In this document: in pieces, positions 1 through 64,000 of the stretch | How positions within the stretch are numbered: the stretch's first letter is position 1 | How the letters are laid out: every line of letters starts with the position of its first letter | Made by a program: the position numbers and the translations under genes | Notes under the pieces: model-generated | What the model saw: the letters and a program-made list of their open reading frames with translations, nothing else | Told to the model about the DNA's origin: nothing | Databases searched by the model: none | Assembly: GCA_030425545.1 (NCBI GenBank) | Contig: JAUIAC010000003.1 | Span: 3,857 to 67,856 of the forward strand | DNA from: a bacterium | GTDB lineage: Bacteria > Myxococcota_A > UBA9042 | Direction: 5' to 3' | Length of the DNA stretch: 64,000 bases

Positions 1-189
1 TTCTTCAACACGAGCGGCCTGTCCTACCGGGGCGGCGGGTTCAAGGACCGGCTCCCGACCATGGACGACGACGCCCAGCTCGCGGCGCTGGCCGCCGACG
101 GCAAGCTCGTCAAGCGGCCGCTGCTGGTGTCGGACCGGGGCGTGCTCGTCGGCTTCAAGGAGGCCGACTGGGCGGAGTTGCTGGGCTGA
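1..189 (+). CDS. C-terminal fragment of an ArsC/Spx-family (arsenate reductase-like, YffB-type) protein. The 5' end lies outside the window.
   Basis: Frame 1 reads through to TGA at 187-189. The tail ...GKLVKRPLLVSDRGVLVGFKEADWAELLG is typical of ArsC/Spx-family C-termini. Confidence 0.55.
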   Translation, partial: FFNTSGLSYRGGGFKDRLPTMDDDAQLAALAADGKLVKRPLLVSDRGVLVGFKEADWAELLG

Positions 190-356
190 GGTCTCCCCCG
201 AGGCCCTGGTCTGTGCGCGCTACGGACCGGCCGTCCGGCCGCTGACCCGGCGAGCTCACAGACAAATCGTCCGTCTCATCGCCGGCTCGCTTGGCGGACC
301 TCCGAGGCGAGGGGTAGCCTGCGCCCGCCGGTCCACGACCCACCCGGAGCCCTCGC

Positions 357-1061
357 ATGGCCGACACCGAGACGCCCGAACAAGCCAACCCGGACATCGT
401 CGCGGCGCGCATGCGGCGCATCGCGCGGCACAAGGCGCGCGCGGCGGAGACGCCCTCGGTGACCGACAGCAGCCCCCTGGGCACGGGGCCGATCAACCGT
501 CACGGCATGCCGGCGGTGCCCGTTGGCCAGCGCGTCGTGCGCAAGTGGCCCGTGCTCGACCTGGGCGTCACCCCCGACGTGACCCGCGACGACTGGCGGC
601 TGACCGTGAACGGCGCGGTCGACAACCCGCTGCAGCTCGACTTTGCCGGCCTCCTGGCGCTGCCACAGGTGGACGACGTGAGCGACTTCCACTGCGTCAC
701 CACGTGGTCGAAGCTCGACATGCGCTGGCGCGGCGTGCGGCTGTCGACCGTGCTCGCCGAGGCGGGCCTCCACGGGTCCGCGAGCCACCTCATGGTGCAC
801 GGCTACGACGGCTACACCACCAACGTCGCCCTCGACGAGGCGGTCAAAGACGACGTGCTGCTGGTCCACACCTGGGAAGACGCGCCCCTGCCCAAGGAGC
901 ACGGCGGACCGGTGCGCATGATCACGCCGCAGCTCTACGCCTGGAAGGGCAGCAAGTGGATCGCCCGGGTCGAGGTGCTCACCGCCGACCGGCCCGGGTT
1001 CTGGGAAGCGCGGGGCTACTCCATGACGGCCTACCCCTGGCGCAACGACCGCTACAGCTGA
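357..1061 (+). CDS. Sulfite-oxidase-like molybdopterin-binding oxidoreductase (YedY/MsrP-like Moco domain), cytoplasmic
   Basis: 234-aa ORF with an ATG start. Conserved Moco-domain features (HCVTTWS, PVRMI) and typical length. No signal peptide. Confidence 0.8.
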   Translation: MADTETPEQANPDIVAARMRRIARHKARAAETPSVTDSSPLGTGPINRHGMPAVPVGQRVVRKWPVLDLGVTPDVTRDDWRLTVNGAVDNPLQLDFAGLLALPQVDDVSDFHCVTTWSKLDMRWRGVRLSTVLAEAGLHGSASHLMVHGYDGYTTNVALDEAVKDDVLLVHTWEDAPLPKEHGGPVRMITPQLYAWKGSKWIARVEVLTADRPGFWEARGYSMTAYPWRNDRYS

Positions 1062-1191
1062 CCCGCGGCGGCGCTCGCCAGAGCCCGCCCTCGTCCGCGA
1101 TGTCGCTGGCAGAGCGACGGCGCCCCATGCCAGCATGGTGGGCGTCTCGTCCCCTCGTTCGCCCCAAGTTCGCCGCGCCCCGGAGCCCGCC

Positions 1192-2745
1192 ATGCCCCGC
1201 AGCACCCTCGTCGCCCTCGCCCTGGTCTGTCTCTGTCTGAGCGCGGCGGTCGGCTGTGGCAGCGAGACGGCTGAGCCCAGGGTCACCCCGCCGGAGCACG
1301 CCTTCCCCAAGGGCTTCTTCTGGGGCACGGCCGTGGCCGGCTTTCAGGTCGACATGGGCTGCCCCACGCTGCCCGCGGCGCAGTGCGACGACACCGCCAG
1401 CGACTGGTACCAGTTCGTCACCGATCCCAAGCTGGTCAAGGACGGCAGCAACTTCATCAAGGGCGACCCGGTCAGCGTGGGCCCCGGCTTCTGGGAGACC
1501 TACGACGCCGACTTCGCGCGGGCTGGCGGCGAGCTGCACAACAACGCGATTCGGCTGAGCCTGGAGTGGAGCCGCCTCTTCCCCAAGGCCACGGTCGGCG
1601 GCGCCAACATCGAGGACGCCAAGACGGTCGCGGAGCTCGACGCCTTCGCCAACGCCGCGGCGCGCGACCACTACCGGGCCATGTTCGCCAGCGCCAAGAA
1701 GCACGGCCTGACCCTGCTGGTGACCTTGAACCACTACACGCTGCCGCTGTGGGTCCACGACGGCAAAGGCTGCAACGCCGGCCTCGACAAGTGCACCGCG
1801 CGCGGCTGGGTCGACAACAAGCGCATGGTCGGGCTCATCGCGCTCTACGCCGGCTGGTGCGCCAAGACCTTCGGCGACCAGGTCGACTGGTGGGCCACGC
1901 TCAACGAGCCCTTCGCCGTGGTGCTGGCGGGCTACATCCTGCCGAGCAAGGACCGCACCAACCCGCCGGCCGTCTACTTTCAGGTGGAGACCGGCATCGA
2001 CGTGGCCTTCACCATGATGGAGGCCCACGCCCGCATGTACGACGCGGTGCACAAGCACGACACCACGGACGCTACGGGCGACGGCGAGGCCGCCAGGGTC
2101 GGGCTGGTGCCGAACCTGACCGTGGTGCAGCCGAACGACCCCTCGGACCCGAAGGCGGTGGTGGCGGCCGAGCACCTGCACCACATCTACAACCGCGTGT
2201 TCCTCGAGGCGACCGTCAACGGCAGGCTCGACCGCAACCTCGACGGCACCTACGAGGAGACGCGCGACGACATGAAGGGCCGCATGGACTACATCGGCAT
2301 CAACTACTACACGCGCATCCAGGCCCAGCCGACCCCCTTCCCGGGCGTCGTCGACAAGTTCCCCTACCTCGACGCGACCCCGGATCTCAACGCCGGCGTG
2401 TGGCAGGACTATCCCGAGGGCATCGGCGAGATGACCACCTGGGCGGCCAAGACCTACAAGCTGCCGGTGATCATCACCGAGAACGGCACCTTCAAAGACA
2501 AGGCGACCGCGTGGGACACCTTCCTGGCGCCGCACCTCACCGAGCTTCACAAGGCCATGCAGGACCCCGAGGTCACGGTGCTCGGCTACTTCGCGTGGAG
2601 CCTGCTCGACAACTACGAGTGGAACCACGGCATGGACCTGCGCTTCGGCCTCTACGCCGTCGACACGGACAACCCGGCCAAGCCGCGCACGCTCACCGAC
2701 ATGGGCCGCAAGTACGGCCTCGCAGCGAAGGCCAACGGCTTTTAG
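1192..2745 (+). CDS. Glycoside hydrolase family 1 beta-glucosidase/beta-glycosidase, lipoprotein
   Basis: N-terminal FPKGFFWGTAVAGFQVDMG and the catalytic-nucleophile motif ITENG are GH1 hallmarks. The lipobox signal is MPRSTLVALALVCLCLSAAVGCGS. The internal ATG at 1192 is preferred over the upstream 1135 start. Confidence 0.85.
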   Translation: MPRSTLVALALVCLCLSAAVGCGSETAEPRVTPPEHAFPKGFFWGTAVAGFQVDMGCPTLPAAQCDDTASDWYQFVTDPKLVKDGSNFIKGDPVSVGPGFWETYDADFARAGGELHNNAIRLSLEWSRLFPKATVGGANIEDAKTVAELDAFANAAARDHYRAMFASAKKHGLTLLVTLNHYTLPLWVHDGKGCNAGLDKCTARGWVDNKRMVGLIALYAGWCAKTFGDQVDWWATLNEPFAVVLAGYILPSKDRTNPPAVYFQVETGIDVAFTMMEAHARMYDAVHKHDTTDATGDGEAARVGLVPNLTVVQPNDPSDPKAVVAAEHLHHIYNRVFLEATVNGRLDRNLDGTYEETRDDMKGRMDYIGINYYTRIQAQPTPFPGVVDKFPYLDATPDLNAGVWQDYPEGIGEMTTWAAKTYKLPVIITENGTFKDKATAWDTFLAPHLTELHKAMQDPEVTVLGYFAWSLLDNYEWNHGMDLRFGLYAVDTDNPAKPRTLTDMGRKYGLAAKANGF

Positions 2746-2822
2746 TGAGCGCTGCGGGGCACGGTCGCTTGCTCCGCGACAGGCCCATTGGCACGCTGCC
2801 CGCACCTCAACTGGAGCGCCCC

Positions 2823-4856
2823 ATGCGAAGCATCGCCCGCCGCCTCGTGCCCCTTCTCCCGCGCGGCCTCGCCTCCCTCGCCGTGCTGACCGCGCTGTCG
2901 AGCGTGGCGACGCTGGCCACCGCGGCGCCGGCGACGACCCTCTTCGAGGGCGTGCTCACCAGCGGCGCCGGCACGCCGGCCGCAGACGGCGACTACAAGC
3001 TCACCTTCCGCGTCTACGCCGACGCCACCGCGCAGCAGCCGCTGTGGGAAGAGGGGCCGGTCACGGTGAAGGTCACGGGGGGCCGCTTTCAGCACGCCCT
3101 GGGCAGCAGCAAGCCGGTGGCGGCGGACGCGGTGGTCGGGGCCAAGGCGGCGCACATCAGCGTTCAGGTGGGCGGTGATCCGGCGCTCCCCCGCCAGCCC
3201 CTGCACGGCACCCTCTACGCCCTGCGGGCCGGCGGCCTCGCCTGCACCGGCTGTGTCGGCGTGTCGCAGCTGAAGTTCGACGGCGACGTGGACCTGGGCG
3301 GCCAGAGCCTCAAGGCCAAGAACGGCACCTTCACCGGCAACCTCACGGCGGGCGCGCTCTCCGCGGCCAGCGTCACCGCCAACAGCTTCGTCGGCGACGG
3401 CAGCAAGCTCACCGGCATCGCGCAGCCCAAGGGCGACTGCAAGGCCGGCGAGGTGGTGGTCGGCATCGCGGCGGACGGCACGCTCAAGTGTCAGTCGACG
3501 GCCGGCTCGCTGCCCAAGGACGGCCTCAACACGGTGAGCAACGGCGCGCTGAGCAACGAGTTCACCGACGTGTTCACCTCGACCACGAAGAACCAGCCCA
3601 TCCCCGACAACACGGGCGTCGAGGCGGTGTCGGTGGTGAGCGTGCCGAGCCTGGGCACAGCGCTCGAGCTCGGCGTCAACGTGCAGCTGGAGAACACCGA
3701 TCTCTTCACGGTCTCCATCGCGCTGCTGCCGCCCGACGACAAGAAGGTCGGCTGGGTGCTCTGCGACCCCTGCGGGCTCAAGGACGCCAAGCAGCTCAAC
3801 CAGACCTGGACGGTGAAGAACCCGCCCAAGAGCGGCGACATCAAGAAGTGGATCGGCGCCGACCCCAAGGGCATCTGGACGCTCAAGATCAAGGACGTGG
3901 AGTTCTGCGTGCCGCAGAAGCCGGGCAACAACTCGCTGTGCGACGCCCAGAAGACCCTCGACGGACAGCTCAAGTCGTGGTCGGTCACGGTCAAGACCCT
4001 GGCCAACAGCAAGGTCCAGGCCACCGGCGGGCTGGTGGTGCAGAAGGGGCTGCAGCTCGGCGTTCAGGCCAAGGCGCCGGCGGCGTGTACGCCACAGACC
4101 CGGGGGCTCATGTACGTCGACGACGCCACCGACCAGCTGCTGATCTGCCGCAAGACCGGGCTCTGGGGCACCGTGGTCATCTACGAGTGCGGCAACAAGA
4201 AGGTCGAGTCCGGCGAGACCTGCGACGACGGCAACGTGGTCTCTGGCGACGGCTGCGACAGCGCCTGCCAGGTCGAGTGCGGCAACGGCCAGGTGGACAA
4301 GGGCGAGGAGTGCGACCCCAAGGACCCCAAGACGGTCGGCAAGTGCTCGAGCACCTGCAAGCTCATCAAGTACGGCAAGCTCTGGCTGGAGAGCAACGAG
4401 TACCAGTGGTACCCGGTGCCCTATCCCCACGCGACCTACAGCGAGAGCAAGGCCGTGGCGCTGTGCAAGAGCGTCGGCCTGCGCCTGTGGCGCGACGAGC
4501 CGGGCAGCAAGACCGACGTCAACTGGGCCTACGACTACAACAACAACCACAACCTCGGCGGCCATGACATCTGCTACAAGGTGAACTCAGCCACCAGCAA
4601 CCAGCAGCAGACCCACACCGGGACGTGGAAGATCTTCTCCACCTCGTGGGCCAACGACATCAAGGAGCTCACGGGAGCCACCAACGGCCAGACCGTGACC
4701 GTGCTGAACCACCTCCACCACTCGGGCTCCAACGAGACCCAGGCCAGCTGGTGCGACATCCGGCCGCAGGCGACGAGCGTGCAGTGGAGCACGCAGAGCA
4801 ACGGCACCAAGAGCGGCATGTCGAAGGCAGTCGTGCTCTGCGCCAAGGGCAAGTAG
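2823..4856 (+). CDS. Secreted multidomain Cys-rich protein with a P-domain-like region and a C-type-lectin-like C-terminus
   Basis: In-frame ATG at 2823 inside the long 1383..4856 ORF; the upstream part of that ORF overlaps GH1 and is a shadow. A signal peptide is present. The segment ...GIWTLKIKDVEFCVPQ... is proprotein-convertase P-domain-like. Two myxobacterial Cys-rich repeats are CGNGQVDKGEECDPKDP and ETCDDGNVVSGDGCDSAC. The C-terminus is WLESNEYQWY...LCKSVGLRLW. Confidence 0.6.
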   Translation: MRSIARRLVPLLPRGLASLAVLTALSSVATLATAAPATTLFEGVLTSGAGTPAADGDYKLTFRVYADATAQQPLWEEGPVTVKVTGGRFQHALGSSKPVAADAVVGAKAAHISVQVGGDPALPRQPLHGTLYALRAGGLACTGCVGVSQLKFDGDVDLGGQSLKAKNGTFTGNLTAGALSAASVTANSFVGDGSKLTGIAQPKGDCKAGEVVVGIAADGTLKCQSTAGSLPKDGLNTVSNGALSNEFTDVFTSTTKNQPIPDNTGVEAVSVVSVPSLGTALELGVNVQLENTDLFTVSIALLPPDDKKVGWVLCDPCGLKDAKQLNQTWTVKNPPKSGDIKKWIGADPKGIWTLKIKDVEFCVPQKPGNNSLCDAQKTLDGQLKSWSVTVKTLANSKVQATGGLVVQKGLQLGVQAKAPAACTPQTRGLMYVDDATDQLLICRKTGLWGTVVIYECGNKKVESGETCDDGNVVSGDGCDSACQVECGNGQVDKGEECDPKDPKTVGKCSSTCKLIKYGKLWLESNEYQWYPVPYPHATYSESKAVALCKSVGLRLWRDEPGSKTDVNWAYDYNNNHNLGGHDICYKVNSATSNQQQTHTGTWKIFSTSWANDIKELTGATNGQTVTVLNHLHHSGSNETQASWCDIRPQATSVQWSTQSNGTKSGMSKAVVLCAKGK

Positions 4857-4876
4857 GCCGGCGCTCCCAGCTTGGA

Positions 4877-4936
4877 CGTCCCTGCCTCGGGCGTCTCTGC
4901 CTCGGGCGTCCCTGCTTCGGGCGTCCCTGCTTCGGG
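4877..4936. repeat. Intergenic 15-bp direct tandem repeat of 4 copies (cgtccctgcctcggg and variants) between convergent genes
   Basis: Read directly: cgtccctgcctcggg / cgtctctgcctcggg / cgtccctgcttcggg / cgtccctgcttcggg, followed by a degenerate fifth unit. It lies in the 98-bp gap between the 4856 (+) and 4955 (-) stop codons. Confidence 0.7.
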
Positions 4937-4954
4937 GGGCCCTGATTTGCGGCG

Positions 4955-5734
4955 TCAGTCGCTCGCGTTGGGGCCGGCTGCGAGGGCCTCGACGTAGCGC
5001 AGGCGCAGCCGATCCGCCGCGTCGCGCAGGTCTTCGTCCGGGTCCAGGGTCACTGGCGCGAGCGTGTCGATGGTCACGCTGCCGCGGTTCGGCGCGAACT
5101 GCCCCATGGGCCAGATCTTGACGTGATCGTGCAGCACGATCGGCAGAATCGGCGCGCCCGACACGGCCGCCAGGTGAAAGGCGCCGAGCTTGAAGGGGCC
5201 CAGGTTGCCGTCCTCACTGCGGGTCCCCTCCGGCGCGATCAGCAGCTGCAGGCGCTCGGCGTGCATGCGCGCCGCTGCGGCCTGCAGCGACGCGTACGCC
5301 TTCTCGCGGTTGCCGCGTTCGAGGAACACCGAGCCAATCGCCCGGCAGCCCGCCCCGAGCAGCGGCACGTCGTTCATCTCCTGCTTGACCACCAGCACGC
5401 CCCCCTCCGGGAGCAGCGCCGCGCCGGTGAGCACGTCCAGCGTCGAGCCGTGGTTGAACGTGAGCACGCGCGGGGTCCGCTGGCCGAGCGCGGCCTGGGC
5501 TCGGGGCGTGAACACCACGTCGACCCCCGCGATGCGCGACATGGTCGAGCCCCAGGTGCGGACGAAGTGGGGGCCGAGCACCGAGCGCTCCTCCTTGTCG
5601 GCCAAGAGGGCGCGCACCACGATGGTCGGGATGTAGACGGAGGTGAACATCCACCCGGCGACCTGGCGGGTCACCGCCGACACCGCGTTCGCAGGGAGCT
5701 TCGGGGGCTTCGGGAGCTTGGGCAGCGTGGGCAT
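4955..5734 (-). CDS. Lysophospholipid acyltransferase (1-acyl-sn-glycerol-3-phosphate acyltransferase, PlsC/LPLAT family)
   Basis: HX4D-type motif FNHGSTLD and the PEGTRS motif (IAPEGTRS) are present. The 259-aa length is typical. ATG confirmed at 5734. Confidence 0.8.
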   Translation of the reverse strand: MPTLPKLPKPPKLPANAVSAVTRQVAGWMFTSVYIPTIVVRALLADKEERSVLGPHFVRTWGSTMSRIAGVDVVFTPRAQAALGQRTPRVLTFNHGSTLDVLTGAALLPEGGVLVVKQEMNDVPLLGAGCRAIGSVFLERGNREKAYASLQAAAARMHAERLQLLIAPEGTRSEDGNLGPFKLGAFHLAAVSGAPILPIVLHDHVKIWPMGQFAPNRGSVTIDTLAPVTLDPDEDLRDAADRLRLRYVEALAAGPNASD

Positions 5735-5787
5735 CGCGAGGGGTCCTGCAAGGCTGCGGTTGGAGCCGGCGGCGCGGCGCTGTCAAT

Positions 5788-7590
5788 CTAGGCCTCGGCA
5801 GCGGCCAGCACCTCCAGCACCTTGCCGAAGCCGATGGCGGCGCGAATGTCGCCCTTGACCTTGAGCTTGCCGCTCATGAAGGCCGCGGGCCCGTCGAGCT
5901 TGCCGCTGGCCATGTGCAGGAAGTCGGCGTCGGCCATGCGCATGCTGCACACCGCGTCGTCGCTGTCTTGCTGCGTGATGCTGCGCTCGGCCTTGGCGTC
6001 GGGGAGCCGAAAGGTCCACACCTGGGCCTGCTTGCCGGTGACCTCGAAGCGGTAGACCCCCTTCGCCGGCAGCTTCATCTCAGGATCGGCCGCCAAGCGC
6101 GCCGCCGCGGCGTCGAACACCGCCTGCACCGCGCCCTCCGGCAGGACCGGCCCCTCTTCGCTGAGCCCGAGGGCGTTGACCGCGGCCTCGAGCTCGTTGG
6201 CCGACTCCCAGATCATCCGCGTGAAGTCGTCGATGTCCGGCATCACCGCTGGCGACGAGGTCGGGCTGATCGCGAGCACACCGTTGTAGCTGGTGACCAC
6301 GAGCATGAGCCCCATGCCGTCGAGGATCGGCGCTGAGCCCATCTGCGCCAGCAGCTGCGACCCGGCCAGGTAGAGCGGGATCTGGGGGCCCGGCACGTTG
6401 GTGATGACGCAGTTGAACATCGGGCGGTGGTGGTCCGCGAGCTGCGAGCGCGAGTAGGCACGCGCCGCCTGACCCGCGAGCCCGAAGGGCACAAAATCGG
6501 TCGCCTCGATGAGGCGCTTGGCCTTGACCGCGCCCTGGTAGGTCTTGCCCACCGAGGCGTTGCTGTGGATCTGCCGCAGGCGCTCCACCGGGTCGTCGAT
6601 GTCGGTGGCGAGCTGCAGGAACATGGCCGACACCTGGTTGCCCATGGTGTTCTTCTCGGCCTTCGACCGCGTCGACACGGGCACCATGGTCACCAGCGGC
6701 TCGCGGGGCAGCGCCCCCTTGTCGTCGAGGTAGCGGCGCAGCGCACCGGCGCAGATGGCGAGCACCACGTCGTTGACCGTGCAGCCCATGAGCTTCTTCA
6801 GCCGCTTGACCCGGTGCAGCTCCAGCAGGGCCACGTTCCACGACCGGCGCGACGAGATCGGCCGGTTCAGCGGCGTCGGCGGCGCCTGAAAGGGCAGGGT
6901 CGGGGGCGTCTCGGGCGAGGCCTTGGCCAGCGCCGTGGCGCGCCCGACCGCGGCGGCGGCGTCGGCCAGCAGCCGCGGCAGCTTCTTGGGGCGCCGCGCG
7001 AAGCTCAACGCGGTCCGGCTCAGCAGCTCGATGTCCGTGGGGATGGGGGCGATCTGGCGCGGCGGCGGCGGTTCGATCTGGCGCGGCTCCGGGGTCATGT
7101 CGAAGAGCATGCCGACGATGTCGGAGCCGCTCATGCCGTCGATGCAGGCGTGGTGGATCTTGTTGATGACCGCCACCGATCCGGGCGGGATCTGCGGGAT
7201 GTGGTCCAGCCCCTCCACGAAGACCATCTCCCAGAGCGGTCGCGAGCGGTCCAGCGGCTGCGAGAAGATGCGCGAACAGAGCTTGCGCAGCTGCTGCCAG
7301 TCGCCGGGGCGGGGCAGGGCGGTGTGGTGGAGATGCCAGTCGATGTTGAAGTCGGGATCGTCGATCCACAGCGGCTTGTCGAGCCCCATGGGCACGTGAA
7401 CCAGCCGGCGCGTCAGCACCTTGACCAGGTGCATGCGCTCGAGCAGCAGGTCACGGAAGGCGTCGAAGGTGAGCGTGCCCTCCATGATGCTCAGGCCGCC
7501 CACGTGCATCGGCGAGTTGGGCGTCTCGAGGTAGAGGAAGGCGGCGTCGAGACCGGTCATCTCGTGCAGGCCGGGGTGGCTGGGGTCCAT
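5788..7590 (-). CDS. Wax ester synthase/diacylglycerol acyltransferase (WS/DGAT) fused to a C-terminal SCP2 sterol-carrier-like domain
   Basis: Catalytic HHACIDGMSG (HHxxxDG) motif, and the WS_DGAT_C motif NCVITNVPGPQ. The C-terminal ~110 aa (...KGVYRFEVTGK...MSGKLKVKGDIRAAIGF...) match the SCP2 fold. It sits 53 bp upstream of plsC on the same strand. Confidence 0.8.
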   Translation of the reverse strand: MDPSHPGLHEMTGLDAAFLYLETPNSPMHVGGLSIMEGTLTFDAFRDLLLERMHLVKVLTRRLVHVPMGLDKPLWIDDPDFNIDWHLHHTALPRPGDWQQLRKLCSRIFSQPLDRSRPLWEMVFVEGLDHIPQIPPGSVAVINKIHHACIDGMSGSDIVGMLFDMTPEPRQIEPPPPRQIAPIPTDIELLSRTALSFARRPKKLPRLLADAAAAVGRATALAKASPETPPTLPFQAPPTPLNRPISSRRSWNVALLELHRVKRLKKLMGCTVNDVVLAICAGALRRYLDDKGALPREPLVTMVPVSTRSKAEKNTMGNQVSAMFLQLATDIDDPVERLRQIHSNASVGKTYQGAVKAKRLIEATDFVPFGLAGQAARAYSRSQLADHHRPMFNCVITNVPGPQIPLYLAGSQLLAQMGSAPILDGMGLMLVVTSYNGVLAISPTSSPAVMPDIDDFTRMIWESANELEAAVNALGLSEEGPVLPEGAVQAVFDAAAARLAADPEMKLPAKGVYRFEVTGKQAQVWTFRLPDAKAERSITQQDSDDAVCSMRMADADFLHMASGKLDGPAAFMSGKLKVKGDIRAAIGFGKVLEVLAAAEA

Positions 7591-7731
7591 GCTGTGCTCC
7601 TGTTGAGGGGCCAGTGTGATCGAAGGCGGCGTCTGTGTCTGTAGCGAAGGCGGCGCCCCGCCGGTCCGGCCTCGACCCGATCGCGGCGGCCAGGGTCCCA
7701 GCCTCGTCTGCCGCGCCGCGCACGGGGGCGT

Positions 7732-9924
7732 TCAGACCCCGGCGACCTGCACTGGCACGCCCGAGAGCGCTGCGTTGCCCGAGAGCTGGTCGAGCAGGGC
7801 TGCGTCGGTCACGTCGTTGATGCTGACCCCTGGGCTGGCCGACGCGAGGGTCTGGCGGGTGTCGTCCGCGGTGTGGCCCCAGCCGTGCGGCAGCGACACG
7901 ACGCCGGGCATCATCTGATCGGTCAGGTGGACCGGGACCTCCACGGCGCCGACCCGGGAGCTCAGCCGCACGCGCTGCCCTGCGCTGAGCCCGCGTCGCT
8001 CGGCGTCGTCCGGGTGCATGTGCAGCACGCAGCGCGGGCGCCCCTTCATCAGCGTCGCGGCGTTGTGGAGCCAGCTGTTGTGGTCCTGCAGGGAGCGGCG
8101 ACCGATCAGCCGCAGCGGGTGCGCTCGCCCTGGATCGCCGACGGGCGGGTCGGGGTCGCGCCGGGAGCGCGCGCGGCCGTCTTCCCGCCGCAGCGCCGTG
8201 TCCAGCCGGTCGAAGTCCCGCAAGATCAGCGCCGGAGCCAGCTGCAGCACGCCGCCCTTGGCGCGAATGCCCTCCGGCAGCTGCGGCCGCAGCGGGCCCA
8301 GATCGACGCCGTGGGGCTCGCCCCGCAGCAGCGCCACGCTCAGCCCGTCGCCGCGCAGGAGCCGCCCGGACCACTTGCCGTAGGGGCCGCGCCGCAGCGC
8401 CATGTCGAGCTGCTGCGTCGGCGACATCGCCAGGGTGGCGCGCCGCTCGAGCTTGCCCAGGGTCGAGACCTTGCCGCCGGGGCCCAGTCGACGGGCGAGG
8501 GCGGCGAAGATCTCCGCGTCGGTGCGCGCGTTGTCATGTCCGGGGAAGAGGGCGTCGGCGAAGCGCGCCGTGTTGCGCACGGCCAGCCCGTGGAAGATGA
8601 GGTCGTAGTGGGGCACCTCGAGGCCGATCTTCGGAGGCAGGATCACGTGCGCGTGGCGCGTGGTCTCGTTGAGGTAGGGGTCCACGGAGACCATGAACTC
8701 GAGCTGGCCCAGGGCGGCGCCCAGACGCTTGCCGTTGGGGGTGCTCAGCACCGGGTTGCCGGCCGAGGTCACCAGGCCGCGGACCTGCCCCGGGCCCGGC
8801 GTGTCGATCTCCTCGGCCAGCGCGGCCACAGGCAGCTCACCGCCGAACTCCGGCAGGTCGCGGACTCGGCTGCGCCAGCGGTCGTGGCCTCCGCGGCTGG
8901 TCCGCGCGAGCACGTCCACCGCGGGCGAGGCGAACATCATGCCGCCGGGTCGGTCGAGGTTGCCGGTGACCAGGTTGAGCGCGGTCACGAGCCACATGCC
9001 AAGGGCGCCGAACTCAGCGGTGCACACCCCCATGCGACCGTAGACCACCGCCGAGTCGGCCGCTGTCACCGCGTCGGCCATGGCCTCGATGGCCGGCGCG
9101 TCGATGCCGACGGCCTGTGCGACCCGCGCCGCGGGGAAGCGCGCCACCGCCTCGGCCAGCGCGTCCAGCCCGGCCACGTGCTCGGCGAGGTGCCTGAGCC
9201 GCGGCCCACAGGTGGCGAAGACGCGATGGATCAGGGCCGCCAGCAGCATCGCGTCGGTGCCGGGGCGGATGAAGTGATGCGCGTCGGCCCGCGCCGCCGT
9301 CTCGCTCCGGCGGGGGTCGACCACCACCAGCTGCCCACCCCGCTCCCGCAGCTGGTTGAGCCGACGGCGCATGCCGGGCGCGCTCATGATCGAGCCGTTG
9401 CTGACGATGGGGTTGGCGCCGAGCACCAGCATGTGCTGCGTGCGGTCCACGTCGGGCACCGGCAGCATGAACTGGTGACCGAAGAGGTAGTAGCCGACGA
9501 AGTGGTGGGGCAGCTGGTCCACCGAGGTCGCGGAGTAGCGGTTGCGCGTGCGCAGGCTGCGCACCATGTGCGGGCTCATGAGCATCGTGCCCAGGTTGTG
9601 CACGCTGGGGTTGCCTTGATAGACCGCGACCGCGTCCTGCCCGTGGCGCGCCTGGACCGCCCGCAGCTCGCTGGTCACCAGGTCGAAGGCCTCGTCCCAA
9701 CCGATGTCCTGCCACCCCGAGTCGGTGCGCCGCAGCGGCGTGCGCAGGCGGTCGCCGTCCTCATGCAGGTCGCGCAGGGCGAAGGCCTTGGGGCAGATGT
9801 GGCCCTGGCTCAGCGGGTCGTCTTTGTCCCCGCGGATGTCGAGCACGCGCGTGTCGTCGTGGGTGATGACCAGGCCACACATGGCCTCGCACAGGTTGCA
9901 GCTGCGGTGGTGGGTCGCGCTCAT
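7732..9924 (-). CDS. Molybdopterin-dependent oxidoreductase (MopB superfamily; formate dehydrogenase/BisC-like catalytic subunit), cytoplasmic
   Basis: N-terminal 4Fe-4S motif C-N-L-C-E-A-M-C. Length of 730 aa. ATG at 9924 is preferred over the TTG at 9984. No Tat signal. Confidence 0.8.
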   Translation of the reverse strand: MSATHHRSCNLCEAMCGLVITHDDTRVLDIRGDKDDPLSQGHICPKAFALRDLHEDGDRLRTPLRRTDSGWQDIGWDEAFDLVTSELRAVQARHGQDAVAVYQGNPSVHNLGTMLMSPHMVRSLRTRNRYSATSVDQLPHHFVGYYLFGHQFMLPVPDVDRTQHMLVLGANPIVSNGSIMSAPGMRRRLNQLRERGGQLVVVDPRRSETAARADAHHFIRPGTDAMLLAALIHRVFATCGPRLRHLAEHVAGLDALAEAVARFPAARVAQAVGIDAPAIEAMADAVTAADSAVVYGRMGVCTAEFGALGMWLVTALNLVTGNLDRPGGMMFASPAVDVLARTSRGGHDRWRSRVRDLPEFGGELPVAALAEEIDTPGPGQVRGLVTSAGNPVLSTPNGKRLGAALGQLEFMVSVDPYLNETTRHAHVILPPKIGLEVPHYDLIFHGLAVRNTARFADALFPGHDNARTDAEIFAALARRLGPGGKVSTLGKLERRATLAMSPTQQLDMALRRGPYGKWSGRLLRGDGLSVALLRGEPHGVDLGPLRPQLPEGIRAKGGVLQLAPALILRDFDRLDTALRREDGRARSRRDPDPPVGDPGRAHPLRLIGRRSLQDHNSWLHNAATLMKGRPRCVLHMHPDDAERRGLSAGQRVRLSSRVGAVEVPVHLTDQMMPGVVSLPHGWGHTADDTRQTLASASPGVSINDVTDAALLDQLSGNAALSGVPVQVAGV

Positions 9925-10002
9925 GGCCCGCAGCGTGCCCGCGGACGGCTCGCCTGTCGACGCGTGGCCCGATCTCGCGGCCAACTGCGCTATGTTTGCG
10001 GC

Positions 10003-11016
10003 ATGAACGCTCGTCTGTCCTTGGTGTGGTGTCTGACGCTGTGGCTGTGCGCCGCGCTGGGCGCATGTGGCGCAGCCAAGGGCGAGGCGGCCGCGACGGC
10101 GGACGTTGAGGTCAGCGCTGGCGAGGGCGGGCTCCGAGGTGGCGACGCAGGTGACGGCAGCTCCGGAGACGGTGGCTCTGCAGACGGTGGCTCTGCAGAC
10201 GGGGGCTCGTGGCCCCTCACCGCGCCAGCCACCATCGGCGGCAAGCGGCCGGCCAAGGTGCTGGTCCCCAAGGGCTACAAGGCCGAGAAAGCGCGGCCGG
10301 TGGTCGTCTTGCTCGGCGGGTACGACTACTTCGCCAAGGACCTCGACGACTGGGTCGATCTCTCCGGTCGGGTCGACAGCGGCGACTTCGTGCTGGTGCT
10401 CCCGGACGGGCTGGTCGATCAGGACGGATCACCCTTCTGGAACGCCACGGACACGTGCTGCGACTGGTACGGCACTGGCGTGGACGACGTCGGCTACCTG
10501 CTCGGCCTGCTCGACGAGCTCCAGGCGAAGGTGCGCGTCGACCCCAAGCGCGTCGTGCTCTTCGGCCACTCCAACGGCGGGTTCATGGGCTATCGGCTGG
10601 CGTGCGACGCGCCGGAGCGCTTCAGCGCCGTGGTCAGCATCGCCGGCAGCGGCTTCGCCGACGCGTCCAAGTGCAATGCCAAGGCGGCCGTGAGCGTGCT
10701 GCAAGTCCACGGCGTGGACGACGACGTGATGCCCTTCGCGGGGGACGCCGACGCGCCGGGCGCGCTGACCATGATGACCCGCTGGGGCGCCCGCGGCGGC
10801 TGCGGCCAGTCCAGCTGGCAGCCCGCCGACGACAAGCTCGAGCTGGTCGACGACAAGCAGGCCAAGGAGACCACGGTCTATCGCTTTGCCAAGGGCTGCA
10901 ACTCGGGGGTGGACGTGCGGCTGTGGAAGATCTCCGGCAGCGACCACTACCCGGAGTTCCGGCCGGCGTTCACCGACCAGGCGCTGGCTTGGGCCCTGGC
11001 GCAGGCCCGGCCGTAG
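10003..11016 (+). CDS. Secreted alpha/beta-hydrolase esterase (PHB-depolymerase/feruloyl-esterase-like), lipoprotein
   Basis: ATG at 10003 followed by a lipobox (LCAALGACGA). The nucleophile elbow is GHSNGG. The segment LLGGYDYFAKD...CCDWYG is typical of esterase_phb. The 5' part of the 7873..11016 ORF is a shadow of the opposite-strand gene. Confidence 0.7.
   Translation: MNARLSLVWCLTLWLCAALGACGAAKGEAAATADVEVSAGEGGLRGGDAGDGSSGDGGSADGGSADGGSWPLTAPATIGGKRPAKVLVPKGYKAEKARPVVVLLGGYDYFAKDLDDWVDLSGRVDSGDFVLVLPDGLVDQDGSPFWNATDTCCDWYGTGVDDVGYLLGLLDELQAKVRVDPKRVVLFGHSNGGFMGYRLACDAPERFSAVVSIAGSGFADASKCNAKAAVSVLQVHGVDDDVMPFAGDADAPGALTMMTRWGARGGCGQSSWQPADDKLELVDDKQAKETTVYRFAKGCNSGVDVRLWKISGSDHYPEFRPAFTDQALAWALAQARP
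10167..10210 (+). repeat. Coding 15-bp tandem repeat (gacggtggctctgca, 3 copies) encoding GDGGSAD repeats in the esterase N-terminus
   Basis: Direct reading of ggagacggtggctctgcagacggtggctctgcagacgggggctcg. Confidence 0.6.
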
Positions 11017-11113
11017 GTGTCCTCGGCGCTCATCAAGCGTCGGTCAGAGCGACGCATCGCAGCGACGACGCGGCTGAGTGTGGGGTGACGGCGCGCCCCG
11101 CGCTCAACCCCCG

Positions 11114-11671
11114 TCAGCGCTGGGCCATGGCCCGCTCGAAGTCGGCGTAGCGGGGGGACACGAGCGTGCGGCGTCCCAGGGTGATCACTGGAAAGCGCAC
11201 GCTGCGGGCGCCAGGCTTGGCCTGCTGCACGAGCCGCCACATGGCCCGACGGCCCTGCGGGTCGTGGTTGATGTCGACCCAGGTGTAGCGGATGCCAGCG
11301 CGGGCCATGCGCGCCCGAAACCCCTTGCAGATGCCGCAGCGTCCGCTGCCGTAGACCACGATGGCCCGGTGCGCCCGCTCCGGCCGGGAGACCGCGGTGG
11401 GGCGCGGCACCGGCGTGGGGCGGGCCGGCGTCGTTGCCATCCGCCCGTCGGGCACGGGGCGCGACCGGCTGTGCCGCCACATCGGCGCGGGTCGCGGGGA
11501 GGGCAGGGGGGTCGCCACCGGCGGCGCGACGGTCGCGCTGCCGCCCGGCGCATGGTGCGGGCTGGTCTGCGTGGCGCCGCAACCGGCGAGGGTCGCGAGC
11601 ACGGCGGTTGCGACCCAGAGCGAGACGTGCTGGGGAGCGTGGCGTCGGGGGCGGTGGGCGGCGAGGGGCAT
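11114..11671 (-). CDS. Glutaredoxin-like (thioredoxin-fold) lipoprotein
   Basis: The lipobox is LATLAGCGA. The C-terminal glutaredoxin-type domain is IVVYGSGRCGICKGF...YTWVDINHD...FPVITLG. A GGAG Shine-Dalgarno sequence precedes the ATG. Confidence 0.55.
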   Translation of the reverse strand: MPLAAHRPRRHAPQHVSLWVATAVLATLAGCGATQTSPHHAPGGSATVAPPVATPLPSPRPAPMWRHSRSRPVPDGRMATTPARPTPVPRPTAVSRPERAHRAIVVYGSGRCGICKGFRARMARAGIRYTWVDINHDPQGRRAMWRLVQQAKPGARSVRFPVITLGRRTLVSPRYADFERAMAQR

Positions 11672-11834
11672 GGGAGGCTCCGGAGCTGCGCGGTGCGCGC
11701 AAGGGACGCGCGCGGGTCACGACGGGGGTTCTGCGCCTCGGCAGGTGGCGCGGCGGGCGCATGCGACTCTCGGCTGCGCTGTCCCCCCAACGCGGCAGGT
11801 CGCGCCAGGCTTCAACTCAACGCCCCGCGGTGGG

Positions 11835-12878
11835 TCAGCCGCCGACGACCTCGAGGATCGCGACCTCGAGCGGCACCACCAGCCCCTTGCCGCCGTCGGC
11901 CTTGGGGTAGCTCACGTTGAAGTTGCACTTGCCGGCCTTCTTGCCCTGGATCTCGACCCAGCCCCAGCCGGTCTCGACGTCGGCGCCGGTGCGCTTGGCC
12001 TTCAGCGCCTTGACCGTGCAGGTCTCCTCGGTGGTCGCCTCGGCCTCGAAGTCCGCGTTGGCCTGGCACACGGGCGCGCCCGCGATGGTCGGGCGGACGA
12101 GCGCATAGTGGTTCAAGCCGACAAAGGCCTGCGCCGCCGCCTTGCCGCCGTCGAGCAGCGCGCCGTCGATCTCGCTCTCCTCGTGGAGCTGCATCTTCAG
12201 CGTCGTGGCGTCGATGTCGGACTGCAGCGTGACCACGGTCGGCGTCTTGCCGGTGTCGAGCCACAGGTGCACCTGGGCCTTGTTCGTCGTGTTGTGCGTG
12301 GCGCCGGTGGCCGGGCTGATGCTCACCGGGTAGTAGCCGTAGCCGATGACCGACTCGCCGTTCTTGCGCTCGAGCTCGAAGGGCAGCAGCGCCTGGCTGT
12401 TGACCAGGTAGTGGCCGGTGGTCTCGCTCGTACAGTAGTGCCGCATCTTCAGCACCTCGGCCTTGGCCGCGCGCATGTTCACCGAGTCCGTGACCGTGGT
12501 GCCGTCGGCCTTCTTGGCGGTGACCTCCACCAGGGTGTTGCCCTCGCCCACGCCCTCGACGGTGAGGGTGTGGCCCGAAAACGCGGCGACCTTGAGCACC
12601 GCGGGCTTCTGCGTCGTGGCGTCGGTCAGGTCGACCGCCTCCTCCGCGCCTGCGGTGCGCACCGTCAGGTCGAGCTTCGCGCCGATGGCGATGGCCTTGT
12701 TGAAGTCGAGCAGGTCATCGTCGGCGGCGTATTGGAAGGTCAGGTTGCCCTCGTTGCCGGTGATCTTGGACACGCAGCCGGACGTGAGCAGCGCCGCGAC
12801 CGCGAGGGTGCAGAGCAGGAGGGCGCGGGTCAGCGCGAGGCGGCGCCGCGGCGGCAGGGGTGGGGTGCTTCGGGTCAT
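11835..12878 (-). CDS. Hypothetical lipoprotein
   Basis: Internal ATG at 12878 gives MTRSTPP...LLCTLAVAALLTSGCVS, a lipobox. There is no recognisable catalytic motif. Confidence 0.5.
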   Translation of the reverse strand: MTRSTPPLPPRRRLALTRALLLCTLAVAALLTSGCVSKITGNEGNLTFQYAADDDLLDFNKAIAIGAKLDLTVRTAGAEEAVDLTDATTQKPAVLKVAAFSGHTLTVEGVGEGNTLVEVTAKKADGTTVTDSVNMRAAKAEVLKMRHYCTSETTGHYLVNSQALLPFELERKNGESVIGYGYYPVSISPATGATHNTTNKAQVHLWLDTGKTPTVVTLQSDIDATTLKMQLHEESEIDGALLDGGKAAAQAFVGLNHYALVRPTIAGAPVCQANADFEAEATTEETCTVKALKAKRTGADVETGWGWVEIQGKKAGKCNFNVSYPKADGGKGLVVPLEVAILEVVGG

Positions 12879-13276
12879 GGGGGGTCTCCTTGCGGGGGCG
12901 CGCACGGCGCAGGTGTCGGCGCAGGTGTCGGCGCGCGTGTCGGCGCCGGGCGTCGGGTCAGGTGCGCGACAACGCTGGCGGCGCGCGACCTGTTCACCCA
13001 CGTTAGGACATTCTCCGACAAAGGCACATCGAGGGGGTTACTGCGGAGCAAGGGTGCTCCACCGGCCGCAGAGGCGGCGCCCTTGGGCGGGTCCTGGAGT
13101 CCCCGCTCGCGGGGCTGTCGCGGCGTGGACGCTTCCCCTTCGCCGGCTCGTTCGCTACGCATGAGGGTGTGCGCGGCGCGCACGCGGCGCGCTGCGCTCG
13201 CGACGCGCCGGCGGAGAGACACGCGACCCGGTCGAGCCATGGGCTGATCTCGGGCGCAGACAGACGAGAGGACGCC

Positions 13277-15136
13277 ATGGTGTGGGGCAATCGACCCGGA
13301 CAGCAGCAGGACCGGCCCGCGGCGGCCACAGCTGGCGACCAGAGCGCAGCGGGCCCGCAGGCGCCACAGCCGCCCTCGCCCGCAGGCGGTGGCGCGCTCT
13401 CCAACCCCGTGTTCTCTGGTGATCACGTCCTCGAGACCATCGCCAAGGGCGGCGCGCTGCTGCGGCCCGGCGCGCGCGGGCCGGCTGTGCGCGCGGTGCA
13501 GCAGTTCCTCATCAACGAGGGCCACGACCTGGGTCGCTGGGGAGCCGACGGCGCGTGGGGCAAGCAGACCACCCAGGCCGTCAAAGCGTGGCAAAGCGAG
13601 AACGGGCTCTCCGCGGACGGCGTCATCGGGCCCAACACCCTGAGCGCCATGGACGGAGCCGCGGCCGGGCCATCGCCGAACGCTGAACCCACGCCGAGCC
13701 CTGCACCCACCGCCACCACGCCGGCCGGTCCAGCGACGCCGACCACGCCCACCGCGCCGCCGGCCCCGACCGCCCCAGTGGTCGCCCCGGTCCAGGACGC
13801 CGAGCAAGACGCCGACGCCGACGCGGACGCCGACGCCAACGGCGGTGGCGACGAGGGATCCTTCGCAGACTTCGAGATTCCGGCGGCGGTCTCGAACCTC
13901 AACCTGCGGGAGCACGGGTCCAAGCTGAACCCGATCCTGGGCGGCGGCGCGATGCTGCCCGGGACGCAGAAGCGCAGCGAGGTCTTCGGTGTGCAGCGCG
14001 CCGTGAGCGCGCTCGGCCACGATCCCAACGGCATCGACGGGCAATATGGCGACGGCCTCAAGGGCGCGCTCGAGGAGCTGCAGCGCGAGGAGAACCTGCT
14101 CGAGCCCGGGCAGCAGGCGGGGCACCTCTACGCGCGCACGCTGGCCTACCTGGACCTCAACGCGCCGATGCACCCGCAGGTGCTGCGCAACACCCAGATC
14201 AACTACGACAAGCTCTACTCGGACAAGCTCGTGGAGTTCGGCCTCTTCGTCGGCTACGACGAGGGGCACGGCGGGCACTGGACCGCAGACGTGTCCTACG
14301 CCCGGCGCGAGCTGCAGGGCATGGGCTTCGAGCAGGACAACGCTGGCGCCGAGGCGGCCTACGCCGAGTCGGGGCGGCCCTACCCGGGGGCGCCCGGTGA
14401 GTACTGGGTCCACAACAGCTACGCCAACTACCTGGGCAAGAGCATCAAGGGCGTGTTCCGCCTGACCCACAGCGACATGGGGCCCGACGTGGCCGACGCC
14501 TACGCCGACAGCCTGCGCCACGGCGAGGTGACCATGTACTCCGGGCACGGCCGCTACGGCAGCGGCCCGGACTTCGACAAGAACTACACCATCAAGGTCA
14601 ACGGGCAGGTGAGCAGCTACGAGCACTGCAAGCACTTCGTGAAGGACCAGCTGGGCAACCCCGGCGCCAGCAACGCCGCGCTGCGCAAGAAGCTGCGAGA
14701 GCTCCACGCCGCCGGGATCATCGAGGTCACCGGCCACAACGCGGGCAACATGGTCATGAACGACCAGGACGTGCAGGGCTCGTTTGGCTCGGCGCTCATG
14801 TATCTCGCGGTGGAGAACGGGGCCGACGGCAGCAACAGCCGCGAGCGCTTCACGGCGGACTACAACGAGACCGCGACGGACAACTACAAGGTCTGGATGT
14901 TCGACGGCTGCAGCACCTCGAACTACACCAGCTCCATTCGCCGCGATGTCACCAAGGAGCAGGCGACCGTCATGGGCACGGGGACGTCGATCACCATGTG
15001 CACGTCCATGGAGCTCGTGCGCGGGATGATGACGCAGCAGAGCGGCCAGCAGATCGCCAAGGCCATGGACGCGAGCCACGAGAAGCAGCACCCCGGCGGC
15101 GCCAAGGGTGGCGGCAAGCACTTCGTCAACGGCTGA
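13277..15136 (+). CDS. Peptidoglycan-binding (two PG_binding_1-like repeats) protein with a C-terminal caspase-like (clan CD) domain
   Basis: GxxVxxxQxxL...GxxGxDGxxGxxT repeats sit at ~aa 60-115 and ~aa 230-265. The C-terminal domain carries an HG...C dyad signature (YSGHGRYGSG and MFDGCSTSNY) resembling metacaspase/clan-CD peptidases. Confidence 0.55.
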   Translation: MVWGNRPGQQQDRPAAATAGDQSAAGPQAPQPPSPAGGGALSNPVFSGDHVLETIAKGGALLRPGARGPAVRAVQQFLINEGHDLGRWGADGAWGKQTTQAVKAWQSENGLSADGVIGPNTLSAMDGAAAGPSPNAEPTPSPAPTATTPAGPATPTTPTAPPAPTAPVVAPVQDAEQDADADADADANGGGDEGSFADFEIPAAVSNLNLREHGSKLNPILGGGAMLPGTQKRSEVFGVQRAVSALGHDPNGIDGQYGDGLKGALEELQREENLLEPGQQAGHLYARTLAYLDLNAPMHPQVLRNTQINYDKLYSDKLVEFGLFVGYDEGHGGHWTADVSYARRELQGMGFEQDNAGAEAAYAESGRPYPGAPGEYWVHNSYANYLGKSIKGVFRLTHSDMGPDVADAYADSLRHGEVTMYSGHGRYGSGPDFDKNYTIKVNGQVSSYEHCKHFVKDQLGNPGASNAALRKKLRELHAAGIIEVTGHNAGNMVMNDQDVQGSFGSALMYLAVENGADGSNSRERFTADYNETATDNYKVWMFDGCSTSNYTSSIRRDVTKEQATVMGTGTSITMCTSMELVRGMMTQQSGQQIAKAMDASHEKQHPGGAKGGGKHFVNG

Positions 15137-15196
15137 GGGCGCGCGCGCGCCGGCCTGTCGGCCACGGTCCGTCGGGGCCGCACCTCGCCGGCGAGC

Positions 15197-17245
15197 TCAG
15201 CGCGGCGCCACCACCGCGGTGAGCAAGAGCAGCCGCGTTGGGCTGTCGACCCGCACCACCACAGGCAGCTTCGCCCACGGCGCGACCAGGTAGCGGCGCT
15301 GGCTGCCCTCGTCGCGCAGCACCCACGCCGCCACGTCACGCGGCGCGGGCTGCGTCTTGCCCGGCGCGACAAAGCCGAAGCGATGCAGGGCCGCGCCGTC
15401 CAGCCGGACGCCGAGCGCGGAGCCTCCTGGCTCCAACGCGGCGTGCCCGCCGGCGCCCAAGGCGTGGAGGTCGGCGGCGCCGATCTGAAACGCGCTGCCG
15501 GAGCGGACGAAGCGACGACCCGTCCCCGAGGGAGCGGCTGCCGGAGCGGGCGCTGGCTGCGTGCCGCCCTCGGGCGCGGCTGCAGCCTCCGCTGACCCGC
15601 TCGTCTCGGGCCGCGCGACCTGGCGCTTGCTGGCCCACGCCTGGAACGAGACCAGCGCGCGTGGCCCCCCTGCCGGGCACTTGCGCCGCACCCCACGACC
15701 GCCGTGGGGGGTCACGTCGACGTCGCTGCGCGGATCCAGGGCGCGCACCGTCACGCGCCACCGCGTCGCCGGTCGCGCCCCGACCAGCCCCCCCGTGCGC
15801 GGATCGCGCGACGCAAAGTGGACCTCGAGGTAGTGCAGGGTCAGCCCCGGCCGCAGCCAGGGGGGCGCCTGGGACAACCCGGGCCGCCGACGGCCCTTGG
15901 GGCGCTGCGCGGCTGTCGGGTCGGCCGTCGGGTCGGCCGCCGCGGGCGTCAGGGGCTGCGATGCGAGGGTCCACGGGGGCGTGCGGCCGAGCAGCCAGAT
16001 CACCTCCCGTCCAGCCGTGGCCACCGCCGACACGTGCGCCGGCGGCGCCGGGATCTGCCCGAGCGAGGCGCCGGTCGCGAGCGCGAGCAGGTGCACGCCC
16101 TCGGCGGTCCAGACGGCGGCGGTGTCGCCGCGGTGAACGACGCGCCGCACGCCGGCCAGCGGTCGACGCCAGCGGAGCGAGCGCGTGCCAGGGTCGACGC
16201 TGGCGAGGTAGGGGGCCGCGCGCTCGTCGCGCCCCCACGTGAGCAGGCCGCCGGTCGTCGCGATCCGCCAGGGGGTCAACGCGCCGTAGTCCAGCCACGC
16301 GGTCTCGCCCGTGGTGGCGGAGACGCAGCCGGTGACGCGGGGCAGCGCCTGGCCGCACAGCAGACGTCCGGCGCTCGCGGGCTTCGCCAGGAAGGCACGC
16401 CGCCACCGCGGCTTGGGCCGGCAGGCGCCGCCGCTGCAGCGGACGTCGGCCACCGCCACCGCGCTCAGGTGGCCCTCGTCGGCGCTGTGAAACCAGAGCC
16501 ACAGCCCGCCAGGCCCGCGATCCACGTCCACCAGGCTGCCGCGAGGTGGCACCCACGAGCTGTCGACCGTGCCGGTCCGCTCGTGGACCAGCAGCACGCG
16601 CCCTGGGCAGTGGACCACCACATAGGGGGCCACGTGGCGGAGCGCCAGCGCGCGCGACGGCAGGGGCACGCTCCGCTCCGTCGTGCCCGTGCGCACGCCG
16701 AGCGCCCGTAGCGTGGCGGTCGATTCCGGCGCGCTCGGAGCGCTCGCCTTCTCGTTCGCCGTCGCGCCCGCCTTCTCGCTCGCCTTCGCGCCCGCCGTCG
16801 CCACGCGACCGGGGATGCGGGCTGACGCCCTGGCAGCGGACGTGGCCCTGGTGGGCGCGACCCACACCCGTCGCGGCGTCACCGCGTGGGCCATGGCGTC
16901 GGGCCACCGCTGCCGCCAGGCGACGAAGCCACGGGGGTCGATGGCGACCACGGTGGTGTCGTCGTCGGCGCGGGTGACCACGACGCGGTGTTGGCTCGCC
17001 CAGCGCACGTCGGCCGCGCGGGTGACGCCGGCGCGGCCGAGCTGCAGGCGGCTGACGTGCACTGGGGCGGCGCAGCCGGCGCCGACGGCGAGCCCCAGGA
17101 CGGTGACGGCGAGCCAGGTTCGCGCGGGTGCCGCGACGCTGCGTCGGTCGCTGCGTCGGTCGCCGCGTCGACCTGCCGTCGTGGGTGGCGGCGCCCGCCC
17201 GGCCGCTGTGCGATGAGACCTTGGCCTGGCGGACTCAGGCACCAT
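15197..17245 (-). CDS. Hypothetical secreted protein (682 aa), possibly a beta-propeller-like fold
   Basis: Longest ORF in this region. Signal-like N-terminus (LAVTVLGLAVGAGCA). No motif assignable. Confidence 0.4.
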   Translation of the reverse strand: MVPESARPRSHRTAAGRAPPPTTAGRRGDRRSDRRSVAAPARTWLAVTVLGLAVGAGCAAPVHVSRLQLGRAGVTRAADVRWASQHRVVVTRADDDTTVVAIDPRGFVAWRQRWPDAMAHAVTPRRVWVAPTRATSAARASARIPGRVATAGAKASEKAGATANEKASAPSAPESTATLRALGVRTGTTERSVPLPSRALALRHVAPYVVVHCPGRVLLVHERTGTVDSSWVPPRGSLVDVDRGPGGLWLWFHSADEGHLSAVAVADVRCSGGACRPKPRWRRAFLAKPASAGRLLCGQALPRVTGCVSATTGETAWLDYGALTPWRIATTGGLLTWGRDERAAPYLASVDPGTRSLRWRRPLAGVRRVVHRGDTAAVWTAEGVHLLALATGASLGQIPAPPAHVSAVATAGREVIWLLGRTPPWTLASQPLTPAAADPTADPTAAQRPKGRRRPGLSQAPPWLRPGLTLHYLEVHFASRDPRTGGLVGARPATRWRVTVRALDPRSDVDVTPHGGRGVRRKCPAGGPRALVSFQAWASKRQVARPETSGSAEAAAAPEGGTQPAPAPAAAPSGTGRRFVRSGSAFQIGAADLHALGAGGHAALEPGGSALGVRLDGAALHRFGFVAPGKTQPAPRDVAAWVLRDEGSQRRYLVAPWAKLPVVVRVDSPTRLLLLTAVVAPR

Positions 17246-18098
17246 CGGCGGCAGCGAACTGGCTCAGGAGGGCCTCGTTGAGCGCGGTGGCCTGCTGCCG
17301 AATGACCCCGTGACCCGCGTCGTCGAAGCGCACCACCCGTGCGTGCGGCAGGAGCGCGGCGAGTCGGTCGCTCTCTTTCGGGCGAATCAACAGGTCGACG
17401 CCGGGCCGGACGATGAGCGTGGGGATGTCTCGGACCCGGCGTGAGCGCTTGAGCAGGGGGCCCGCACGGTGCCGGGCGATGGCGCCGAGCTGCAGGCGGC
17501 GGGTGCGCTTGGGGATCGGCTCGCCAAAGTCGTCCATGAGCACCTTCTCGAGCCACGGGCGGCCGATCTGCTCGATGAAGGGCTCGGGAAAGAGCAGCCG
17601 AGCGACGTGCTTGCCGCGGTCGTCAGGGCGGCCCGCGTTGGCCAAGGCGAAGCGCTTGAGACCCTCGACGGCGGGCACCATGGCGCGGAGCCCGCCGGCC
17701 TGCGTCGCGATGAGGCTCAGGCTGCGCACCCGGTCGGGGGCGTGCAGCGCGATGTGCTGCGCGATCATGCCGCCCATGGAGACGCCGACGATGTGGGCTC
17801 GCTCCCAGCTGAGGTGGTCCATGAGCGCGAGGGTGTCGGCGGCGAAGTCCGCCATGGTCCAGGTGCCTGCGGGCGCGCCGCTGGCCCCCAGCCCCCGGTT
17901 GTCGAAGACCGCGACCCGATGGTGGGCGGACAGGGCCGGCCACTGAAAGCGCCAAGCACGCCCGGGTACGCAGTAGCCCATGATCAGGAGCACGGGCGTC
18001 CCCGACGTCCCTGCGGCGTGGTAGCCGATGTGGTGGTCGTCGCCCAGGGGAGCGCGGGTCATGGGCAGCGGGCCCATGGGGACGTCAGACAGTCGCAT
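17235..18098 (-). CDS. Alpha/beta-fold hydrolase
   Basis: HGxP-type oxyanion region LLIMGY, nucleophile elbow GVSMGG, and a C-terminal ...DDAGHGV His region. The start ATG overlaps the upstream gene's TGA (ATGA). Confidence 0.7.
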   Translation of the reverse strand: MRLSDVPMGPLPMTRAPLGDDHHIGYHAAGTSGTPVLLIMGYCVPGRAWRFQWPALSAHHRVAVFDNRGLGASGAPAGTWTMADFAADTLALMDHLSWERAHIVGVSMGGMIAQHIALHAPDRVRSLSLIATQAGGLRAMVPAVEGLKRFALANAGRPDDRGKHVARLLFPEPFIEQIGRPWLEKVLMDDFGEPIPKRTRRLQLGAIARHRAGPLLKRSRRVRDIPTLIVRPGVDLLIRPKESDRLAALLPHARVVRFDDAGHGVIRQQATALNEALLSQFAAADGA

Positions 18099-19558
18099 CA
18101 GTGGGCTCCCTTGCGCGCGAGGACCGCTGGCACGGTGCGCACCAGGATGCTCATGTCGGTCAACACCGAGTTGTTGCCGATGTAGTCGAGGTCCATGAAC
18201 GCGCGCTCGGGGTAGCGCACGTCGGACCGACCCGACACCTGCCAGAGGCCCGTGATTCCAGGCCGCACGGAGAGAAAGAGCGCGGTGTACGGGCGGTAGT
18301 GCTCGATCTCTGCCGGCACGATGGGGCGCGGCCCGACCATCGACATCTCGCCGCGGAGCACGTTGACCAGCTGCGGGAGCTCGTCGAGGCTCGACTTGCG
18401 CAGGAAGCGACCCAAGGGCGAGATGCGCGGGTCTTCGTCCTCCGGCAGCTTGAAGTCGTTGTCGACGTAGCGCTTGTAGAGGGCAGGGTCGCGCCGCAGC
18501 GCCTCTTCGGCGTCCACCCGCATGCTGCGGAACTTGAAAAGGCGAAAGGTCTCCCCTCCGACGCCCAGACGCTGCTGCGCGAAGAGCACGGGCCCGGGGT
18601 CGACCACCTTCAGCAGCGCGGCGACCACGGCCATGACCGGCGCGAAGACCAGCAGCGCGCCGGTGGCGATGGCCACGTCGGCGATGCGCTTCGCCGTCGC
18701 GCCCACCTCGTCCTTCGGCATCGGTCCCCACGAGAGCATGGGGATGCCCTCGAACTCCGTGACGCGCCCCCGGACGCCATGGGGCCCGCCCTCGAGCGTG
18801 GACACCATGGACACGACGCGCCCGCGCTCCGTGAGCGTCTGCACGACAGGCGCGAGGGTCGCCAGCTCATGGGCGCCACCGACCACGAACACCTCGTCCA
18901 CCGGGTGGGCGATCAGCACCTCGTCGAGCGCCGCCAGGTCGCCCAGCACCGGCAGGCTGCCGACCCGGTCGGGACGGTCACCGTCGCCGCTCCAGACCAC
19001 ACCTACGGCCTCGTAGCCCGCGTCGGCCGCGTCGTGCAGCGCCTGCCCGAACCAGGAGGCCGGCTGACCCGCGGCCACCAGGAGCGCGTGTCGGCGAAAC
19101 TGCGAGCTGGCGCTCAGCCGTCGGACGAAGCCGCGCATGAACAGGTCTTTGGCCAGCAGCAGCAGGGCTCCGACCACGAAGTAGTAGCCGAAGAAGAGGC
19201 GACTGACGGTGGCGAGCTTGACCGTGAACACGGCGGCCGACGTGGCGAGCACGGCCCAGGCCAGCCCGCGCACGTGGAGCAAGAGCAGCCGCAGCAGCGT
19301 CCCGCGGTGGGGCACGAGATAGCCGCGCGCGTTGCGCAGCCCCCAGGTCCATGCAGCCGCGCTCACGCCCAGCAAGAGGGCGTAGTCGGTGCCGTAGACG
19401 TCGCGCCAGCGCCACGGGGTCGCCGGGATGTCGCTCAGCAGCGGCAGCGCGTCGTGGGCGCGACGCAGCACAAACGCGAGGCCGAACGCGGTCCCAGCGC
19501 ACAGGAGGTCGAGCAGCGTGTGAGACCCGCGCAGGGTGCGCGCGCGCTCCTTGAACAT
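18098..19558 (-). CDS. Polyprenyl-phosphate sugar-phosphate transferase (WbaP/EpsZ/CpsE-type priming glycosyltransferase for EPS/O-antigen)
   Basis: N-terminal TM segments, a central CoA_binding_3-like region, and the C-terminal bacterial sugar-transferase domain ([12 protein letters not shown]...RLFKFRSM...DELPQL...[10 protein letters not shown]). ATG at 19558 confirmed by residue count. Confidence 0.85.
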
Positions 19559-19654
19559 GTGATCTCCATGAGGTGCCCAGCGCGGGCGCGTCAGGGTAGA
19601 GGTGCGCGGCAGGGCCTTCAAGGCGGACGTGCGCAGGCGTGTATGCTTGCGCCC

Positions 19655-21214
19655 ATGGTGGACCGGCGGTGGCGATGGGCGGGCGTGTTGGTGTGCGTGG
19701 TGACCGCGGTGTCGCAGCTGTCGACCGCGACGGAGCGGCTCCATCGGCCTGTGTGGGTGCCAGGGGCGAGCGTGGCGCTGAGCCGCGACGTCGGTGGGTG
19801 GCTCGGGTCTCCGGCCACGACGCTGGCGACCCGAGGCGCGTCGCTCGGGCTCCGGGGCGCGTTGGGCGGGGCGTCGCGTGACGACGAGCGCGGCGCCGGC
19901 TGGGCGTTGACGGGGGCGCTGCCGCTCGGGCCGATTCAGCTGGGGGTCGCCATGGTCCACGGGGTCGACCCGGCGCCGCTGGCCGAGCCGACGCCCGCCC
20001 TGGCGCCCTCGCAGTGGGTCCTGGGGCTCGCCGGTCGCCTGGACGGCTGGTTTGACCTGGGGGCCGCGCTGCACGTTCAACAGGACCTCACGAGCGACCT
20101 CGGCGCGCTCACGACCCTGGATCTCGGGGTCCGCGCCGCGCCGTGGCGCTGGCTCTCGGTCGGCGTGCACGTCCGCGACCTGCTCGGTGGCACGCTCTTT
20201 CGCTATCCGCCGAGCGCCGCCGTGATCGCGGGGCCGCTGGTGCAGGTCGGCGCGGCGCTGCACCTCTTCGACCGCCAGGTGCAGCTGGCGGTCGACCTTC
20301 GCTGGCCCAACGCCGGCGACGTGGACATGGCGTCGCTGCAGGCGTCGTGGCGACGTCCGTCTGGCAGCGTCGTCGGGGTGCAGCTGCGGTGGGGGCTCGT
20401 CGACGCGGTGGGCGGCGGCCTGCGCGACACCCGCGCGGTCGCCTTTGTCCGTCTGCCGGCGCGGGGCCTGTGGGGAGACGCCGCCTTGCGGCTGGACCGG
20501 ACGACGGGCAACCACGCCGGCGCGGACGTGGGCGTGGCGTGGACCCACGCTCCGCCGCGCGGGTTCTGGGCGGACCTGGGCCGCCGGTGGCGCCGACGGC
20601 GCCGCGTCCAGGCGGCGCGACGGACGAGCGCGGGGCACCTGACGCACATCGCGCGGCGTCAGGCGCGCGGCTGGGAAGGGCCGCTGGCCGGGGCGGAGCA
20701 GCGCGCCGCGGCCGCCGTTGCGCGCGCCTACCTGCGCATCGCCGCGGCCTTTGCCCAGGAGGACACGGCGGCGCTCTGCGCCGCGTTCGCCCCGCAGGTG
20801 CGCCTCGACGTGACCTCAGCGAACCCAGCGGTGCAGGGCACGCTCGCCACGTCACGGGCGCTGGCGTGTGCCGCGCTCCGACAACCCGGGTCGCTCTGGG
20901 CGCGCTACCTGCGAGAGCTCGGCCCGGCCGCCGTCCACGCCGACGCGCCCACCTATGTCGGCCGGCTCTTCGCCATGCACGGCAGCCCCTACGAGTGGGT
21001 GCCGCGGGCGCAGGAGCGCGCCTACCGGCTGGCCATGCGCAAGGCCAGTCGGCGCTGTCACACGTGGCGGGTGCTGCCGGTGCGCCGCGTCGCCGAGGGT
21101 CGCCGCGTGGTCGATGTGGTGGTGCTGTGCGAGGGCGTGCGCGACTTCGTGATGCAGCTGGAGGGCAGCACGGGGGCTGGCTATCGGCTGCGCAAGCTGC
21201 TGCTCGAACGCTAG
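19655..21214 (+). CDS. Hypothetical secreted protein
   Basis: Signal-peptide-like MVDRRWRWAGVLVCVVTAVSQLSTA. The start is ambiguous (19568/19643/19655). The upstream part of the 18101..21214 ORF is antisense to the sugar transferase. Confidence 0.4.
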   Translation: MVDRRWRWAGVLVCVVTAVSQLSTATERLHRPVWVPGASVALSRDVGGWLGSPATTLATRGASLGLRGALGGASRDDERGAGWALTGALPLGPIQLGVAMVHGVDPAPLAEPTPALAPSQWVLGLAGRLDGWFDLGAALHVQQDLTSDLGALTTLDLGVRAAPWRWLSVGVHVRDLLGGTLFRYPPSAAVIAGPLVQVGAALHLFDRQVQLAVDLRWPNAGDVDMASLQASWRRPSGSVVGVQLRWGLVDAVGGGLRDTRAVAFVRLPARGLWGDAALRLDRTTGNHAGADVGVAWTHAPPRGFWADLGRRWRRRRRVQAARRTSAGHLTHIARRQARGWEGPLAGAEQRAAAAVARAYLRIAAAFAQEDTAALCAAFAPQVRLDVTSANPAVQGTLATSRALACAALRQPGSLWARYLRELGPAAVHADAPTYVGRLFAMHGSPYEWVPRAQERAYRLAMRKASRRCHTWRVLPVRRVAEGRRVVDVVVLCEGVRDFVMQLEGSTGAGYRLRKLLLER

Positions 21215-21376
21215 GTGTGTGCCATGGGCGTCGGTGGCTTCGTCGCGCTGGCACGTCGTCCCGCGCCTCCGCGCTGGGCCAGGGCCCGTCCCGCGCACCT
21301 GACAAGCCACGGGGCTCGGCCGGCGCGCGAAGCCCATCTGAGCTCTCATGCGCGCTCCTGTCGGCCGGCGCGCGCG

Positions 21377-22327
21377 CTACCAGCTGACGCCGTAGCGCAG
21401 CGAGAACGCGGGCAGCAAGGCGTAGTCAGCGGTGGCGGGATAAGCGTCGCCGAGCAGGAGCAGCGCGCCGACCTCGAGCCGCAGCAGACGGTCCCGGCCT
21501 GGACCGTGGCGCCACGTTGCGCCGCCGCCGGCGCCCCACCACACCGCCCGGACGGCGCGGTCGGCGGCGAAGAGGCCCCGGCCCGAGCCGAGGGCCACAG
21601 ACGTCGGCGAGAGCCGCGCGTCGCTCGGGCCGCCGGCGTTGCCCAGCGCGGCGGTCCACAGGTCGAGCGTGACGGGGCCGAGGCGATGCGGCGCGCCGTG
21701 CACACCGATCCGCCAGCTGAAGCCGCCGCTGTCGACAGCGGTGCCGACGCCGACCGAGACGCTGCGCTCGCCACCGAGCAGGGCGTCGACGCAGACCAGC
21801 AGCCCGACCGGGAAGGCGACCCCTGCGGTGACATCGAGGGGGACCTCGCCGGTGCGCGACGCCGCTGAGGTGACGTCGGTGTCCGCGTTGCCGTTGCGGA
21901 GCGAGGGCGGGGCCGGGAGCACGCAGAGCCCGTCCTGACAGCTGCGCTCAATGGGGCAGTGCAGGTCTTCGGTGCAGGCCCGCCGGACGCAGCGGTGGCC
22001 CCGGCACAGCCGGCCGGCGGCGCAGTCGGCGCTCGCCTCGCATTGGACGACGACGCAGCGGTGGGCGCGGCACAGGCGGGTGCCGAGGCAGTCGCCGTCC
22101 TGGTTGCAGGGGCCGGCGCTGGCGTGAAAGGGCGGCGCCGCGCGGATCGGGGTCGCGGACGCCGTGTAGAGCAGGGCCGCGGCCGCGGCGAGTCCGACCG
22201 CCAGGGCGCGCGGGCGATGGCCTTGCGGCGGAGGGCTGGCAGTCTTCGGACCCATGCCGGCCAGCCTACGGCGTGCCAGAGGCGGTGCAAAGCGCCGAAG
22301 AACGCGCCGCAAGACGCCTCGCCGCAT
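21377..22327 (-). CDS. Putative outer-membrane beta-barrel protein with an N-terminal Cys-rich triple repeat
   Basis: Three CxxxxDCxxGxxCxxxRCV repeats, then Gly/aromatic-rich strands ending in ...LRYGVSW, a C-terminal aromatic OMP signature. The start may instead be the internal Met near 22255. Confidence 0.45.
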   Translation of the reverse strand: MRRGVLRRVLRRFAPPLARRRLAGMGPKTASPPPQGHRPRALAVGLAAAAALLYTASATPIRAAPPFHASAGPCNQDGDCLGTRLCRAHRCVVVQCEASADCAAGRLCRGHRCVRRACTEDLHCPIERSCQDGLCVLPAPPSLRNGNADTDVTSAASRTGEVPLDVTAGVAFPVGLLVCVDALLGGERSVSVGVGTAVDSGGFSWRIGVHGAPHRLGPVTLDLWTAALGNAGGPSDARLSPTSVALGSGRGLFAADRAVRAVWWGAGGGATWRHGPGRDRLLRLEVGALLLLGDAYPATADYALLPAFSLRYGVSW

Positions 22328-22402
22328 CCACAGGCCGAACGAGACGCCTGACGGCGAGGCGACCCACGAGCCGCAGCCCCGGGATCCCGCCGTGGCCCTC
22401 GG

Positions 22403-23581
22403 TTAGCGCAGAACGACCCGGCTCACCAGGTCGCGCGTCATGTTCTTCTGATGCGCCTCGTTCGTCCCACCACCAATCTCCAGCAGCTTCGCGTCACGCC
22501 ACAGGCGCTCGACCTTGTATTCGGCCACGTAGCCGAAGCCGCCCAGCACCTGAATCGCGCGGTCGGCCACGTTCTTCGCCATGGTCGAGCAGTAGAGCTT
22601 CACCCCGTCGCTGTCGATGCGGTTGCCGAAGCTGTCCAGCGCCATGTTCGCCGCCGTGGCGTACACGTAGCTCCGCCCGGCCATGTACTCCGCGTACGAC
22701 TCCGCGATGTGCCGCTGAATCTGGCCAAAGCGGTTGATCGGCTGCCCGAAGGCCTGCCGCTCGTTGGCGTAGCGGTTCATGATCTCCACGCTGCGCCGCG
22801 CGATGCCCAGGCTCATGGCGGCCAGGGTCAGGCGCTCCAGCTCCAGGTTGCGCATCATCGACCGCACCGCGTTGCCCTCGCTGCCCACGAGGTTGGCCGC
22901 GGGCACCCGCACGTCCTCGAACACCAGCTCGGCCGTCGTCGACGCCCGCATGCCCAGCTTGCCTTTGATCTTCTGCCCGAGCTTGAAGCCAGGCATGCCC
23001 TTCTCCACCAGGAAGAGGCTCAGCGCCTTGGCGCCCTTGCCCCCGGTCCGCGCGTAGACCAGGAACACGTCGCCGAGGTCCGTGTCCGTGACGGCGCCGT
23101 TGGTGATCCACATCTTGGCGCCGTTCAGCACCCAGTCGTCCCCGTCCCGCACCGCTGTGGTGCTCATGCCCAGCACGTCGGTCCCGGCGCCGGGCTCGCT
23201 CATGCACATGCCGCCGATCTTCTTCCCGCTGCAGGCGTCCGGCAGCAGGCGGGCTCGCTGCTCGTCGTTGCCGTTGAGCGCCAGGTTGTTCACGAAGAGC
23301 ATGCTGTGGGCGAGGTAGGCCAGGCAGAAGCCGGGGTCCGCCGCCGACAGCTCCTCGTGCACGATCACCGCCGCAGCGGCGTCCATCCCGGAGCCGCCGA
23401 AGCGCTCGGGGACCGTGATGCCCAGCAGCCCGAGGTCGCCGAGCTTGCGGAAGAGCGGGATGTTGAATCGCTCGGCGTGATCGTGGGCCTCCGCCTGCGG
23501 ATCGACCTCTTTCTCGGCGAACTCACGCACCATCGCGCGCAGGGCCTGATGCTCTTCGGTGGGGTTGAACAGATCGCTCAT
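22403..23581 (-). CDS. Acyl-CoA dehydrogenase, isovaleryl-CoA dehydrogenase-like
   Basis: 392-aa ACAD with conserved GGSGMD, CMSEPGAGTD and WITNG... segments and a C-terminal catalytic Glu region. Best resemblance is to IVD/LiuA-type enzymes. Confidence 0.85.
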   Translation of the reverse strand: MSDLFNPTEEHQALRAMVREFAEKEVDPQAEAHDHAERFNIPLFRKLGDLGLLGITVPERFGGSGMDAAAAVIVHEELSAADPGFCLAYLAHSMLFVNNLALNGNDEQRARLLPDACSGKKIGGMCMSEPGAGTDVLGMSTTAVRDGDDWVLNGAKMWITNGAVTDTDLGDVFLVYARTGGKGAKALSLFLVEKGMPGFKLGQKIKGKLGMRASTTAELVFEDVRVPAANLVGSEGNAVRSMMRNLELERLTLAAMSLGIARRSVEIMNRYANERQAFGQPINRFGQIQRHIAESYAEYMAGRSYVYATAANMALDSFGNRIDSDGVKLYCSTMAKNVADRAIQVLGGFGYVAEYKVERLWRDAKLLEIGGGTNEAHQKNMTRDLVSRVVLR

Positions 23582-23722
23582 CGGGGCCTCCAGGCTGCGG
23601 GTCGTCGGGGTCTATCACACGGCGTGAGGCCGCGGAAGCAGGGCGCGTCGGCGCACCGGCGCTATGTTGTACCCTCCCCACGACGCCCTGACCGGCCCCT
23701 GAGCGCGCCACCGGACCGACCC

Positions 23723-24199
23723 ATGCCCACCGCCACCGCCACCGACCTCCTCCTCCTCCTGCAGCGGGCTGCGGCGGCCCGCGATCCCGACGTCCGCGCC
23801 GACACCCTCGACGAGGCGATGCGCTCCGGCCTGCCCGCGGCCGCGTCCGATGTCGTCGCGCTGGCCCACACCGCCGAGCAGCGTGCGGCTGTGTTGATGT
23901 GGATGCGGCTCTTCCCAGGTGCCGCCGACCTCGCGTTCATCGCCGCGTGTCAGGCCGCCGAGACCCCCGCGGTCCGCGCCGCCGCCGCGTCGGCGCTGCA
24001 GCTGGTCCCCCTCGACGCCGCCGCCGGGCGATATCAGCAGGCGTTGCGCGACCCCGACGTGTCGGTGCGCGTACGCGCCGTGCGAACCCTCGGAGAGCGC
24101 CGCGAGCCCGCCGCGTCGCCGCTGTTGACCGGCGCGCTCGCCGACCCAGACGAGGGCGTGCGTTCCTGGGCGACGTGGGCGTTGGAGCGCTGCCAGTGA
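23723..24199 (+). CDS. HEAT-repeat (PBS-lyase-type) protein, 158 aa
   Basis: Repeated DPDVRVRxxAxxALG-like units (DPDVSVRVRAVRTLG, DPDEGVRSWATWAL). Its TGA overlaps the GTG of the downstream gene (GTGA). Confidence 0.65.
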   Translation: MPTATATDLLLLLQRAAAARDPDVRADTLDEAMRSGLPAAASDVVALAHTAEQRAAVLMWMRLFPGAADLAFIAACQAAETPAVRAAAASALQLVPLDAAAGRYQQALRDPDVSVRVRAVRTLGERREPAASPLLTGALADPDEGVRSWATWALERCQ

Positions 24200-26067
24200 G
24201 CTCGCGCGGTCGCCCCGACAGCCGCGCCCCCGACGCGGGTCGCCCCCAGCCTGCCTCCGGATCAGCCCACGCGCCGACGCCGCGGTCTCGGTGGCAGCTC
24301 CCCAACCTCGGCCTCGGGCTGGGGCTGCGGCCGGAGCACGTCCACGACATCCTCGACACCCAACCCGACGTGGGTTGGTTCGAGGTCATCACGGAGAACG
24401 TGCTGCACCACGAGGGCTGGTTCAGGTCTGCCGTCGACGCGGTCCGCGAGCGCTATCCCGTGGTGCTCCACGGCGTGTCGCTGTCCATCGGTTCGAGCGA
24501 CCCCCTCCCGCTGGCCTACCTGCGCGCGGTGAAGACGCTGGCCGACGAGCTCGAGGTGGCCTGGGTGAGCGATCACGTCTGCTGGACCGGCGTCGGTGGC
24601 CGCAACAGCCACGACCTGCTCCCCGTGCCCTACGACGAGCGCAGCCTGCGGTGGATCGTCGACCGCGTCCGCCAGGTCCAGGAGATCCTGGAGCGGCCGA
24701 TCATGCTCGAGAACCCGTCGAGCTACCTTGGCTTCACCGGCTCGACCCTGACCGAGTGGGACTTTCACGCGCGGCTGGCGAGGGAGGCGGACTGCGGTCT
24801 CCTGCTCGACGTCAACAACGTCTTTGTCAGCAGCGTGAACCATGGCTTCGACCCGGGCGCGTGGCTGGCCGCGGTGCCGTGGGACCGCGTCGCGCACCTG
24901 CATGTCGCCGGACACTCCGACCTGGGGACCCACCTGCTCGACACGCACATCGGCCCGGTCTGCGACGCGGTGTGGCAGCTGCTTGGCCGGGCGCTGCAGG
25001 CGGGGGGGCCGCGGCCGGTGATGCTCGAGTGGGACGACGAGATCCCCGCGTTCGCCGAGGTGTGGCAGGAGGCGCAGCGCGCTCAAGCCGCTCTGGACGC
25101 TGTTGATTCTTGGTCGGGCCGGTCGACAATGGACCATGTCTCACAGCGAGACATTGGCTCCAAGGGCCCGCCGCTGTCGCGTGGCCGGGACAGGCAGGGC
25201 GCCGACCAAACGCAGGCTGAGCTCGCGCAGGCGCAGACCTGGCTTTTTGACCTGGTCTCGGGGCAGCCCAACGCCGACACGCGCCGCATCGCCAGCGAGG
25301 TCACGCCCACCCGCCGGCTCACGGCCGCGGAGCGGGTCGACATCTATCGCGACATGATCCGCGTCCGCTTCCTGGAGGCCATGGAGCTTGATTTTGTCGC
25401 CGTCCAGCGCGCGCTCGGGGAGGAGCGCTTCGCCGCGCTCGTGGCCCGCTACCTGCGTCAGCACCCGTCGCAGCACTGGGCGCTGGAACAGCTGGGCGCG
25501 GCCTTCCCCGGCTGGCTGCGGTCCCAGGCGGACGAGGGTGTCGACCCGGCGTGGATCGCCGACGCGGCGACGCTGGAGTGGGCGCTCGTTCGTGCAGGCT
25601 GGCCGCCCGAACAGCCGGTCTTCGACACCGCGGCGCTCGCCGCCGTGCCACCGGAGTCCCAGGGCCAGATTCGCCTGCAGGCGGCTGCGACCACCGAGCT
25701 CTGGGACGTGTCCACGCCGGCCTTCGACGCCGTCGCCCGAGCGTGGGGCCACGCGGCCGCGGACACGCCGGCGGCGTCGGGGTCACCGGCGCCGTCCACC
25801 GCCACCCACGGAGACGTGGGGAACGCTGTGACAGCCCTCGTCTATCGCGACGGCTGGCAGGTCAAGCTCCGCGCCCTCCCCGCGACCGAGGCTGCGGTGT
25901 TGCGGCCGCTGGTCGCCGGCGCCTCGCTCGCCGCCGCGCTCGAGGCCGCCGCGGCCGCGCACGACATCGACGTCATCATCGCGTCGCTGGGCAGCTGGAC
26001 CCAGCGCTGGGCGCGTGAGCGTGTGTTGACCGGCCTGGCCAGCCGCCCTGCGACGCGCACCGCATGA
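24196..26067 (+). CDS. Fusion of a DUF692 (MNIO, multinuclear non-haem iron oxidative enzyme; MbnB/TglH/BufB family) domain and a DUF2063 (MbnC/BufC-like partner) domain
   Basis: LPNLGLGLGLRPEHV... is a classic DUF692 TIM-barrel start. Further DUF692 segments are LENPSSY, LLLDVNNVFVSS and HLHVAGH. The C-terminal ~300 aa (RRLTAAERVDIYRDMIRVRFLEAMEL...) match DUF2063. There is no stop between the domains. The proposed GTG start at 24196 overlaps the HEAT gene's stop. Confidence 0.8.
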   Translation: MSSRGRPDSRAPDAGRPQPASGSAHAPTPRSRWQLPNLGLGLGLRPEHVHDILDTQPDVGWFEVITENVLHHEGWFRSAVDAVRERYPVVLHGVSLSIGSSDPLPLAYLRAVKTLADELEVAWVSDHVCWTGVGGRNSHDLLPVPYDERSLRWIVDRVRQVQEILERPIMLENPSSYLGFTGSTLTEWDFHARLAREADCGLLLDVNNVFVSSVNHGFDPGAWLAAVPWDRVAHLHVAGHSDLGTHLLDTHIGPVCDAVWQLLGRALQAGGPRPVMLEWDDEIPAFAEVWQEAQRAQAALDAVDSWSGRSTMDHVSQRDIGSKGPPLSRGRDRQGADQTQAELAQAQTWLFDLVSGQPNADTRRIASEVTPTRRLTAAERVDIYRDMIRVRFLEAMELDFVAVQRALGEERFAALVARYLRQHPSQHWALEQLGAAFPGWLRSQADEGVDPAWIADAATLEWALVRAGWPPEQPVFDTAALAAVPPESQGQIRLQAAATTELWDVSTPAFDAVARAWGHAAADTPAASGSPAPSTATHGDVGNAVTALVYRDGWQVKLRALPATEAAVLRPLVAGASLAAALEAAAAAHDIDVIIASLGSWTQRWARERVLTGLASRPATRTA

Positions 26068-26094
26068 CGCGCCGCGCGCGGGCATTGACGCGCT

Positions 26095-26289
26095 GTGTCA
26101 TAGCGTGACACTGCCGCAGCGGCGCCCGTCCCTACGGAGGCGATCGGCGGAAAATCAAGCTGTTCGAGGCAAGAGAGGCCCGCGGGGCCAGCGCGCGAAG
26201 GCGCGGCAACCGTGTGTCGCACTGTGACACCCGGCCCCCAGCGCCCGATTGGGCCGCGGTGTCGGGCCTTGGTGTCGCAGGGCGAGACA
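26095..26289 (+). promoter_or_regulatory. Three GTGTC-N5-9-GACAC palindromes, a candidate upstream activator (enhancer-binding protein) site cluster
   Basis: gtgtcaTAGCGtgacac at 26095-26111, gtgtcGCACTGTgacac at 26213-26229, and gtgtcGCAGGGCGAgacac at 26271-26289. They lie 110-300 bp upstream of the sigma-54 -24/-12 element. Confidence 0.35.
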
Positions 26290-26397
26290 CCACTGTCATG
26301 GAACAAGGGGGCAGAGCCGCAGGGGGTGGTCTGAGTTCAAAAATAATAACCAATAATAGCATATGGTTAAGAGAAAGTGGACAAATCTGGGGAACAA

Positions 26398-26413
26398 TGG
26401 CCCGGGTGTTGCA
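26398..26413 (+). promoter_or_regulatory. Sigma-54 (RpoN) -24/-12 promoter
   Basis: TGGCCCGGGTGTTGCA against the consensus TGGCACG-N4-TTGCW. It matches 15 of 16 positions with exact GG...GC spacing. It is preceded by an unusually AT-rich 60-bp tract (aaaataataaccaataatagcatatgg), consistent with an IHF or DNA-bending site. Confidence 0.5.
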
Positions 26414-26423
26414 ATTACAACCA

Positions 26424-26683
26424 GGCAACAACGGAGCAAGCATCATTCCCATGAGTTCCTTCAATCCCGCACTGATATCCTCACACCCCTCCACCGCTCC
26501 CGCGGTGGCCTGTCCACTTCGTCGGCTAGAGTCACGGTGACCTGCCCGCTGCGCATCGTTGGGAAGTGCGCAGCCGGACATCACTGGATGACACCGTAAC
26601 GCTCTGCCGGCGCCTACCTCGACCAACTCTTGCTTCCAAAGGGCAGCGGCCCCGAGTCACCTCGGGGCCGCTCTCCCTTTTGG
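26424..26683 (+). ncRNA. Candidate sigma-54-dependent small transcript (sRNA or leader), ~255 nt, running from the predicted start site to an intrinsic terminator
   Basis: It is bounded by the sigma-54 promoter and a strong hairpin. GC content is locally low and third-codon-position GC is low. The only start-anchored ORF is 29 aa (MSSFNPALISSHPSTAPAVACPLRRLESR), whose codon usage is atypical for this genome. Confidence 0.3.
26645..26683. terminator. Bidirectional rho-independent terminator
   Basis: agcggccccgag-TCAC-ctcggggccgct is a 12-bp perfect stem. It is followed by ctcccTTTTgg on the plus strand and by cccTTTgg on the minus strand. It lies 35 bp downstream of the stop of the 26715..31208 minus-strand gene. 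Confidence 0.6.
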
Positions 26684-26714
26684 ACCCGCCGCCTGAGCGC
26701 ACGGACCAGCTGTC

Positions 26715-29700
26715 TCAGGGACCGACGCAGCCTGGGCCAGCCGTCTTGCTCCACGTGACGCCTGGCAGGGTCAGCTTGAAGCCCTTGATCTGGTCGGTCG
26801 CCACAGCGCCGCTGCCCTCGCTCAGCTCGAACTGCCACGTCCCGACCGGCTCCAGGGTCGTGGGCGGCACGAACGCGGCGCCGTAGCGCATCTCGGGTGA
26901 CCAGCGCAGGGCCGCCAGCTCCGCGTCGAGGGGATGGGTCTTCCCGTCATACTGGTCGCCGAAACGCAGCGGACAGCTGGCCGACCAGCCGCTACCGACG
27001 CCCGAAAAGGAGCGCGCCAGCGCGCCGTCGACAAAGAGCGAGCCTGTGCCGTCGCCATGGGCCTGCAGGGCGAAGTGCTGCCACACACCGGCGCGCCACA
27101 CCACCTTGCTCGGGCTCGCCTTCTCCCCAGCGCCGCCGAGCTTCGACTGGTCCAACCCGGCCGCCCCCACACCCACGCGCCACGCCAGCGAGGGCTTCAT
27201 CGAGGCACAGCCAGCGCCCGTGCCGGGCTCGTCCACCGCGACCAGGGCGCCAAAGCCGGACGTCGGCAGCGCCTTGACCCGCGCCCACCCCTCCAGGGTC
27301 CAGGCGCCGGTGTCGTAGTGCGCGGTGTTCTTGCCGAGGAGGCCCGCGGGCTTGGTCCAGGCCACGCTGGTGCAGTCCGGCGCGACGTTGGGCGCGCAGA
27401 GCACGTTGCACTTCTTGGGCCAGGCGCCGTTGGCCATGCCGTTGTCACAGGCCTCCCACCGGGCCGCCTGGCCGTCGCCACAGGTCGCCGAGCTGGCCAG
27501 GTCGCCGTAGCACTGGTCCGCGATGAAGTCGCCCGCCAGCAGCTTGGTCGCCACGCTGTGGCCGCTGTCGTCGCTGGTCAGCCCGAGCGGGCTGTCGAAG
27601 CGCCACAGACCCCGGGTCGCTGCGTCGGGCAGCAGGCGCCGCCGCGGCGTGAACGACGCGCCGTAGCGCGCGCCGGCGCTGACGCGCACCTCGTCGAGCC
27701 GCCCCGGCAGCCGGTTCGCGGCGATGGGCGTCTCCTTCTTGAACACGCAGCCCTGGCCGGTGCCCTTGGCGCCGCCGCCGAGGAAGAGCACCTCCTTGTC
27801 GATCTGCCAGCCGGGCAGGGCCGCGGGCAGCTGCGCCGACGCCGAGGCCTCCAGCTTGCCGTCGACGTAGACCCGCAGCGGCGCACCCTGCGCGAAGCCA
27901 GCGACCGCGGCCACGTGGTACCAGACGCCCGCCTTGACGGTGGTCTTCGCGAAGAGCGGCGGCAGCGGGAAGCGCACCAGCCCGAAGCGTGTGCCGTTCG
28001 TCGTCTGCGACACCATCAGCGAGAAGATCCCACACGACGCGCCGAGGAGCTCGAAGGTCCCCGTGGTGTCGTCCACCCGCACCCAGGCCTCGAGCGTCAT
28101 CGTGCACGTGGGGCACACCGTGTCGGCGGCCCACTCGGGGAAGCCCGCCGTCTGCATCGCGCCCTGGCCGTTGACGTGGAAGCTCCGCTGCAGCCGGCAC
28201 CCCTCGCACCCGTCACACGCGGCGCCGTTCTTGTCGTCGCAGGTCTCGAGCGCGGTGTCGACCTGCCCGTCGCCGCACACCGCCGCCGCTGCGCTGCGCC
28301 CGAGGCAGCTGTCCTTCCCGAGCAGCGCGCCCTTCAGGGTCAGGTCCAGGCCCTGCGGTCCAGCGTCCTTGGCGTCGCCGTCGAAGCGCCACAGCGCCAC
28401 CGTGGTGGGGTCCGGCGAGGTGGTGCGCGCCGGGACGAAGGCGCCCCCGTGCAGCGCGGCGCGGGCCACGTGTACCTCGTCGATCTGGCCCTTGAACTCG
28501 CCGCCCTTGGCGTCCCAGTAGGTGCGCCCCACGGTCACACCGGCCCCGGGCACGTCGAAGCGCGGCTTGAAGAGCTTGCCACCGCCGGCGGGCAGGCCCC
28601 CGACGTAGAGCCGCACCGTGTCGCCCACGACCACCGCCGCGACGTGCGCCCACTGATTCGCAGGCACGACCTTGGCCTTTCCCCCCACCTTGGCCGCGAT
28701 GAACTCGGGCCCCAGCGGCGACACGTGGCTGAAGAGCAGCTGCCCGCCGCTCAGCGAGAGCGTGAAGGTGCTCGCCCCCAGCGCCTTGCTCGCCTTGGAC
28801 ACGATGGTCAGCTCGGCGAAGACCGTGGTCGGCCGCACCCAGGCCTCCACCGTCAGGTCGCCCACCAGGCCAAAGGGGCCGGCGAGCCCGTCTTTTCCGG
28901 GCGTTGGCGCCGCCACCTGAGCGTAGGCGGCCCCGTCCAAGCTCAGGTTGCCCCGCGGCTGGCACGCCTCGCACCCGTCGCACACCGCGCCGTTGCCGTC
29001 GTCACAAGCCTCGCCCTTGCCCACGTAGCCGTCGCCGCAGGAGGGCACCACGCACTTCTTCGCCACGCAGTGCTTGCCCCCGCCGCAGCTCGCGCCGTCC
29101 TTCACGCCCTCGAACACGCACCCCTTGCTCCCGCAGCTGTCGTCGGTGCACGGGTTGCCGTCGTCGCACACCAGCTTCGTCCCGACGCAGCTGCCGCCCT
29201 TGCAGCCGTCCTGTCCCGTACACGGGTCACCGTCGTCGCACGACTTGCCCACCTCGGGCACCTGCTCGCAGCCACTCGCGGCGTTGCAGCTGTCCTTCGT
29301 GCACACCTTGCCGTCGTCGCAGTCGAGCGCCTTGCCGGCCACGCACTTGCCCGCCTGGCAGGCGTCGCCGGCCGTGCACTTGCTCTGGTCCGCGTCGCAG
29401 GGCTTGCCGTCCTGCGGGCCGCTGACATGGCTGCACGCCCCGGTCTTGGGGTCGCACGCGTCCACCGTACACACCTCGCCGTCGTCGCAGGACTTGCTGG
29501 CGCCCGCCGTGCACAGCCCGTTCTTGCAGCTGTCTCCCACGGTGCAGGCGTCTCCGTCTTTGTCACACGGCGCGATGTTGTTGGCGCTCTGGCAGCCCTT
29601 GCTCGGGTCGCAGCTGTCGTTGGTGCAGGGGTTCTTGTCGTCACAGTCCACCTTGGCGCCGGGCGCGCACACCCCAGCCTTGCAGACGTCGCCGACCGTG

Positions 29701-31208
29701 CAGACGGACCCGTCGGCGTCGCAGGCCTTGTTGTCCTGGGCCGGCACCGAGCCGCACTTGCCCGTCTTCGCGTCGCAGGCCGTCTTGGCGCATGTGGTGT
29801 CCTTGCTGGTGTCGCAGGTCACCACCGACTTCGGGTCGATCTTGCACACGAAGGGGGCCTTGGCCTTGTCGCAGTAGAGCGTCCCGTTGCAGAGGTCACC
29901 GTCTTCCTTCGCGGCGCACTGGGCGTCGGTCGTGCACGCGCACACGTTGCCACCCGGCTTGCAGCCGCCCTTGTCGCACGCGTCGCCGTTGGTGCACGGG
30001 TTGCCGTCTTCACAGGGGCCCGCCTTGGGCGTGTTGGTGCACCCCGCCGTGGTGTCGCTGCCCGGCGCCTTCGGGTCGCACCCGTCGGTGGTGCAGGGCT
30101 CGCTGTCGTCACAGGTGACGCTGACGTCGATCGACAGCCCCACGCACGCGCCGTTGCCGTCGCACAGGTCGTTCGCTGTGCAGGCGTTGCTGTCGTCACA
30201 GGGCTTCTTGTGGGGCGTGTAGACGCAGCCCTTGAGCTTGTCGCACGCGTCGGTCGTGCACGGGTTGGCGTCGTCGCAGGGCACGACCTGGCCCAGGCAG
30301 CCGCCCTTGGCGTCACAGGCGTCGGCCGACGTGCACGCGTCACCGTCGTCGCAGGCCCCCGCCACCGGCGTGTGACTGCACTGCGTCCCACCTTGGATGC
30401 AGGCGTCGGTCGTACACACGTTGTCGTCGTCGCACAGCCCCTCGTCCGTGGCGCCGTTGCAGTCGTTGTCGAGCCCGTCGCAGAGCTCACTCACCGCAGG
30501 TGGTGCGGTGCAGTCCCCCAGCGCGCCAGCGCTCGTGCAGGTGCGGCTGCCGGGGCAGGTCCCCAGCTCGCCGACCGCCTGACACACGGTCGACAGCTTC
30601 AGCGTGGCCGACCGCGGTGAACACGGGCACGCCAGGTCCTTGCGAACACAGGCTCTCCGCGCCTCGCCCGCGTGGGTCTTGCCGTCGTTGCAGACGAAGT
30701 CGCCAGGGCAGTCCGCGTCCACCGCGCAGGTCGACCCACAGAAGCTGCCTTCGGTCGTGCCGTAGCGCATGCAGTACGAGCCGTGGTCGCCCAGGGCCTC
30801 CTGGCACGTGGAGTCGGCGCTGCACGGCGCGCACAGGAAGCCCCACTTGGGCACGCAGAGCTGCACGGCGTCCGCCCCACCGGTGCTCACCGTCTGGCAG
30901 TCGAAGCCGTCGGGACACGCGTCCACGCAGGTCTTGGCGCACTGCTTGCCGGCCGGCGTGTGGATGCACAGGTTGTTGTCGCAGTCGTCCGACGCGTCAC
31001 AGGGGCAGCCGGCGCCTCCCGGGCACAGCGCCGCGGTGTCTGGCGCCCCGGCGTCGTCGCTCGTGGTGTCTGGCGACGTCGTGTCGACCTGCCCCACGTC
31101 CTCGCTCGCGTCGGTGGACACGTCCGTCGCGCCCTGGCCACCGGGGGGCCCCTCGCCGCAGGCCACCAGACACGCACACAACGCCAGGACTCCGAAGCCA
31201 GTTCTCAT
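26715..31208 (-). CDS. Giant secreted Cys-rich lipoprotein (1497 aa) with about 12 CDDGNPCTxDxC-type repeats, a MopE-like metal-binding motif, two myxobacterial Cys-rich (TIGR02232-like) repeats and three LamG/ConA-like domains
   Basis: The lipobox is MRTGFGVLALCACLVACGE. CDGLDNDCNGATDEGLCDDDNVC is a MopE-like putative metal-binding motif (PF11617-like). AVCGDGQVDTALETCDDKNGAACDGCEGC and SCGDGYVGKGEACDDGNGAVCDGCEAC are the myxobacterial repeats. Three ...EAWVR...LYVGG LamG-like segments are present. The opposite-strand ORF 26934..30620 is a shadow. Confidence 0.75.
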   Translation of the reverse strand: MRTGFGVLALCACLVACGEGPPGGQGATDVSTDASEDVGQVDTTSPDTTSDDAGAPDTAALCPGGAGCPCDASDDCDNNLCIHTPAGKQCAKTCVDACPDGFDCQTVSTGGADAVQLCVPKWGFLCAPCSADSTCQEALGDHGSYCMRYGTTEGSFCGSTCAVDADCPGDFVCNDGKTHAGEARRACVRKDLACPCSPRSATLKLSTVCQAVGELGTCPGSRTCTSAGALGDCTAPPAVSELCDGLDNDCNGATDEGLCDDDNVCTTDACIQGGTQCSHTPVAGACDDGDACTSADACDAKGGCLGQVVPCDDANPCTTDACDKLKGCVYTPHKKPCDDSNACTANDLCDGNGACVGLSIDVSVTCDDSEPCTTDGCDPKAPGSDTTAGCTNTPKAGPCEDGNPCTNGDACDKGGCKPGGNVCACTTDAQCAAKEDGDLCNGTLYCDKAKAPFVCKIDPKSVVTCDTSKDTTCAKTACDAKTGKCGSVPAQDNKACDADGSVCTVGDVCKAGVCAPGAKVDCDDKNPCTNDSCDPSKGCQSANNIAPCDKDGDACTVGDSCKNGLCTAGASKSCDDGEVCTVDACDPKTGACSHVSGPQDGKPCDADQSKCTAGDACQAGKCVAGKALDCDDGKVCTKDSCNAASGCEQVPEVGKSCDDGDPCTGQDGCKGGSCVGTKLVCDDGNPCTDDSCGSKGCVFEGVKDGASCGGGKHCVAKKCVVPSCGDGYVGKGEACDDGNGAVCDGCEACQPRGNLSLDGAAYAQVAAPTPGKDGLAGPFGLVGDLTVEAWVRPTTVFAELTIVSKASKALGASTFTLSLSGGQLLFSHVSPLGPEFIAAKVGGKAKVVPANQWAHVAAVVVGDTVRLYVGGLPAGGGKLFKPRFDVPGAGVTVGRTYWDAKGGEFKGQIDEVHVARAALHGGAFVPARTTSPDPTTVALWRFDGDAKDAGPQGLDLTLKGALLGKDSCLGRSAAAAVCGDGQVDTALETCDDKNGAACDGCEGCRLQRSFHVNGQGAMQTAGFPEWAADTVCPTCTMTLEAWVRVDDTTGTFELLGASCGIFSLMVSQTTNGTRFGLVRFPLPPLFAKTTVKAGVWYHVAAVAGFAQGAPLRVYVDGKLEASASAQLPAALPGWQIDKEVLFLGGGAKGTGQGCVFKKETPIAANRLPGRLDEVRVSAGARYGASFTPRRRLLPDAATRGLWRFDSPLGLTSDDSGHSVATKLLAGDFIADQCYGDLASSATCGDGQAARWEACDNGMANGAWPKKCNVLCAPNVAPDCTSVAWTKPAGLLGKNTAHYDTGAWTLEGWARVKALPTSGFGALVAVDEPGTGAGCASMKPSLAWRVGVGAAGLDQSKLGGAGEKASPSKVVWRAGVWQHFALQAHGDGTGSLFVDGALARSFSGVGSGWSASCPLRFGDQYDGKTHPLDAELAALRWSPEMRYGAAFVPPTTLEPVGTWQFELSEGSGAVATDQIKGFKLTLPGVTWSKTAGPGCVGP

Positions 31209-31503
31209 CGATGGGTCCCCTCAGCTTGGCGGCTGCGCGGTCGCGGCGCCGGGCGCCGGCCACGTCATCGTAATTCTGCCTGAAACTGCGTCAAAGTACG
31301 CGCCCGGAGCGGCTTGGCCGGCCACGGGCCCGCGCGACGGGCGCCCGGGAACACGGGGCGAGGTGCTCCAGCTTCAAGCGCGGAGCACCCGCCGGCGCAT
31401 TGGCCGGCCTGCTGGGGGACGCGGCGCGGTTGCGCACAAGCGTCGGACCCGGCCCGCAGGGCAGGGCGTCGGCGAGCGGAGCGTGAGGGCGCTGGGAGAT
31501 CTG

Positions 31504-33345
31504 CTAGTCGTCCGCGGGGTCGGGGATGACGTCCATCTCCAAGGTCGGGACGTTGAAGATGTCCTCGGCGTTGAGCGCGTCGTCAGCGGTGACCGCCGCC
31601 GCCACCGGCGGACGAACCACGGCGAGGTAGGGCGCGGTGGGCATCTCGTTCGGCGGCGTCTCCGGCATCAACGCCGCTCCGACGGGCTGAACGGCGCCTT
31701 GGCCGACGTCCCCCGCCGGCAAGCTTGCGGCGCTGCGCGGGGGGGCGTCCCCTTCTGCCGCCGCTTCGCTCGCGGCGGTCGACTCGGCCGCGACCGGCGC
31801 GGCGCCGACGTCCATGCTCGGCGGACGGGCCTCGACCCGTGTGCGCGCGAAGGGCGACTCGGCCTTCGGCGGCCGCGACGAGCGCCCCGTGATCTTCTGG
31901 GCCGACCGGGGGTCGTCGCCCCGCGGCTTGGGGCCGTCCACTCGGGTCGCTTTGAGCTGCGCGCTCGGCGGACGGCGCGCGGCCCGAGCGGCGTCCGCTA
32001 CCTCGGCCGCACCGGGCACCCCCGCTGGGGGGGTGTCGGCGTGCGCGCGGCTCGCGCCCTGCGGGCCCATCCCGAGCGCCAGCGGTGACGCGGGGACGGT
32101 CTCCGCGACGATGCCCGGCGGCAGCGTGTTGGCCACGCCGGGCGGCAACGGAATCGGCGCGCCCTTGCTGTCGGTCCCGGGCGGCGGCGGGATCGGCGCG
32201 CCCTTGCTGTCGAGGCTCGACGGCGCGGCTGGGCTCGCGGCCACCGCCGCGCCGGGCGGCATCGGAATCGGCGCGCCCTTGCTGTCCGTGCCGGCCGCTG
32301 GAGGGCTCACGGCCTGCAGGTGCGGGTCCGTCGCCATGTCGATGATCATCGCAGGGGGCACCACCGGCATCGCGTCCGGGGTGTCGCCGTCGTGAGGGAC
32401 CTCTCGCAGCTGGTCGAGGGCGGCTGTCTCGTAGGCGGGCAGCGTCTCCTGGTCCCAGTTGCCGTCGTCGACGCCGATCTCGAAGCCCGGGCTGGTGTCC
32501 TCGAACACCTCCTCGGACTCGGTCTCGCGCACGTTGGCGCCGCCACCGTCGAGGATGCGGAGCATGACGATCGTGATGTTGTCTTTGCCGCCCTTGGCGA
32601 GCGCGGCCTGCAGCAGGTGGTTCACGCCGGCCTGCAGGTCCGTGGCCCCCAGCTCCATCTCGGTCTGGATGCGATCGTCCGGCACCAGATCGGTGAGGCC
32701 GTCGGTGCACAGCAACATGATGTCGCCGCCGCGCATGTCGAACACATGCACGTCGGGCTGTACCGAGTCGCGCAGCCCGACGGCGCGCACGATCACGTTC
32801 TTCCCCTTGAAGTTGCGGAGCTGCTCCTCCGTCATGTTCCGGGTTTTCTTGTAGTGATTCAGCAGGCTGTGGTCGTCGGTGAGCTGCTCGAGCGCCCCGG
32901 CGCGGAGGCGGTAGATGCGGCTGTCGCCCACGTGGACGCCGCCGATGCCGTCACGACCGGCGAAGAGCGCGACCACCGTGGTGCCCATGCCCTTGTGCCT
33001 GGGGTCGGACACCGCCGCTTCGTGCACCTTGCGGTTCGCCATGCGAACGGCGCTGTCGAGCACGCGGGTCTCCACCGTGGTGGCGGTGGGCGAGTTGTAG
33101 GGCCAGCGGAAGTTGGGCGCGTGAATCGTCTCGGTCGCGAACTCGACGATGGCGTCGGCAGCGATGCGACTCGCGAGCTCACCGGAGGCGTGACCGCCCA
33201 TGCCGTCGCACACGACGTACAGGCCCGCGTCTTCCACGATGCGGAAGGCGTCCTCGTTGTTCTTACGCTCAAGCCCGACATCCGTCACCCCATAGGAGAC
33301 GATGTGAAAGCCCTCGTGCGTGGATGTCGCTTCAGTGTCCATCAA
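31504..33345 (-). CDS. PP2C-family Ser/Thr protein phosphatase with a long Pro-rich C-terminal repeat tail
   Basis: PP2C motifs include GVTDVGLERKNNEDAF, VCDGMGGHASGE, GTTVVA and LLCTDGLTD. The C-terminal tail has three DSKGAPIPxPPG repeats. Confidence 0.85.
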   Translation of the reverse strand: MMDTEATSTHEGFHIVSYGVTDVGLERKNNEDAFRIVEDAGLYVVCDGMGGHASGELASRIAADAIVEFATETIHAPNFRWPYNSPTATTVETRVLDSAVRMANRKVHEAAVSDPRHKGMGTTVVALFAGRDGIGGVHVGDSRIYRLRAGALEQLTDDHSLLNHYKKTRNMTEEQLRNFKGKNVIVRAVGLRDSVQPDVHVFDMRGGDIMLLCTDGLTDLVPDDRIQTEMELGATDLQAGVNHLLQAALAKGGKDNITIVMLRILDGGGANVRETESEEVFEDTSPGFEIGVDDGNWDQETLPAYETAALDQLREVPHDGDTPDAMPVVPPAMIIDMATDPHLQAVSPPAAGTDSKGAPIPMPPGAAVAASPAAPSSLDSKGAPIPPPPGTDSKGAPIPLPPGVANTLPPGIVAETVPASPLALGMGPQGASRAHADTPPAGVPGAAEVADAARAARRPPSAQLKATRVDGPKPRGDDPRSAQKITGRSSRPPKAESPFARTRVEARPPSMDVGAAPVAAESTAASEAAAEGDAPPRSAASLPAGDVGQGAVQPVGAALMPETPPNEMPTAPYLAVVRPPVAAAVTADDALNAEDIFNVPTLEMDVIPDPADD

Positions 33346-33435
33346 GACTCGCGATCAGAAGTGAAATTCCAGTAACAGGGGGGCACGGGGGCGTCAAGGA
33401 AGCGGCGGCTTCTGCGGCGCAGATAGACAGGTCAC

Positions 33436-34326
33436 TTACGAAATCAGCCCGAGTCGCCGCATCTCGGTCTGGACGCGTGCCGTCGCTCGCTCGCTCGCCG
33501 TCAGCAGCGGCAGCCGGACATGGGCCTCGCACACGCCGAGCGCGTGCATCGCCGCCTTGGCCGGCTGCGGGTTGGCCTCGCAGAAGAGCGCCTCGATGAG
33601 GCTGCGCAGCCTCACCTGCCCGCGCGCCGCCGCGTCCACCTTGCCGGCGCGAAAGTCGCGATAGAGCGCGCTGGTCAAGGCTGGCGCGCAGTTGGACACC
33701 ACGGACACCACACCCCGTCCGCCCACGGCGTACATCGGGACGCACAGGCCGTCGTCGCCGCTCAGCACCGCGAAGGTGCCCTCGGTCAGCTCGATGATGC
33801 GCTGCACCTGGTCGAGGTCCCCCGACGCCTCCTTGATCCCCACCGTGTTGGGGTGGGCGGCCAGGGCTGCGGTGGTCTCCGGGGCCATGTTGGCGACCGT
33901 GCGCCCGGGCACGTTGTAGAGCATCACCGGCACGGCGACCGCGTCGAGCACGGCGCGAAAGTGGGCCAGCAGGCCGGCCTGCGTCGGCTTGTTGTAGTAG
34001 GGGACCACCACGAGCGCGGCGTCGACCCCGAGGTCCTTCGCAGCCTGGGTCGTGGCGATGGTGGCCGCCGTGTTGTTGGACCCGGATCCGGCGATGACCG
34101 GCACCCGACCGCGAGCGACGCGGATGGTCTCCGACACCACGGTGCGCCACTCCTCGTGCGTGAGCGTCGCCGCCTCGCCCGTGGTCCCGCAGGCCACGAG
34201 CCCGTCGACCCCACCGGCGATCTGCTGCTCCACCAGGCGCTCCAACCCCTCGATGTCCAGCGTGCGCGCGGCGTCGCCTTTCATCGGCGTCACCAGCGCG
34301 GTGTAGGTTCCTTCAAAGGCGCTCAT
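33436..34326 (-). CDS. dapA: 4-hydroxy-tetrahydrodipicolinate synthase
   Basis: 296-aa DapA with conserved GTTGE, GSNNT, YYNKP and the active-site Lys region IKEASGD. A GAGGAG Shine-Dalgarno sequence precedes the ATG. The internal ATG is preferred over the long 33436..34917 ORF. Confidence 0.9.
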   Translation of the reverse strand: MSAFEGTYTALVTPMKGDAARTLDIEGLERLVEQQIAGGVDGLVACGTTGEAATLTHEEWRTVVSETIRVARGRVPVIAGSGSNNTAATIATTQAAKDLGVDAALVVVPYYNKPTQAGLLAHFRAVLDAVAVPVMLYNVPGRTVANMAPETTAALAAHPNTVGIKEASGDLDQVQRIIELTEGTFAVLSGDDGLCVPMYAVGGRGVVSVVSNCAPALTSALYRDFRAGKVDAAARGQVRLRSLIEALFCEANPQPAKAAMHALGVCEAHVRLPLLTASERATARVQTEMRRLGLIS

Positions 34327-35083
34327 GTCCTCTCCTCTCACGATTGCGGCGGCTCGGCCTCGACGTCCCAGGGGCGCGTGGTGAGCCATCCGAGGGTCTT
34401 TGGGCGTGGGGCGGTCGGGCCGGCTCTTGGCGGGGGGCGCGGCGTGGGTGGGCTCGCTCCGCGCGTAGGGCGTGTGCGAGCGCGCGGAGAACCCCCGCGT
34501 GGGACTCCTTTTGCCTCGCAGTGCGCAGGAATGCGAGCCCCTCGCGCGTCGCGGGGAGCCCTGCCCACGACCACGCGCTCGCCTCACGGAGGCGGGCTTC
34601 CTTGTGATGCAGGTACTTACGCAGCACGCGCCGCGCCGCTGTGACGTCGTGTGAGCGTGCCGACGTCGCCGTCGCCGCGAGGCCAAGCGCCCGTAGCGCC
34701 ACCCGACGCGCCACGGTTGGAGCCTGGCGGGTCGCCACGAGCCGGCGCGCCAGCGCGCTGGACCCGCGAACGCCGTGACGGGCCAAGAGCCACACCGCCT
34801 TGGCGGCGCGCTCTGTGCGGAGTCGATCGTGCCGCGCGACGACGTCGAGACAGCGCAGGGCTGCCGCGTCGAGGTGGCGCGGTCGAGTGGTGGCGTCCGG
34901 CGCGTTGAGCAGGGCACCCACCCCGGTGCGCGCCAGGCAGGGGAGCGGTGTGCGGGGCGCCGTTGCGCTCCCCGCCTGGGCGGTGGTCGCCCAGAGCGGC
35001 GCCACGGCGACGACCCACAGCCAGGCTCGTGGGAACGCCGAGGGGGTCGTCGGTCGCGTCACCCGACAGGCCTCGCGGGTCAC
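34313..35083 (-). CDS. Hypothetical HEAT/ARM-like repeat protein, with a GTG start coupled to the upstream M16-like gene
   Basis: The GTG at 35083-35081 overlaps the TGA (35082-35080) of the upstream gene (GTGA). The product has Ala/Leu/Arg-rich helical repeats (AVWLLARHG..., VARRVALRALGL...). The Arg-rich C-terminal tail leaves the exact frame and stop uncertain. It overlaps the dapA start by 14 nt. Confidence 0.35.
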   Translation of the reverse strand: MTREACRVTRPTTPSAFPRAWLWVVAVAPLWATTAQAGSATAPRTPLPCLARTGVGALLNAPDATTRPRHLDAAALRCLDVVARHDRLRTERAAKAVWLLARHGVRGSSALARRLVATRQAPTVARRVALRALGLAATATSARSHDVTAARRVLRKYLHHKEARLREASAWSWAGLPATREGLAFLRTARQKESHAGVLRALAHALRAERAHPRRAPRQEPARPPHAQRPSDGSPRAPGTSRPSRRNRERRGHERL

Positions 35084-38000
35084 GGGCGGCCCGCGCCGGA
35101 CGCGCGCACGGCCCGCTCGCCCCGTGGCGTCCGCGCGGCGCTCGCACCGGGAGGGGTCGACCCGCCCTTCTTCCCGGCTGCCGTCGCCGGTGCGGCGCGC
35201 TTGCCCTTCTTGGGCGCCGGCGCCGACGCCGGTGGCACGGCCTTGGCCAGGTGCGCGGACAGCGCGCGACCCTCGAGGCGGAAGGTCGCATAGGCGGCCT
35301 CTCGCAGCCGCGTGGCCAGCACCCCGCTGACCCGCCCCGCCCGCTCTCTGGCGGAGACGTCGGCGACAAAGCGGCGCACGGACACCGCGGCGCGCGCCAG
35401 CGCCGTCACGGTCAATGGACCCTCGACGCCGAGGAGGCGAGCCACGTCGGTGTTGTCTTGATGGGTCCGGAGCACGGTCAGCGACGACGCGTCGTCGCCA
35501 GCGCGCAACGTCCACACCGCCAGGGCCTTGGCGATTCGCGAGCGCCCTGCGAGCGCCGCCAGCAACATCGGCCGCACGCTCGAGGTCGGCAAGCGGGCCA
35601 CGCGGCTGCGCGCGATGCGGTCCAAGGCTTCGGTCACGCCCTCGTCGGCCACCGCCGCGTCGCCGTACGCGTTGTCGTCGGCCAGCCCCTGCAGCACCAG
35701 GCGCAGCCCGCGCTCGCCTCGGTATTGGAGCAGATGGTCCGCCGCCCACCACCGGTCGTCGGGATCAGGGCTGGCCAGCAGCGACTCGAAGTGGCCCAGC
35801 AGGATCCGGAAGTCGCGCGCGAGCACGGTCTGGGGCTGCGCGCCGGCGCGGTTCTCGCGGCTCCGCTCGGCCGCCATGGCGTCGATCATCGCCCGCAGGC
35901 GGGTCATCACCGCCTGGGTGGTCGCGCTGGCGGCGGCTGCGGAGGGGCCGAGCCGGTGGATGGCGTAGACGTCGAAGAGCAGCAGCGCGACCCGCGCGCT
36001 CGGCGCCTGCGCGAGGAGCTTCAGATCTCCGGCCGACGGGACCGCGCGGTGCACCACCAGGGCGCGGCGATAGGCCCGCGCGAGGCCGCTCGACGCGGCG
36101 CCGGTCCCTTGGGCGACCAGCGCCTCGGCCGCAGGGGTGCGCCAGACGTTCGCCGAGACGAGGGACTCCAGCCCACGCACCCCAGGGGGGCCCAGCCGAG
36201 CCAGGTCGGCGACCTCGATGCGCGGCGTCACCAGCGCCTGCATCGCAGCGGTCTCCCCCTCCGGGCGCACACCGGCGAAGGCCCAGCCGCTCACCGCCGT
36301 GAGCGCCGCCGTGCGCACGACGTCACCGAGCGGGCTCTCGCCTGCGACAGGGGACGCCAGGTCCAGCAGCCACCGCTTCGCAGCCCGAGCCCGCTTGGGT
36401 CGCGCGTCGGACAGCTCGGCCGTCAGGAGGGGGACCAGGGCTGCGGCGACGTCGGACCAGTCCCGCGCCGCGGCGCCCAGCGCAGGCGCGTCGGCGTCGT
36501 GCACGCCAGTGAGCAGCGCGTGCATGGCCTGCGCGCGCACCTTGGCGCTCCGGCCGTTGGCTTGGACGAAGCGGTCGATGGCGGGCCGGGCGCCCTTGGT
36601 GGCGCCCCACGAGGCGAAGAGCGACGCGCGCTCGGCGTCCGTCATCGCCGCGTCGCTGTCGATGAGCCGCGTCGTCACCCGGCCAGCGACGTCGCGCTGC
36701 ACGAGTCGCTTGCAGCGCACGTCCAGCGCCGGGCGGAGCGACTTCAGGTCGCCGACCACCAGCGTCACGCTGTCGGCCGTCCCCATCCACCCCTTCGCGT
36801 TGGCCAGCACGGTGGCCGGTGAGGCCCGACGCAGATCGCTGACCCAGGTGTCCCAGGTGGTGTCCGGCAGGCCATAGACGCGCAGCCGCGCGATGCGCGC
36901 CGCCACGGTCTGCGCGCTCGCCTGGCCCATGACGAACTGGCCCACGAGGTAGCGTTGCGCAGCAGAGACCTCGGCAGGGCTCGGCGCGGCGTCTTGGAGC
37001 TTCCGCAGCTCGCTCCGCAACGCGTCGAGGGCCTCGGCCGTCTTGGGTGTCCGCACCGAGGTCGACACCGACCAGTCGCCGGCGAGCTGTCGCCCGTCGA
37101 AGGCCGAGTAGACGCCGTAGGTGAGCCCGCGGCGCTCGCGCAGCTCGGTGAAGAGGCGAGAGCTGGCTGACCCCCCCAAGACCTGATTGGCGACCGTCAG
37201 CTCGGCCCACCGCTTGGCCGTCCGGACGGGGCCGCGGTTGCCGTGCACGATCACGGACTGCACCGCGCCGGGCATGTCGACCACCACGCAGCCGGGCTCG
37301 ACGCTCTCCGCCGGCGCCAGCGGTCCGGGGCGGTACCGAGGCCCCGCCAGGGCGGAACCAAAGGTCTGGTGCAGCGCGTGCGCCAGGTCGCCCGCCTTGG
37401 CGTCCCCGACCACCACGAGCGAGCTGCCGCCCAGCCGCACCAGCGCCTCGTGGGCCCGCGCGACGTGGTCGCGGCGTACGGCGTCGACGCTCGCCAGGGT
37501 GAGCCCCGCTGAGCCGTAGGGGTGCGCCGGCCCGTAGACCACCCGGTTGAACACGCGCGACGCGACCTCTCGGCCCCGTGTGCTGAGGTTCTTCAGCCGC
37601 GCTCGCTCCCGCTTCCTGAGGGTCTCCAGCGTGCGGCCGTTGAGCTCGGGCTCGAGCAAGGCCTCGCGGAGCAAGGGCAGGAACGCCGGGAGCTGGTGGC
37701 TCAGCACGCGTCCGGTGACGAGCAGCGCGTCCGACGCGACACGCACGCTGATCTGCGCGCCGGTCCCCTCGAGCGCAGCGGCGAAGCGCGCGCCCCGGTG
37801 CTTCTTGGTGCCCTCCGTCATCAACGCCGCGGTGAGATCGACCGTGCCCTCGGGCCAGCGCGTCGGCGTGCCGCCCTCGTACTCCACGCGCCGCCCCCCT
37901 GGGATCACCCAACGGAAGAAGATCGCCGGGCTGTCATGGCGCTCCACGAGCAGCAGCTCCACGCCGGGATGGTCGGGGTCCGGCGCGGTGTCGGAGGTCA

Positions 38001-38223
38001 CCACCGTGCGAACCGGCTTCGGGGCGCTCACCGCGGTCGTCGCCGCCACGGTCGGCCGCGGGCCCCAGGGATCCTTTGGCGCCTTGGGCGGCTGCGCCTT
38101 GGTCACCGGCTTCGGAGGCGCTCCGCCGCAGGCGCTGGCGAGCAGGGCCAGCGCGGCGCCCAGCGCGGCGAGCTGTGGTGCGCGCGCGGACGTGGGCCGC
38201 GACGTGAGACGGTGCTGGCTCAT
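35080..38223 (-). CDS. M16-family (pitrilysin-like) peptidase homologue lacking the HxxEH motif, probably the non-catalytic partner, with a ~550-aa C-terminal helical-repeat extension; lipoprotein
   Basis: The lipobox is LALLASACGG. Peptidase_M16 N and C domain features appear in the first ~500 aa without the HxxEH zinc motif. Its start overlaps the upstream M16 gene's stop (ATGA at 38220-38223). Confidence 0.6.
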   Translation of the reverse strand: MSQHRLTSRPTSARAPQLAALGAALALLASACGGAPPKPVTKAQPPKAPKDPWGPRPTVAATTAVSAPKPVRTVVTSDTAPDPDHPGVELLLVERHDSPAIFFRWVIPGGRRVEYEGGTPTRWPEGTVDLTAALMTEGTKKHRGARFAAALEGTGAQISVRVASDALLVTGRVLSHQLPAFLPLLREALLEPELNGRTLETLRKRERARLKNLSTRGREVASRVFNRVVYGPAHPYGSAGLTLASVDAVRRDHVARAHEALVRLGGSSLVVVGDAKAGDLAHALHQTFGSALAGPRYRPGPLAPAESVEPGCVVVDMPGAVQSVIVHGNRGPVRTAKRWAELTVANQVLGGSASSRLFTELRERRGLTYGVYSAFDGRQLAGDWSVSTSVRTPKTAEALDALRSELRKLQDAAPSPAEVSAAQRYLVGQFVMGQASAQTVAARIARLRVYGLPDTTWDTWVSDLRRASPATVLANAKGWMGTADSVTLVVGDLKSLRPALDVRCKRLVQRDVAGRVTTRLIDSDAAMTDAERASLFASWGATKGARPAIDRFVQANGRSAKVRAQAMHALLTGVHDADAPALGAAARDWSDVAAALVPLLTAELSDARPKRARAAKRWLLDLASPVAGESPLGDVVRTAALTAVSGWAFAGVRPEGETAAMQALVTPRIEVADLARLGPPGVRGLESLVSANVWRTPAAEALVAQGTGAASSGLARAYRRALVVHRAVPSAGDLKLLAQAPSARVALLLFDVYAIHRLGPSAAAASATTQAVMTRLRAMIDAMAAERSRENRAGAQPQTVLARDFRILLGHFESLLASPDPDDRWWAADHLLQYRGERGLRLVLQGLADDNAYGDAAVADEGVTEALDRIARSRVARLPTSSVRPMLLAALAGRSRIAKALAVWTLRAGDDASSLTVLRTHQDNTDVARLLGVEGPLTVTALARAAVSVRRFVADVSARERAGRVSGVLATRLREAAYATFRLEGRALSAHLAKAVPPASAPAPKKGKRAAPATAAGKKGGSTPPGASAARTPRGERAVRASGAGRP

Positions 38224-40121
38224 TGGTCGCCTCCCTCGGTCTCTGCGGGCGTGTCTGGCGCTGGGGTGTCTGGTGCTGGGGTGTCTGGTGTTGGGGTGTC
38301 TGGTGCTGGGGTGTCTGGCGCAGGCTTCTCAGCCCCGCGAGCGCCGGCCGATGTGGGCGCGACCTTTTCGGGGCCGGTGGGCTTCGCCGCTGCGCCCTTG
38401 GCCTTGTCCGCTGCCAGCTGAGCGGCCGCTGCGGCGTCACGCTTGCGCTGCTTCTCCGCCTTGGCCGCTGCCTTGGCGGCTGCCTTCGCCGCTGCCTTGG
38501 CGGCTCGCTTCTTCGCCCGGGCCTCGGCCTTCGCCGCGCGCGCCGCCGCCTTGGCCGCTCGCTTCTGCGCGCGGGCCGCCGCCTTGGCCTCTTTGGCCTG
38601 GGCCCGGGTCAGCGCCCGCTCCCAGCCCGCGACGTCGCGCGGCATGTCGGGTCCGACCGTGGCCGCGACGAAGCCCTTGGGCAGCACGTCGAGCTCCGCC
38701 TCGCGGTGCCACCGGAACCACGTCCGTGCGACCCGCTGCACGTCGCTCGCGGTCACGGCCCGCCACTTCGCCAGCGCGCCGTTCAGCTTGCCCGCGTCCC
38801 CGTAGTAGGTCTCGTAGCGCGCCAGCAGGTGCGCCCGAGCGGACAGGCTCAGCGTCCCGAACACGTAGCCCGCCTCGAAGCTCACCTTCGCGCGCTTCAG
38901 CTCGGCGGCGGTCACGCCCTTGATCATGATGTCGTAGAGCGCGCCCCGCACGATGTGCTTGGTCTGCTTCATCGCCTTGGCGCTGGCCTGCGACAGCTCC
39001 GCGGCGAAGTGGAAGATGTCGACGTCGCGCCGCCCGTAGTTGCCGGCCCAGTGGCGGGTGGCGAGTCCCGTCTCCTTCTCCAGCTTGCGGGTGAGCCGGC
39101 TCGCGTCGCCCCCGTCGAGGATCTCGCCCAGCACGTCGATGGCCCAGGCGTCGGGGTGCGGGCGGGCCGGCACGCGCCAGGCCAGGTGCACGGCCGGCAT
39201 CTTGCCGAGCGGCTCGGCGTAGGTGGCGTAGGCGTGCTGCTTGGGTTCCGGCTCGGCGAAGGTCTGGTGCTTGGGCTCAGCGCGGCGCGGCACCCGCCCG
39301 AGGGTGGCCTCGGCGAGCGTCTTGGCGCGCGCTGGGGTGACGTCGCCGACCAGCACCAGGACACAGTTGTTCGGCGTGTACCAGTGACGCCAGAACTGCA
39401 CGAAGGCGTCGAGGGGCGCCCGCTTCAGGTCGTCCATGGAGCCGATGGTGGAGTGCGCCAGTGGCCAGGTCGTGAACGCCAGCCGCAGCAGGGCCAGGCG
39501 GGACGCCGCGTAGGGTCGATTGTCGTAGCGCTGCCGCCGCTCTTCCATGACCGTCTGGCGCTGGTTCTCCACGTTCTTGGCGTTGATCTCCAGGTGCGCG
39601 AAGCGATCGGACTCGAGCCACAGGGCGAGCTCGAGCGCGTTCTTTGGCACGACCTCGTAGTAGTAGGTCCGGTCGAGCGACGTGTTGGCGTTCAGATCGG
39701 CGCCGACCGCCTCCAGCGCGGTGAAGTGCTCCATCTTGCCGACGCGCTTGGAGCCCTGGAACATCATGTGTTCGAAGAAGTGCGCCAGCCCCGAGCGCCC
39801 CTGGGTCTCATCGCGGGCGCCCACGTCGACCATGATGCCCACGGCGACCACCGGCGCCCGATGGTCGGGCTGCACCACCACCCGCATGCCGTTGCTCAAG
39901 GTGAAGCGTTCGATCTTCAAGGGCTTTGGCGTAGGCCACGGCGCGGCGGCCTGCTTGGCCCTGGGCGGACGCGCGCTGGAGGGGCCGGCTCCGACCAGCA
40001 CGAGGCAGAGCACGCCGCACAGCCAGGCGACACGAGCGCGCCCCTTGGTGCGACAGACGGCGAGAGCGTGGGCGACCACGGCCATGGGGAGGACCTCCAG
40101 CGTTGAGGGCAGCAGCGACAA
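38220..40121 (-). CDS. M16-family zinc metallopeptidase (active, inverted-zincin HxxEH) with a Lys/Ala-rich and TPAPD-repeat C-terminal tail
   Basis: HFFEHMMF (HxxEH) is followed by a downstream Glu. The tail has KAAAKAAAKAAAKA and five PAPDT repeats. Confidence 0.8.
   Translation of the reverse strand: MSLLPSTLEVLPMAVVAHALAVCRTKGRARVAWLCGVLCLVLVGAGPSSARPPRAKQAAAPWPTPKPLKIERFTLSNGMRVVVQPDHRAPVVAVGIMVDVGARDETQGRSGLAHFFEHMMFQGSKRVGKMEHFTALEAVGADLNANTSLDRTYYYEVVPKNALELALWLESDRFAHLEINAKNVENQRQTVMEERRQRYDNRPYAASRLALLRLAFTTWPLAHSTIGSMDDLKRAPLDAFVQFWRHWYTPNNCVLVLVGDVTPARAKTLAEATLGRVPRRAEPKHQTFAEPEPKQHAYATYAEPLGKMPAVHLAWRVPARPHPDAWAIDVLGEILDGGDASRLTRKLEKETGLATRHWAGNYGRRDVDIFHFAAELSQASAKAMKQTKHIVRGALYDIMIKGVTAAELKRAKVSFEAGYVFGTLSLSARAHLLARYETYYGDAGKLNGALAKWRAVTASDVQRVARTWFRWHREAELDVLPKGFVAATVGPDMPRDVAGWERALTRAQAKEAKAAARAQKRAAKAAARAAKAEARAKKRAAKAAAKAAAKAAAKAEKQRKRDAAAAAQLAADKAKGAAAKPTGPEKVAPTSAGARGAEKPAPDTPAPDTPTPDTPAPDTPAPDTPAETEGGDQ
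38251..38325 (-). repeat. Coding 15-bp tandem repeat (gtgtctggYgctggg, 5 copies) encoding (TPAPD)n in the M16 peptidase tail
   Basis: Direct reading of five consecutive 15-mers. Confidence 0.6.
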
Positions 40122-40293
40122 CTGATCCAGAACCTACCACCCCGGCGCGACGCGTGGCAGGGGGCTTCAGCCCGCCCAGACCCGGGGAAAAAAAGCGCCG
40201 CGGAGCCTCCCGCACGCCTTGCCCGGCCACCCGGCGCCGCATAGCATCCGCGGCCCCCGAAATCCGGGCTGGTCAAACCACCGTGCCAGGCAC

Positions 40294-42099
40294 ATGGAGC
40301 CTCTGATGTCCCAGTTTCTCGCGACTCACAAGCGTGACCACCGCTGCGGCGACTTCCGTGACACCCACGTCGACGAGGAGGTCACCGTCTACGGTTGGGT
40401 CGACTCGTACCGCGACCACGGCGGCGTCATCTTCATCGACCTGCGCGACCGCACCGGCATCGTCCAGCTCCGCTTCGAGCCCTGGGTGGCCGAGGGCGTG
40501 GCGCACGGGCTGGCGGACAAGCTGCGGCCGGAGTGGGCCATCGGCGCGCGCGGCAAGGTCATCAGCCGGGGGGAGAACATCAACCCCAAGATCCCGACCG
40601 GCGCGGTGGAGGTGCTCTGTGACACGCTCGAGGTGTTCAGCGAGTCCCCGACGCCCCCCTTCGAGATCAAGGACGACCTGGACACCGCCGAGGCCATCCG
40701 CCTGAAGTACCGCTTCCTCGATCTGCGTCGCAACGCGCTCTCGCGCAACTTTCAACTGCGCTCGCAGGTCTACCGCCAGACCCGCAACTACTTCGCGGAC
40801 CACGGCTTCCTCGAGATCGAGACGCCCATCCTGGCCAACAGCACGCCCGAAGGCGCGCGCGACTACCTGGTGCCCTCCCGCGTGCATCCCGGCAGCTTCT
40901 ACGCGCTCCCGCAGTCGCCTCAGCAGTTCAAGCAGCTGCTGATGATGAGCGGCATGGACCGCTACATGCAGATCTGCCGGTGCTTCCGCGACGAGGACCT
41001 GCGCGCAGACCGGCAGCCCGAGTTCACCCAGCTCGATCTCGAGATGAGCTTCGTGTCTGTGGACGACATCCGCGCGCTGCTCGACGGTTACGTCCGCGGC
41101 GTGTGGCGAGAGGTGCTCGGCGTCGAGGTGCCCACGCCGGTGCCCTCGATCACCTACGCCGAGGCCATGGACAAGTACGGCATCGACAAGCCGGACCTCC
41201 GCTACGGGCTGCCGCTGACGGATCTCACCGAGCTGCTACGCGGCCGCATCGAGTTCCGCATCTTCAAGGGCGCGCTCGACGCGGGGGGCATCGTGAAGGC
41301 CCTCTACCTGCCCGAGGGCAAGGTGTTCTCGCGCAAGGACCTCGACAAGGTCATCCCGGCGGAGGCTGCGCCCTTCGGCGCCAAGGGCATCGCGTGGGCC
41401 CGCGTGCAGCCCGGCGGCAGCTGGTCCGGACCGGTGGCCAAGGGCGTCGACGACGCGCTGCGCGGCGAGCTGAACGACGCGCTCGGCGCCGAGGAGGGCG
41501 GCCTCATCCTGTTCTCAGCGGACAAGCGCTCGGTGGTGAACGCCGCCCTGGCGCGGATCCGCGGCGTGGCGGCCGAGCGCCTCGGTCTCATCAAGCCGAA
41601 CACCTGGTCCTTCGTGTGGGTCACCGACTTCCCCATGTTCGAGTACGACGAGGACGAGCAGCGCTACCAGGCGATGCACCACCCCTTCACCAGCCCGCGC
41701 TACGACGAGATCGACCAGCTGGAGACCGACCCGGCCGGCGTGAAGGCGCTGGCCTACGACCTCGTGGTCAACGGCGTCGAGCTCGGCGGCGGCTCCATTC
41801 GAATCCACCGCTCCGACGTGCAGCACCAGGTGTTTCGCGCCCTCGGCCTGAGCGCCGAGGAGGTCGACGAGAAGTTCGGCTTCTTCATCGAGGCGCTGCG
41901 CTACGGCACGCCGCCGCACGGTGGCATCGCGCTGGGCATGGACCGTCTGCTGATGCTGCTCTGCGGCGCCGACAGCCTGCGCGACGTCATCGCGTTCCCG
42001 AAGACGCAGCGCGCCACCGACATGCTCACCGGCTCGCCCAACCAGGTCGACGCCAAGCAGCTGACCGACCTGTCGATTCGCACGGTCGTCGACGACTGA
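40294..42099 (+). CDS. aspS: Aspartate--tRNA ligase
   Basis: Class II aaRS with an N-terminal OB fold (THxCGDFR, VYGWV), motif 2/3 segments (FRDEDLRADRQPEFTQLD, GGGSIRIH) and MDRLLMLL. The start may alternatively be the ATG at 40306. Confidence 0.9.
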   Translation: MEPLMSQFLATHKRDHRCGDFRDTHVDEEVTVYGWVDSYRDHGGVIFIDLRDRTGIVQLRFEPWVAEGVAHGLADKLRPEWAIGARGKVISRGENINPKIPTGAVEVLCDTLEVFSESPTPPFEIKDDLDTAEAIRLKYRFLDLRRNALSRNFQLRSQVYRQTRNYFADHGFLEIETPILANSTPEGARDYLVPSRVHPGSFYALPQSPQQFKQLLMMSGMDRYMQICRCFRDEDLRADRQPEFTQLDLEMSFVSVDDIRALLDGYVRGVWREVLGVEVPTPVPSITYAEAMDKYGIDKPDLRYGLPLTDLTELLRGRIEFRIFKGALDAGGIVKALYLPEGKVFSRKDLDKVIPAEAAPFGAKGIAWARVQPGGSWSGPVAKGVDDALRGELNDALGAEEGGLILFSADKRSVVNAALARIRGVAAERLGLIKPNTWSFVWVTDFPMFEYDEDEQRYQAMHHPFTSPRYDEIDQLETDPAGVKALAYDLVVNGVELGGGSIRIHRSDVQHQVFRALGLSAEEVDEKFGFFIEALRYGTPPHGGIALGMDRLLMLLCGADSLRDVIAFPKTQRATDMLTGSPNQVDAKQLTDLSIRTVVDD

Positions 42100-42123
42100 T
42101 CCGGTCGCCGGCGCGCGCGGCCC

Positions 42124-43239
42124 TCAGGCTTTGACCTCGATCAGCGCCGGCGCGTCCGCGGCCTGCACGCGGCCGACCGTCGCTGCGGTGGTCACGCCCT
42201 CCGCTGCGAGCGCGCGCATCAGCGCCGCGTGTCCCTCGGGCGCGATCGCGATGAGCAGCCCGCCGGAGGTCTGCGCGTCGGCGAGGATCAGCTGCTCGAA
42301 GTCCGAGAGTCCGGCCTCGAAGCGACAGTTGGGCGCCGCGTAGGCGAGGTTGCGCTTGCTGCCCCCCGGGCAGGCGCCGGCCTCCGCCAGCTCCCGCACG
42401 CGGGGCAGGAGCGGCACGTCACCCAGCCGCAGCGAGGCCCCCAGGGGCGTCGCGCCGCTCGACGCGCGCAAGACGTTGCCCAGGTGCCCGAGCAGGCCGA
42501 AGCCGGTGACGTCCGTCGCCGCGTGAACGTGGGTGCGCACCTGCGTCATCGCGCGGGCGGCCGCTGCGTTGAGCGCGGTCATGTTGTCCACGGCCGGCTG
42601 CAGCGCCGCGGCGTCGATGACCCCACGCTTGAACGCGGTCGTGAGCACGCCTGTCCCCACCGGCTTGGTCAGCACCAGCAGGTCGCCGTCCTGGGCGCCG
42701 TCGTTGCGCACCACCTCGTCCGGGTGGACCGTCCCGGTGACGAAGAGGCCGAACTTCGGCTCCTTGTCGACGATGCTGTGACCGCCGCTGATGACGATGC
42801 CCACCTCAGCACACACGTCTCCCGCGCCTCGCAGCACCTCTCCCAGCGCGGCGGGGCCTGCGGTGTCCATGGGCCAGGCGACAAAACTCAGCGCGGAGAG
42901 CGGCGTGGCGCCCATGGCGAAGACGTCGGAGAGGGCGTTGGCCGCGGCGATGCGACCGTAGTCGTACGCGTCGTCGACGATGGGGGTGAAGATGTCGACC
43001 GTCTGCACCAGCGCCAGGTCGTCGCGCAGCCGAATCACCGCGGCGTCGTCCCCGGTGTCGAGCCCCACCATCACCCTGGGGTCCTGCGCGCGCGGCAGGT
43101 GTGCGAGGGCGGCGATGAGGTCGACCTGCGCGATCTTGGCCGCACAGCCGGCCGTGGCCGAGAGGCTGGTCAAAGGGACCGCCAGCGCGGGCGGCGCAGC
43201 GGAGGTCTCGGGGGGCAGGCCAGGCGCAGCGGTCGACAT
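42124..43239 (-). CDS. selD: Selenide, water dikinase (selenophosphate synthetase), Cys-type
   Basis: N-terminal TAGCAAK, i.e. Cys rather than Sec in the glycine-rich loop. AIR-synthase-like domains (GLDTGDDAAV, DVTGFGLLGH). Internal ATG at 43239 is preferred. Confidence 0.8.
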   Translation of the reverse strand: MSTAAPGLPPETSAAPPALAVPLTSLSATAGCAAKIAQVDLIAALAHLPRAQDPRVMVGLDTGDDAAVIRLRDDLALVQTVDIFTPIVDDAYDYGRIAAANALSDVFAMGATPLSALSFVAWPMDTAGPAALGEVLRGAGDVCAEVGIVISGGHSIVDKEPKFGLFVTGTVHPDEVVRNDGAQDGDLLVLTKPVGTGVLTTAFKRGVIDAAALQPAVDNMTALNAAAARAMTQVRTHVHAATDVTGFGLLGHLGNVLRASSGATPLGASLRLGDVPLLPRVRELAEAGACPGGSKRNLAYAAPNCRFEAGLSDFEQLILADAQTSGGLLIAIAPEGHAALMRALAAEGVTTAATVGRVQAADAPALIEVKA

Positions 43240-43588
43240 GGGGGGCTCCAAGACACGAGGGCGGGCGGTCGCGAGCCGCGAACGGTGCCGACGCACGTCG
43301 CGCTTGTCGAGGTCCGGGCCACGGGAGCGCCGCGCGGTCGCATGTTTTGCGTACGTGGCGCGTTGCAGCAACAGCCGCCCGCCGCGGGTCCGCTGCGGGC
43401 TCGTTGACGCGGGCATGCGTGCTAGGAGCCTGTAGCGCATTCCGCCTCGGCGGCTTCATCGCGCTGACACATCGCCCTGCGACTCCGCCACGTGCTTGAA
43501 TTGGCTACGGCCAGTCCTGCGCACTCGGGAAGCCACAGGGCTTGGTCATCGCGCGAAGCCCCTCGAGGCTCCAATGCGCTACACACTC

Positions 43589-43631
43589 CTAGCAGACTGG
43601 GGCGACCATCAACTTCGCCGCAGTCTGCTAG
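43589..43631. promoter_or_regulatory. Perfect 11-bp inverted repeat (ctagcagactg ... cagtctgctag) with a 21-nt spacer in the divergent selD/ompA-like promoter region
   Basis: Direct reading. It lies ~45 bp upstream of the 43677 ATG. Confidence 0.3.
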
Positions 43632-43676
43632 CCTGCCCGCGTCCGAAGTCCGCGCCATGTCGCTCTGGAGGATCCC

Positions 43677-44786
43677 ATGTCCCACCCCCTGAACCGGCCG
43701 TCGCCGCTGGCCTGGCTGGCCGCCTGTGCGCTTGTCAGCGCGGTGCTCTGTGCGCCCGGTGTCTCCCACGCCGAGGTGGACCCGGACGACCTCGGCTTCG
43801 GCACGATCCCGGTGGTTCAGTACAAGAAGGGCCTGCCCGCGATCACCCTCTCCCCCGAGCGCACGCTCAAGTCGGTGGTGGTCAAGGTGGTCGCCAAGGG
43901 CGGCAAGACGCAGGTGCTGCGGGCCGGCACCGTCAAGGCGGGCCGCACCAAGAAGCTGCCCGTGCGCCAGGGCAAGGGCGCGGTGGACTACACGTGCCAC
44001 ATCACGGGCAAGGCGGGTCGGGAGAAGTTCGGCCCGCTGACCTTCACCTTCACGCTCAAGGTCGGCGCCGCGCCGCAGATCAGGGTCCACCCCAAAGACG
44101 TCGACATGGCCGCCCACCAGCTGACGGTTCGCGTCAGCGAGCCCAAGGGCAAGCTTGTGTTGAAGGTGCACGGCGACGACGGCAGCGTCATCGACGAGGT
44201 GGAGCAGCCCTACGACGCCAAGCCCGGCACGCCGCTCACGGTGAAGTGGAAGCAGGGCCCCAAGCAGGTGGTCGGGCGTTTTGCCCTGCGCGCCTACGAC
44301 ACGGTGGGCTTCTGGAGCGGCGTCGAGTCCGTCACCTTCGTCTCCATCCCCCACGAGGACGTGGTCTTCGAGTCGGGCAAGTGGGAGATCCGCAAGTCCG
44401 AGCAGGCCAAGCTGGCCCAGCCGCTCGGGCGCATCGCGGCCGAGCTGCGGAAGGTCGCAGGGGTCCTACCCATGACCCTGTACGTCGGCGGCTACACCGA
44501 CACGGTCGGCAAGGCCGGCGACAACATGGTGCTCTCCCGCAAGCGCGCCAAGGCCATCGCGGAGTGGTTTGCCCGGCGCGGGCTGCGGGTGCCGATCATG
44601 TACCAGGGCTTCGGTGAGACGGCGCTCTTCGTTCAGACCCCGGACAACACCGACGAGGCCAAGAACCGGCGCGCAGTCTACGTGCTCAGCACCCAGCCCC
44701 CGCCGGCGTCCCGTGGCTTCCCCGCGCGTCACTGGAAGCGCGCGACCGGTGGCAAGGCCGGCTCCGCCCGCAAGCGCCGACGTTGA
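43677..44786 (+). CDS. OmpA-family (peptidoglycan-associated C-terminal domain) secreted protein
   Basis: Signal peptide present. The C-terminal OmpA-like domain is YTDTVGKAGDNMVLSRKRAKAIAEWF...GFGETAL...NRRAVYV. Confidence 0.75.
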   Translation: MSHPLNRPSPLAWLAACALVSAVLCAPGVSHAEVDPDDLGFGTIPVVQYKKGLPAITLSPERTLKSVVVKVVAKGGKTQVLRAGTVKAGRTKKLPVRQGKGAVDYTCHITGKAGREKFGPLTFTFTLKVGAAPQIRVHPKDVDMAAHQLTVRVSEPKGKLVLKVHGDDGSVIDEVEQPYDAKPGTPLTVKWKQGPKQVVGRFALRAYDTVGFWSGVESVTFVSIPHEDVVFESGKWEIRKSEQAKLAQPLGRIAAELRKVAGVLPMTLYVGGYTDTVGKAGDNMVLSRKRAKAIAEWFARRGLRVPIMYQGFGETALFVQTPDNTDEAKNRRAVYVLSTQPPPASRGFPARHWKRATGGKAGSARKRRR

Positions 44787-45613
44787 CCTCGCTGCGTCCC
44801 GACCGCACCTGCGCAGAGGCCCGTGGGCTCGCGCTTGGGCTCCGGCGCGCGTGGCGACTGCGCCTGGCTCGCGCCGACCTGAAGCCGTGGCGTCGCCACA
44901 TGGCGACCGCTGGGATCCACCTCGCTGCGTCGCGCACCACCTTCGCGGACCTCTCCGGCGGCCGGCTGCGGGAGGGCGCGGGCGGCCTGCACCTGGTGGT
45001 GCTCTCGCCCGACGTCGAGCTCGCCCGGGCGTGTCTGGCCGAGGAGCTCCGCAACGTCGGGCGGGGGGCCGCCGCCACGTGGGCCGATCTGCGGGACACC
45101 CACGCGACGCACCGTCGCCTCGGGGACGCCTACGGCTACCCTGCGTGCTGCGTCGAGGCCTTCTGCGACGCCCACGCGGAGGCGGTCCTGCAGGGCGACT
45201 CGCTCGGCGACAACGGCCTCGCCATCGCCCGCGCCGCAGCGCGCAGCGCGTCGTTCCACCCGTGGCTGGGCTCCCTGCCCGGGGCCTTCGGTGCCCATGC
45301 GCCCACGCCTCTGCGGCACCTGCCGTGCCGCTTCGACTGCGCTGCGTCCTTGTCCCTCGCCGAGGCCTTGTACGCAGACCTGGCGCGGGTCGATCCACTC
45401 CGGCACCGACGGCTCGCAGCGGGGCTGACCCGCCCGGTGTGGGTCGACCGCCACGGCGTCGCGACCCTGGCGTCAGGGCTCGAGCGAAGCGCGACCCACT
45501 GGTCGGTGAAGCTGCCCTCCGGCGCGTCGGCGCGGTGTCCCGTGCGTCCCCGCGCGGGCGAGGCGCTCCTGCCCACGGTGCTGCCCTTTGCCCCCCGGCA
45601 CTCGCCAGCCTGA
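44783..45613 (+). CDS. Hypothetical protein (ATGA-coupled to the ompA-like gene)
   Basis: Its ATG overlaps the upstream TGA. No recognisable family. It contains GYPACCVEAF. Confidence 0.4.
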   Translation: MTSLRPDRTCAEARGLALGLRRAWRLRLARADLKPWRRHMATAGIHLAASRTTFADLSGGRLREGAGGLHLVVLSPDVELARACLAEELRNVGRGAAATWADLRDTHATHRRLGDAYGYPACCVEAFCDAHAEAVLQGDSLGDNGLAIARAAARSASFHPWLGSLPGAFGAHAPTPLRHLPCRFDCAASLSLAEALYADLARVDPLRHRRLAAGLTRPVWVDRHGVATLASGLERSATHWSVKLPSGASARCPVRPRAGEALLPTVLPFAPRHSPA

Positions 45614-45873
45614 GCCAGGTCCCCGGGCCGCGCGGCGCCGCCCGGGGGACGTCGCGTCCCGGCGCCGGCGGCAGATGACAACCTCGCGCCCTGACCGTAG
45701 CCTCGTGGGGTCCCTCGCGTGCGGCTCGTCCGCGCTCGCCCACACGACCTTCGCGCACCGTCACCCTGCGCGCGCACCACCACGGGTTGCCCGTCGCGCC
45801 GCCCGCTTGCGTCGCCACGCGGCGCGCCCCTGCCCCCGCCCTTGTCGGCGGTCGGTTCGGCCCAGGAGTCTCC

Positions 45874-47862
45874 ATGAAGCTGCAGCCCGTTGGCGTCGAC
45901 CTGCTCCCCAAGGTGGTCAAGGCCATGTCGCAGAGCGCGCTCTTTCGCGGCATCCCGGAGCAACAGCTGGCCGGGCCCGCGCAGCAGGCGGTGCTGGCCC
46001 ACTACGCGCCCGACGAGGTGATGATGCGCGCCGGCGACCGCGCGGACGGGTTCAGCGTCCTGCTGAACGGCGCCGCGGTGCGCAGCATGGCCGTGCCCGC
46101 CACCGACACCATGGTCGAGGTCGACCGCATCGCCGCCATGGAGACCTTCGGCGAGATCGACATGCTGCTCGGTCAGGCGCGGCGCTCCACCGTCACCGCG
46201 GCGTCGCAGTCCCTCGCGCTCACGTTCGACGGCGGCGCTGTGCAGCACCTCTTCGAGCGGGTGCCCTCCTTCGGCATGCAGCTCGGCCGCGTGCTCGCGC
46301 AGCGGGTGCGCAAGGCTGAGCCGGAGGTGCCCCTCCGCTTCTTCGATCTGCGTCGGGCGCCACCGAGCAAGGAGGTGGTCGAGCTGCTCCCGGGCGCGTT
46401 CATCGCGCGGCAGCGGGTGCTGCCCGTCCAGAGCGAGGGCAACAAGCTGGTGGTGGGCTTCGTCGACCCGCTCACGCGGCGCACCTTCGAGGCGATCCGG
46501 AAGCAGCTGCCCGGCATGGAGCTGTCGCCGGTGCGCATCGATCCCGAGGACTTTCGCAAGCTGGCCACGGCCCGAGGGGTCGCCCTCGACCTCGACACGA
46601 GCGGGGGCGGCGGGGCAGGGCGCCGGGCCTTTGCCCAGACCGGGTCGGCGCCGATCCCGAGCCGCGCCACGGGCGGCGTGGCCATGCCGCCGAGCATGAC
46701 CGGCGTCCACGCGCCAAGCCTGGACGGCCCCGCCGGCGCCGCTGGGACTGGCGCCGGGGTCAACCGGCGCTTTGGGCCGCGGGTCGACAACAACCCCCGC
46801 CTGGACGTCATGCTCAAGCGCATGGTGGCCGAGGGCGCGTCCGACCTCCACCTGAGCGCTGGGCACCGGCCGCGGTGGCGCATCGACGGCGAGATCCACG
46901 AGATCTCCGAGGCCAAGGTCCTGGGGCCAGACACGGTCATGGAGCTCTTCGAGCCGGTCATGGCCGACCGCAGCATCAAGGAGTTCGAGGGCAACGACGT
47001 CGACTTCGCCTACGCCATCCCCAACGTCGCCCGCTTCCGCGTCAACCTCTTCGCGGACCGCCTCGGCATCGGCGCGGTGCTCCGCCAGATCCCGGACAAG
47101 ATCCTGACCTTCGAGCAGCTCGGCCTCCCGGAAGCCGTGCGCAAGATGTGTGACCACCCCAAGGGGATGATCCTGGTCACCGGCCCCACGGGCTCGGGCA
47201 AGTCGACCACGCTCGCGGCGATGATGGACTACATCAACAAGACGCGACGGACCCACATCATCACGCTCGAAGACCCCATCGAGTTCGTCCACAAGAGCCG
47301 CAAGTCCCTGGTCAACCAGCGCGAGGTGGGGGAACACACGGCCAGCTTCAAGCGCGCGCTCAAGGCCGCCCTGCGCGAGGATCCGGACATCGTGCTGGTG
47401 GGCGAGATGCGCGACATCACCACCGTCGGCCTCGCCCTGGAGACCGCGAACACCGGTCACCTGGTCTTTGGCACGCTGCACACGGCTACGGCCATCTCGA
47501 CGGTGGACCGCATCATCGACCTCTTCCCGCACGCGCAGCAGTCCCAGATCCGCGCGACGGTGGCCGACTGTCTCAAGGGGGTGATCTCGCAGACCCTGTG
47601 CCGCAAGAAGGGGGGCGGGCGCATCGCCGCGCTGGAGATCCTGGTGGGCTCGGCGGCGATCTCGAACCTGATCCGAGAGGGTAAGAACCACCAGATCGCC
47701 AACATTCAGATGACGGCGAAAAAGCAGGGCAATCAGATGTTGAACGAGGAGCTGGAGAAGCTCGTGCTCGCCGCCAAGGTCGAGTACGAAGAGGCCATCG
47801 GCAAGTCGCTGGACAAGCCCGACCTGGCCAAGCGCTTCGGGCGTGAGTACTTCGAGTCGTAG
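45874..47862 (+). CDS. PilT/PilU-family type IV pilus retraction ATPase with N-terminal cNMP-binding-like and GspE_N (T2SSE_N/MshEN-like) domains
   Basis: Walker A is GPTGSGKST. Other ATPase motifs are LEDPIE, the Asp box VGEMRD and the His box GHLVFGTLHT. AIRNLIREGK is PilT-like. The N-terminal ~130 aa resemble a cyclic-nucleotide-binding fold (FGEIDML...). A GspE_N-like segment is LPGAFIARQRVLPVQSEGNKLVVGFVDP. The ATG at 45874 has a GGAG Shine-Dalgarno sequence. Confidence 0.85.
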   Translation: MKLQPVGVDLLPKVVKAMSQSALFRGIPEQQLAGPAQQAVLAHYAPDEVMMRAGDRADGFSVLLNGAAVRSMAVPATDTMVEVDRIAAMETFGEIDMLLGQARRSTVTAASQSLALTFDGGAVQHLFERVPSFGMQLGRVLAQRVRKAEPEVPLRFFDLRRAPPSKEVVELLPGAFIARQRVLPVQSEGNKLVVGFVDPLTRRTFEAIRKQLPGMELSPVRIDPEDFRKLATARGVALDLDTSGGGGAGRRAFAQTGSAPIPSRATGGVAMPPSMTGVHAPSLDGPAGAAGTGAGVNRRFGPRVDNNPRLDVMLKRMVAEGASDLHLSAGHRPRWRIDGEIHEISEAKVLGPDTVMELFEPVMADRSIKEFEGNDVDFAYAIPNVARFRVNLFADRLGIGAVLRQIPDKILTFEQLGLPEAVRKMCDHPKGMILVTGPTGSGKSTTLAAMMDYINKTRRTHIITLEDPIEFVHKSRKSLVNQREVGEHTASFKRALKAALREDPDIVLVGEMRDITTVGLALETANTGHLVFGTLHTATAISTVDRIIDLFPHAQQSQIRATVADCLKGVISQTLCRKKGGGRIAALEILVGSAAISNLIREGKNHQIANIQMTAKKQGNQMLNEELEKLVLAAKVEYEEAIGKSLDKPDLAKRFGREYFES

Positions 47863-47919
47863 GGGGCCTGGCGTCAGCGCGGGCGAGAGGGGGCCCGGGC
47901 GCTGCGTCGCCTCGGCAGC

Positions 47920-48306
47920 CTACGACTCAGCGATGTGGTCCGTGTATTCACCTGCCCGCAGCAGCTCGTCGAGCTCCTCCGGAGACTCCATGCGAATCCG
48001 GATGATCCACCCGTCTTCGTAGGGGTTGCTGTTGAGCAGCTCAGGCGCACCCTCGAGCGCGCCGTTGATCTCGAGGATCTGCCCGGACAGGGGCGCGTAG
48101 ATGTCCGACACGGACTTCGTCGACTCGATCTGGCCGATCGAGTCGCCGCGCGCGACCTCAACGCCGTCGTCGGGCAGCTCCACGTACACGATGGCACCGA
48201 GCTGATCCTGGGCAAACGAGGTGATGCCCACGGTCACGACGCCGTCGTCGTCTTTTCGCACCCACTCATGCTCTTCGGTGTACAGCAGATCGGATGGCAC
48301 GGACAT
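47920..48306 (-). CDS. gcvH: Glycine cleavage system H protein
   Basis: YTEEHEW start and the lipoyl-Lys motif ESTKSVSD. Confidence 0.9.
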   Translation of the reverse strand: MSVPSDLLYTEEHEWVRKDDDGVVTVGITSFAQDQLGAIVYVELPDDGVEVARGDSIGQIESTKSVSDIYAPLSGQILEINGALEGAPELLNSNPYEDGWIIRIRMESPEELDELLRAGEYTDHIAES

Positions 48307-48364
48307 GGATCCTCCAACTGGCAACGCCCCGCCGGGGCGGCTCTTTCTTCGTCGTGGCGTGAGC

Positions 48365-49459
48365 TCAGGCCCCGCGCACGTAGAACGGCATCTTCACGAC
48401 CTTGGCCCGGCGCTCTTTGCCGCGCATCTCCACCTGCAGCTCGGTGCCGAGCTTGGAGAGCGCGCGGGGGACCAGCGCGATGGCGACCGGACGCTTGAGG
48501 CTCGGTGACTGCGTACCGCTGGTGACGTGGCCGACGACCTCGCCGTCGTGACGCACAGGGTAGTCGGCCCGTGGGATGCCGCGGTCGATCATCTCCAAGC
48601 CCACCAGCCGACGGGTCGGCTTGTTGGCTTTGATCTCGGCGAGGGCCGCGCTGCCCACGAAGGGCGTGTCCGTGAGCTTGATCGCCCAGGCCACGCGGGC
48701 CTCGTAGCCGTTGATCTCGTCGGTCAGCTCGTGCCCGTAGAGCGCGTAGCCGACCTCGAGCCGCAACGTGTCGCGCGCCCCCAGCCCCACGGGGCTGACG
48801 TCGCTGTCGGCCGCCAGACAGGCCTGCCAGAGGTCGCCTGCCACCTCGGGCGGGCAGTAGATCTCGAAGCCCGGCTCGCCCGTGTAGCCGGTGGTCGCGA
48901 CGAGCAGGTTGGCGCCGCGAAAGTCATGCACGCGGATCGCGTTGCGCGGGAGCCCGATGGCGTCCCCCGGGGCGACCGCGCGCAGCACGTCGCTGGCCTT
49001 GGGGCCCTGCAGCGCGATCTGCGCGAAGGCGTCGGAGCGGTCGACGACGCGGTCCGGCTGCTGCGCGTGGGCCTTGAGGTGCGCGAGATCTTTGGCGACG
49101 TTGGCCGCGTTGACCACCAGCATGTAGCGCTCGGCGCCCAGTCGGTAGACGTAGAGGTCGTCGACGGTGCCGCCGTTGGGGTGGCAGAGCAGCGCGTAGC
49201 AGGCGTCGCCGTCGGCGAGCTGCGTGACGTCGTTGCTGACCAGCCGGTTGACCTCATCTTCGGCGCCGGGGCCCTCGATCAGGATCTCACCCATGTGGCT
49301 GACGTCGAAGAGGCCGCAGCCGGAGCGTGTCGCGAGGTGCTCCGCGACCAGCCCGCGGCCCTTGTACTGCACCGGCATCTCCCAGCCGGCAAAGTCGACG
49401 AGCTGGCCGCCGAGGGCGACGTGCTGGTCGAACAGAGGCGTGCGTCGGAGAGCAGTCAT
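48365..49459 (-). CDS. gcvT: Aminomethyltransferase (glycine cleavage T protein)
   Basis: 364 aa. TPLFD, GWEMPVQY and HLATR hallmark segments. Confidence 0.9.
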   Translation of the reverse strand: MTALRRTPLFDQHVALGGQLVDFAGWEMPVQYKGRGLVAEHLATRSGCGLFDVSHMGEILIEGPGAEDEVNRLVSNDVTQLADGDACYALLCHPNGGTVDDLYVYRLGAERYMLVVNAANVAKDLAHLKAHAQQPDRVVDRSDAFAQIALQGPKASDVLRAVAPGDAIGLPRNAIRVHDFRGANLLVATTGYTGEPGFEIYCPPEVAGDLWQACLAADSDVSPVGLGARDTLRLEVGYALYGHELTDEINGYEARVAWAIKLTDTPFVGSAALAEIKANKPTRRLVGLEMIDRGIPRADYPVRHDGEVVGHVTSGTQSPSLKRPVAIALVPRALSKLGTELQVEMRGKERRAKVVKMPFYVRGA

Positions 49460-49555
49460 GGGGCACCACTAGGTTCGCGCGGGGGGAAAGTCAAGTGCCC
49501 GGCCGATCCCAACGAGCGGCGGACCCAGGGACGGTCGGGGCCCGGCTGGCGCGCT

Positions 49556-50458
49556 TCAGGCCGACTCAGGCTGAGCCAGCCCACGCCGCGAGCGAAACGC
49601 TCGCACGGTGTTGTCGAGCAACATCGCGATGGTCATGGGTCCGACGCCACCGGGGACAGGCGACAGGGCCGCCGCGACCTGGCGCACCTCGTCGGCGTGC
49701 ACGTCACCGCACAGGCCGCCGTCCGCCCGGCGATGGATGCCGACGTCGATCACCCAGGCGCCCGGCTTCACCCAGTCGCCTCGGACCAGCTCAGGGCGAC
49801 CCGCCGCTGCCACGACGATGTCGGCGGCGCGGGTGTGCTTGGCGGTGTCCACGGTCCGGCTGTGGCACACGGTGACCGTGCAGTTGGCCTGGAGCAGCAG
49901 CAGCGCCATGGGCTTGCCCACGGTGACGCTGCGGCCGATGACCACGGCGTGCTTGCCGGAGAGCGGCTCGCCGAGGGTCTCGGCCGTGCGCGTCAGCATC
50001 TCCAGGACACCGGCGGGCGTGCAGGCGACCAACCCTGGGCGCCCGGCGGCCAGCGCGCCCAGGTTGCCGAGCGCGAAGCCGTCGACGTCCTTGTCGAGCG
50101 CCACGCGGGCGATGACCGTGTCGGCGTCGATGTGCCCCGGCAGCGGCAGCTGCACCAGGATGCCGTCCACCGCAGGGTCGGCGTTGAGCGAGTCGAGCAG
50201 GGTGAGCAGGGCCTCCTGCGTCGTCGCGGCGGGGAGCACATGGGAGAGCGAGCGGATGCCCACCTTTTCGCACGCGCGCACCTTGTGCCGCACGTAGATC
50301 GCTGAGGCCGGGTCGTCGCCGACGAGCACCACAGCGAGCCCGGGGGACTCGCCGGTCTCCGCCCGCAGCGCCTCGACCTCGCCCTTGAGGCGCGCGCGCA
50401 CAGCCTTCGCGGCCACCCGTCCGTCCACTCGGAGGGCTTCGTTTCCTGCGTCTGTCAT
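49556..50458 (-). CDS. folD: Bifunctional methylenetetrahydrofolate dehydrogenase/cyclohydrolase
   Basis: 300 aa. YVRHKVRACEKVGI, GILVQLPLP and GRSVTVGKPMA motifs. The internal ATG confirmed by residue count is preferred over the 706-aa ORF. Confidence 0.9.
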   Translation of the reverse strand: MTDAGNEALRVDGRVAAKAVRARLKGEVEALRAETGESPGLAVVLVGDDPASAIYVRHKVRACEKVGIRSLSHVLPAATTQEALLTLLDSLNADPAVDGILVQLPLPGHIDADTVIARVALDKDVDGFALGNLGALAAGRPGLVACTPAGVLEMLTRTAETLGEPLSGKHAVVIGRSVTVGKPMALLLLQANCTVTVCHSRTVDTAKHTRAADIVVAAAGRPELVRGDWVKPGAWVIDVGIHRRADGGLCGDVHADEVRQVAAALSPVPGGVGPMTIAMLLDNTVRAFRSRRGLAQPESA

Positions 50459-50532
50459 GCTCGTCTCCCGCTGCGCCCGGCGTGGGCGCCACGGACGATG
50501 CTGCGGCGGCTGAGCGGCTGTCAACGCGAGGC

Positions 50533-51723
50533 TCAGCGCGCCTGGGCGTACTTGAAGCGGGCCGTGCCCTTGCGCACCGCTGGCGGAGCGGGGCTCGGCG
50601 CTTGCGTGGCGGCGGGACCCACGGCGGGCGGGCCCGCAGGGGCGACGGCCGCGGCGGCGGGCTTGGGCTGGCCCGAGCGCACCGAGGCCTCCCAGGTGCC
50701 CGCGAGCCCGTAGGTGAAGGGGTGGATCAACAGCGACACCGCCTTGCGGGTAAAGAAGCCGAGCTTGGCCAGGTCGTCCTTGCGCGAGACCTGCCGGGCG
50801 GTCTGGAGCACCACCTGCGCTTGCTTGGTCCCCCGAGCCGCGTCGACCTCGATGCGCCAGGGCACCTGGTAGCCGTTGCGGGCGTCCTTGCGCTGGGCCA
50901 GTCGCCGCTCGGCTGTGATCGCGCCGACAAAGCGCTGCCCGCGGCCGCGCAGGATGACGAAGCCGAGCACCCGACGCCCGCGCTCCTTCGGCGCCACCAG
51001 GTAGTCGACCACCGTCAGGCTGTTGCCGCGGACCCGGTGGAGCTGCACGACGTGGTTGTAGACCCGGTGGGCCTTGATGGTCGACGCCTCGTGTACGGCG
51101 AACACCGTCGTGGTGAGGTCGGCGCGGGCCCCCTTGGCGCCTGTGAGGTCCAGCTTGACCGACGCCCAGGGGCTCAGCACGTCCCGTCGAATCCACCCTG
51201 ACGGGCCGCGATCCTTGAGCCGTAGCCCGCGCCCGCGTGGCGTGAGCACGGCCGTGCCCTTGGCTGCCCCAACCGAGAACTGCATGTGCAGCTTGCCGCC
51301 GCGCACCTCGAGCAGGTTGTCGCCGGCGCGCAGACCAAAGCGATCTTTGAACACCGTGTAGGCGCCCCGTTTGAAGGTCTGCTTGCCGTACACCGTGCCG
51401 CTGGCCGTGCGCTGCTGCACGGTGATGGTCAGCTTGCCCTTGCGATAGCCGGCGTTGGCCACGCTGAAGCGGATGAACGTGCGCTGACCCGCGCTGGTCG
51501 CGCCGCGCAGCGTGAGGTGTTCGACAGCCTCGCTGTGCTTGGCGAAGCCCTTGCTCGCCCACCGCATGGGGCCCTTGGGCAGCCCGGCAGAGGCCGCCGT
51601 GGTGGCGCCGAGGGTCAAGAGCGCGAGGCTCAGCGCGGCCCACCGAGCGCGTCGGCGGGGGGCGCGTCGACGACACGCGGCGACGCTGCGGCCCAGATGC
51701 GGCTCGGTGGTGTTGCGAAGCAT
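50533..51723 (-). CDS. Hypothetical secreted protein
   Basis: Signal peptide WAALSLALLTLGATTAASAG. No family recognised. It sits between cysE and folD on the same strand. Confidence 0.5.
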   Translation of the reverse strand: MLRNTTEPHLGRSVAACRRRAPRRRARWAALSLALLTLGATTAASAGLPKGPMRWASKGFAKHSEAVEHLTLRGATSAGQRTFIRFSVANAGYRKGKLTITVQQRTASGTVYGKQTFKRGAYTVFKDRFGLRAGDNLLEVRGGKLHMQFSVGAAKGTAVLTPRGRGLRLKDRGPSGWIRRDVLSPWASVKLDLTGAKGARADLTTTVFAVHEASTIKAHRVYNHVVQLHRVRGNSLTVVDYLVAPKERGRRVLGFVILRGRGQRFVGAITAERRLAQRKDARNGYQVPWRIEVDAARGTKQAQVVLQTARQVSRKDDLAKLGFFTRKAVSLLIHPFTYGLAGTWEASVRSGQPKPAAAAVAPAGPPAVGPAATQAPSPAPPAVRKGTARFKYAQAR

Positions 51724-51838
51724 GGCGCTCTCCCTCAGGCCGCTCGTGGTGACCTGCCTCGCACCCTTGGACGCGTCAACGCCGCGCCCCATTCACCCGG
51801 AGGCGGGGCCTCGGCCACGTCGCCCGCGTCGCGAGCGG

Positions 51839-52747
51839 TCAGGGCTGGGCGCCGTCCGGAACCATGACCACCGCGTCGGCGACCCGCGCCCCGACATCGA
51901 TGCGCAGGCGGGCGCCGGCGGGCACGCTGGTCGTCACCCAGGCGTTGCCTCCGATGATCGCGCCGCGCCCGATGACCGTGTCGCCGCCGAGCAGCGTTGC
52001 GTTGGCGTAGACGATGACGTCGTCTTCAATCGTCGGATGCCGCTGCGTCCCAGGCCGCGCGTTCGGCCCCACGCTTCGTGCGCCCACCGTGACGCCCTGG
52101 TAGATGCGGACGCCCCGCCCAATGACGGCGGTCTCGCCGATCACGACGCCGGTGCCATGGTCGATGAAGAGCCCCTCAGCGATGCGCGCGCCGGGGTGGA
52201 TGTCGATGCCCGTGTTGCGATGCGCCTGCTCTGTGGTCATGCGGGCGCACAAGGGAGCGCCGAGCTGCCACAGCACGTGGGCGAGCCGGTAGGCCTCGAT
52301 GGCGAGAAAACCGGGGTAGCAGCGCACCACCTCGGCTGCAGAGCGGGCCGCCGGGTCTCCGCGCAGCGCCGCGTTCAGGTCGTGCACCAGCGTCGCCCGC
52401 AGCGCGGGCAGCTGCGCCAGCACCGCGTCGCTCAGCTCCTCGGGGCACACCGCGTCTTCGCCCGGCGCCATGGCTGGCTGCACGCCGTCGGAGAGCGGCC
52501 CGGCGCTCAGCTCGGCGCAGATCAGCGCGACGAGGCCGGCCCGCAGCTCCCGCACCCGCGGCAGCACACGGGTGGCGTGGCCCAGGCGAATCTCCGGGAA
52601 GAGCACGTCGCGGTACGCGTTCAGCGTCGCTGCCACGCCTTCCGCGGAGGGCAGCCGCACGCCAGGCCCGTCGCCCATCCCGGACGCGGCGACCAGGGCC
52701 TGCGCGACCTGCTTGACGGTGTCTTGCCTTGCGGTGTCTTCGCTCAT
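51839..52747 (-). CDS. cysE: Serine O-acetyltransferase
   Basis: N-terminal SATase helical domain and a C-terminal hexapeptide-repeat left-handed beta-helix (GIDIHPGARIAEGLFIDHGTGVVIGETAVIG). Confidence 0.8.
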   Translation of the reverse strand: MSEDTARQDTVKQVAQALVAASGMGDGPGVRLPSAEGVAATLNAYRDVLFPEIRLGHATRVLPRVRELRAGLVALICAELSAGPLSDGVQPAMAPGEDAVCPEELSDAVLAQLPALRATLVHDLNAALRGDPAARSAAEVVRCYPGFLAIEAYRLAHVLWQLGAPLCARMTTEQAHRNTGIDIHPGARIAEGLFIDHGTGVVIGETAVIGRGVRIYQGVTVGARSVGPNARPGTQRHPTIEDDVIVYANATLLGGDTVIGRGAIIGGNAWVTTSVPAGARLRIDVGARVADAVVMVPDGAQP

Positions 52748-52804
52748 CCTGTCCCCTGCGTGGACCCGGTCGCCAGCGCGCGCCCGTGCCGGCGCGGCTG
52801 TCAC

Positions 52805-53719
52805 TCAGCTCAGGTAGCGCTCTCCGGAGTCACACAGAAAGGTCACGACGCGCTTGTCGGGACCGAGGCGCGCGGCCTCAGCCCGCGCCGCGACCAGGTT
52901 GGCGCCGCTCGACGGACCCACCAGCAAGCCACGCTGCATCGCGAGCTCCGTCGCCACGCGCACCGCGTCGTCGTCGGTGACCGGGACGACCTCGTCGATG
53001 ACGCTGTGGTCGACAATGTTGGGCACGAAGCCAGCGCCGATGCCCTGGATGGCGTGGGGGCGAAAGGCCTCCCCCGCGAAGGCGCGCGCCCGCGCCGGCT
53101 CGACCCCCACCACGCGCAGCTGCGGCAGGTGCGCCTTGAGCGCCCGCGCTGTGCCGGTGAGGGTGCCGCCGGTGCCGACCCCGGCCACCAGGACGTCGAG
53201 GCGCCCGTCGCAGCTCTCCAGCAGCTCCAGGGCGGTGGTCTTCTCGTGTGCGGTCGGGTTGTCGAGGTTGTCGAACTGGCGCGTCATGAAGGGCGCGCGG
53301 CCCGTCTCGGCCTCCACCTCGGCCGCGATCTGCCGCGCCCGCGCCACGCTGCCGCTCATCCCCTGGGCCCTGGGTGTCAACACGATGCGCGCCCCGAAGG
53401 CGCTCATGAGCAGCCGGCGCTCCACGCTCATGTCCTCGGGCATGACCACCACGCACCGGTAGCCACGCTCGGCCGAGAGCATGGCCAGAGAGATGCCGGT
53501 GTTGCCGCTCGACGCCTCGATCACCGTGGCGCCCGGCGTCAGCTCCCCGCGCGACTCTGCCGCGTCGAGCATCTCGCGGATCGGCCGGTCCTTGATCGAG
53601 CCCCCAGGGTTCAGGAGCTCACACTTGGCCAGGATCTCCGCCTGCTCGCCCCCAGGCGCGAGGCGAATGAGCGGCGTGCGCCCGATGAGGTCCGAGACGC
53701 GGTCGACGATGACGGGCAT
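52805..53719 (-). CDS. cysK: Cysteine synthase (O-acetylserine sulfhydrylase)
   Basis: PLP-Lys motif NPGGSIKDR, plus SSGNTG and GVGTGGTLTG motifs. Internal ATG at 53719. Confidence 0.9.
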   Translation of the reverse strand: MPVIVDRVSDLIGRTPLIRLAPGGEQAEILAKCELLNPGGSIKDRPIREMLDAAESRGELTPGATVIEASSGNTGISLAMLSAERGYRCVVVMPEDMSVERRLLMSAFGARIVLTPRAQGMSGSVARARQIAAEVEAETGRAPFMTRQFDNLDNPTAHEKTTALELLESCDGRLDVLVAGVGTGGTLTGTARALKAHLPQLRVVGVEPARARAFAGEAFRPHAIQGIGAGFVPNIVDHSVIDEVVPVTDDDAVRVATELAMQRGLLVGPSSGANLVAARAEAARLGPDKRVVTFLCDSGERYLS

Positions 53720-53822
53720 GGCTTCCTCCAGCAGGGTCGGCGGAGCATAGCGGACCCATCTCGCGCACGGAACCGGGGGCCACCGGAGGTGCGGTGGCAG
53801 GCCGCGGCTGGGGTCTGTTAGC

Positions 53823-54530
53823 GTGTGCCCCGGAGATCGGCAGAGGGCGCGCTGTTGGGGTGTCGCCCGCCTTGGAGCACCCTTGAGCTTGTCACCGCAG
53901 CTTCCTTCCACGACATCGCCGCAGCGCTTGGCCCCGAATCACGGGCGACCGGGCCGCGGCCGGACGTCGCGCACCGCGCAGCCCCGTCGGCTGTGCGCGC
54001 TCACCCTGTGCGCAGGCCTGCTCGCGGCCGGACTGTCGGGGTGCGACACGGACACCCCCCCGGACGCCGACGCAGGCGTCGAGTACGAGCCTTGGGGGGC
54101 GGTCGGCGGCGCCAACGACGAGGGCAAGGGCTTCATCTCGTGGGAAGACGGCACCGCGACCCCGCCGATGCTGCGTGGACCCCAGGGGGGACAGCACGTG
54201 TGGGTGTCGGTGCAGATGCGCGGCATGGTCCAGCAGAAGCTGCGGATGACGGTGGAGATGGTGCTCGACGACACCGGCAAGGTGGTCAAGCCCGGGGCGG
54301 TGCCCTTCATGCAGACCGTGCCGCCGCTGCCCGACGACCCCAAGACCTTTCAGTTCTCCGCGATCACGGCCTTTGTCCGGTGCCCCTGCCAGGTCGCCAA
54401 CAAGTCCGTGACGGTCAAGCTGACCCTCGACGATCTCTACGGGCGCAGCACCACCGCGACGGCGAAGATCAAGCCCTCGTGGGACGGGGACTGCAGCCTG
54501 CCGCCCTCTGCGTCCTGCAAAGATCAGTAG
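53823..54530 (+). CDS. Hypothetical lipoprotein
   Basis: Lipobox LCAGLLAAGLSGC. The start is uncertain; a TTG/CTG start nearer the signal peptide is possible. Confidence 0.45.
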   Translation: MCPGDRQRARCWGVARLGAPLSLSPQLPSTTSPQRLAPNHGRPGRGRTSRTAQPRRLCALTLCAGLLAAGLSGCDTDTPPDADAGVEYEPWGAVGGANDEGKGFISWEDGTATPPMLRGPQGGQHVWVSVQMRGMVQQKLRMTVEMVLDDTGKVVKPGAVPFMQTVPPLPDDPKTFQFSAITAFVRCPCQVANKSVTVKLTLDDLYGRSTTATAKIKPSWDGDCSLPPSASCKDQ

Positions 54531-54596
54531 CCCACCGCTGCGGAGGCGGCGCTCACGCTCGGGCCGCGTCGCCGGTTCAGCGCGGGCGCGGCCGGG

Positions 54597-56273
54597 TCAC
54601 GTGGCGCCGGTGCCGTAGTAGCGCTGGTCGTACTGCCGGATCATCCGCGCCGCCGAGAACGCCGGGGCGGTGGCCACCGCGCGCTTCCGCACCGCGCGAA
54701 AGACGCTCGGATCCGCCTCCCAGGCCGGCAGGATCTGCTCGCCCAGCACGCGGTAGAGCGCGTCGGCGTCGCGCAGGTCGTCGCGGTGCTCCTCGCCGTG
54801 GCCGATCGCCCAGCCGTTTTCGCCGTGGGCGCAGCCCTCAGCCCACCAGCCGTCGAGCACGCTGAAGTTGGGCACGCCGTTGAGCGCCGCCTTCATGCCG
54901 CTGGTACCGCAGGCCTCCAGCGGCCTGATCGGGTTGTTCAGCCAGATGTCGACGCCCGAGGTCAGCATGCGGCCGAGCCACATGTTGTAGTTGGGCAGAA
55001 AGGCCACGTTGAGCCGGCCGCGGAGCTCGCGAGAACGCTTGACGATCTCGCTCACCAGGGCGCGCCCGCGCACGTCGTTGGGGTGCGCCTTGCCGGCGAA
55101 GATCACCTGCACGCGGCCCGTGCCGAACTTCAGCAGCCGGTCCAGATCGGTGAAGAGCAGCGTCGCGCGCTTGTAGGGCGCCGCGCGGCGGGCGAAGCCC
55201 AGGGTCAGCACGTCTTCGCGCAGGCCGAGCTGGGTCAGCCCGTTGGCATACTCGATGAGCTCGGCCTTGGCGACCGCGCGCGCGGCGTCGAAGGCGGCGT
55301 CGAACTCGGCGTCGTCGCGCGCCACGAGCGGCTCCAGCAGGTGACTGTCGTCGCGCCACCCCGGGGCGAAGCGGTCGTAGAGCGCCGCCAGGGCCGGGTG
55401 GACCCAGGTGTCGAAGTGCACCCCGTTGGTCAGCCCGTCGACCGCCCGATCCGGGAAGATGTCGCGCGCGACGCGAGCGTTGATCTCGCTGACGCCGTTG
55501 CACGAGTCCGCCAGCGCCGAGGCGAGGGTCGACATGCTCACGCGGCTCTCACCGCCGAGCTTGGCCACCGCCTCGGGCACGTACGCACCCACCACGCGGA
55601 CCACGTCTTCGAGGTCGAACACGTCATGACCCGCCGGCACCGGCGTGTGGGTCGTGAAGTGGGTCCGCCGGCGCACGGCGTCACGGTCGCCGAGATCTCG
55701 CAGCATGGCGCAGGCGAAGAAGGCGGTGTGGCCCTCGTTCAGGTGGGCACAGAGCTCGCCCTGCCAGCCCAGCGCCTGCATCAGCTCGTAGCCGCCGATG
55801 CCAAGCACGGCCTCTTGCCGCAGCCGGTTGGCGTGGTCGCCGCCGTAGAGCATGCGCGACACGTCCTGCCACTCCGGCGGGTTCTCCGGCAGCAGCGTGT
55901 CCAAGAAGTACACCGGGACCACGTGGCCGTGACGGCCGACCTGGTCGAAGCGCCAGGCGTGGGCGTGCACGGTCTGCCCGTCGAGCTCCAGCTTGAGCCG
56001 AACGCCTGAGTCCGCGAGCAGGGCCGACGGGCTGCACCGCGGGAAGTCCAGGTGCTGCTCGCCGTGCACGTCGATGCGCTGCAGGCCGTAGCCCTGGTGG
56101 TAGTAGAGCGAGATCCCCACCAGCGGCACACCGGCGTCGGCCGCCGACTTGACGTGGTCGCCGGCGAGCACGCCGAGGCCGCCCGAGTACGTCGCGAGGG
56201 ACGTGCGCAGGCCGAACTCGGCGGAGATGTAGGCGACCGTCTTGGTCGGTGGAGTAGCGGATGCGGTGGTCAT
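54597..56273 (-). CDS. glgP: Alpha-glucan (glycogen/maltodextrin) phosphorylase, GT35 family, short type
   Basis: N-terminal VAYISAEFGL, and the PLP-Lys region TSGMKAALNG. 558 aa from the internal ATG at 56273. Confidence 0.85.
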   Translation of the reverse strand: MTTASATPPTKTVAYISAEFGLRTSLATYSGGLGVLAGDHVKSAADAGVPLVGISLYYHQGYGLQRIDVHGEQHLDFPRCSPSALLADSGVRLKLELDGQTVHAHAWRFDQVGRHGHVVPVYFLDTLLPENPPEWQDVSRMLYGGDHANRLRQEAVLGIGGYELMQALGWQGELCAHLNEGHTAFFACAMLRDLGDRDAVRRRTHFTTHTPVPAGHDVFDLEDVVRVVGAYVPEAVAKLGGESRVSMSTLASALADSCNGVSEINARVARDIFPDRAVDGLTNGVHFDTWVHPALAALYDRFAPGWRDDSHLLEPLVARDDAEFDAAFDAARAVAKAELIEYANGLTQLGLREDVLTLGFARRAAPYKRATLLFTDLDRLLKFGTGRVQVIFAGKAHPNDVRGRALVSEIVKRSRELRGRLNVAFLPNYNMWLGRMLTSGVDIWLNNPIRPLEACGTSGMKAALNGVPNFSVLDGWWAEGCAHGENGWAIGHGEEHRDDLRDADALYRVLGEQILPAWEADPSVFRAVRKRAVATAPAFSAARMIRQYDQRYYGTGAT

Positions 56274-56535
56274 GAACGCTCCAGGTGCGGGCGAAGAGAC
56301 GGGGGAGGCCAGGGCGCCTCGCGACGCGTTGCCGGCGGAGCCTGCCAGCACGTCGCTCTGGTTGACAACGAGGGGGGGCAGGGGAACAACCCGTCGGGTG
56401 CGACGCGATGTCTGCGCGCGGGCTCCGGTAGCGTCTGCCGGGCCCTCCGGGGACGTCGCCGCACGCGAGATCCTTGCGGCGGGCCCGAGCCCATCGCACG
56501 CCCCACGGCCAGACGGCCTCACTGTGGACAGCACC

Positions 56536-57894
56536 ATGGACTCCAGCACGCCCGCCCCTCCTGCGCCGCTCAACACCGAGCTGGTGTCGCACGACGGCCC
56601 CGGACATCAGTGGCTCGCCTCGCGCTCTGCCGCGGGGATCAAGCTCGGTCTCGACCGGACCCACGCCCTGCTCAGGCGCCTGGGTGACCCGCAGCACGCC
56701 ACGCCGTCGGTGATCGTCGCCGGGACCAACGGCAAGGGCTCCACGTCCGCCATGATCGCGGCCTTGCTGGAGCAGGCCGGGCTCCGGGTTGGCCACTTCA
56801 CGTCGCCGCACCTGGTCGAGACGCGCGAGCGTTTCCGTCTCGGTGGCCGGTGCGTCGCCGCCGAGGCGCTGGACGACGCGCTGGTCGCTGTGCGCGACGC
56901 CGCCGGTGACGACCTCGAGGTCACGCCCTTCGAGGCCCTCTCGGCCGCCGGGTTCGTGCTCTTTCGCGAGGCCGACATCACCGTGTTGGAGGTTGGGCTC
57001 GGCGGCCGGCTCGACGCGACCAACGTCACCGAGCCGCTGGTCGCGGTCGTGACCCAGATCGCGCGGGACCACACGCGCGTGCTGGGAGACACCTTGGCCG
57101 AGATCGCGCGCGAGAAGGTCGCCGTGGCGCGCCCCGGTCGTCCGCTGGTGGTGTCGCAGCCCGCCGTCACCATTGGCGCAGCCCGTCGGCTCGGGCTCGA
57201 CTGCCCGGTCCGCAAGGTCGGGACCGACGCCGTGATCAGCGACGCCAAGGTCGGCGGCAAGCGCCTGCTCACGAGCGGGGTGCTCTCCGGGCCCGGGGTG
57301 GGCGTGCCCCTCCACGTTGAGGTCGCGCTCCACGGGCTGCACCAACTCGACAACGCCGCGGCGGCCGTGCTCGCGTACCAGGAGGTGCGCGCCGCCTGGC
57401 CGTCGCCGCTGCCCGAGCCGGTCGAGGTCGCCTGGGTCCTGGCCGAGCTGCCCTGGCCGGCGCGCCTCGAGGTCGTCTCGACCGAGCCGCTGGTGGTGCT
57501 CGACGGAGCGCACAACCCGGCCGGCATGCGCGCGCTGGCCAACACGCTCAAGAGCCGCAGCGACCGCTGGCACGTGCTCCTGTCGGTGCGGGACAACCGG
57601 GACGCCGAGGCCCTGGTTCGCGAGCTGGGGCCCGTGGCCGAGTCGTTCTGGCTGCCGCGGATGGTGAGCGAGCGGCTCCAGGACGCCCACGCGCTGGCGC
57701 GGGTCGTCGACGCGTGCGCCAGCCACGCCAACACGGCCGTGGGGGGCGCCGCCGCGTGCCTGCGCGAGGCGAAGCGCGAGGCCCATCGCAGCGCAGGCGT
57801 GGTGCTGACCGGGAGCCTCTATGGCATCGGGGAGTGGCTCGGAGCCGGGGTGATCCGCAGCCCTCGGCTGGAGCGCTGGGTCGGCGGAAGCTGA
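56536..57894 (+). CDS. folC: Folylpolyglutamate synthase/dihydrofolate synthase
   Basis: Mur-ligase P-loop VAGTNGKGST and the Mur ligase central/C-terminal domains. Confidence 0.8.
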   Translation: MDSSTPAPPAPLNTELVSHDGPGHQWLASRSAAGIKLGLDRTHALLRRLGDPQHATPSVIVAGTNGKGSTSAMIAALLEQAGLRVGHFTSPHLVETRERFRLGGRCVAAEALDDALVAVRDAAGDDLEVTPFEALSAAGFVLFREADITVLEVGLGGRLDATNVTEPLVAVVTQIARDHTRVLGDTLAEIAREKVAVARPGRPLVVSQPAVTIGAARRLGLDCPVRKVGTDAVISDAKVGGKRLLTSGVLSGPGVGVPLHVEVALHGLHQLDNAAAAVLAYQEVRAAWPSPLPEPVEVAWVLAELPWPARLEVVSTEPLVVLDGAHNPAGMRALANTLKSRSDRWHVLLSVRDNRDAEALVRELGPVAESFWLPRMVSERLQDAHALARVVDACASHANTAVGGAAACLREAKREAHRSAGVVLTGSLYGIGEWLGAGVIRSPRLERWVGGS

Positions 57895-58120
57895 GGCCAC
57901 CCGCGGCAGCGCCCGCCCCCGGCGGAGCTCCTCAAGAGGCGAGCTCCGACGGGGGATCGGCGGTGATTTGCCCTTGACGTGGCGCCCCGCGCGCGGCTAC
58001 AACCCGCCGCCCCGCGCGCCAGCGCTGGGCCGGGTCACGCTGCCGACCACCCTGGCGGCAGCCAATCTCCCGCGGACTCCCCCAAGCGCACACCCACTGC
58101 CGTGCGCACGGAGCAACACC

Positions 58121-58762
58121 ATGACCATCGGAATCTTCGGCCGCAAAGTCGGCATGACCCAGATCTTCGGCCCTGAGGGCGACCGCATCCCGGTCACCGT
58201 CGTCGACGCCGGCGCCAACACCGTCGTCAAGGTCAAGACCGAGGACGGCGCCGACGGCTACAACGCCATCGTGGTCGGCTACGGCGACATCAAGGCCAAG
58301 CACGTCAACAAGCCGAAGGCTGGCTTCTTCGCCAAGCAGGGCGTCGAGGCCAAGGCGCACCTGCGCGAGGCCCGCGTCGAGGCGTCGGACGTCGCGTTGA
58401 TGGAGGTCGGTCAGAGCATCGACGCCAGCGTGTTCTCCGTCGGCTCCTTCGTCGACGTGGTCGGCACCACGCGCGGCCGCGGCTTCGCCGGTGTGATCAA
58501 GCGCCACAACTTCAACGCCCCGAAGGCGACGCACGGTACCCACGAGAAGTTCCGCCACGGTGGTTCGCTCGGTCAGAACACGACCCCCGGCCGCGTCTAC
58601 AAGGGCAAGAAGATGGCCGGTCACTACGGCAACAGCCGCGTGACTGTGCAGAACCTGCTCATCGTCGGCGTCGAGACGGACAAGAACCTGGTCCTCATCA
58701 AGGGCAGCGTCCCCGGCCCGAACGGCCGCCTGATCTGGATGCAGAAGTCCGTCAAGGGCTAG
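58121..58762 (+). CDS. rplC: 50S ribosomal protein L3, stand-alone and not in an S10 operon
   Basis: MTIGIFGRKVGMTQIF... and FRHGGSLGQNTTPGRVYKGKKMAGHYG are uL3 signatures. No rpsJ or rplD flanks it. Confidence 0.9.
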   Translation: MTIGIFGRKVGMTQIFGPEGDRIPVTVVDAGANTVVKVKTEDGADGYNAIVVGYGDIKAKHVNKPKAGFFAKQGVEAKAHLREARVEASDVALMEVGQSIDASVFSVGSFVDVVGTTRGRGFAGVIKRHNFNAPKATHGTHEKFRHGGSLGQNTTPGRVYKGKKMAGHYGNSRVTVQNLLIVGVETDKNLVLIKGSVPGPNGRLIWMQKSVKG

Positions 58763-58793
58763 CCTGACGCGCGCTCACAGCGCACCGACCCCG

Positions 58794-58835
58794 CGGGGCG
58801 CCTTCCGAGAGGAGGGCGCCCCGCTGTCGTTGTGG
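58794..58835 (+). terminator. Putative intrinsic terminator downstream of rplC
   Basis: cggggcgcc-(12 nt)-ggcgccccg is a 9-bp stem followed by ctgtcgttgtgg. The T-tract is weak. Confidence 0.35.
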
Positions 58836-58924
58836 GTCGCGGCGCGTGAGTGAGCGGCACCTTGCGCGGGGAACGGGCGCCGTGGCACGGTCCGCGCACG
58901 TGGCGTGCCACGGGTGAGGTCTCC

Positions 58925-60031
58925 ATGCAGGTGCTGTTTCCAGCGGCCCTAGACGGCATCTCGAGTGAGCTTGTGGACTGCCCCAGCCGGGCGTGGCTCC
59001 CCGCCGCGCAGGAGGCGTGGGACGCCGCGCAGGAGGGCTCGAAGCGCCGCGGCAAGCGGGGCGAGGTCCCCTTTCCGCCCGCCGCCGCCGAGCGCGCGCT
59101 GCTCACGGCCACGGTCGAGGGGCTCCCGCTCGGCGAGCAGAGCGACGTCAAGGCGCCGTTGACGGGCTTCCCGGTGTGGGCCTGGGCGACGCCCGACGGC
59201 GTCGAGCTCTCGTTCAGCACGCTCTCTTCTGCCGTTCGCCGCCGGCTGGCGGCCACCGATGACCCCGCCGCGCTCGCCCACGCCGAAGGGGGTTGGCGCA
59301 CGCCGCTCGCCGTCTTCCGCTTCGCCGACGGCCTGCAGCAGCTGCGGGTGACCTCGCGCACCAAGATGCCGTGGTCCGACTACGTGGTGCTGCGCGAGAC
59401 CCTCCTCGACGCCTTGGCGGACCGTCGCCAGCCGCTCCTGGCCCGGCTCGCCGAGATCGCCGGTGTCGCCGCCATGGTCGCCAGCGAGCGCGCCCTGCCC
59501 ACGGAATTCCCGGTGCTCAACGCCCGGCTCTTCCTGGCGTGGCGGGGATTCCTGGAGTCCCGTGTCGCGGCGGCGTCGGCCACCGAGCTCGCGGCTTTTG
59601 CGCAGACGGCGTGGCCGCTCTTCCGGGACGACCTGACCACGGCCGACGGCTTGGAGGCCGCGCTCGCCGGCGACTGGCGCGCCGACCTGCGCACGTGGAT
59701 CGTGCCGGACGAGCGCTCGCTCACCGAGGCGATCGAGGGCTACCTGGGCGTCCGCCTCTTCGCGGCGCCGCTGGACCGCTTCCGCACCGTCATCCGGGGG
59801 CACGTCGAGCTGCTCGAGGGCTTCGCGACCGGCCTTCGCTACGCCGCGGCCTTTGGCGCGCTGCAAGGCGCTCCGCTCACCGGCGAACAGATCGTCGCGG
59901 CGCTCGCGCTCGGTGAGCACGCCGTGGCCCAGGCTGGCGCCGCGCTCCCCGGCTTTGCGCTGCCCAAGTCCAGCCATGACCGGGGGCCGCGCATGGCGGA
60001 CCTCGACATGACGCTCGAGAGCATCTGCTGA
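58925..60031 (+). CDS. Hypothetical protein
   Basis: Coding-like ORF. ATG at 58925 is preferred over 58850. No motif recognised. Confidence 0.45.
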   Translation: MQVLFPAALDGISSELVDCPSRAWLPAAQEAWDAAQEGSKRRGKRGEVPFPPAAAERALLTATVEGLPLGEQSDVKAPLTGFPVWAWATPDGVELSFSTLSSAVRRRLAATDDPAALAHAEGGWRTPLAVFRFADGLQQLRVTSRTKMPWSDYVVLRETLLDALADRRQPLLARLAEIAGVAAMVASERALPTEFPVLNARLFLAWRGFLESRVAAASATELAAFAQTAWPLFRDDLTTADGLEAALAGDWRADLRTWIVPDERSLTEAIEGYLGVRLFAAPLDRFRTVIRGHVELLEGFATGLRYAAAFGALQGAPLTGEQIVAALALGEHAVAQAGAALPGFALPKSSHDRGPRMADLDMTLESIC

Positions 60032-60054
60032 GCACCTCGGGCGCGACCGCGCAG

Positions 60055-60837
60055 GTGCTGCTGACCCGCGCGACAGACGACAACGCTGCGCTTCGGCGCC
60101 GGCTTGAATCGCGCGGTCTCACCGTGGCGGAGCTGCCCACGGCGTCTCTCACGCTGACCGAGGTCGCTCACACGGTCTTTGACGTGGCCCTGCGCGAGGC
60201 CGACGCGCTGGCGTTCACCAGCCGACACGGCGTCCGCGGGGCGGGCGCGTTCGCGTCGTCGCTCGTCGACTGGTGGGTGGCCGGCGGGCGCGTCGCGGCG
60301 GTGGGCGCAGCGACGCAGCGCGCGATCCTGGCGGAGCTCGGCGCGCCTGCCGGAGCGACTCCGGTGCTGACCCCGCCCGCAGCCGCGAGCACGGGCGCAG
60401 GCCTGGCCGACGCGCTGGCGGCCGCCCTCGGCCCCGGTGGCCGCGTCTTGCACGCCTGCGGCGCCCACGCCCGCCCAGAGCTCGGCGACACGCTCCGGGA
60501 CCGGGGACTGTCGTGCGCCAGGCTGGTGCTCTATCGCAACGACGCGCCGGCGGCGCCCTCGCGCGCGAGGGTGCGCGCGGTGGCTGGGATCCCCGTGGTC
60601 TATCTCGCCGCGCCCTCTGCTGCGGATCGCCTGTTTTCATGGGTCCCTGCGCTGCGAGAGGCCACGCTGGTCGCCATCGGACCGACCACGGCCGCGCACG
60701 TCGAGAGCCGCCATGGCGTGACGCCCAGCGCTGTGGCACAAGACCCTTCGTTGGACGCCGTCGCTGCCGCGATCGGGTCCGCTGTGACCGCAGCGCAGGC
60801 CGCGCTCACGACGGATCCCCCAGGCACCACGTCCTGA
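60055..60837 (+). CDS. hemD: Uroporphyrinogen-III synthase
   Basis: GTG start VLLTRATDD... (HemD typically begins ..LLTRP). 260 aa. It lies directly upstream of hemL. Confidence 0.65.
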   Translation: MLLTRATDDNAALRRRLESRGLTVAELPTASLTLTEVAHTVFDVALREADALAFTSRHGVRGAGAFASSLVDWWVAGGRVAAVGAATQRAILAELGAPAGATPVLTPPAAASTGAGLADALAAALGPGGRVLHACGAHARPELGDTLRDRGLSCARLVLYRNDAPAAPSRARVRAVAGIPVVYLAAPSAADRLFSWVPALREATLVAIGPTTAAHVESRHGVTPSAVAQDPSLDAVAAAIGSAVTAAQAALTTDPPGTTS

Positions 60838-60874
60838 CCTCAGACGCTCACCGACCCGCACGCAGGAGCCGCCC

Positions 60875-62167
60875 ATGTCCACTCACCCCGTGTCCGCGCG
60901 CCTCTTCACCCAGGCTCAGCAGGTGACCCCCGGCGGGGTCCACAGCCCTGTGCGCGCTTTTGGTTCCGTGCCCGGCGACCCGGTGTTCTTCGCCAGCGCG
61001 TCTGGGAGCCAGGCCACCGACGCCGACGGTCGGACCTACGTCGACCTGTGCATGTCCTGGGGCCCGCTGATCCTCGGTCATGCAGATCCGGCCGTGGTCC
61101 GCGCGGTGCAAGAGGCGGCGCCCAAGGGGCTCAGCTACGGTGCGTGCCACGCCGGCGAGGTGGCGCTCGCAGAGCTGATCGTCTCCGCCTTCCCCAGCTT
61201 CGATCAGTGCCGCTTCGTGAGCTCGGGCACCGAGGCGGTGATGACCGCCCTGCGCCTTGCGCGGGGCGCGACCGGCCGCTCGAAGGTGATCAAGTTCGAG
61301 GGCGGCTACCACGGCCACAGCGACGCGCTCTTGGTGAAGGCGGGCAGCGGGCTCATCACCGCCGCCGACCCGGACTCCGAGCCGTCCAGCGCCGGTGTTC
61401 CGGCCGAGGTCGCCGCCACCACGCTGCAGGTCCCCTTTGGAGACTTGGACGCTGTGACGCGGCTCTTCGAGCGCGTCGGCCACGACATCGCCGCGGTCAT
61501 CCTCGAGCCCATGCCCGCCAACAACGGCTTGCTCGTTCAGACCCCAGGGTTCCTCGCCGGGCTGCGCGCGCTCACCGCCGAGCACGGCGCGCTGCTCATC
61601 TTTGACGAGGTCATCTCTGGCTTCCGCACCGGCTGGGGTGGCTACAGCGCCGGGGTGACCCCGGACCTGGTGACGCTCGGCAAGGTCATCGGCGGCGGCA
61701 TGCCGGTGGGCGCCGTGGTCGGGCCGCGGGCGACCATGGAGCACCTGGCGCCGACCGGGCCGGTCTACCAGGCGGGCACGCTCAGCGGGAACCCGGTGTC
61801 CATGGCCGCCGGACACGCGACCCTCTCGCAGCTCGCCGACGGCGCTGTCTACGCCCGCCTCGAGGCCTTGGGCGCTCGCCTTCAGGCGCGCATCGAGGGC
61901 GGACGGACTCGGAGCTGGCCGCAGGTGCAGCGCGTGGGTTCCATCGTGTGGCTCTACCTCGACGAGGGTGCCCTCCCGACCCGCGCCGACACCATCAGCC
62001 AGACCCACGTGACGCGCTTCAACCACCTCCACGGGCAGCTCCTCGACGCTGGCTTCTACGTCCCACCTTCGGCCTATGAGGTGCTCTTCCTCTCCGCTGC
62101 GCACACCGACGCCGAGGTCGACGCCCTGGCGGACGCCGTGCTCAGCGCCGTCGCCGGGTTGGACTGA
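60875..62167 (+). CDS. hemL: Glutamate-1-semialdehyde 2,1-aminomutase
   Basis: 430-aa class-III aminotransferase with the GGVHSPVRAF and PLP-Lys (DLVTLGKVIGGG) regions. Confidence 0.9.
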   Translation: MSTHPVSARLFTQAQQVTPGGVHSPVRAFGSVPGDPVFFASASGSQATDADGRTYVDLCMSWGPLILGHADPAVVRAVQEAAPKGLSYGACHAGEVALAELIVSAFPSFDQCRFVSSGTEAVMTALRLARGATGRSKVIKFEGGYHGHSDALLVKAGSGLITAADPDSEPSSAGVPAEVAATTLQVPFGDLDAVTRLFERVGHDIAAVILEPMPANNGLLVQTPGFLAGLRALTAEHGALLIFDEVISGFRTGWGGYSAGVTPDLVTLGKVIGGGMPVGAVVGPRATMEHLAPTGPVYQAGTLSGNPVSMAAGHATLSQLADGAVYARLEALGARLQARIEGGRTRSWPQVQRVGSIVWLYLDEGALPTRADTISQTHVTRFNHLHGQLLDAGFYVPPSAYEVLFLSAAHTDAEVDALADAVLSAVAGLD

Positions 62168-62169
62168 CC

Positions 62170-63288
62170 ATGGCCAGGGCACGCCGGGACCGCGCGACCG
62201 TCATCTTCACGGCCGCGATCGTCGTGCTCATCGTGCTCAGCCTGTGGTGGATGGTCTTCTTTCACCGCGCCATCACCAATGAAAACCGCATGATGCGGCA
62301 GAGTCTGGACGACGCCGCCCACGTCCACGCGCTCCGCCTCCGCGTCGCTCGCACCGTGCCCGAGCCCGGCGTGTTCGCGCCGGACAAGCGCTTCGAGGTG
62401 CGGCAGGTGACCGAGGTGGCCCCCGGTGACGCCGTCATCCGCGCCCCCTGGGTGCTGCGGCCGCAGCGGGCGACCCTGCGCCGGCTCGACGACCACTTTG
62501 GCGGTCGTCGGCGGATGTTGCTGGGTGAAGGTGTGCTGCTCACCGGTCTGCTGCTCAGCGTGGTGGCGATGCTCTACCGGCTGGTGCAGGCAGAGCGGCG
62601 GTTTCGCGACGAGATGTCGGAGTTCCTGTCGCGGGTGACGCACGAGATGAAGACGCCGCTCGCGGGCATCAAGGCGGTGCTGCAGGTGGTCGAGTCGCAG
62701 CGCGTCCCAGCCGAGCAGGTGCCGGGGCTCGCCAGTCGGGCGCTCCGAGAGGTCGAGCGCGAACAGCAGCTGATCCAGAATCTGCTGCTGGCGCAGCGCA
62801 TGCGTCAGCCCGGTGCGTCGCTGGTGCGGGAGTCCGTCGACGTCACCGCGCTGCTGGCGGAGGTGCTGCAGCACCGCCGAGAGCTGCCGGGCGGCGTCAC
62901 GTTCACCCTGTCGGCAGCGGAGGCGGTGGTCGCGCGCGCCGATCTGAGCGCGCTGCGATCGATCGTCGACAACCTCCTCGACAACGCCGCCAAGTACGGC
63001 GCGGAGGAGGTCGAGGTGCAGGTGACCGAGCGCGACGCTGTGGCGTGCATCGACGTCAAGGACGACGGCATGGGCTTCGCTGAGACCGCGGCCGACGAGC
63101 TCTTCGCCCCCTTCCGGCGGACCGTGGGCGCGGCGGGTGGCAAGCAGGGCACCGGTCTGGGGCTCCACATCTCGCGCACCCTGGCGCGGCGCATGGGCGG
63201 CGACGTCACCGCGGTGAGTCCGGGCGAAGGGCAGGGCGCGGTCTTCTCGGTCACCCTCCCCCTTGCGGATCAACGCGCAAGCCTTTAG
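62170..63288 (+). CDS. Sensor histidine kinase (membrane-anchored; HisKA + HATPase_c)
   Basis: N-terminal TM segment, H-box SRVTHEMKTPL, and N, G1 and G2 boxes (DNLLDNAAKYG, DDGMGF, GTGLGL). Confidence 0.8.
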   Translation: MARARRDRATVIFTAAIVVLIVLSLWWMVFFHRAITNENRMMRQSLDDAAHVHALRLRVARTVPEPGVFAPDKRFEVRQVTEVAPGDAVIRAPWVLRPQRATLRRLDDHFGGRRRMLLGEGVLLTGLLLSVVAMLYRLVQAERRFRDEMSEFLSRVTHEMKTPLAGIKAVLQVVESQRVPAEQVPGLASRALREVEREQQLIQNLLLAQRMRQPGASLVRESVDVTALLAEVLQHRRELPGGVTFTLSAAEAVVARADLSALRSIVDNLLDNAAKYGAEEVEVQVTERDAVACIDVKDDGMGFAETAADELFAPFRRTVGAAGGKQGTGLGLHISRTLARRMGGDVTAVSPGEGQGAVFSVTLPLADQRASL

Positions 63289-63378
63289 ACCCCAGGCCAC
63301 ACGGCGCGCGTGTTTGGTGCGTCTGCTCCGCCACTCGGGCGTCACCGCCCGCCGCGCGTCACCTCGGAGAGCCGCAGC

Positions 63379-64000
63379 ATGAGCCGCATCCTGCTGGTGG
63401 AGGACGACGACCTCATCGGCACCATGGTGCGCCTTGTCCTCGAGCAAGAGGGCTACGGGGTCGACTGGCAGACCTCCGGCGAGTCCGGTCTGGCCCGCTG
63501 CGTCGGCGCGGACGCGCAGCGCTTCGACGCGATCCTCCTCGACATCACGCTCCCTGGCATGAGTGGGCTCGACGTGGCTGGCGCGCTCCGGCGTCACGGG
63601 GTGGGCACCCCGATCCTGATGCTGACGTCGCAGGACCAGACCGACAGCAAGGTCGACGCCTTCGAGCGCGGCGCCGACGACTACGTGTGCAAGCCCTTCG
63701 ACATGCCCGAGCTGCTCGCCCGACTCCGCGCGCAGATCCGGCGCAGCCAAGGGCGGCTCGAGTTGGCCAGCGATCGCAACACGGCCTTTGGCGCCGCCCG
63801 TGTCGACATCGACGGGCGGCGGCTCTGGGACCGCCACGGCGACGAGGTCACGCTCAGCGACAAGGAGCTCGATCTGGCCTTGCTCTTCGCCCGCCACCCG
63901 GGCCGCGTGCTGACGCGCGCGGACATCCTCGACGAGGTCTGGGGCATGGACGCCATGCCGACGGAGCGCACGGTCGACAACTTCATCGTCCGCTTGCGGC
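63379..64000 (+). CDS. OmpR/PhoB-family response regulator. The 3' end lies outside the window.
   Basis: Receiver-domain Asp pocket (LLVEDDD, ILLDITLPGMSG, K at KPFD). A winged-helix start (LSDKELDLALLFARHPGRVLTRADILDEVWG). Confidence 0.85.
   Translation, partial: MSRILLVEDDDLIGTMVRLVLEQEGYGVDWQTSGESGLARCVGADAQRFDAILLDITLPGMSGLDVAGALRRHGVGTPILMLTSQDQTDSKVDAFERGADDYVCKPFDMPELLARLRAQIRRSQGRLELASDRNTAFGAARVDIDGRRLWDRHGDEVTLSDKELDLALLFARHPGRVLTRADILDEVWGMDAMPTERTVDNFIVRLR

Follow-up and report, generated by a model that had tools for sequence, protein, structure and literature searches.

Genes at the locus

The locus lies in a 64-kb stretch of bacterial DNA, all of which was analyzed and which we call the window. 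A small HEAT-repeat gene overlaps the start of a gene for a fused MNIO-DUF2063 protein, with an acyl-CoA dehydrogenase (ACAD) gene on one side of the pair and a giant Cys-rich lipoprotein gene on the other. The features on which the argument draws are these:

21377-22255, minus strand: gene for a Cys-rich DUF7107 protein with a Sec signal, downstream of the ACAD gene and divergent from the enzyme gene
22403-23581, minus strand: ACAD gene, the divergent neighbor of the HEAT gene
23582-23722, no strand: divergent intergenic region of 141 bp between the ACAD gene (minus) and the HEAT gene (plus)
23723-24199, plus strand: HEAT-repeat gene, 158 aa, recognized by Pfam HEAT_2 and its GC3 signal and also called by public gene callers
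24184-24199, plus strand: translational coupling site, read directly from the sequence
24196-26067, plus strand: single-chain fusion of an MNIO with a PME-type 1 partner (BufB-BufC-like), 623 aa, recognized by Pfam, NCBIfam, fused homologues and AlphaFold
24313-25095, plus strand: MNIO/DUF692 TIM-barrel catalytic domain, residues 40-300 (PF05114)
25117-25203, plus strand: linker between the halves, about residues 308-336, of low confidence
25300-25518, plus strand: DUF2063 (HvfC_N) helical domain, residues 369-441 (PF09836)
25672-26040, plus strand: RRE-like domain of beta-sheet and helices, about residues 493-615, with a disordered insert at 525-541, from the secondary structure of the model
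26715-31208, convergent to the enzyme gene: giant Dicty_CTDC-type Cys-rich lipoprotein, 1497 aa, 123 Cys, with a lipoprotein signal peptide

The sequence-only reading of this DNA had described a HEAT ORF set apart by 141 bp from its opposite-strand neighbor and joined to the next gene by a GTGA overlap, all of which is present in the sequence. The ORF has a third-position GC of 0.88-0.92 in its own frame, and its product belongs to the HEAT_2 family (PF13646, E 8.9e-14, 52 bits against a cutoff of 27.7, residues 72-155 in Pfam); it lacks a signal peptide and contains two cysteines, C76 and C157, the latter being the penultimate residue (…ERCQ). The GTG start of the fused gene (24196-24198) overlaps the HEAT TGA stop (24197-24199), and a GGAG at 24184-24187 stands at a spacing of 8 nt from that GTG, with an alternative in-frame GTG possible at 24175. 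The intergenic region upstream shows no coding frame signal and no sigma-70 consensus, and is presumed to be the promoter region of the HEAT-MNIO pair. The assignment of this DNA to Myxococcota draws on the labels of homologues and on an NCBIfam match to TIGR02232 (myxo_disulf_rpt).

The idea that the HEAT and MNIO genes form a conserved unit did not survive comparison with related genomes. A homology search of the database with the HEAT protein matched only the protein itself, and none of the four syntenic orthologous loci (L087/L092, L088 and L098) has the gene. These loci comprise a divergent ACAD gene, the fused MNIO gene and the convergent giant Cys-rich lipoprotein gene, with ACAD-MNIO gaps of 88 bp (L087/L092), 69 bp (L088) and 126 bp (L098). 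The HEAT gene is absent as well from seven loci of the same clade outside the synteny group. A tightly coupled upstream gene in L096, considered as a possible HEAT relative, was rejected upon BLASTP comparison, which shows it to be unrelated. Judged from these sequence comparisons, the HEAT gene is specific to this genome and not a conserved component. The GTGA coupling suggests that, in this genome, the two are functionally connected to some degree. The HEAT gene would be a recent lineage-specific insertion that shares a transcript with the enzyme gene and is coupled to it in translation, and its product might act as a scaffold, as a chaperone or in no role at all.

The fused enzyme and its relatives

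Both partner domains recognized in the sequence-only reading do lie in one uninterrupted ORF, of genome-typical GC3 (0.9), and both assignments are borne out. PF05114 matches residues 40-300 with E 4.3e-102 and 341.3 bits against a cutoff of 25, covering positions 2-262 of the 263 in the model, and the alternative of a generic xylose-isomerase TIM barrel fails, the AP_endonuc_2 model reaching 28.4 bits on the fused protein, below its cutoff of 31.1. The BufB equivalog of NCBIfam (NF050167, MNIO_BufB) is passed at 331.8 bits against 310, while the scores for the HvfB (NF003818) and MbnB (TIGR04159) equivalogs, 240.2 bits against 360 and 54.8 bits against 325, respectively, fall short. Seven motifs, HG, SDH, LEN, DxxN, HVAG, DTH and EWD, show no variation across 28 homologues and line up with their counterparts in MbnB, TglH and 3BWW. 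Their residues H92, D126-H127, E172, D205/N208, H236, D249/H251 and E278 we take, following the MbnB literature, to be the iron ligands.

In the C-terminal half, PF09836 gives a bona fide DUF2063 signature over residues 369-441 (E 1.1e-18, 67.7 bits against 27.2), and the HvfC model NF050145 (RiPP_RRE_HvfC) scores 46.9 bits (E 3e-12), well under its cutoff of 142. The AlphaFold model of the full fusion is one compact protein of two halves (pLDDT 88.1, pTM 0.87), with a linker region at pLDDT 58-63 (residues 311-340) whose length and sequence vary among homologues. The best Foldseek match of the N-terminal half is 3BWW (E 9e-17, TM(target) 0.89), followed by TglH (8HCI/8HI7) and MbnB (7TCR, 7DZ9, 7FC0), with sugar epimerases appearing later, at E of at least 1e-7. 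A sequence profile of the C-terminal half found no real match in the PDB. The model of that half (residues 335-623, pLDDT 81.8) has just three significant fold matches there, to TglI as 8HI7_A (4e-4) and 8HCI_A (8e-4) and to NGO1945/3DEE (E 7.5e-4, TM 0.68), whose two-domain fold it shares.

The fusion had been thought an unusual architecture and proves to be a common one. Both domains reside in one protein in ~108 of the 120 best database matches, the fused form occurring in Myxococcota, Actinomadura, and Alpha- and Gammaproteobacteria, and the label "MNIO family bufferin maturase" already exists at NCBI. Because so many homologues are fused in the same way, and with a compact AlphaFold model at hand, a frameshift or assembly artefact was rejected as the source of the single ORF. 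Proteins carrying that label, or that of "DUF692 family protein" (for example, P0047 from Alcanivorax, P0074 from Alphaproteobacteria and P0002 from Myxococcales), have the identical two-domain single chain, and the fused NCBI relatives show 35-50% identity over at least 90% of their length. Whichever half is compared, P0002 is the nearest relative, with identities of 67% (MNIO) and 41% (partner).

That a B-C single-chain architecture works is established by an engineered HvfB-HvfC fusion with the same N-to-C order as the natural one, which is fully active and outperforms the co-expressed pair (bioRxiv 10.64898/2026.07.17.739211). The fusion engineered in 2026 to stabilize HvfBC is the same one that arose repeatedly in nature, and the natural fusions, including their linkers, offer ready-made, well-behaved constructs for mechanistic work.

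Among the known systems closest to the fusion is BufB/BufC of Caulobacter vibrioides (PMC11626156), which belongs to the same family (that of NF050167) and has the same DUF2063+RRE, PME-type 1 partner; by analogy, the expected chemistry would be conversion of Cys to 5-thiooxazole on Sec-signal precursors. The present locus departs from it in having one chain, no bufA gene, no DoxX, sigma or anti-sigma genes within +/-10 kb, and an unrelated HEAT gene upstream. With respect to HvfB/HvfC of Haemophilus influenzae, the maturase of oxazolin, the differences are natural fusion through a linker of ~30-60 residues, the lack of a cis precursor, and the scores below the HvfB and HvfC model cutoffs noted above. 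TglH/TglI (pearlin) and MbnB/MbnC (methanobactin) match in structure, TglH and MbnB corresponding to the N-terminal half and TglI to the C-terminal half, but share only ~20% sequence identity with the fusion, act on precursors without signal peptides, and have partners that are not bona fide DUF2063 proteins. MovX, by its description (PMC11626156; bioRxiv 10.64898/2026.07.17.739211), likewise places an MNIO and a peptide-recognition module in one polypeptide, the module there being an RRE/wHTH domain only as opposed to the whole DUF2063+RRE found here.

Precursors and the substrate

The reported absence of a precursor near the enzyme holds across the whole window. A phmmer search with 17 precursors, covering the Buf1, Buf2 and GCGGKG types, against every six-frame segment of 20 aa or longer gave no credible bufferin- or oxazolin-like hit (best E 0.029), and a scan of the window for Cys-Gly repeat motifs found nothing. 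No adjacent BufA precursor (DUF2282/Buf1, Buf_6/12Cys/Buf2 or EGKCG type) is present in the window or at the syntenic loci, and Pfam annotation of the genes within +/-10 kb revealed neither DoxX (BufD) nor ECF sigma/NrsF genes. The system is not, on the other hand, so obviously non-canonical as had been supposed, for its nearest relatives P0002 and P0013 carry adjoining Sec-signal, Cys-repeat precursors. An 80-aa Sec-signal peptide with KAGCGGKGGCGGKGGCGGKK (GCGGKG x3) lies 92 bp upstream of the P0002 enzyme gene, and a homologous 70-aa peptide (E 6e-19) sits next to that of P0013. These peptides matched no curated family model in Pfam or NCBIfam, so that the label oxazolin- or bufferin-like, which we apply to them provisionally, rests on motif resemblance, the GCGGKG repeats behind the Sec signal resembling the EGKCG repeats of the Haemophilus oxazolin system. 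They would define a compact precursor type outside those curated collections, composed of a Sec signal, (GCGGKG)x3 and a charged tail.

Other members of the family differ in where their precursors are encoded. BufA-type precursors lie directly upstream of five of the six fused proteobacterial genes (L034, L046, L048, L065 and L079), unlike the window gene, and directly upstream of most split BufB genes; a cis precursor is absent in 10 of the 12 distinct members examined of the Myxococcota clade to which the present enzyme belongs. Authentic DUF2063 (PME-type 1) partners occur together with precursors that have a Sec signal, and sizeable proportions of bufferin precursors are genetically unlinked to MNIO genes (PMC12452194). 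Since the precursor gene stands apart from the enzyme gene here and in most of the clade, the substrate is most likely encoded elsewhere, and the distally encoded peptide, one of several options raised by the sequence-only reading, is the best-supported of them.

We therefore lean, with modest confidence, toward a BufB-BufC-type Cys-oxidizing maturase whose precursor is encoded elsewhere in the genome and to which the HEAT protein is a lineage-specific add-on; what the enzyme does chemically, that its substrate is encoded in trans and that the product binds metal are all things that we infer. The protein would consist of an N-terminal multinuclear non-heme iron oxidase of the BufB/HvfB type, a flexible linker, and a BufC/HvfC-type partner made up of the DUF2063 helical and RRE-like domains. 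By analogy with the characterized BufBC and HvfBC, binding of a ribosomal precursor with a Sec signal would fall to the partner half. While the precursor is still in the cytoplasm, its cysteines would become heterocycles of the 5-thiooxazole type through the action of the iron domain with O2, and the modified product would be exported to act as a metal (copper) binder. The likeliest substrate would be of the type seen beside P0002 and P0013, a Sec signal followed by KAGCGGKGGCGGKGGCGGKK and a charged tail. Against this trans-precursor reading stand the failure to find a precursor in the 64 kb of this genome searched, the motif-based footing of the oxazolin-like label, the tight HEAT coupling, the loss of the enzyme gene from L093, and the recurrent giant Cys-rich neighbors, which it leaves unexplained. 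At present, the locus adds a further orphan maturase of the bufferin type, genuine but rather unremarkable within a known family of enzymes that oxidize cysteines of exported copper-binding peptides. The Myxococcota clade, with its fixed locus and no nearby precursor, is well suited for testing whether RiPP substrates are encoded in trans or proteins serve as substrates.

Those neighbors are themselves candidate substrates. It is unlikely, though worth keeping in view, that the fused enzyme oxidizes cysteines of a large secreted protein, namely the giant lipoprotein at 26715-31208, before its export. This protein is encoded convergently beside the enzyme gene in every syntenic locus, and it is the one Dicty_CTDC-type protein in the window; giants of its type also flank clade members elsewhere (on both sides in L089, divergently upstream in L094, in L090, and at the edge in L001/L096), with none bearing the repeat motif found in 79 split or other-taxon loci. 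Such adjacency is a count at the loci compared and gives at most a hint of enrichment; the neighbor is absent at L082, L084, L095 and L097, L093 retains the giant although it lacks the enzyme gene, and convergent genes are not co-transcribed. The giant does bear a Sec-type (lipoprotein) signal, as preferred by PME-type 1 enzymes, and MNIOs have been argued to be able to modify long proteins (PMC12452194), yet phmmer detects no similarity to bufferin cores, and Dicty_CTDC repeats are classically disulfide-bonded. The supplement of PMC12452194 reports no association under HEAT, PF13646, Dicty_CTDC or DUF4215, its "dicty" matches being to Dictyoglomus only. A wider form of the idea, that the mostly precursor-less Myxococcota fused clade has switched to protein substrates (the Dicty_CTDC giants, with thiooxazole-type Cys) and that the HEAT protein is a recruited adaptor, strikes us as a long shot. 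Were the giants substrates, the reach of MNIO chemistry would grow beyond peptides to take in large surface proteins; if the clade had made such a switch, abundant "disulfide-repeat" surface proteins would become metal-binding or redox-active.

Equally doubtful is that the enzyme is an orphan relic whose precursor was lost, leaving it currently substrate-less and its gene transient. The clade-wide scarcity of cis precursors (10 of 12 members) fits such a history, as does the state of L093, the closest relative by flanking genes (ACAD at 86% aa identity), from which the enzyme gene has been wholly lost; the gene is therefore dispensable there, and in this genome it could be on its way out as well. 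Decay is nevertheless hard to square with a full-length ORF, all invariant catalytic motifs, a GC3 of 0.9 and a confident fold model, and retention of the fused gene at one conserved location in four or more divergent genomes (46-48% identity) implies that selection has acted over a long period. We think it very unlikely that the enzyme acts on the HEAT protein or has gained it as an obligate partner, the pair forming a novel protein-modification system. The HEAT gene occupies the usual position of a precursor gene and is GTGA-coupled to the enzyme gene, with GGAG 8 nt upstream of the GTG, and its product offers two cysteines, one of them penultimate; but the protein has no homologue, its gene is absent from the orthologous and all other clade loci, the coupled gene upstream in L096 bears no relation to it, and it has no signal peptide, as against the Sec-signal precursors of authentic DUF2063 partners (PMC12452194), so that the case for it as substrate is weak. 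Quite improbable as the substrate, too, is the DUF7107 protein (21377-22255, minus strand), Cys-rich and with a Sec signal, which presents 12 Cys in ~65 residues after its signal peptide and whose gene is conserved in place across L087/L092, L088 and L098; L093 has neither this gene nor that of the enzyme. At clade loci outside the one synteny group the DUF7107 gene does not occur, however; its side of L093 is rearranged in any case, and phmmer finds no similarity between the protein and known precursors.

The gap downstream of the fused gene

Between the fused gene and the giant lipoprotein gene lies a 647-bp gap in which a small Cys-containing ORF with an invariant ATG at 26451 might be taken for a hidden precursor, a proposal to which we give hardly any credence. 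The resemblance to a precursor comes from 40-aa ORFs ending …NREVxxCxCLGSIDRK in L087 and L088 and from a 49-aa ORF with 3 Cys in L093. Over five versions, though, neither frame nor stop is conserved, the version in the window being 29 aa long and frameshifted and the conserved box in L098 being read in another frame; substitutions fall 8/11/13 by codon position, with no third-position excess, and there is no signal peptide. The small ORFs match no Pfam or NCBIfam family. With the conserved boxes of the gap complementary to one another, and with the element equipped with its own promoter and terminator and persisting in L093 independently of the enzyme gene, these ORFs were rejected as precursors.

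Separately, the gap holds what appears to be a conserved, structured sRNA, probably sigma-54-driven, at 26398-26683. Neither Rfam (the whole window at gathering thresholds, and 23500-26800 at E up to 1) nor a tRNA scan yielded a match. The mutual complementarity of the conserved boxes is accompanied by compensatory changes, the promoter is of sigma-54 type, and the element is inverted in L087. The predicted transcript is ~260 nt long and would begin ~12 nt beyond the TTGC at 26409-26412. A metagenome pattern scan for the RNA box returned three loci: L091, a chance match; a duplicate of L087; and L093, the informative one.

The fused maturase and its recurrence

Because open frames are abundant at the G+C content of the window (70-75%), codon-position G+C was used to tell real genes from spurious ORFs. 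Third-position G+C is 0.88-0.92 in the frame of 23723-24199 (+) and, after a frame switch at about 24300, 0.90-0.98 in that of 24196-26067 (+). With Pfam and the sequence itself, these frames bear out every detail observed in the sequence-only reading, namely a HEAT ORF, a 623-aa fused ORF, their GTGA overlap and a 141-bp gap upstream.

22403-23581 (-): acyl-CoA dehydrogenase (ACAD), divergent neighbour, 141 bp distant
23723-24199 (+): HEAT gene, 158 aa; Pfam HEAT_2, E 8.9e-14, 52 bits vs 27.7
24196-26067 (+): fused MNIO-DUF2063 gene, 623 aa; PF05114 and PF09836
24196-24198 (+): GTG start, on the TGA stop at 24197-24199; GGAG 8 nt 5' of the GTG
26715-31208 (-): convergent Cys-rich lipoprotein, 1497 aa, 123 Cys; Dicty_CTDC, DUF4215, Laminin_G_3 and myxo_disulf_rpt repeats (Pfam, NCBIfam)

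The domain assignment proposed for the 623-aa protein is supported by profile searches, in which PF05114 (MbnB_TglH_ChrH, formerly DUF692) is matched over the whole model at residues 40-300 (E 4.3e-102) and PF09836 (DUF2063) at residues 369-441 (E 1.1e-18). The generic xylose-isomerase TIM model scores below its threshold. The protein passes the NCBIfam equivalog NF050167 'MNIO family bufferin maturase' (331.8 bits vs 310) and falls far under the cutoffs of the HvfB, ApyH, MbnB and ChrH models. Prediction with AlphaFold2 from an alignment of 28 sequences yields a confident model of the single chain (pLDDT 88.1, pTM 0.87), in which a linker at about residues 310-340 is of low confidence. The closest structure to the N-terminal half is the DUF692 protein 3BWW (TM 0.89), followed by TglH and MbnB. 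Modelled on its own (pLDDT 81.8), the C-terminal half significantly matches just three PDB entries, two of TglI and one of NGO1945/3DEE, which is the archetype of DUF2063+RRE partner proteins. The HG, SDH, LEN, DxxN, HVAG, DTH and EWD motifs are invariant throughout the alignment and align with MbnB, TglH and 3BWW, at positions that we take to be metal-binding in those proteins. The gene very probably belongs to the bufferin/oxazolin maturase family.

The fusion is genuine. As an unusual architecture it had been the strongest selling point of the sequence-only reading, and here that reading fails: among the best 120 of 745 relatives (E <= 1e-10, from 5.8 billion proteins), about 108 have both PF05114 and PF09836 on a single polypeptide of 530-650 aa, making this a common, recurrent single-chain architecture. 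Fused homologues come from Myxococcales, Actinomadura, Alphaproteobacteria, Alcanivorax and Rickettsiales, some under the NCBI name 'MNIO family bufferin maturase'; in the best 80 loci of GTDB species representatives, the gene is fused in 7, the remainder having adjacent separate B and C genes. An engineered HvfB-HvfC fusion of the same domain order is fully active and exceeds the co-expressed pair (10.64898/2026.07.17.739211, 2026 preprint). The fusion in the window, by contrast, is natural, and we found no discussion of natural MNIO-DUF2063 fusions in the literature searched.

One database record deserves a remark. CAMDBH010000071.1 (loci L001/L096), titled 'MAG: Klebsiella pneumoniae isolate' in GTDB, carries a Myxococcota-like fused MNIO at 42% identity, together with a Dicty_CTDC-type protein and an ACAD gene, so that mislabelling or contamination of the bin is probable.

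The HEAT gene and a locus without the enzyme

Neighbourhood comparison does not uphold the suggested HEAT-MNIO-DUF2063 unit. Gene order in the four orthologous loci (L087/L092, encoding homologue P0004; L088, P0010; L098, P0012) is ACAD (-), fused MNIO (+), giant Cys-rich lipoprotein (-), PP2C phosphatase (-). The HEAT gene is missing from all four, where the ACAD-MNIO gap is just 69-126 bp, and lies upstream of MNIO in 0 of 7 loci of the Myxococcota fused clade beyond this synteny group; the sole other tightly coupled upstream gene, in L096, encodes an unrelated 206-aa protein. A word-index-limited search returned no homologue of the HEAT protein but itself. The protein has no signal peptide; Sec-signal precursors go with MNIO enzymes having authentic DUF2063 partners (survey, PMC12452194). 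Because of these absences, the HEAT gene is best read as a lineage-specific insertion that would later have become translationally coupled to the enzyme gene, a coupling that, judged from the loci compared, is a peculiarity of one genome.

The closest relative by flanking genes, L093 (ERZ889078 contig, 9141 nt; dehydrogenase 86% aa identity, lipoprotein tail 84%), lacks 2.3 kb with HEAT and MNIO between the dehydrogenase gene and a downstream conserved element, having 568 nt (about 437-1004) vs the 2.86-kb segment of the window. This reflects either clean absence of the two genes or their insertion in the window lineage. The enzyme gene, being gone from L093, is dispensable.

Precursor and candidate substrates

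Whichever reading frame is taken, the 64-kb window holds no Buf1-, Buf2- or Cys-Gly-repeat precursor, so that the noted absence of a canonical precursor nearby holds over its whole length. Nor is there one within the fetched flanks of 10 of the 12 distinct Myxococcota fused-clade members examined (the window, P0003, P0004, P0007, P0008, P0010, P0012, P0014, P0016 and P0025). BufA-type precursors do lie directly 5' of 5 of 6 proteobacterial fused genes and of most split BufB genes, Polyangiaceae included, where one precursor matched the BufA2 model in an NCBIfam scan at E 9.5e-12, under the model's cutoff.

For each half of the protein the closest relative is P0002, found in a Myxococcales MAG, with 67% identity over the MNIO half and 41% over the partner half; its locus still shares sugar-transferase and hydrolase genes with the surroundings of the window locus. 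An 80-aa gene 92 bp upstream of P0002 encodes MNRKDMMKTLGIAVVGIALGAGTASAQS…KAGCGGKGGCGGKGGCGGKK…, then a Lys-rich tail, and P0013 has a 70-aa homologue of it (E 6e-19) on the divergent strand. The small Sec-signal peptides beside these two nearest informative relatives, each with a KAGCGGKGGCGGKGGCGGKK core and a highly charged tail, are encoded at:

L082, 7666-7908 (+)
L090, 5495-5707 (-)

They are similar to oxazolin's EGKCG repeats, have no counterpart among the Pfam and NCBIfam models, and probably constitute an undescribed oxazolin/bufferin-like precursor subtype.

Sizeable proportions of bufferin precursors lack genetic linkage to MNIO genes (survey, PMC12452194). The most economical reading, towards which we lean slightly, is that this BufB-BufC-type enzyme would act on a Sec-signal, Cys-repeat precursor encoded elsewhere in the genome. 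We regard the gene as a further bufferin/oxazolin maturase, one that has the recurrent single-chain form but no precursor in cis, and whose chemistry and substrate we infer. Its importance would grow substantially only through proof that the HEAT protein or the Cys-rich neighbours are substrates.

Giant Dicty_CTDC/DUF4215-type Cys-rich (lipo)proteins within a few kb of clade MNIO genes, and a second Cys-rich candidate

Window, 26715-31208 (-)
L087, 8425-13416 (-)
L088, 8170-13011 (-)
L089, 2-5080 (+) and 7816-10953 (-)
L094, 1818-4892 (-)
L090, 2-3214 (+)
Window, 21377-22255 (-): DUF7107 protein; Sec signal, 12 Cys in about 65 residues, weak DUF7107 match, C-terminal …RYGVSW

That the substrate is a protein, one of these giant neighbours, instead of a peptide seems to us improbable. 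Giant Dicty_CTDC proteins (8-16% Cys) adjoin MNIO both in the synteny group and in other gene contexts (on both sides in L089, divergently upstream in L094, in L090, and at the edge of L001/L096); the only one in the window is the enzyme's neighbour, and the repeat motif occurs in 0 of 79 other loci, outside the fused clade. For this recurrence no excess over chance, relative to the genome-wide density of Dicty_CTDC genes, is claimed. The DUF7107 protein is a weak candidate: its gene lies downstream of the ACAD gene throughout the synteny group (L087, L088, L098) and, like the enzyme gene, is missing from L093, a co-absence that carries little weight since L093 is rearranged on that side.

A probable RNA element downstream of the enzyme gene

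The 647-bp gap 3' of the enzyme gene holds an element conserved among loci whose flanking proteins are merely 46-57% identical.

Window, 26398-26683 (+)
L088, 7895-8170 (+)
L087, 7824-8090 (-), the same as L092
L093, 186-470 (-)
L098, 5999-6280 (+)

A promoter motif of the sigma-54 type (-24/-12) is present in each version: TGGCCCGGGTGTTGC in the window, at 26398-26412, and TGGCAC-N5-TTGC in the other four. Taken by itself in one sequence the motif lacks significance, as 0.41 matches are expected by chance in the window. An invariant box on the 5' side (GGAGCAAGCnnCATTCCCATGAGTTC, also written GGAGCAAGC..ATTCC.ATGAGTTC) has its complement in a 3' box, CTCTTGCT, the complementary stretch being GAGCAAG. 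Hairpins keep their position while their sequence varies with compensatory changes (CCACCGC/GCGGTGG vs CCACTGC/GCAGTGG vs CTGCGA/TCGCAG), covariation that with five sequences is suggestive only. A strong intrinsic terminator (26645-26672) is followed by a T-run. The element, which has no match in Rfam, is probably an unannotated, sigma-54-dependent structured sRNA of about 260 nt.

A precursor gene was considered here and rejected: ORFs from an invariant ATG vary in frame and length across the five versions, with no third-position substitution excess. Its orientation to the enzyme gene is reversed in L087/L092, and L093 retains the element but not the gene. We read it as lying outside the MNIO system. 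In L094 (7855-10902) and L095 (6784-8855), a fused MNIO gene is followed by Cob_adeno_trans (PF01923) and sigma-54 activator (AAA+) genes, an interesting juxtaposition given the sigma-54-type promoter that the element has in the window group.

Follow-up and report, generated by a model that had tools for sequence, protein, structure and literature searches.

A gene in the window (the whole 64-kb stretch of DNA that was analysed) encodes a PilT-class ATPase that carries, ahead of its motor core, a cyclic-nucleotide-binding (CNB) domain followed by the alpha/beta sub-domain MshEN_C. A literature search found no PilT, PilB or GspE ATPase described as carrying a CNB domain. We propose, with a confidence that is about evenly balanced, that the protein is an accessory hexameric ATPase of the retraction type and that cAMP or cGMP controls its activity or docking. 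Second-messenger control of the motors of type IV pili (T4P) and of systems for type II secretion (T2SS) is known at the transcriptional level, through cAMP in connection with Vfr or CRP, and also by way of c-di-GMP receptors, for example MshEN, or FimX together with PilZ. If a PilT-class motor had a cNMP sensor of its own, cAMP or cGMP would gain a direct, post-translational influence on pilus retraction.

The 662-aa product consists of four parts (Table 1), namely the CNB domain, an MshEN/GSPII-like domain, a linker and a PilT ATPase. All three domains exceed the curated cut-offs of Pfam or NCBIfam, and a search with PF00027, PF05157 and PF00437, the families which an earlier note on this DNA had named, matches each of them. 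That note had also counted about 300 extra N-terminal residues. The extension indeed amounts to ~305 aa, but ~70 aa of these form a disordered linker. The C-helix of the CNB domain continues directly into the alpha/beta domain of the MshEN_C/GSPII type, which in turn is tied to the motor by the linker; linker length varies between 12 and 70 aa across the family, and that of the window protein is the longest. The full-length model is of moderate quality (pLDDT 73, pTM 0.35) and does not fix the inter-domain geometry. Since its Foldseek matches consist of PilT, PilU, DotB and GspE cores only, the N-terminal part was modelled separately; the second domain was compared by profile against the PDB, as CNB matches filled the N-terminal Foldseek list.

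Table 1. Features of the CNB-MshEN_C-PilT gene and its upstream neighbour; positions are those of the window.
Feature	Position	Strand	Basis or remark
Upstream co-directional orphan Cys-motif gene, 237-276 aa	44900..45613	+	Invariant G(Y/F)PxCC and PC(R/S)FDC
Shine-Dalgarno-like AGGAG	45864..45868	+	5 nt before ATG; read from sequence
Complete CNB-MshEN_C-PilT gene, stop included	45874..47862	+	ORF and translation; product 662 aa
CNB fold domain, aa 1-148, beta-barrel and B/C helices	45874..46317	+	PF00027, models, Foldseek
Phosphate-binding cassette FGEIDMLLGQARRSTVTA, aa 92-109	46147..46200	+	Alignment of 53 full-length relatives
MshEN_C/GSPII-type alpha/beta sub-domain, aa 154-235, lacking the four-helix sub-domain	46333..46578	+	PF05157, family profile
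Gly/Ala/Pro/Ser-rich disordered linker, aa ~236-304	46579..46785	+	pLDDT below 30 at aa 239-294
PilT-class ATPase core, aa 305-650, N-terminal PAS-like and RecA-like C-terminal domain	46786..47823	+	TIGR01420, PDB, Foldseek
Walker A GPTGSGKST, aa 437-445	47182..47208	+	Sequence; kept in relatives
PilT signature AISNLIREGK, aa 595-604	47656..47685	+	One-residue variant of AIRNLIRE (R to S)

The resemblance of the N-terminus to a cNMP-binding fold, noticed earlier from the letters of the sequence, is real. PF00027 matches residues 43-129 with 36.8 bits against a Pfam cut-off of 27.5, and the N-terminal model is confident (pLDDT 91, with ~90-97 in the CNB part). Foldseek aligns this model with M. 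tuberculosis CRP, GlxR, CNB-B of PKG and CNB-B of PKA RIalpha at an rmsd of ~2-3 Å and with E values of 1e-10 to 1e-12 (best 3.5e-12). The window domain has in common with CRP/GlxR, PKA RIalpha and PKG both the fold and the Gly-Glu...Arg residues of the phosphate-binding cassette. The cAMP-regulated mycobacterial acetyltransferase Pat (Rv0998/MSMEG_5458; 4AVA, 4ORF) likewise joins a single N-terminal CNB domain to a presumably regulated enzyme. What distinguishes the window protein from these CNB proteins is its output, which would be a hexamer-type motor ATPase reached via an MshEN_C adaptor, and a cassette with Asp96 and Arg104.

In the canonical cassette of PF00027, Gly-Glu is followed ~8 residues on by Arg and then by Ser, Thr or Ala, and most clades of the family conform to this pattern with GE(M/I)GLLL..PR(S/T)A(T/S)V.A. 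The window protein has G93, E94 and R103, together with a derived pair typical of its clade, in which Asp96 replaces the usual Gly or Ala and Arg104 replaces Ser, Thr or Ala. G93 is found in 53/53 relatives. E94 is kept in 43 of the 53 (81%) and replaced by Asp in 6 more (11%), while R103 is present in 46 (87%) and absent from ~13%; two Acidobacteriota members are without both the Glu and the Arg. Positions 96 and 104 co-occur in a pattern that is confounded by phylogeny (19 acidic with basic, 26 small with S/T/A/G and 0 small with basic), and D/E96 with R/K104 looks like a coupled substitution and not like decay. The CNB domain appears to be under constraint, because its mean pairwise identity is 33% with invariant glycines, and the alignment indicates that the phosphate-binding cassette is under selection across the family.

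These data bear directly on the possibility, which we consider rather unlikely, that the CNB domain is blind to ligands or has a ligand that is not a cyclic nucleotide, and acts as a structural, oligomerisation or partner module on a PilT paralogue that is constitutive or regulated differently. Other ligands are known for CNB-fold domains of the CRP/FNR superfamily, the PF00027 score is modest, some relatives are without the Arg, or without both the Glu and the Arg, and the departure at Asp96 and Arg104 is non-canonical, so that ligand identity or binding may differ in the window's clade. The window protein and most of the family retain G93-E94 and R103, which argues against such a loss of function, as do the constraint on the domain and, within the phylogenetic confounding, the joint behaviour of positions 96 and 104.

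The C-terminal region is a bona fide PilT-class motor, as the earlier note had claimed. TIGR01420 (pilT_fam) scores 447.6 bits against an NCBIfam cut-off of 319.1 and aligns residues 310-647 with model positions 2-340 of 343, and the Pfam family T2SSE (PF00437) covers residues 310-578 with 169.9 bits. The best solved relative in the PDB is P. aeruginosa PilT (3jvu, 351 bits), with PilU at 230; Foldseek of the full-length model also lists PilT4 and PilT on top and PilU lower. The cut-offs of PilB (TIGR02538, 162 bits vs 675.65) and GspE (TIGR02533, 153 vs 630.25) are not reached, and the DotB family score is likewise far below its NCBIfam cut-off. No CxxC pairs and no C-terminal tetracysteine zinc motif are present in the window protein. 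Besides Walker A and the PilT signature, the core contains an Asp box (EDPIE), a Walker B motif (DIVLVGEMRD) and a His box (TGHLVFGTLHT); the Walker A Lys, the Asp box, the Walker B Glu and the first His of the His box occur in 53/53 relatives, the second His in 52/53. The signature had been quoted as AIRNLIREGK, but the protein reads AISNLIREGK, in line with the family consensus A-[VI]-[SA]-N-L-I-R-E-G-K. Judging by these motifs and scores, the C-terminal 350 aa form a PilT-type motor that is catalytically intact, and its class is that of PilT rather than PilB or PilU.

Comparison with canonical PilT (TIGR01420; P. aeruginosa 3JVU/3JVV, Geobacter PilT4 6OJX) shows that the core matches these proteins over their full length, with 44-47% identity to P. 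aeruginosa PilT in Foldseek alignments and with Walker A, Asp box, Walker B, His box and the AI(R/S)NLIRE signature in common. Canonical PilT proteins, however, comprise ~345-370 aa without an N-terminal sensor, whereas the window protein adds ~305 aa of CNB domain, MshEN_C and linker. A further difference lies in a segment that reads LPPMIRVDGD in P. aeruginosa PilT and (K/R)PRWR(I/V)DG(E/D) in the window family. This family-specific PilT segment, [KR]PRWR[IV]DG[ED], was used to scan genomes, and each locus was then checked for the N-terminal module. Nearly every locus with the signature has all three modules, the layout being found in ~60 independent loci, and on this recurrence the fusion of CNB, MshEN_C and PilT core is taken to be stable. 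More than 120 full-length homologue clusters with 48-83% identity were found. The family defined by the fusion comprises more than 100 clusters, which come without exception from MAGs or metagenomes; it is confined to uncultured Myxococcota and Acidobacteriota, about whose behaviour on surfaces little is known.

The family signature matched no Myxococcus or other cultured genome. A role in S-motility should not be assumed, because the family turned up in uncultured lineages alone, and Myxococcus was not among its sources. It is plausible that the protein is a paralogue distinct from the housekeeping pilT. Additional PilT-class ATPases also exist elsewhere in Myxococcota, such as MXAN_0415, MXAN_1995/PilU, MXAN_6705 and MXAN_6706 of M. 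xanthus. The M. xanthus paralogues have auxiliary or conditional roles and contribute to motility to widely varying degrees; no CNB or MshEN domain has been reported in any of them, and MXAN_6705 is said to have a long N-terminus that is disordered (PMC13584747). Orthology of the window protein to a studied M. xanthus paralogue was rejected as far as tested, because of the missing signature match in Myxococcus and in cultured genomes.

At 16 loci within the window's clade, the next gene upstream encodes a Cys-motif protein and has the same orientation; 40-270 nt separate the two genes at 12 of these loci. This upstream gene is the only conserved co-directional neighbour. Its product belongs to no Pfam family (DUF483 appears only at E 0.09), and its relatives comprise only 16 proteins, all of them hypothetical proteins of Myxococcales MAGs; it is a possible partner of the PilT-class motor. 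The 273-aa protein encoded upstream in Archangium is not homologous to the window's Cys-motif protein. The recurrent neighbours in one clade are the housekeeping genes aspS, gcvH, gcvT and folD, and elsewhere unrelated or unannotated proteins. Scans for promoters, terminators, Rfam families and tRNAs gave nothing near the gene. The 64-kb window contains no gene for a pilus, for secretion, for a PilM-like protein or for a cyclase, and no such gene recurs as a conserved adjoining gene in more than 60 loci.

The absence of T4P genes from the window and from related loci fits a reading in which the protein is not a motor of pilus retraction: its PilT-class core would power or regulate another machine (T2SS-like or another type-IV-filament system), or would, as a regulator without motor function, compete with PilB or PilT for the platform. 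pilT genes often lie apart from pilus clusters, though, and the core clearly exceeds the PilT/PilU cut-off, falls far short of those of PilB, GspE and DotB, keeps the signature AI(S/A)NLIREGK and does not have the CxxC..CxxC zinc motif of its PilB-type relatives. We regard this reading as unlikely, even if the MshEN_C domain is otherwise typical of extension or secretion ATPases, the sensor cassette is shared with PilB/GspE-type proteins and the contributions of M. xanthus PilT paralogues to motility differ so widely (PMC13584747).

The proteins with which the cassette is shared are the metagenomic, uncharacterised P0224 and P0245, PilB/GspE-type ATPases on which the CNB-MshEN_C unit is duplicated. 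CNB domain, junction and MshEN_C align with the window protein as a single unit, with 22-24% identity and E values of 3e-15 and 5e-13. Apart from this two-domain likeness, P0224 and P0245 differ from the window protein in the doubling of the cassette, in their core of the extension or secretion type, for which PilB and GspE are the best NCBIfam families (~400-417 bits), and in the presence of a CxxC..CxxC zinc motif. The composition of both proteins is low-GC-like, and the context of P0224 is a 3-kb contig. From these alignments, CNB-MshEN_C is best described as a reusable sensor cassette.

The second domain is related to the GspE-N1/MshEN type, in accordance with the earlier note. PF05157 matches residues 154-230 with 47.7 bits against a cut-off of 23.1, covering profile positions 3-79 of 90. 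The model shows a beta-beta-alpha-beta-alpha arrangement with a pLDDT of ~87-91, and LLP..R.R..P...G.VD is invariant or near-invariant among relatives. Compared with the PDB, the family profile matches the PilF GSPII domain, PilB N-termini and MshE (E 3e-8 to 0.04), although only from their residue ~60-80 onward. MshEN_C of V. cholerae MshE (5HTL), PilB (7LKM/7LKO) and T. thermophilus PilF (6F8L) is thus homologous to residues 154-235. As in these proteins, the domain lies N-terminal to an ATPase of the secretion superfamily, with a flexible linker in between, and directly follows a sub-domain for a second messenger, in the window protein the CNB domain as the putative sensor. The differences concern the motor, which is of the PilT class and not an extension ATPase, and the first sub-domain, where MshE, PilB and PilF have MshEN_N with two 24-residue motifs.

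It is precisely this sub-domain that would be needed for c-di-GMP sensing, the function which had been suggested earlier for the MshEN-like part. MshE binds c-di-GMP via the four-helix MshEN_N (residues 1-64) and its two 24-residue motifs, while the share of MshEN_C is Asp108 only (PMC5013675). The strict motif RLGxx(L/V/I)(L/V/I)xxG(L/V/I)(L/V/I)xxxxLxxxLxxQ occurs neither in the protein nor in any of the window's six frames; the best 24-mer reaches 6 of 11 motif positions, at a site within the ATPase, and the relaxed motif (Wang et al., 2016) is found in 0/53 family members. The four-helix bundle is absent from the window protein and from 53/53 relatives; residues 1-148 fold as a CNB domain instead. 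A motor gated by c-di-GMP as in MshE, PilB and PilF is therefore very improbable and is largely refuted by the sequence, even though PF05157, which is named the MshEN domain, matches above its cut-off and the relatives PilB, PilF and MshE are c-di-GMP receptors. Since the PF05157 match covers the MshEN_C part only, it says nothing by itself on c-di-GMP binding, which is a practical caution. The CNB domain looks like a replacement of the c-di-GMP-binding bundle, that is, a swap of sensors.

Control of the motor by cAMP or cGMP could proceed in a few steps. A ligand in the CNB pocket would move the B/C helices, as in CRP, PKA and PKG, and MshEN_C would change its position as a result. EpsE and XpsE use their GSPII-containing N-termini to bind the PilM-like proteins EpsL and XpsL, and GSPII-C of PilF is needed for the stimulation of its ATPase by PilMN (PMC6325625). 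In extension ATPases, the GSPII N-terminus may thus touch a PilM/GspL-type platform and pass the stimulation on to the ATPase ring; for MshEN_C, we infer a docking role by analogy with these extension ATPases and not with PilT. With repositioning and platform contact combined, the cNMP signal would decide whether the PilT paralogue engages the type IV pilus, or a related machine, or hydrolyses ATP. The result would be a direct post-translational control of retraction by cNMP, parallel to that of MshE, PilB and PilF by c-di-GMP.

We speculate, more tentatively, that in this family, as the first example of its kind, a cyclic mononucleotide directly gates a type IV filament motor, a CNB domain having replaced the MshEN four-helix bundle while MshEN_C was kept, and that CNB-MshEN_C constitutes a portable input module for both PilT and PilB/GspE types. 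If so, some bacteria would set pilus extension as well as retraction post-translationally by cAMP or cGMP, in place of c-di-GMP or in addition to it, and the MshEN_C adaptor would prove able to carry different sensors. In the window's clade, the covarying Asp96/Arg104 pocket and the linked Cys-motif protein could reflect a modified ligand or an additional partner. The family could also provide a simple test system, in which a single soluble protein combines one ligand pocket with one ATPase read-out.

The mechanical ORF spans 45787-47862 and opens with TTG, whereas the ATG at 45874 yields the 662-aa product. The latter is evidently the correct start, since homologues share an identical MK.QPV N-terminus (18/18 aligned), and it is preceded by AGGAG. 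The earlier note had left room for an unused ATG and for an N-terminus without significant relatives; both folds are instead recovered by PF00027 and PF05157 above cut-off. An internal start that yields the ATPase alone, with the upstream 300 codons untranslated, has a negligible probability in spite of the Met residues at positions 313 and 317 close to the start of the PilT core, and as the sole product it is ruled out by the common start of the homologues and by 235 N-terminal residues that are conserved, confidently folded and matched by two curated families; the AGGAG, the recurrence of the three-module layout at ~60 independent loci and a coding-like GC3 along the entire ORF speak against it as well. 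The GC3 of the gene (0.93) is typical for coding sequence of the window, and an identical protein is recorded on one Logan contig.

The 662-aa product of the CNB-PilT gene joins an intact PilT-class ATPase to an N-terminal cyclic-nucleotide-binding (CNB) fold with a recognisable phosphate-binding cassette and to an MshEN_C adaptor, the α/β half of MshEN, which sits on a flexible tether and has no c-di-GMP site. Every sequence test run places the protein in the PilT/PilU family: its C-terminal part matches the NCBIfam PilT/PilU model over nearly its full length (447.6 bits, cut-off 319.1), and Pfam T2SSE covers aa 310-578 with 169.9 bits, above the curated cut-off. Together with the presence of Walker A, Asp box, Walker B and His box, these scores bear out the PilT-class motor proposed in the earlier note; the PilT signature it quoted stands as a motif and is corrected by one residue, from AIRNLIREGK to AISNLIREGK. 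The Walker A Lys/Ser, the Asp-box E/D/E, the Walker B Glu/Asp and the first His-box His are invariant in all 53 full-length family members, and the second His-box His (H536) is found in 52. The closest solved structures are P. aeruginosa PilT, Aquifex PilT and Geobacter PilT4, with PilU scoring lower. An identity as PilB or GspE was rejected, as the protein falls far below the NCBIfam cut-offs for both, and likewise for DotB. Where P. aeruginosa PilT has LPPMIRVDGD, the present family carries (K/R)PRWR(I/V)DG(E/D). No CNB or MshEN_C-type domains have been reported for the PilT paralogues studied in M. xanthus (PMC13584747), and the literature searched contains no description of a CNB domain on a type IV pilus or type II secretion ATPase.

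The first domain is a CNB-fold domain, as the earlier note had also suspected: Pfam cNMP_binding matches aa 43-129 with 36.8 bits (cut-off 27.5), and the modelled domain superposes on CRP/GlxR, PKG CNB-B and PKA RIα CNB-B to about 2-3 Å over 120-135 residues. It ends in a long C-helix (aa 131-148). In an AlphaFold model from 19 aligned sequences, two N-terminal domains are confidently predicted (pLDDT about 90 and 87) and are separated from the PilT core by disorder at aa 239-294 (pLDDT below 30); a separate model of aa 1-235 reaches a mean pLDDT of 91.3.

The second domain matches Pfam MshEN (PF05157) with 47.7 bits (cut-off 23.1) over profile positions 3-79 of 90. A profile of aa 150-235 finds the GSPII domains of T. 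thermophilus PilF, V. cholerae MshE and the PilB N-terminal domains of 7LKO/7LKM, Geobacter and M. xanthus; all these matches begin only from target residue 60-80 or so onward, and the protein therefore has MshEN_C only. As aligned, MshEN_N, the four-helix half, is absent and the CNB domain with its C-helix occupies exactly its place. P173 and G195 of MshEN_C are invariant (53/53), and R179, P184 and V197 are each kept in at least 50 members. In EpsE and XpsE, N-termini with a GSPII domain serve to bind the PilM-like proteins EpsL and XpsL, and PilMN stimulation reaches the PilF ATPase only with GSPII-C (PMC6325625); the sub-domain immediately N-terminal to MshEN_C is the route by which c-di-GMP acts on MshE (PMC5013675). 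By analogy, binding of a cyclic nucleotide would shift the CNB B/C helices, which lead straight into MshEN_C; a shifted MshEN_C could then alter docking on, or stimulation by, a PilM/GspL-type platform, or alter ring assembly. We infer that retraction-type activity may be gated by cAMP or cGMP through these two domains, a proposal to which we give about even odds. The architecture yields a clear, testable hypothesis of a putative cNMP-gated motor.

This fusion is a fairly widespread and unstudied domain architecture, which public annotation calls just "PilT". More than 120 clusters emerged from a word-indexed search, 48-83% identical, covered over their full length and sharing the three Pfam domains; PilT is the only annotation that they bear, and every one comes from MAGs or metagenomes. 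Scanning one genome per species (185,579 species) gave 65 genuine loci with the (K/R)PRWR(I/V)DG(E/D) signature, mostly in Myxococcota ("Deltaproteobacteria") MAGs, one labelled Bradymonadia; within the reach of this search pattern, no cultured, named species is among them. Several implausible genome labels (Enterobacteriaceae, Klebsiella and Victivallis among them) were ignored. One coherent sub-cluster carries Acidobacteriota labels (Vicinamibacteria, Holophagae, Thermoanaerobaculia). Since five loci so labelled (L015, L022, L037, L038 and L057) are intact full-length ORFs that group by PilT-core identity, the fusion seems to span two phyla; L030, L058 and L061 bear the same label. Local HMM searches placed all three modules in one ORF at nearly every signature locus, apart from ORFs truncated at contig ends, a few that are split or frameshifted, L029 (no MshEN_C match) and L030 (PilT core only). 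The latter (L030:7686-9227) has the (K/R)PRWR(I/V)DG motif with no detectable CNB or MshEN_C. Its MAG, the one with L037, encodes the complete three-domain form as well, and L030 may represent either a paralogue lacking the module or an assembly artefact.

An exhaustive search of 1.84 billion representatives with a profile of the N-terminal module gave 551 proteins at E ≤ 1e-30, some of which are unrelated proteins with multiple CNB repeats. Among the matches listed, those that span the module completely and without a break lie at residues ~1-235 in every case (one at 31-259), and complete proteins have about 600-700 aa; odd-length cases checked by Pfam proved to have the same architecture, truncated or slightly altered. 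Two proteins, P0224 (886 aa) and P0245 (905 aa), have two CNB-MshEN_C units in tandem ahead of a PilB/GspE-type core, with a T2SSE match of ~360 bits over the full model, best NCBIfam matches to PilB and GspE (~400-417 bits) and a CxxC…CxxC zinc motif. Each unit aligns with the N-terminus of the CNB-PilT protein as one piece comprising CNB, junction and MshEN_C (22-24% identity, E 3e-15 and 5e-13), so that the module, on this alignment, is portable and serves both retraction-type and extension/secretion-type motors. The organisms of P0224 and P0245 are low-GC-like, and the sole context found is a 3-kb contig.

As one main rival reading, the CNB domain could be ligand-blind or bind a different ligand, which we regard as possible but doubtful. 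Most clades have the textbook cassette GE(M/I)GLLL··PR(S/T)A(T/S)V·A, from which the window's clade departs at positions 96 and 104 with the derived form GE·(D/E)·L(L/M)··PRR·(S/T)V. Across the family, small 96 pairs with S/T/A/G at 104 in 26 cases, acidic 96 with basic 104 in 19, and small with basic in none, a covariation confounded by phylogeny; it looks like a coupled change rather than decay, and the acidic-basic combination may form a charge pair within the cassette. G66 and G93 are invariant in the 53 full-length members, E94 is kept in 43 (Asp in six more) and R103 in 46. Mean pairwise identity is 0.67 for the motor, 0.33 for the CNB domain and 0.37 for MshEN_C; on these values, the sensor evolves faster than the motor and stays constrained. 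In the Acidobacteriota-labelled L022 and L057, both the cassette Glu and Arg are lost, and their CNB domains are probably ligand-blind.

A non-pilus or purely regulatory role of the protein, the other main rival, is unlikely, given its PilT-family membership. No pilus, secretion, PilM-like or cyclase gene is among the annotated ORFs of the 64-kb window, and clustering of flanking ORFs at ~60 loci revealed no machine component conserved beside CNB-PilT. The window is syntenic with L003, a relative at 67% identity: both have, in order, a PP2C phosphatase, two M16 peptidases, aspS, an OmpA-domain protein, a Cys-motif protein and CNB-PilT, and beyond it, on the opposite strand, gcvH, gcvT, folD, cysE, cysK and a phosphorylase. 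A selD-like gene of the window is missing from L003. The sole conserved co-directional neighbour at the ~60 loci is the Cys-motif protein directly upstream, present in 16 loci from both sub-lineages of the window's clade, which is also the clade with the derived cassette; 12 of these loci have 40-270 nt between it and the CNB-PilT start. It has the invariant motifs G(Y/F)PxCC and PC(R/S)FDC and falls into no Pfam family, with DUF483 matching at just E 0.09; its 16 detectable relatives all come from Myxococcales MAGs, and a role as a metal- or redox-binding partner is possible. At L018, L035, L021, L034, L037 and L062, further cNMP-domain proteins are encoded within a few kb of CNB-PilT, including a tandem-CNB protein (L018:5987-7243, minus strand) and a CNB-EAL phosphodiesterase (L035:11675-13009, plus strand), a hint of cNMP signalling in the neighbourhood and of a possible cNMP-to-c-di-GMP cross-link.

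Gating by c-di-GMP, one of the second messengers that the earlier note had considered, is very improbable and essentially excluded: the MshEN-like domain it recognised is there, but MshEN_N and both forms of the binding motif are missing. In MshE, c-di-GMP is bound by MshEN_N, a four-helix bundle (residues 1-64) with two 24-residue motifs, and the sole contribution of the α/β sub-domain MshEN_C is Asp108 (Wang et al., 2016, PMC5013675). Neither the protein nor any of the window's six frames contains the strict motif; the closest 24-mer agrees at 6 of 11 specified positions and lies inside the ATPase. The relaxed motif of Wang et al. (2016) is absent in 53/53 full-length members. Membership in the c-di-GMP-binding MshEN class was rejected, both defining features, the 24-residue motifs and MshEN_N, being absent. 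A PF05157 match of this MshEN_C-only kind is not evidence for c-di-GMP binding and can mislead annotators.

That the ORF is a start-codon artefact has a negligible probability, as the AGGAG upstream of ATG 45874, the MK·QPV start identical in 18/18 aligned homologues, the coding-type GC3 of 0.93 (window G+C ~72%) and an identical product on record from one metagenome-derived contig together uphold the start assumed in the earlier note. A scan of the gene's flanks revealed no promoter-like, terminator-like or Rfam element; across the 64 kb there are no tRNA genes, and no Rfam family reaches its gathering score, including upstream of gcvT-gcvH, where one might expect a glycine riboswitch.

Coordinates of the CNB-PilT gene, its elements and other features of the window
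Feature	Position	Strand	Remarks
CNB-PilT mechanical ORF	45787-47862	+	691 codons; 662 aa when read from ATG 45874
AGGAG	45864-45868		5 nt 5' of ATG 45874
Phosphate-binding cassette FGEIDMLLGQARRSTVTA	46147-46200	+	aa 92-109; derived form, window's clade
MshEN (PF05157) match	46333-46563		aa 154-230
Cys-motif protein gene	44900-45613	+	mechanical ORF from TTG 44783; orphan, 237-276 aa
selD-like AIR-synthase-family gene	42124-43455	-	AIRS, AIRS_C; between aspS and OmpA-domain gene
1501-aa protein	26715-31220	-	three Laminin_G_3, Dictyostelium-type CTDC cysteine repeats, DUF4215
Wax-ester synthase/diacylglycerol acyltransferase with fused C-terminal SCP2	5788-7731	-	WS_DGAT catalytic and C-terminal domains
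Acyltransferase gene	4955-5782		adjoins the WS_DGAT-SCP2 gene
Histidine kinase (HisKA, HATPase_c), then OmpR-type response regulator	62080-63999	+	regulator runs past window 3' end

Among the remaining features, the Laminin_G_3 protein resembles a large repeat protein, either secreted or on the cell surface.
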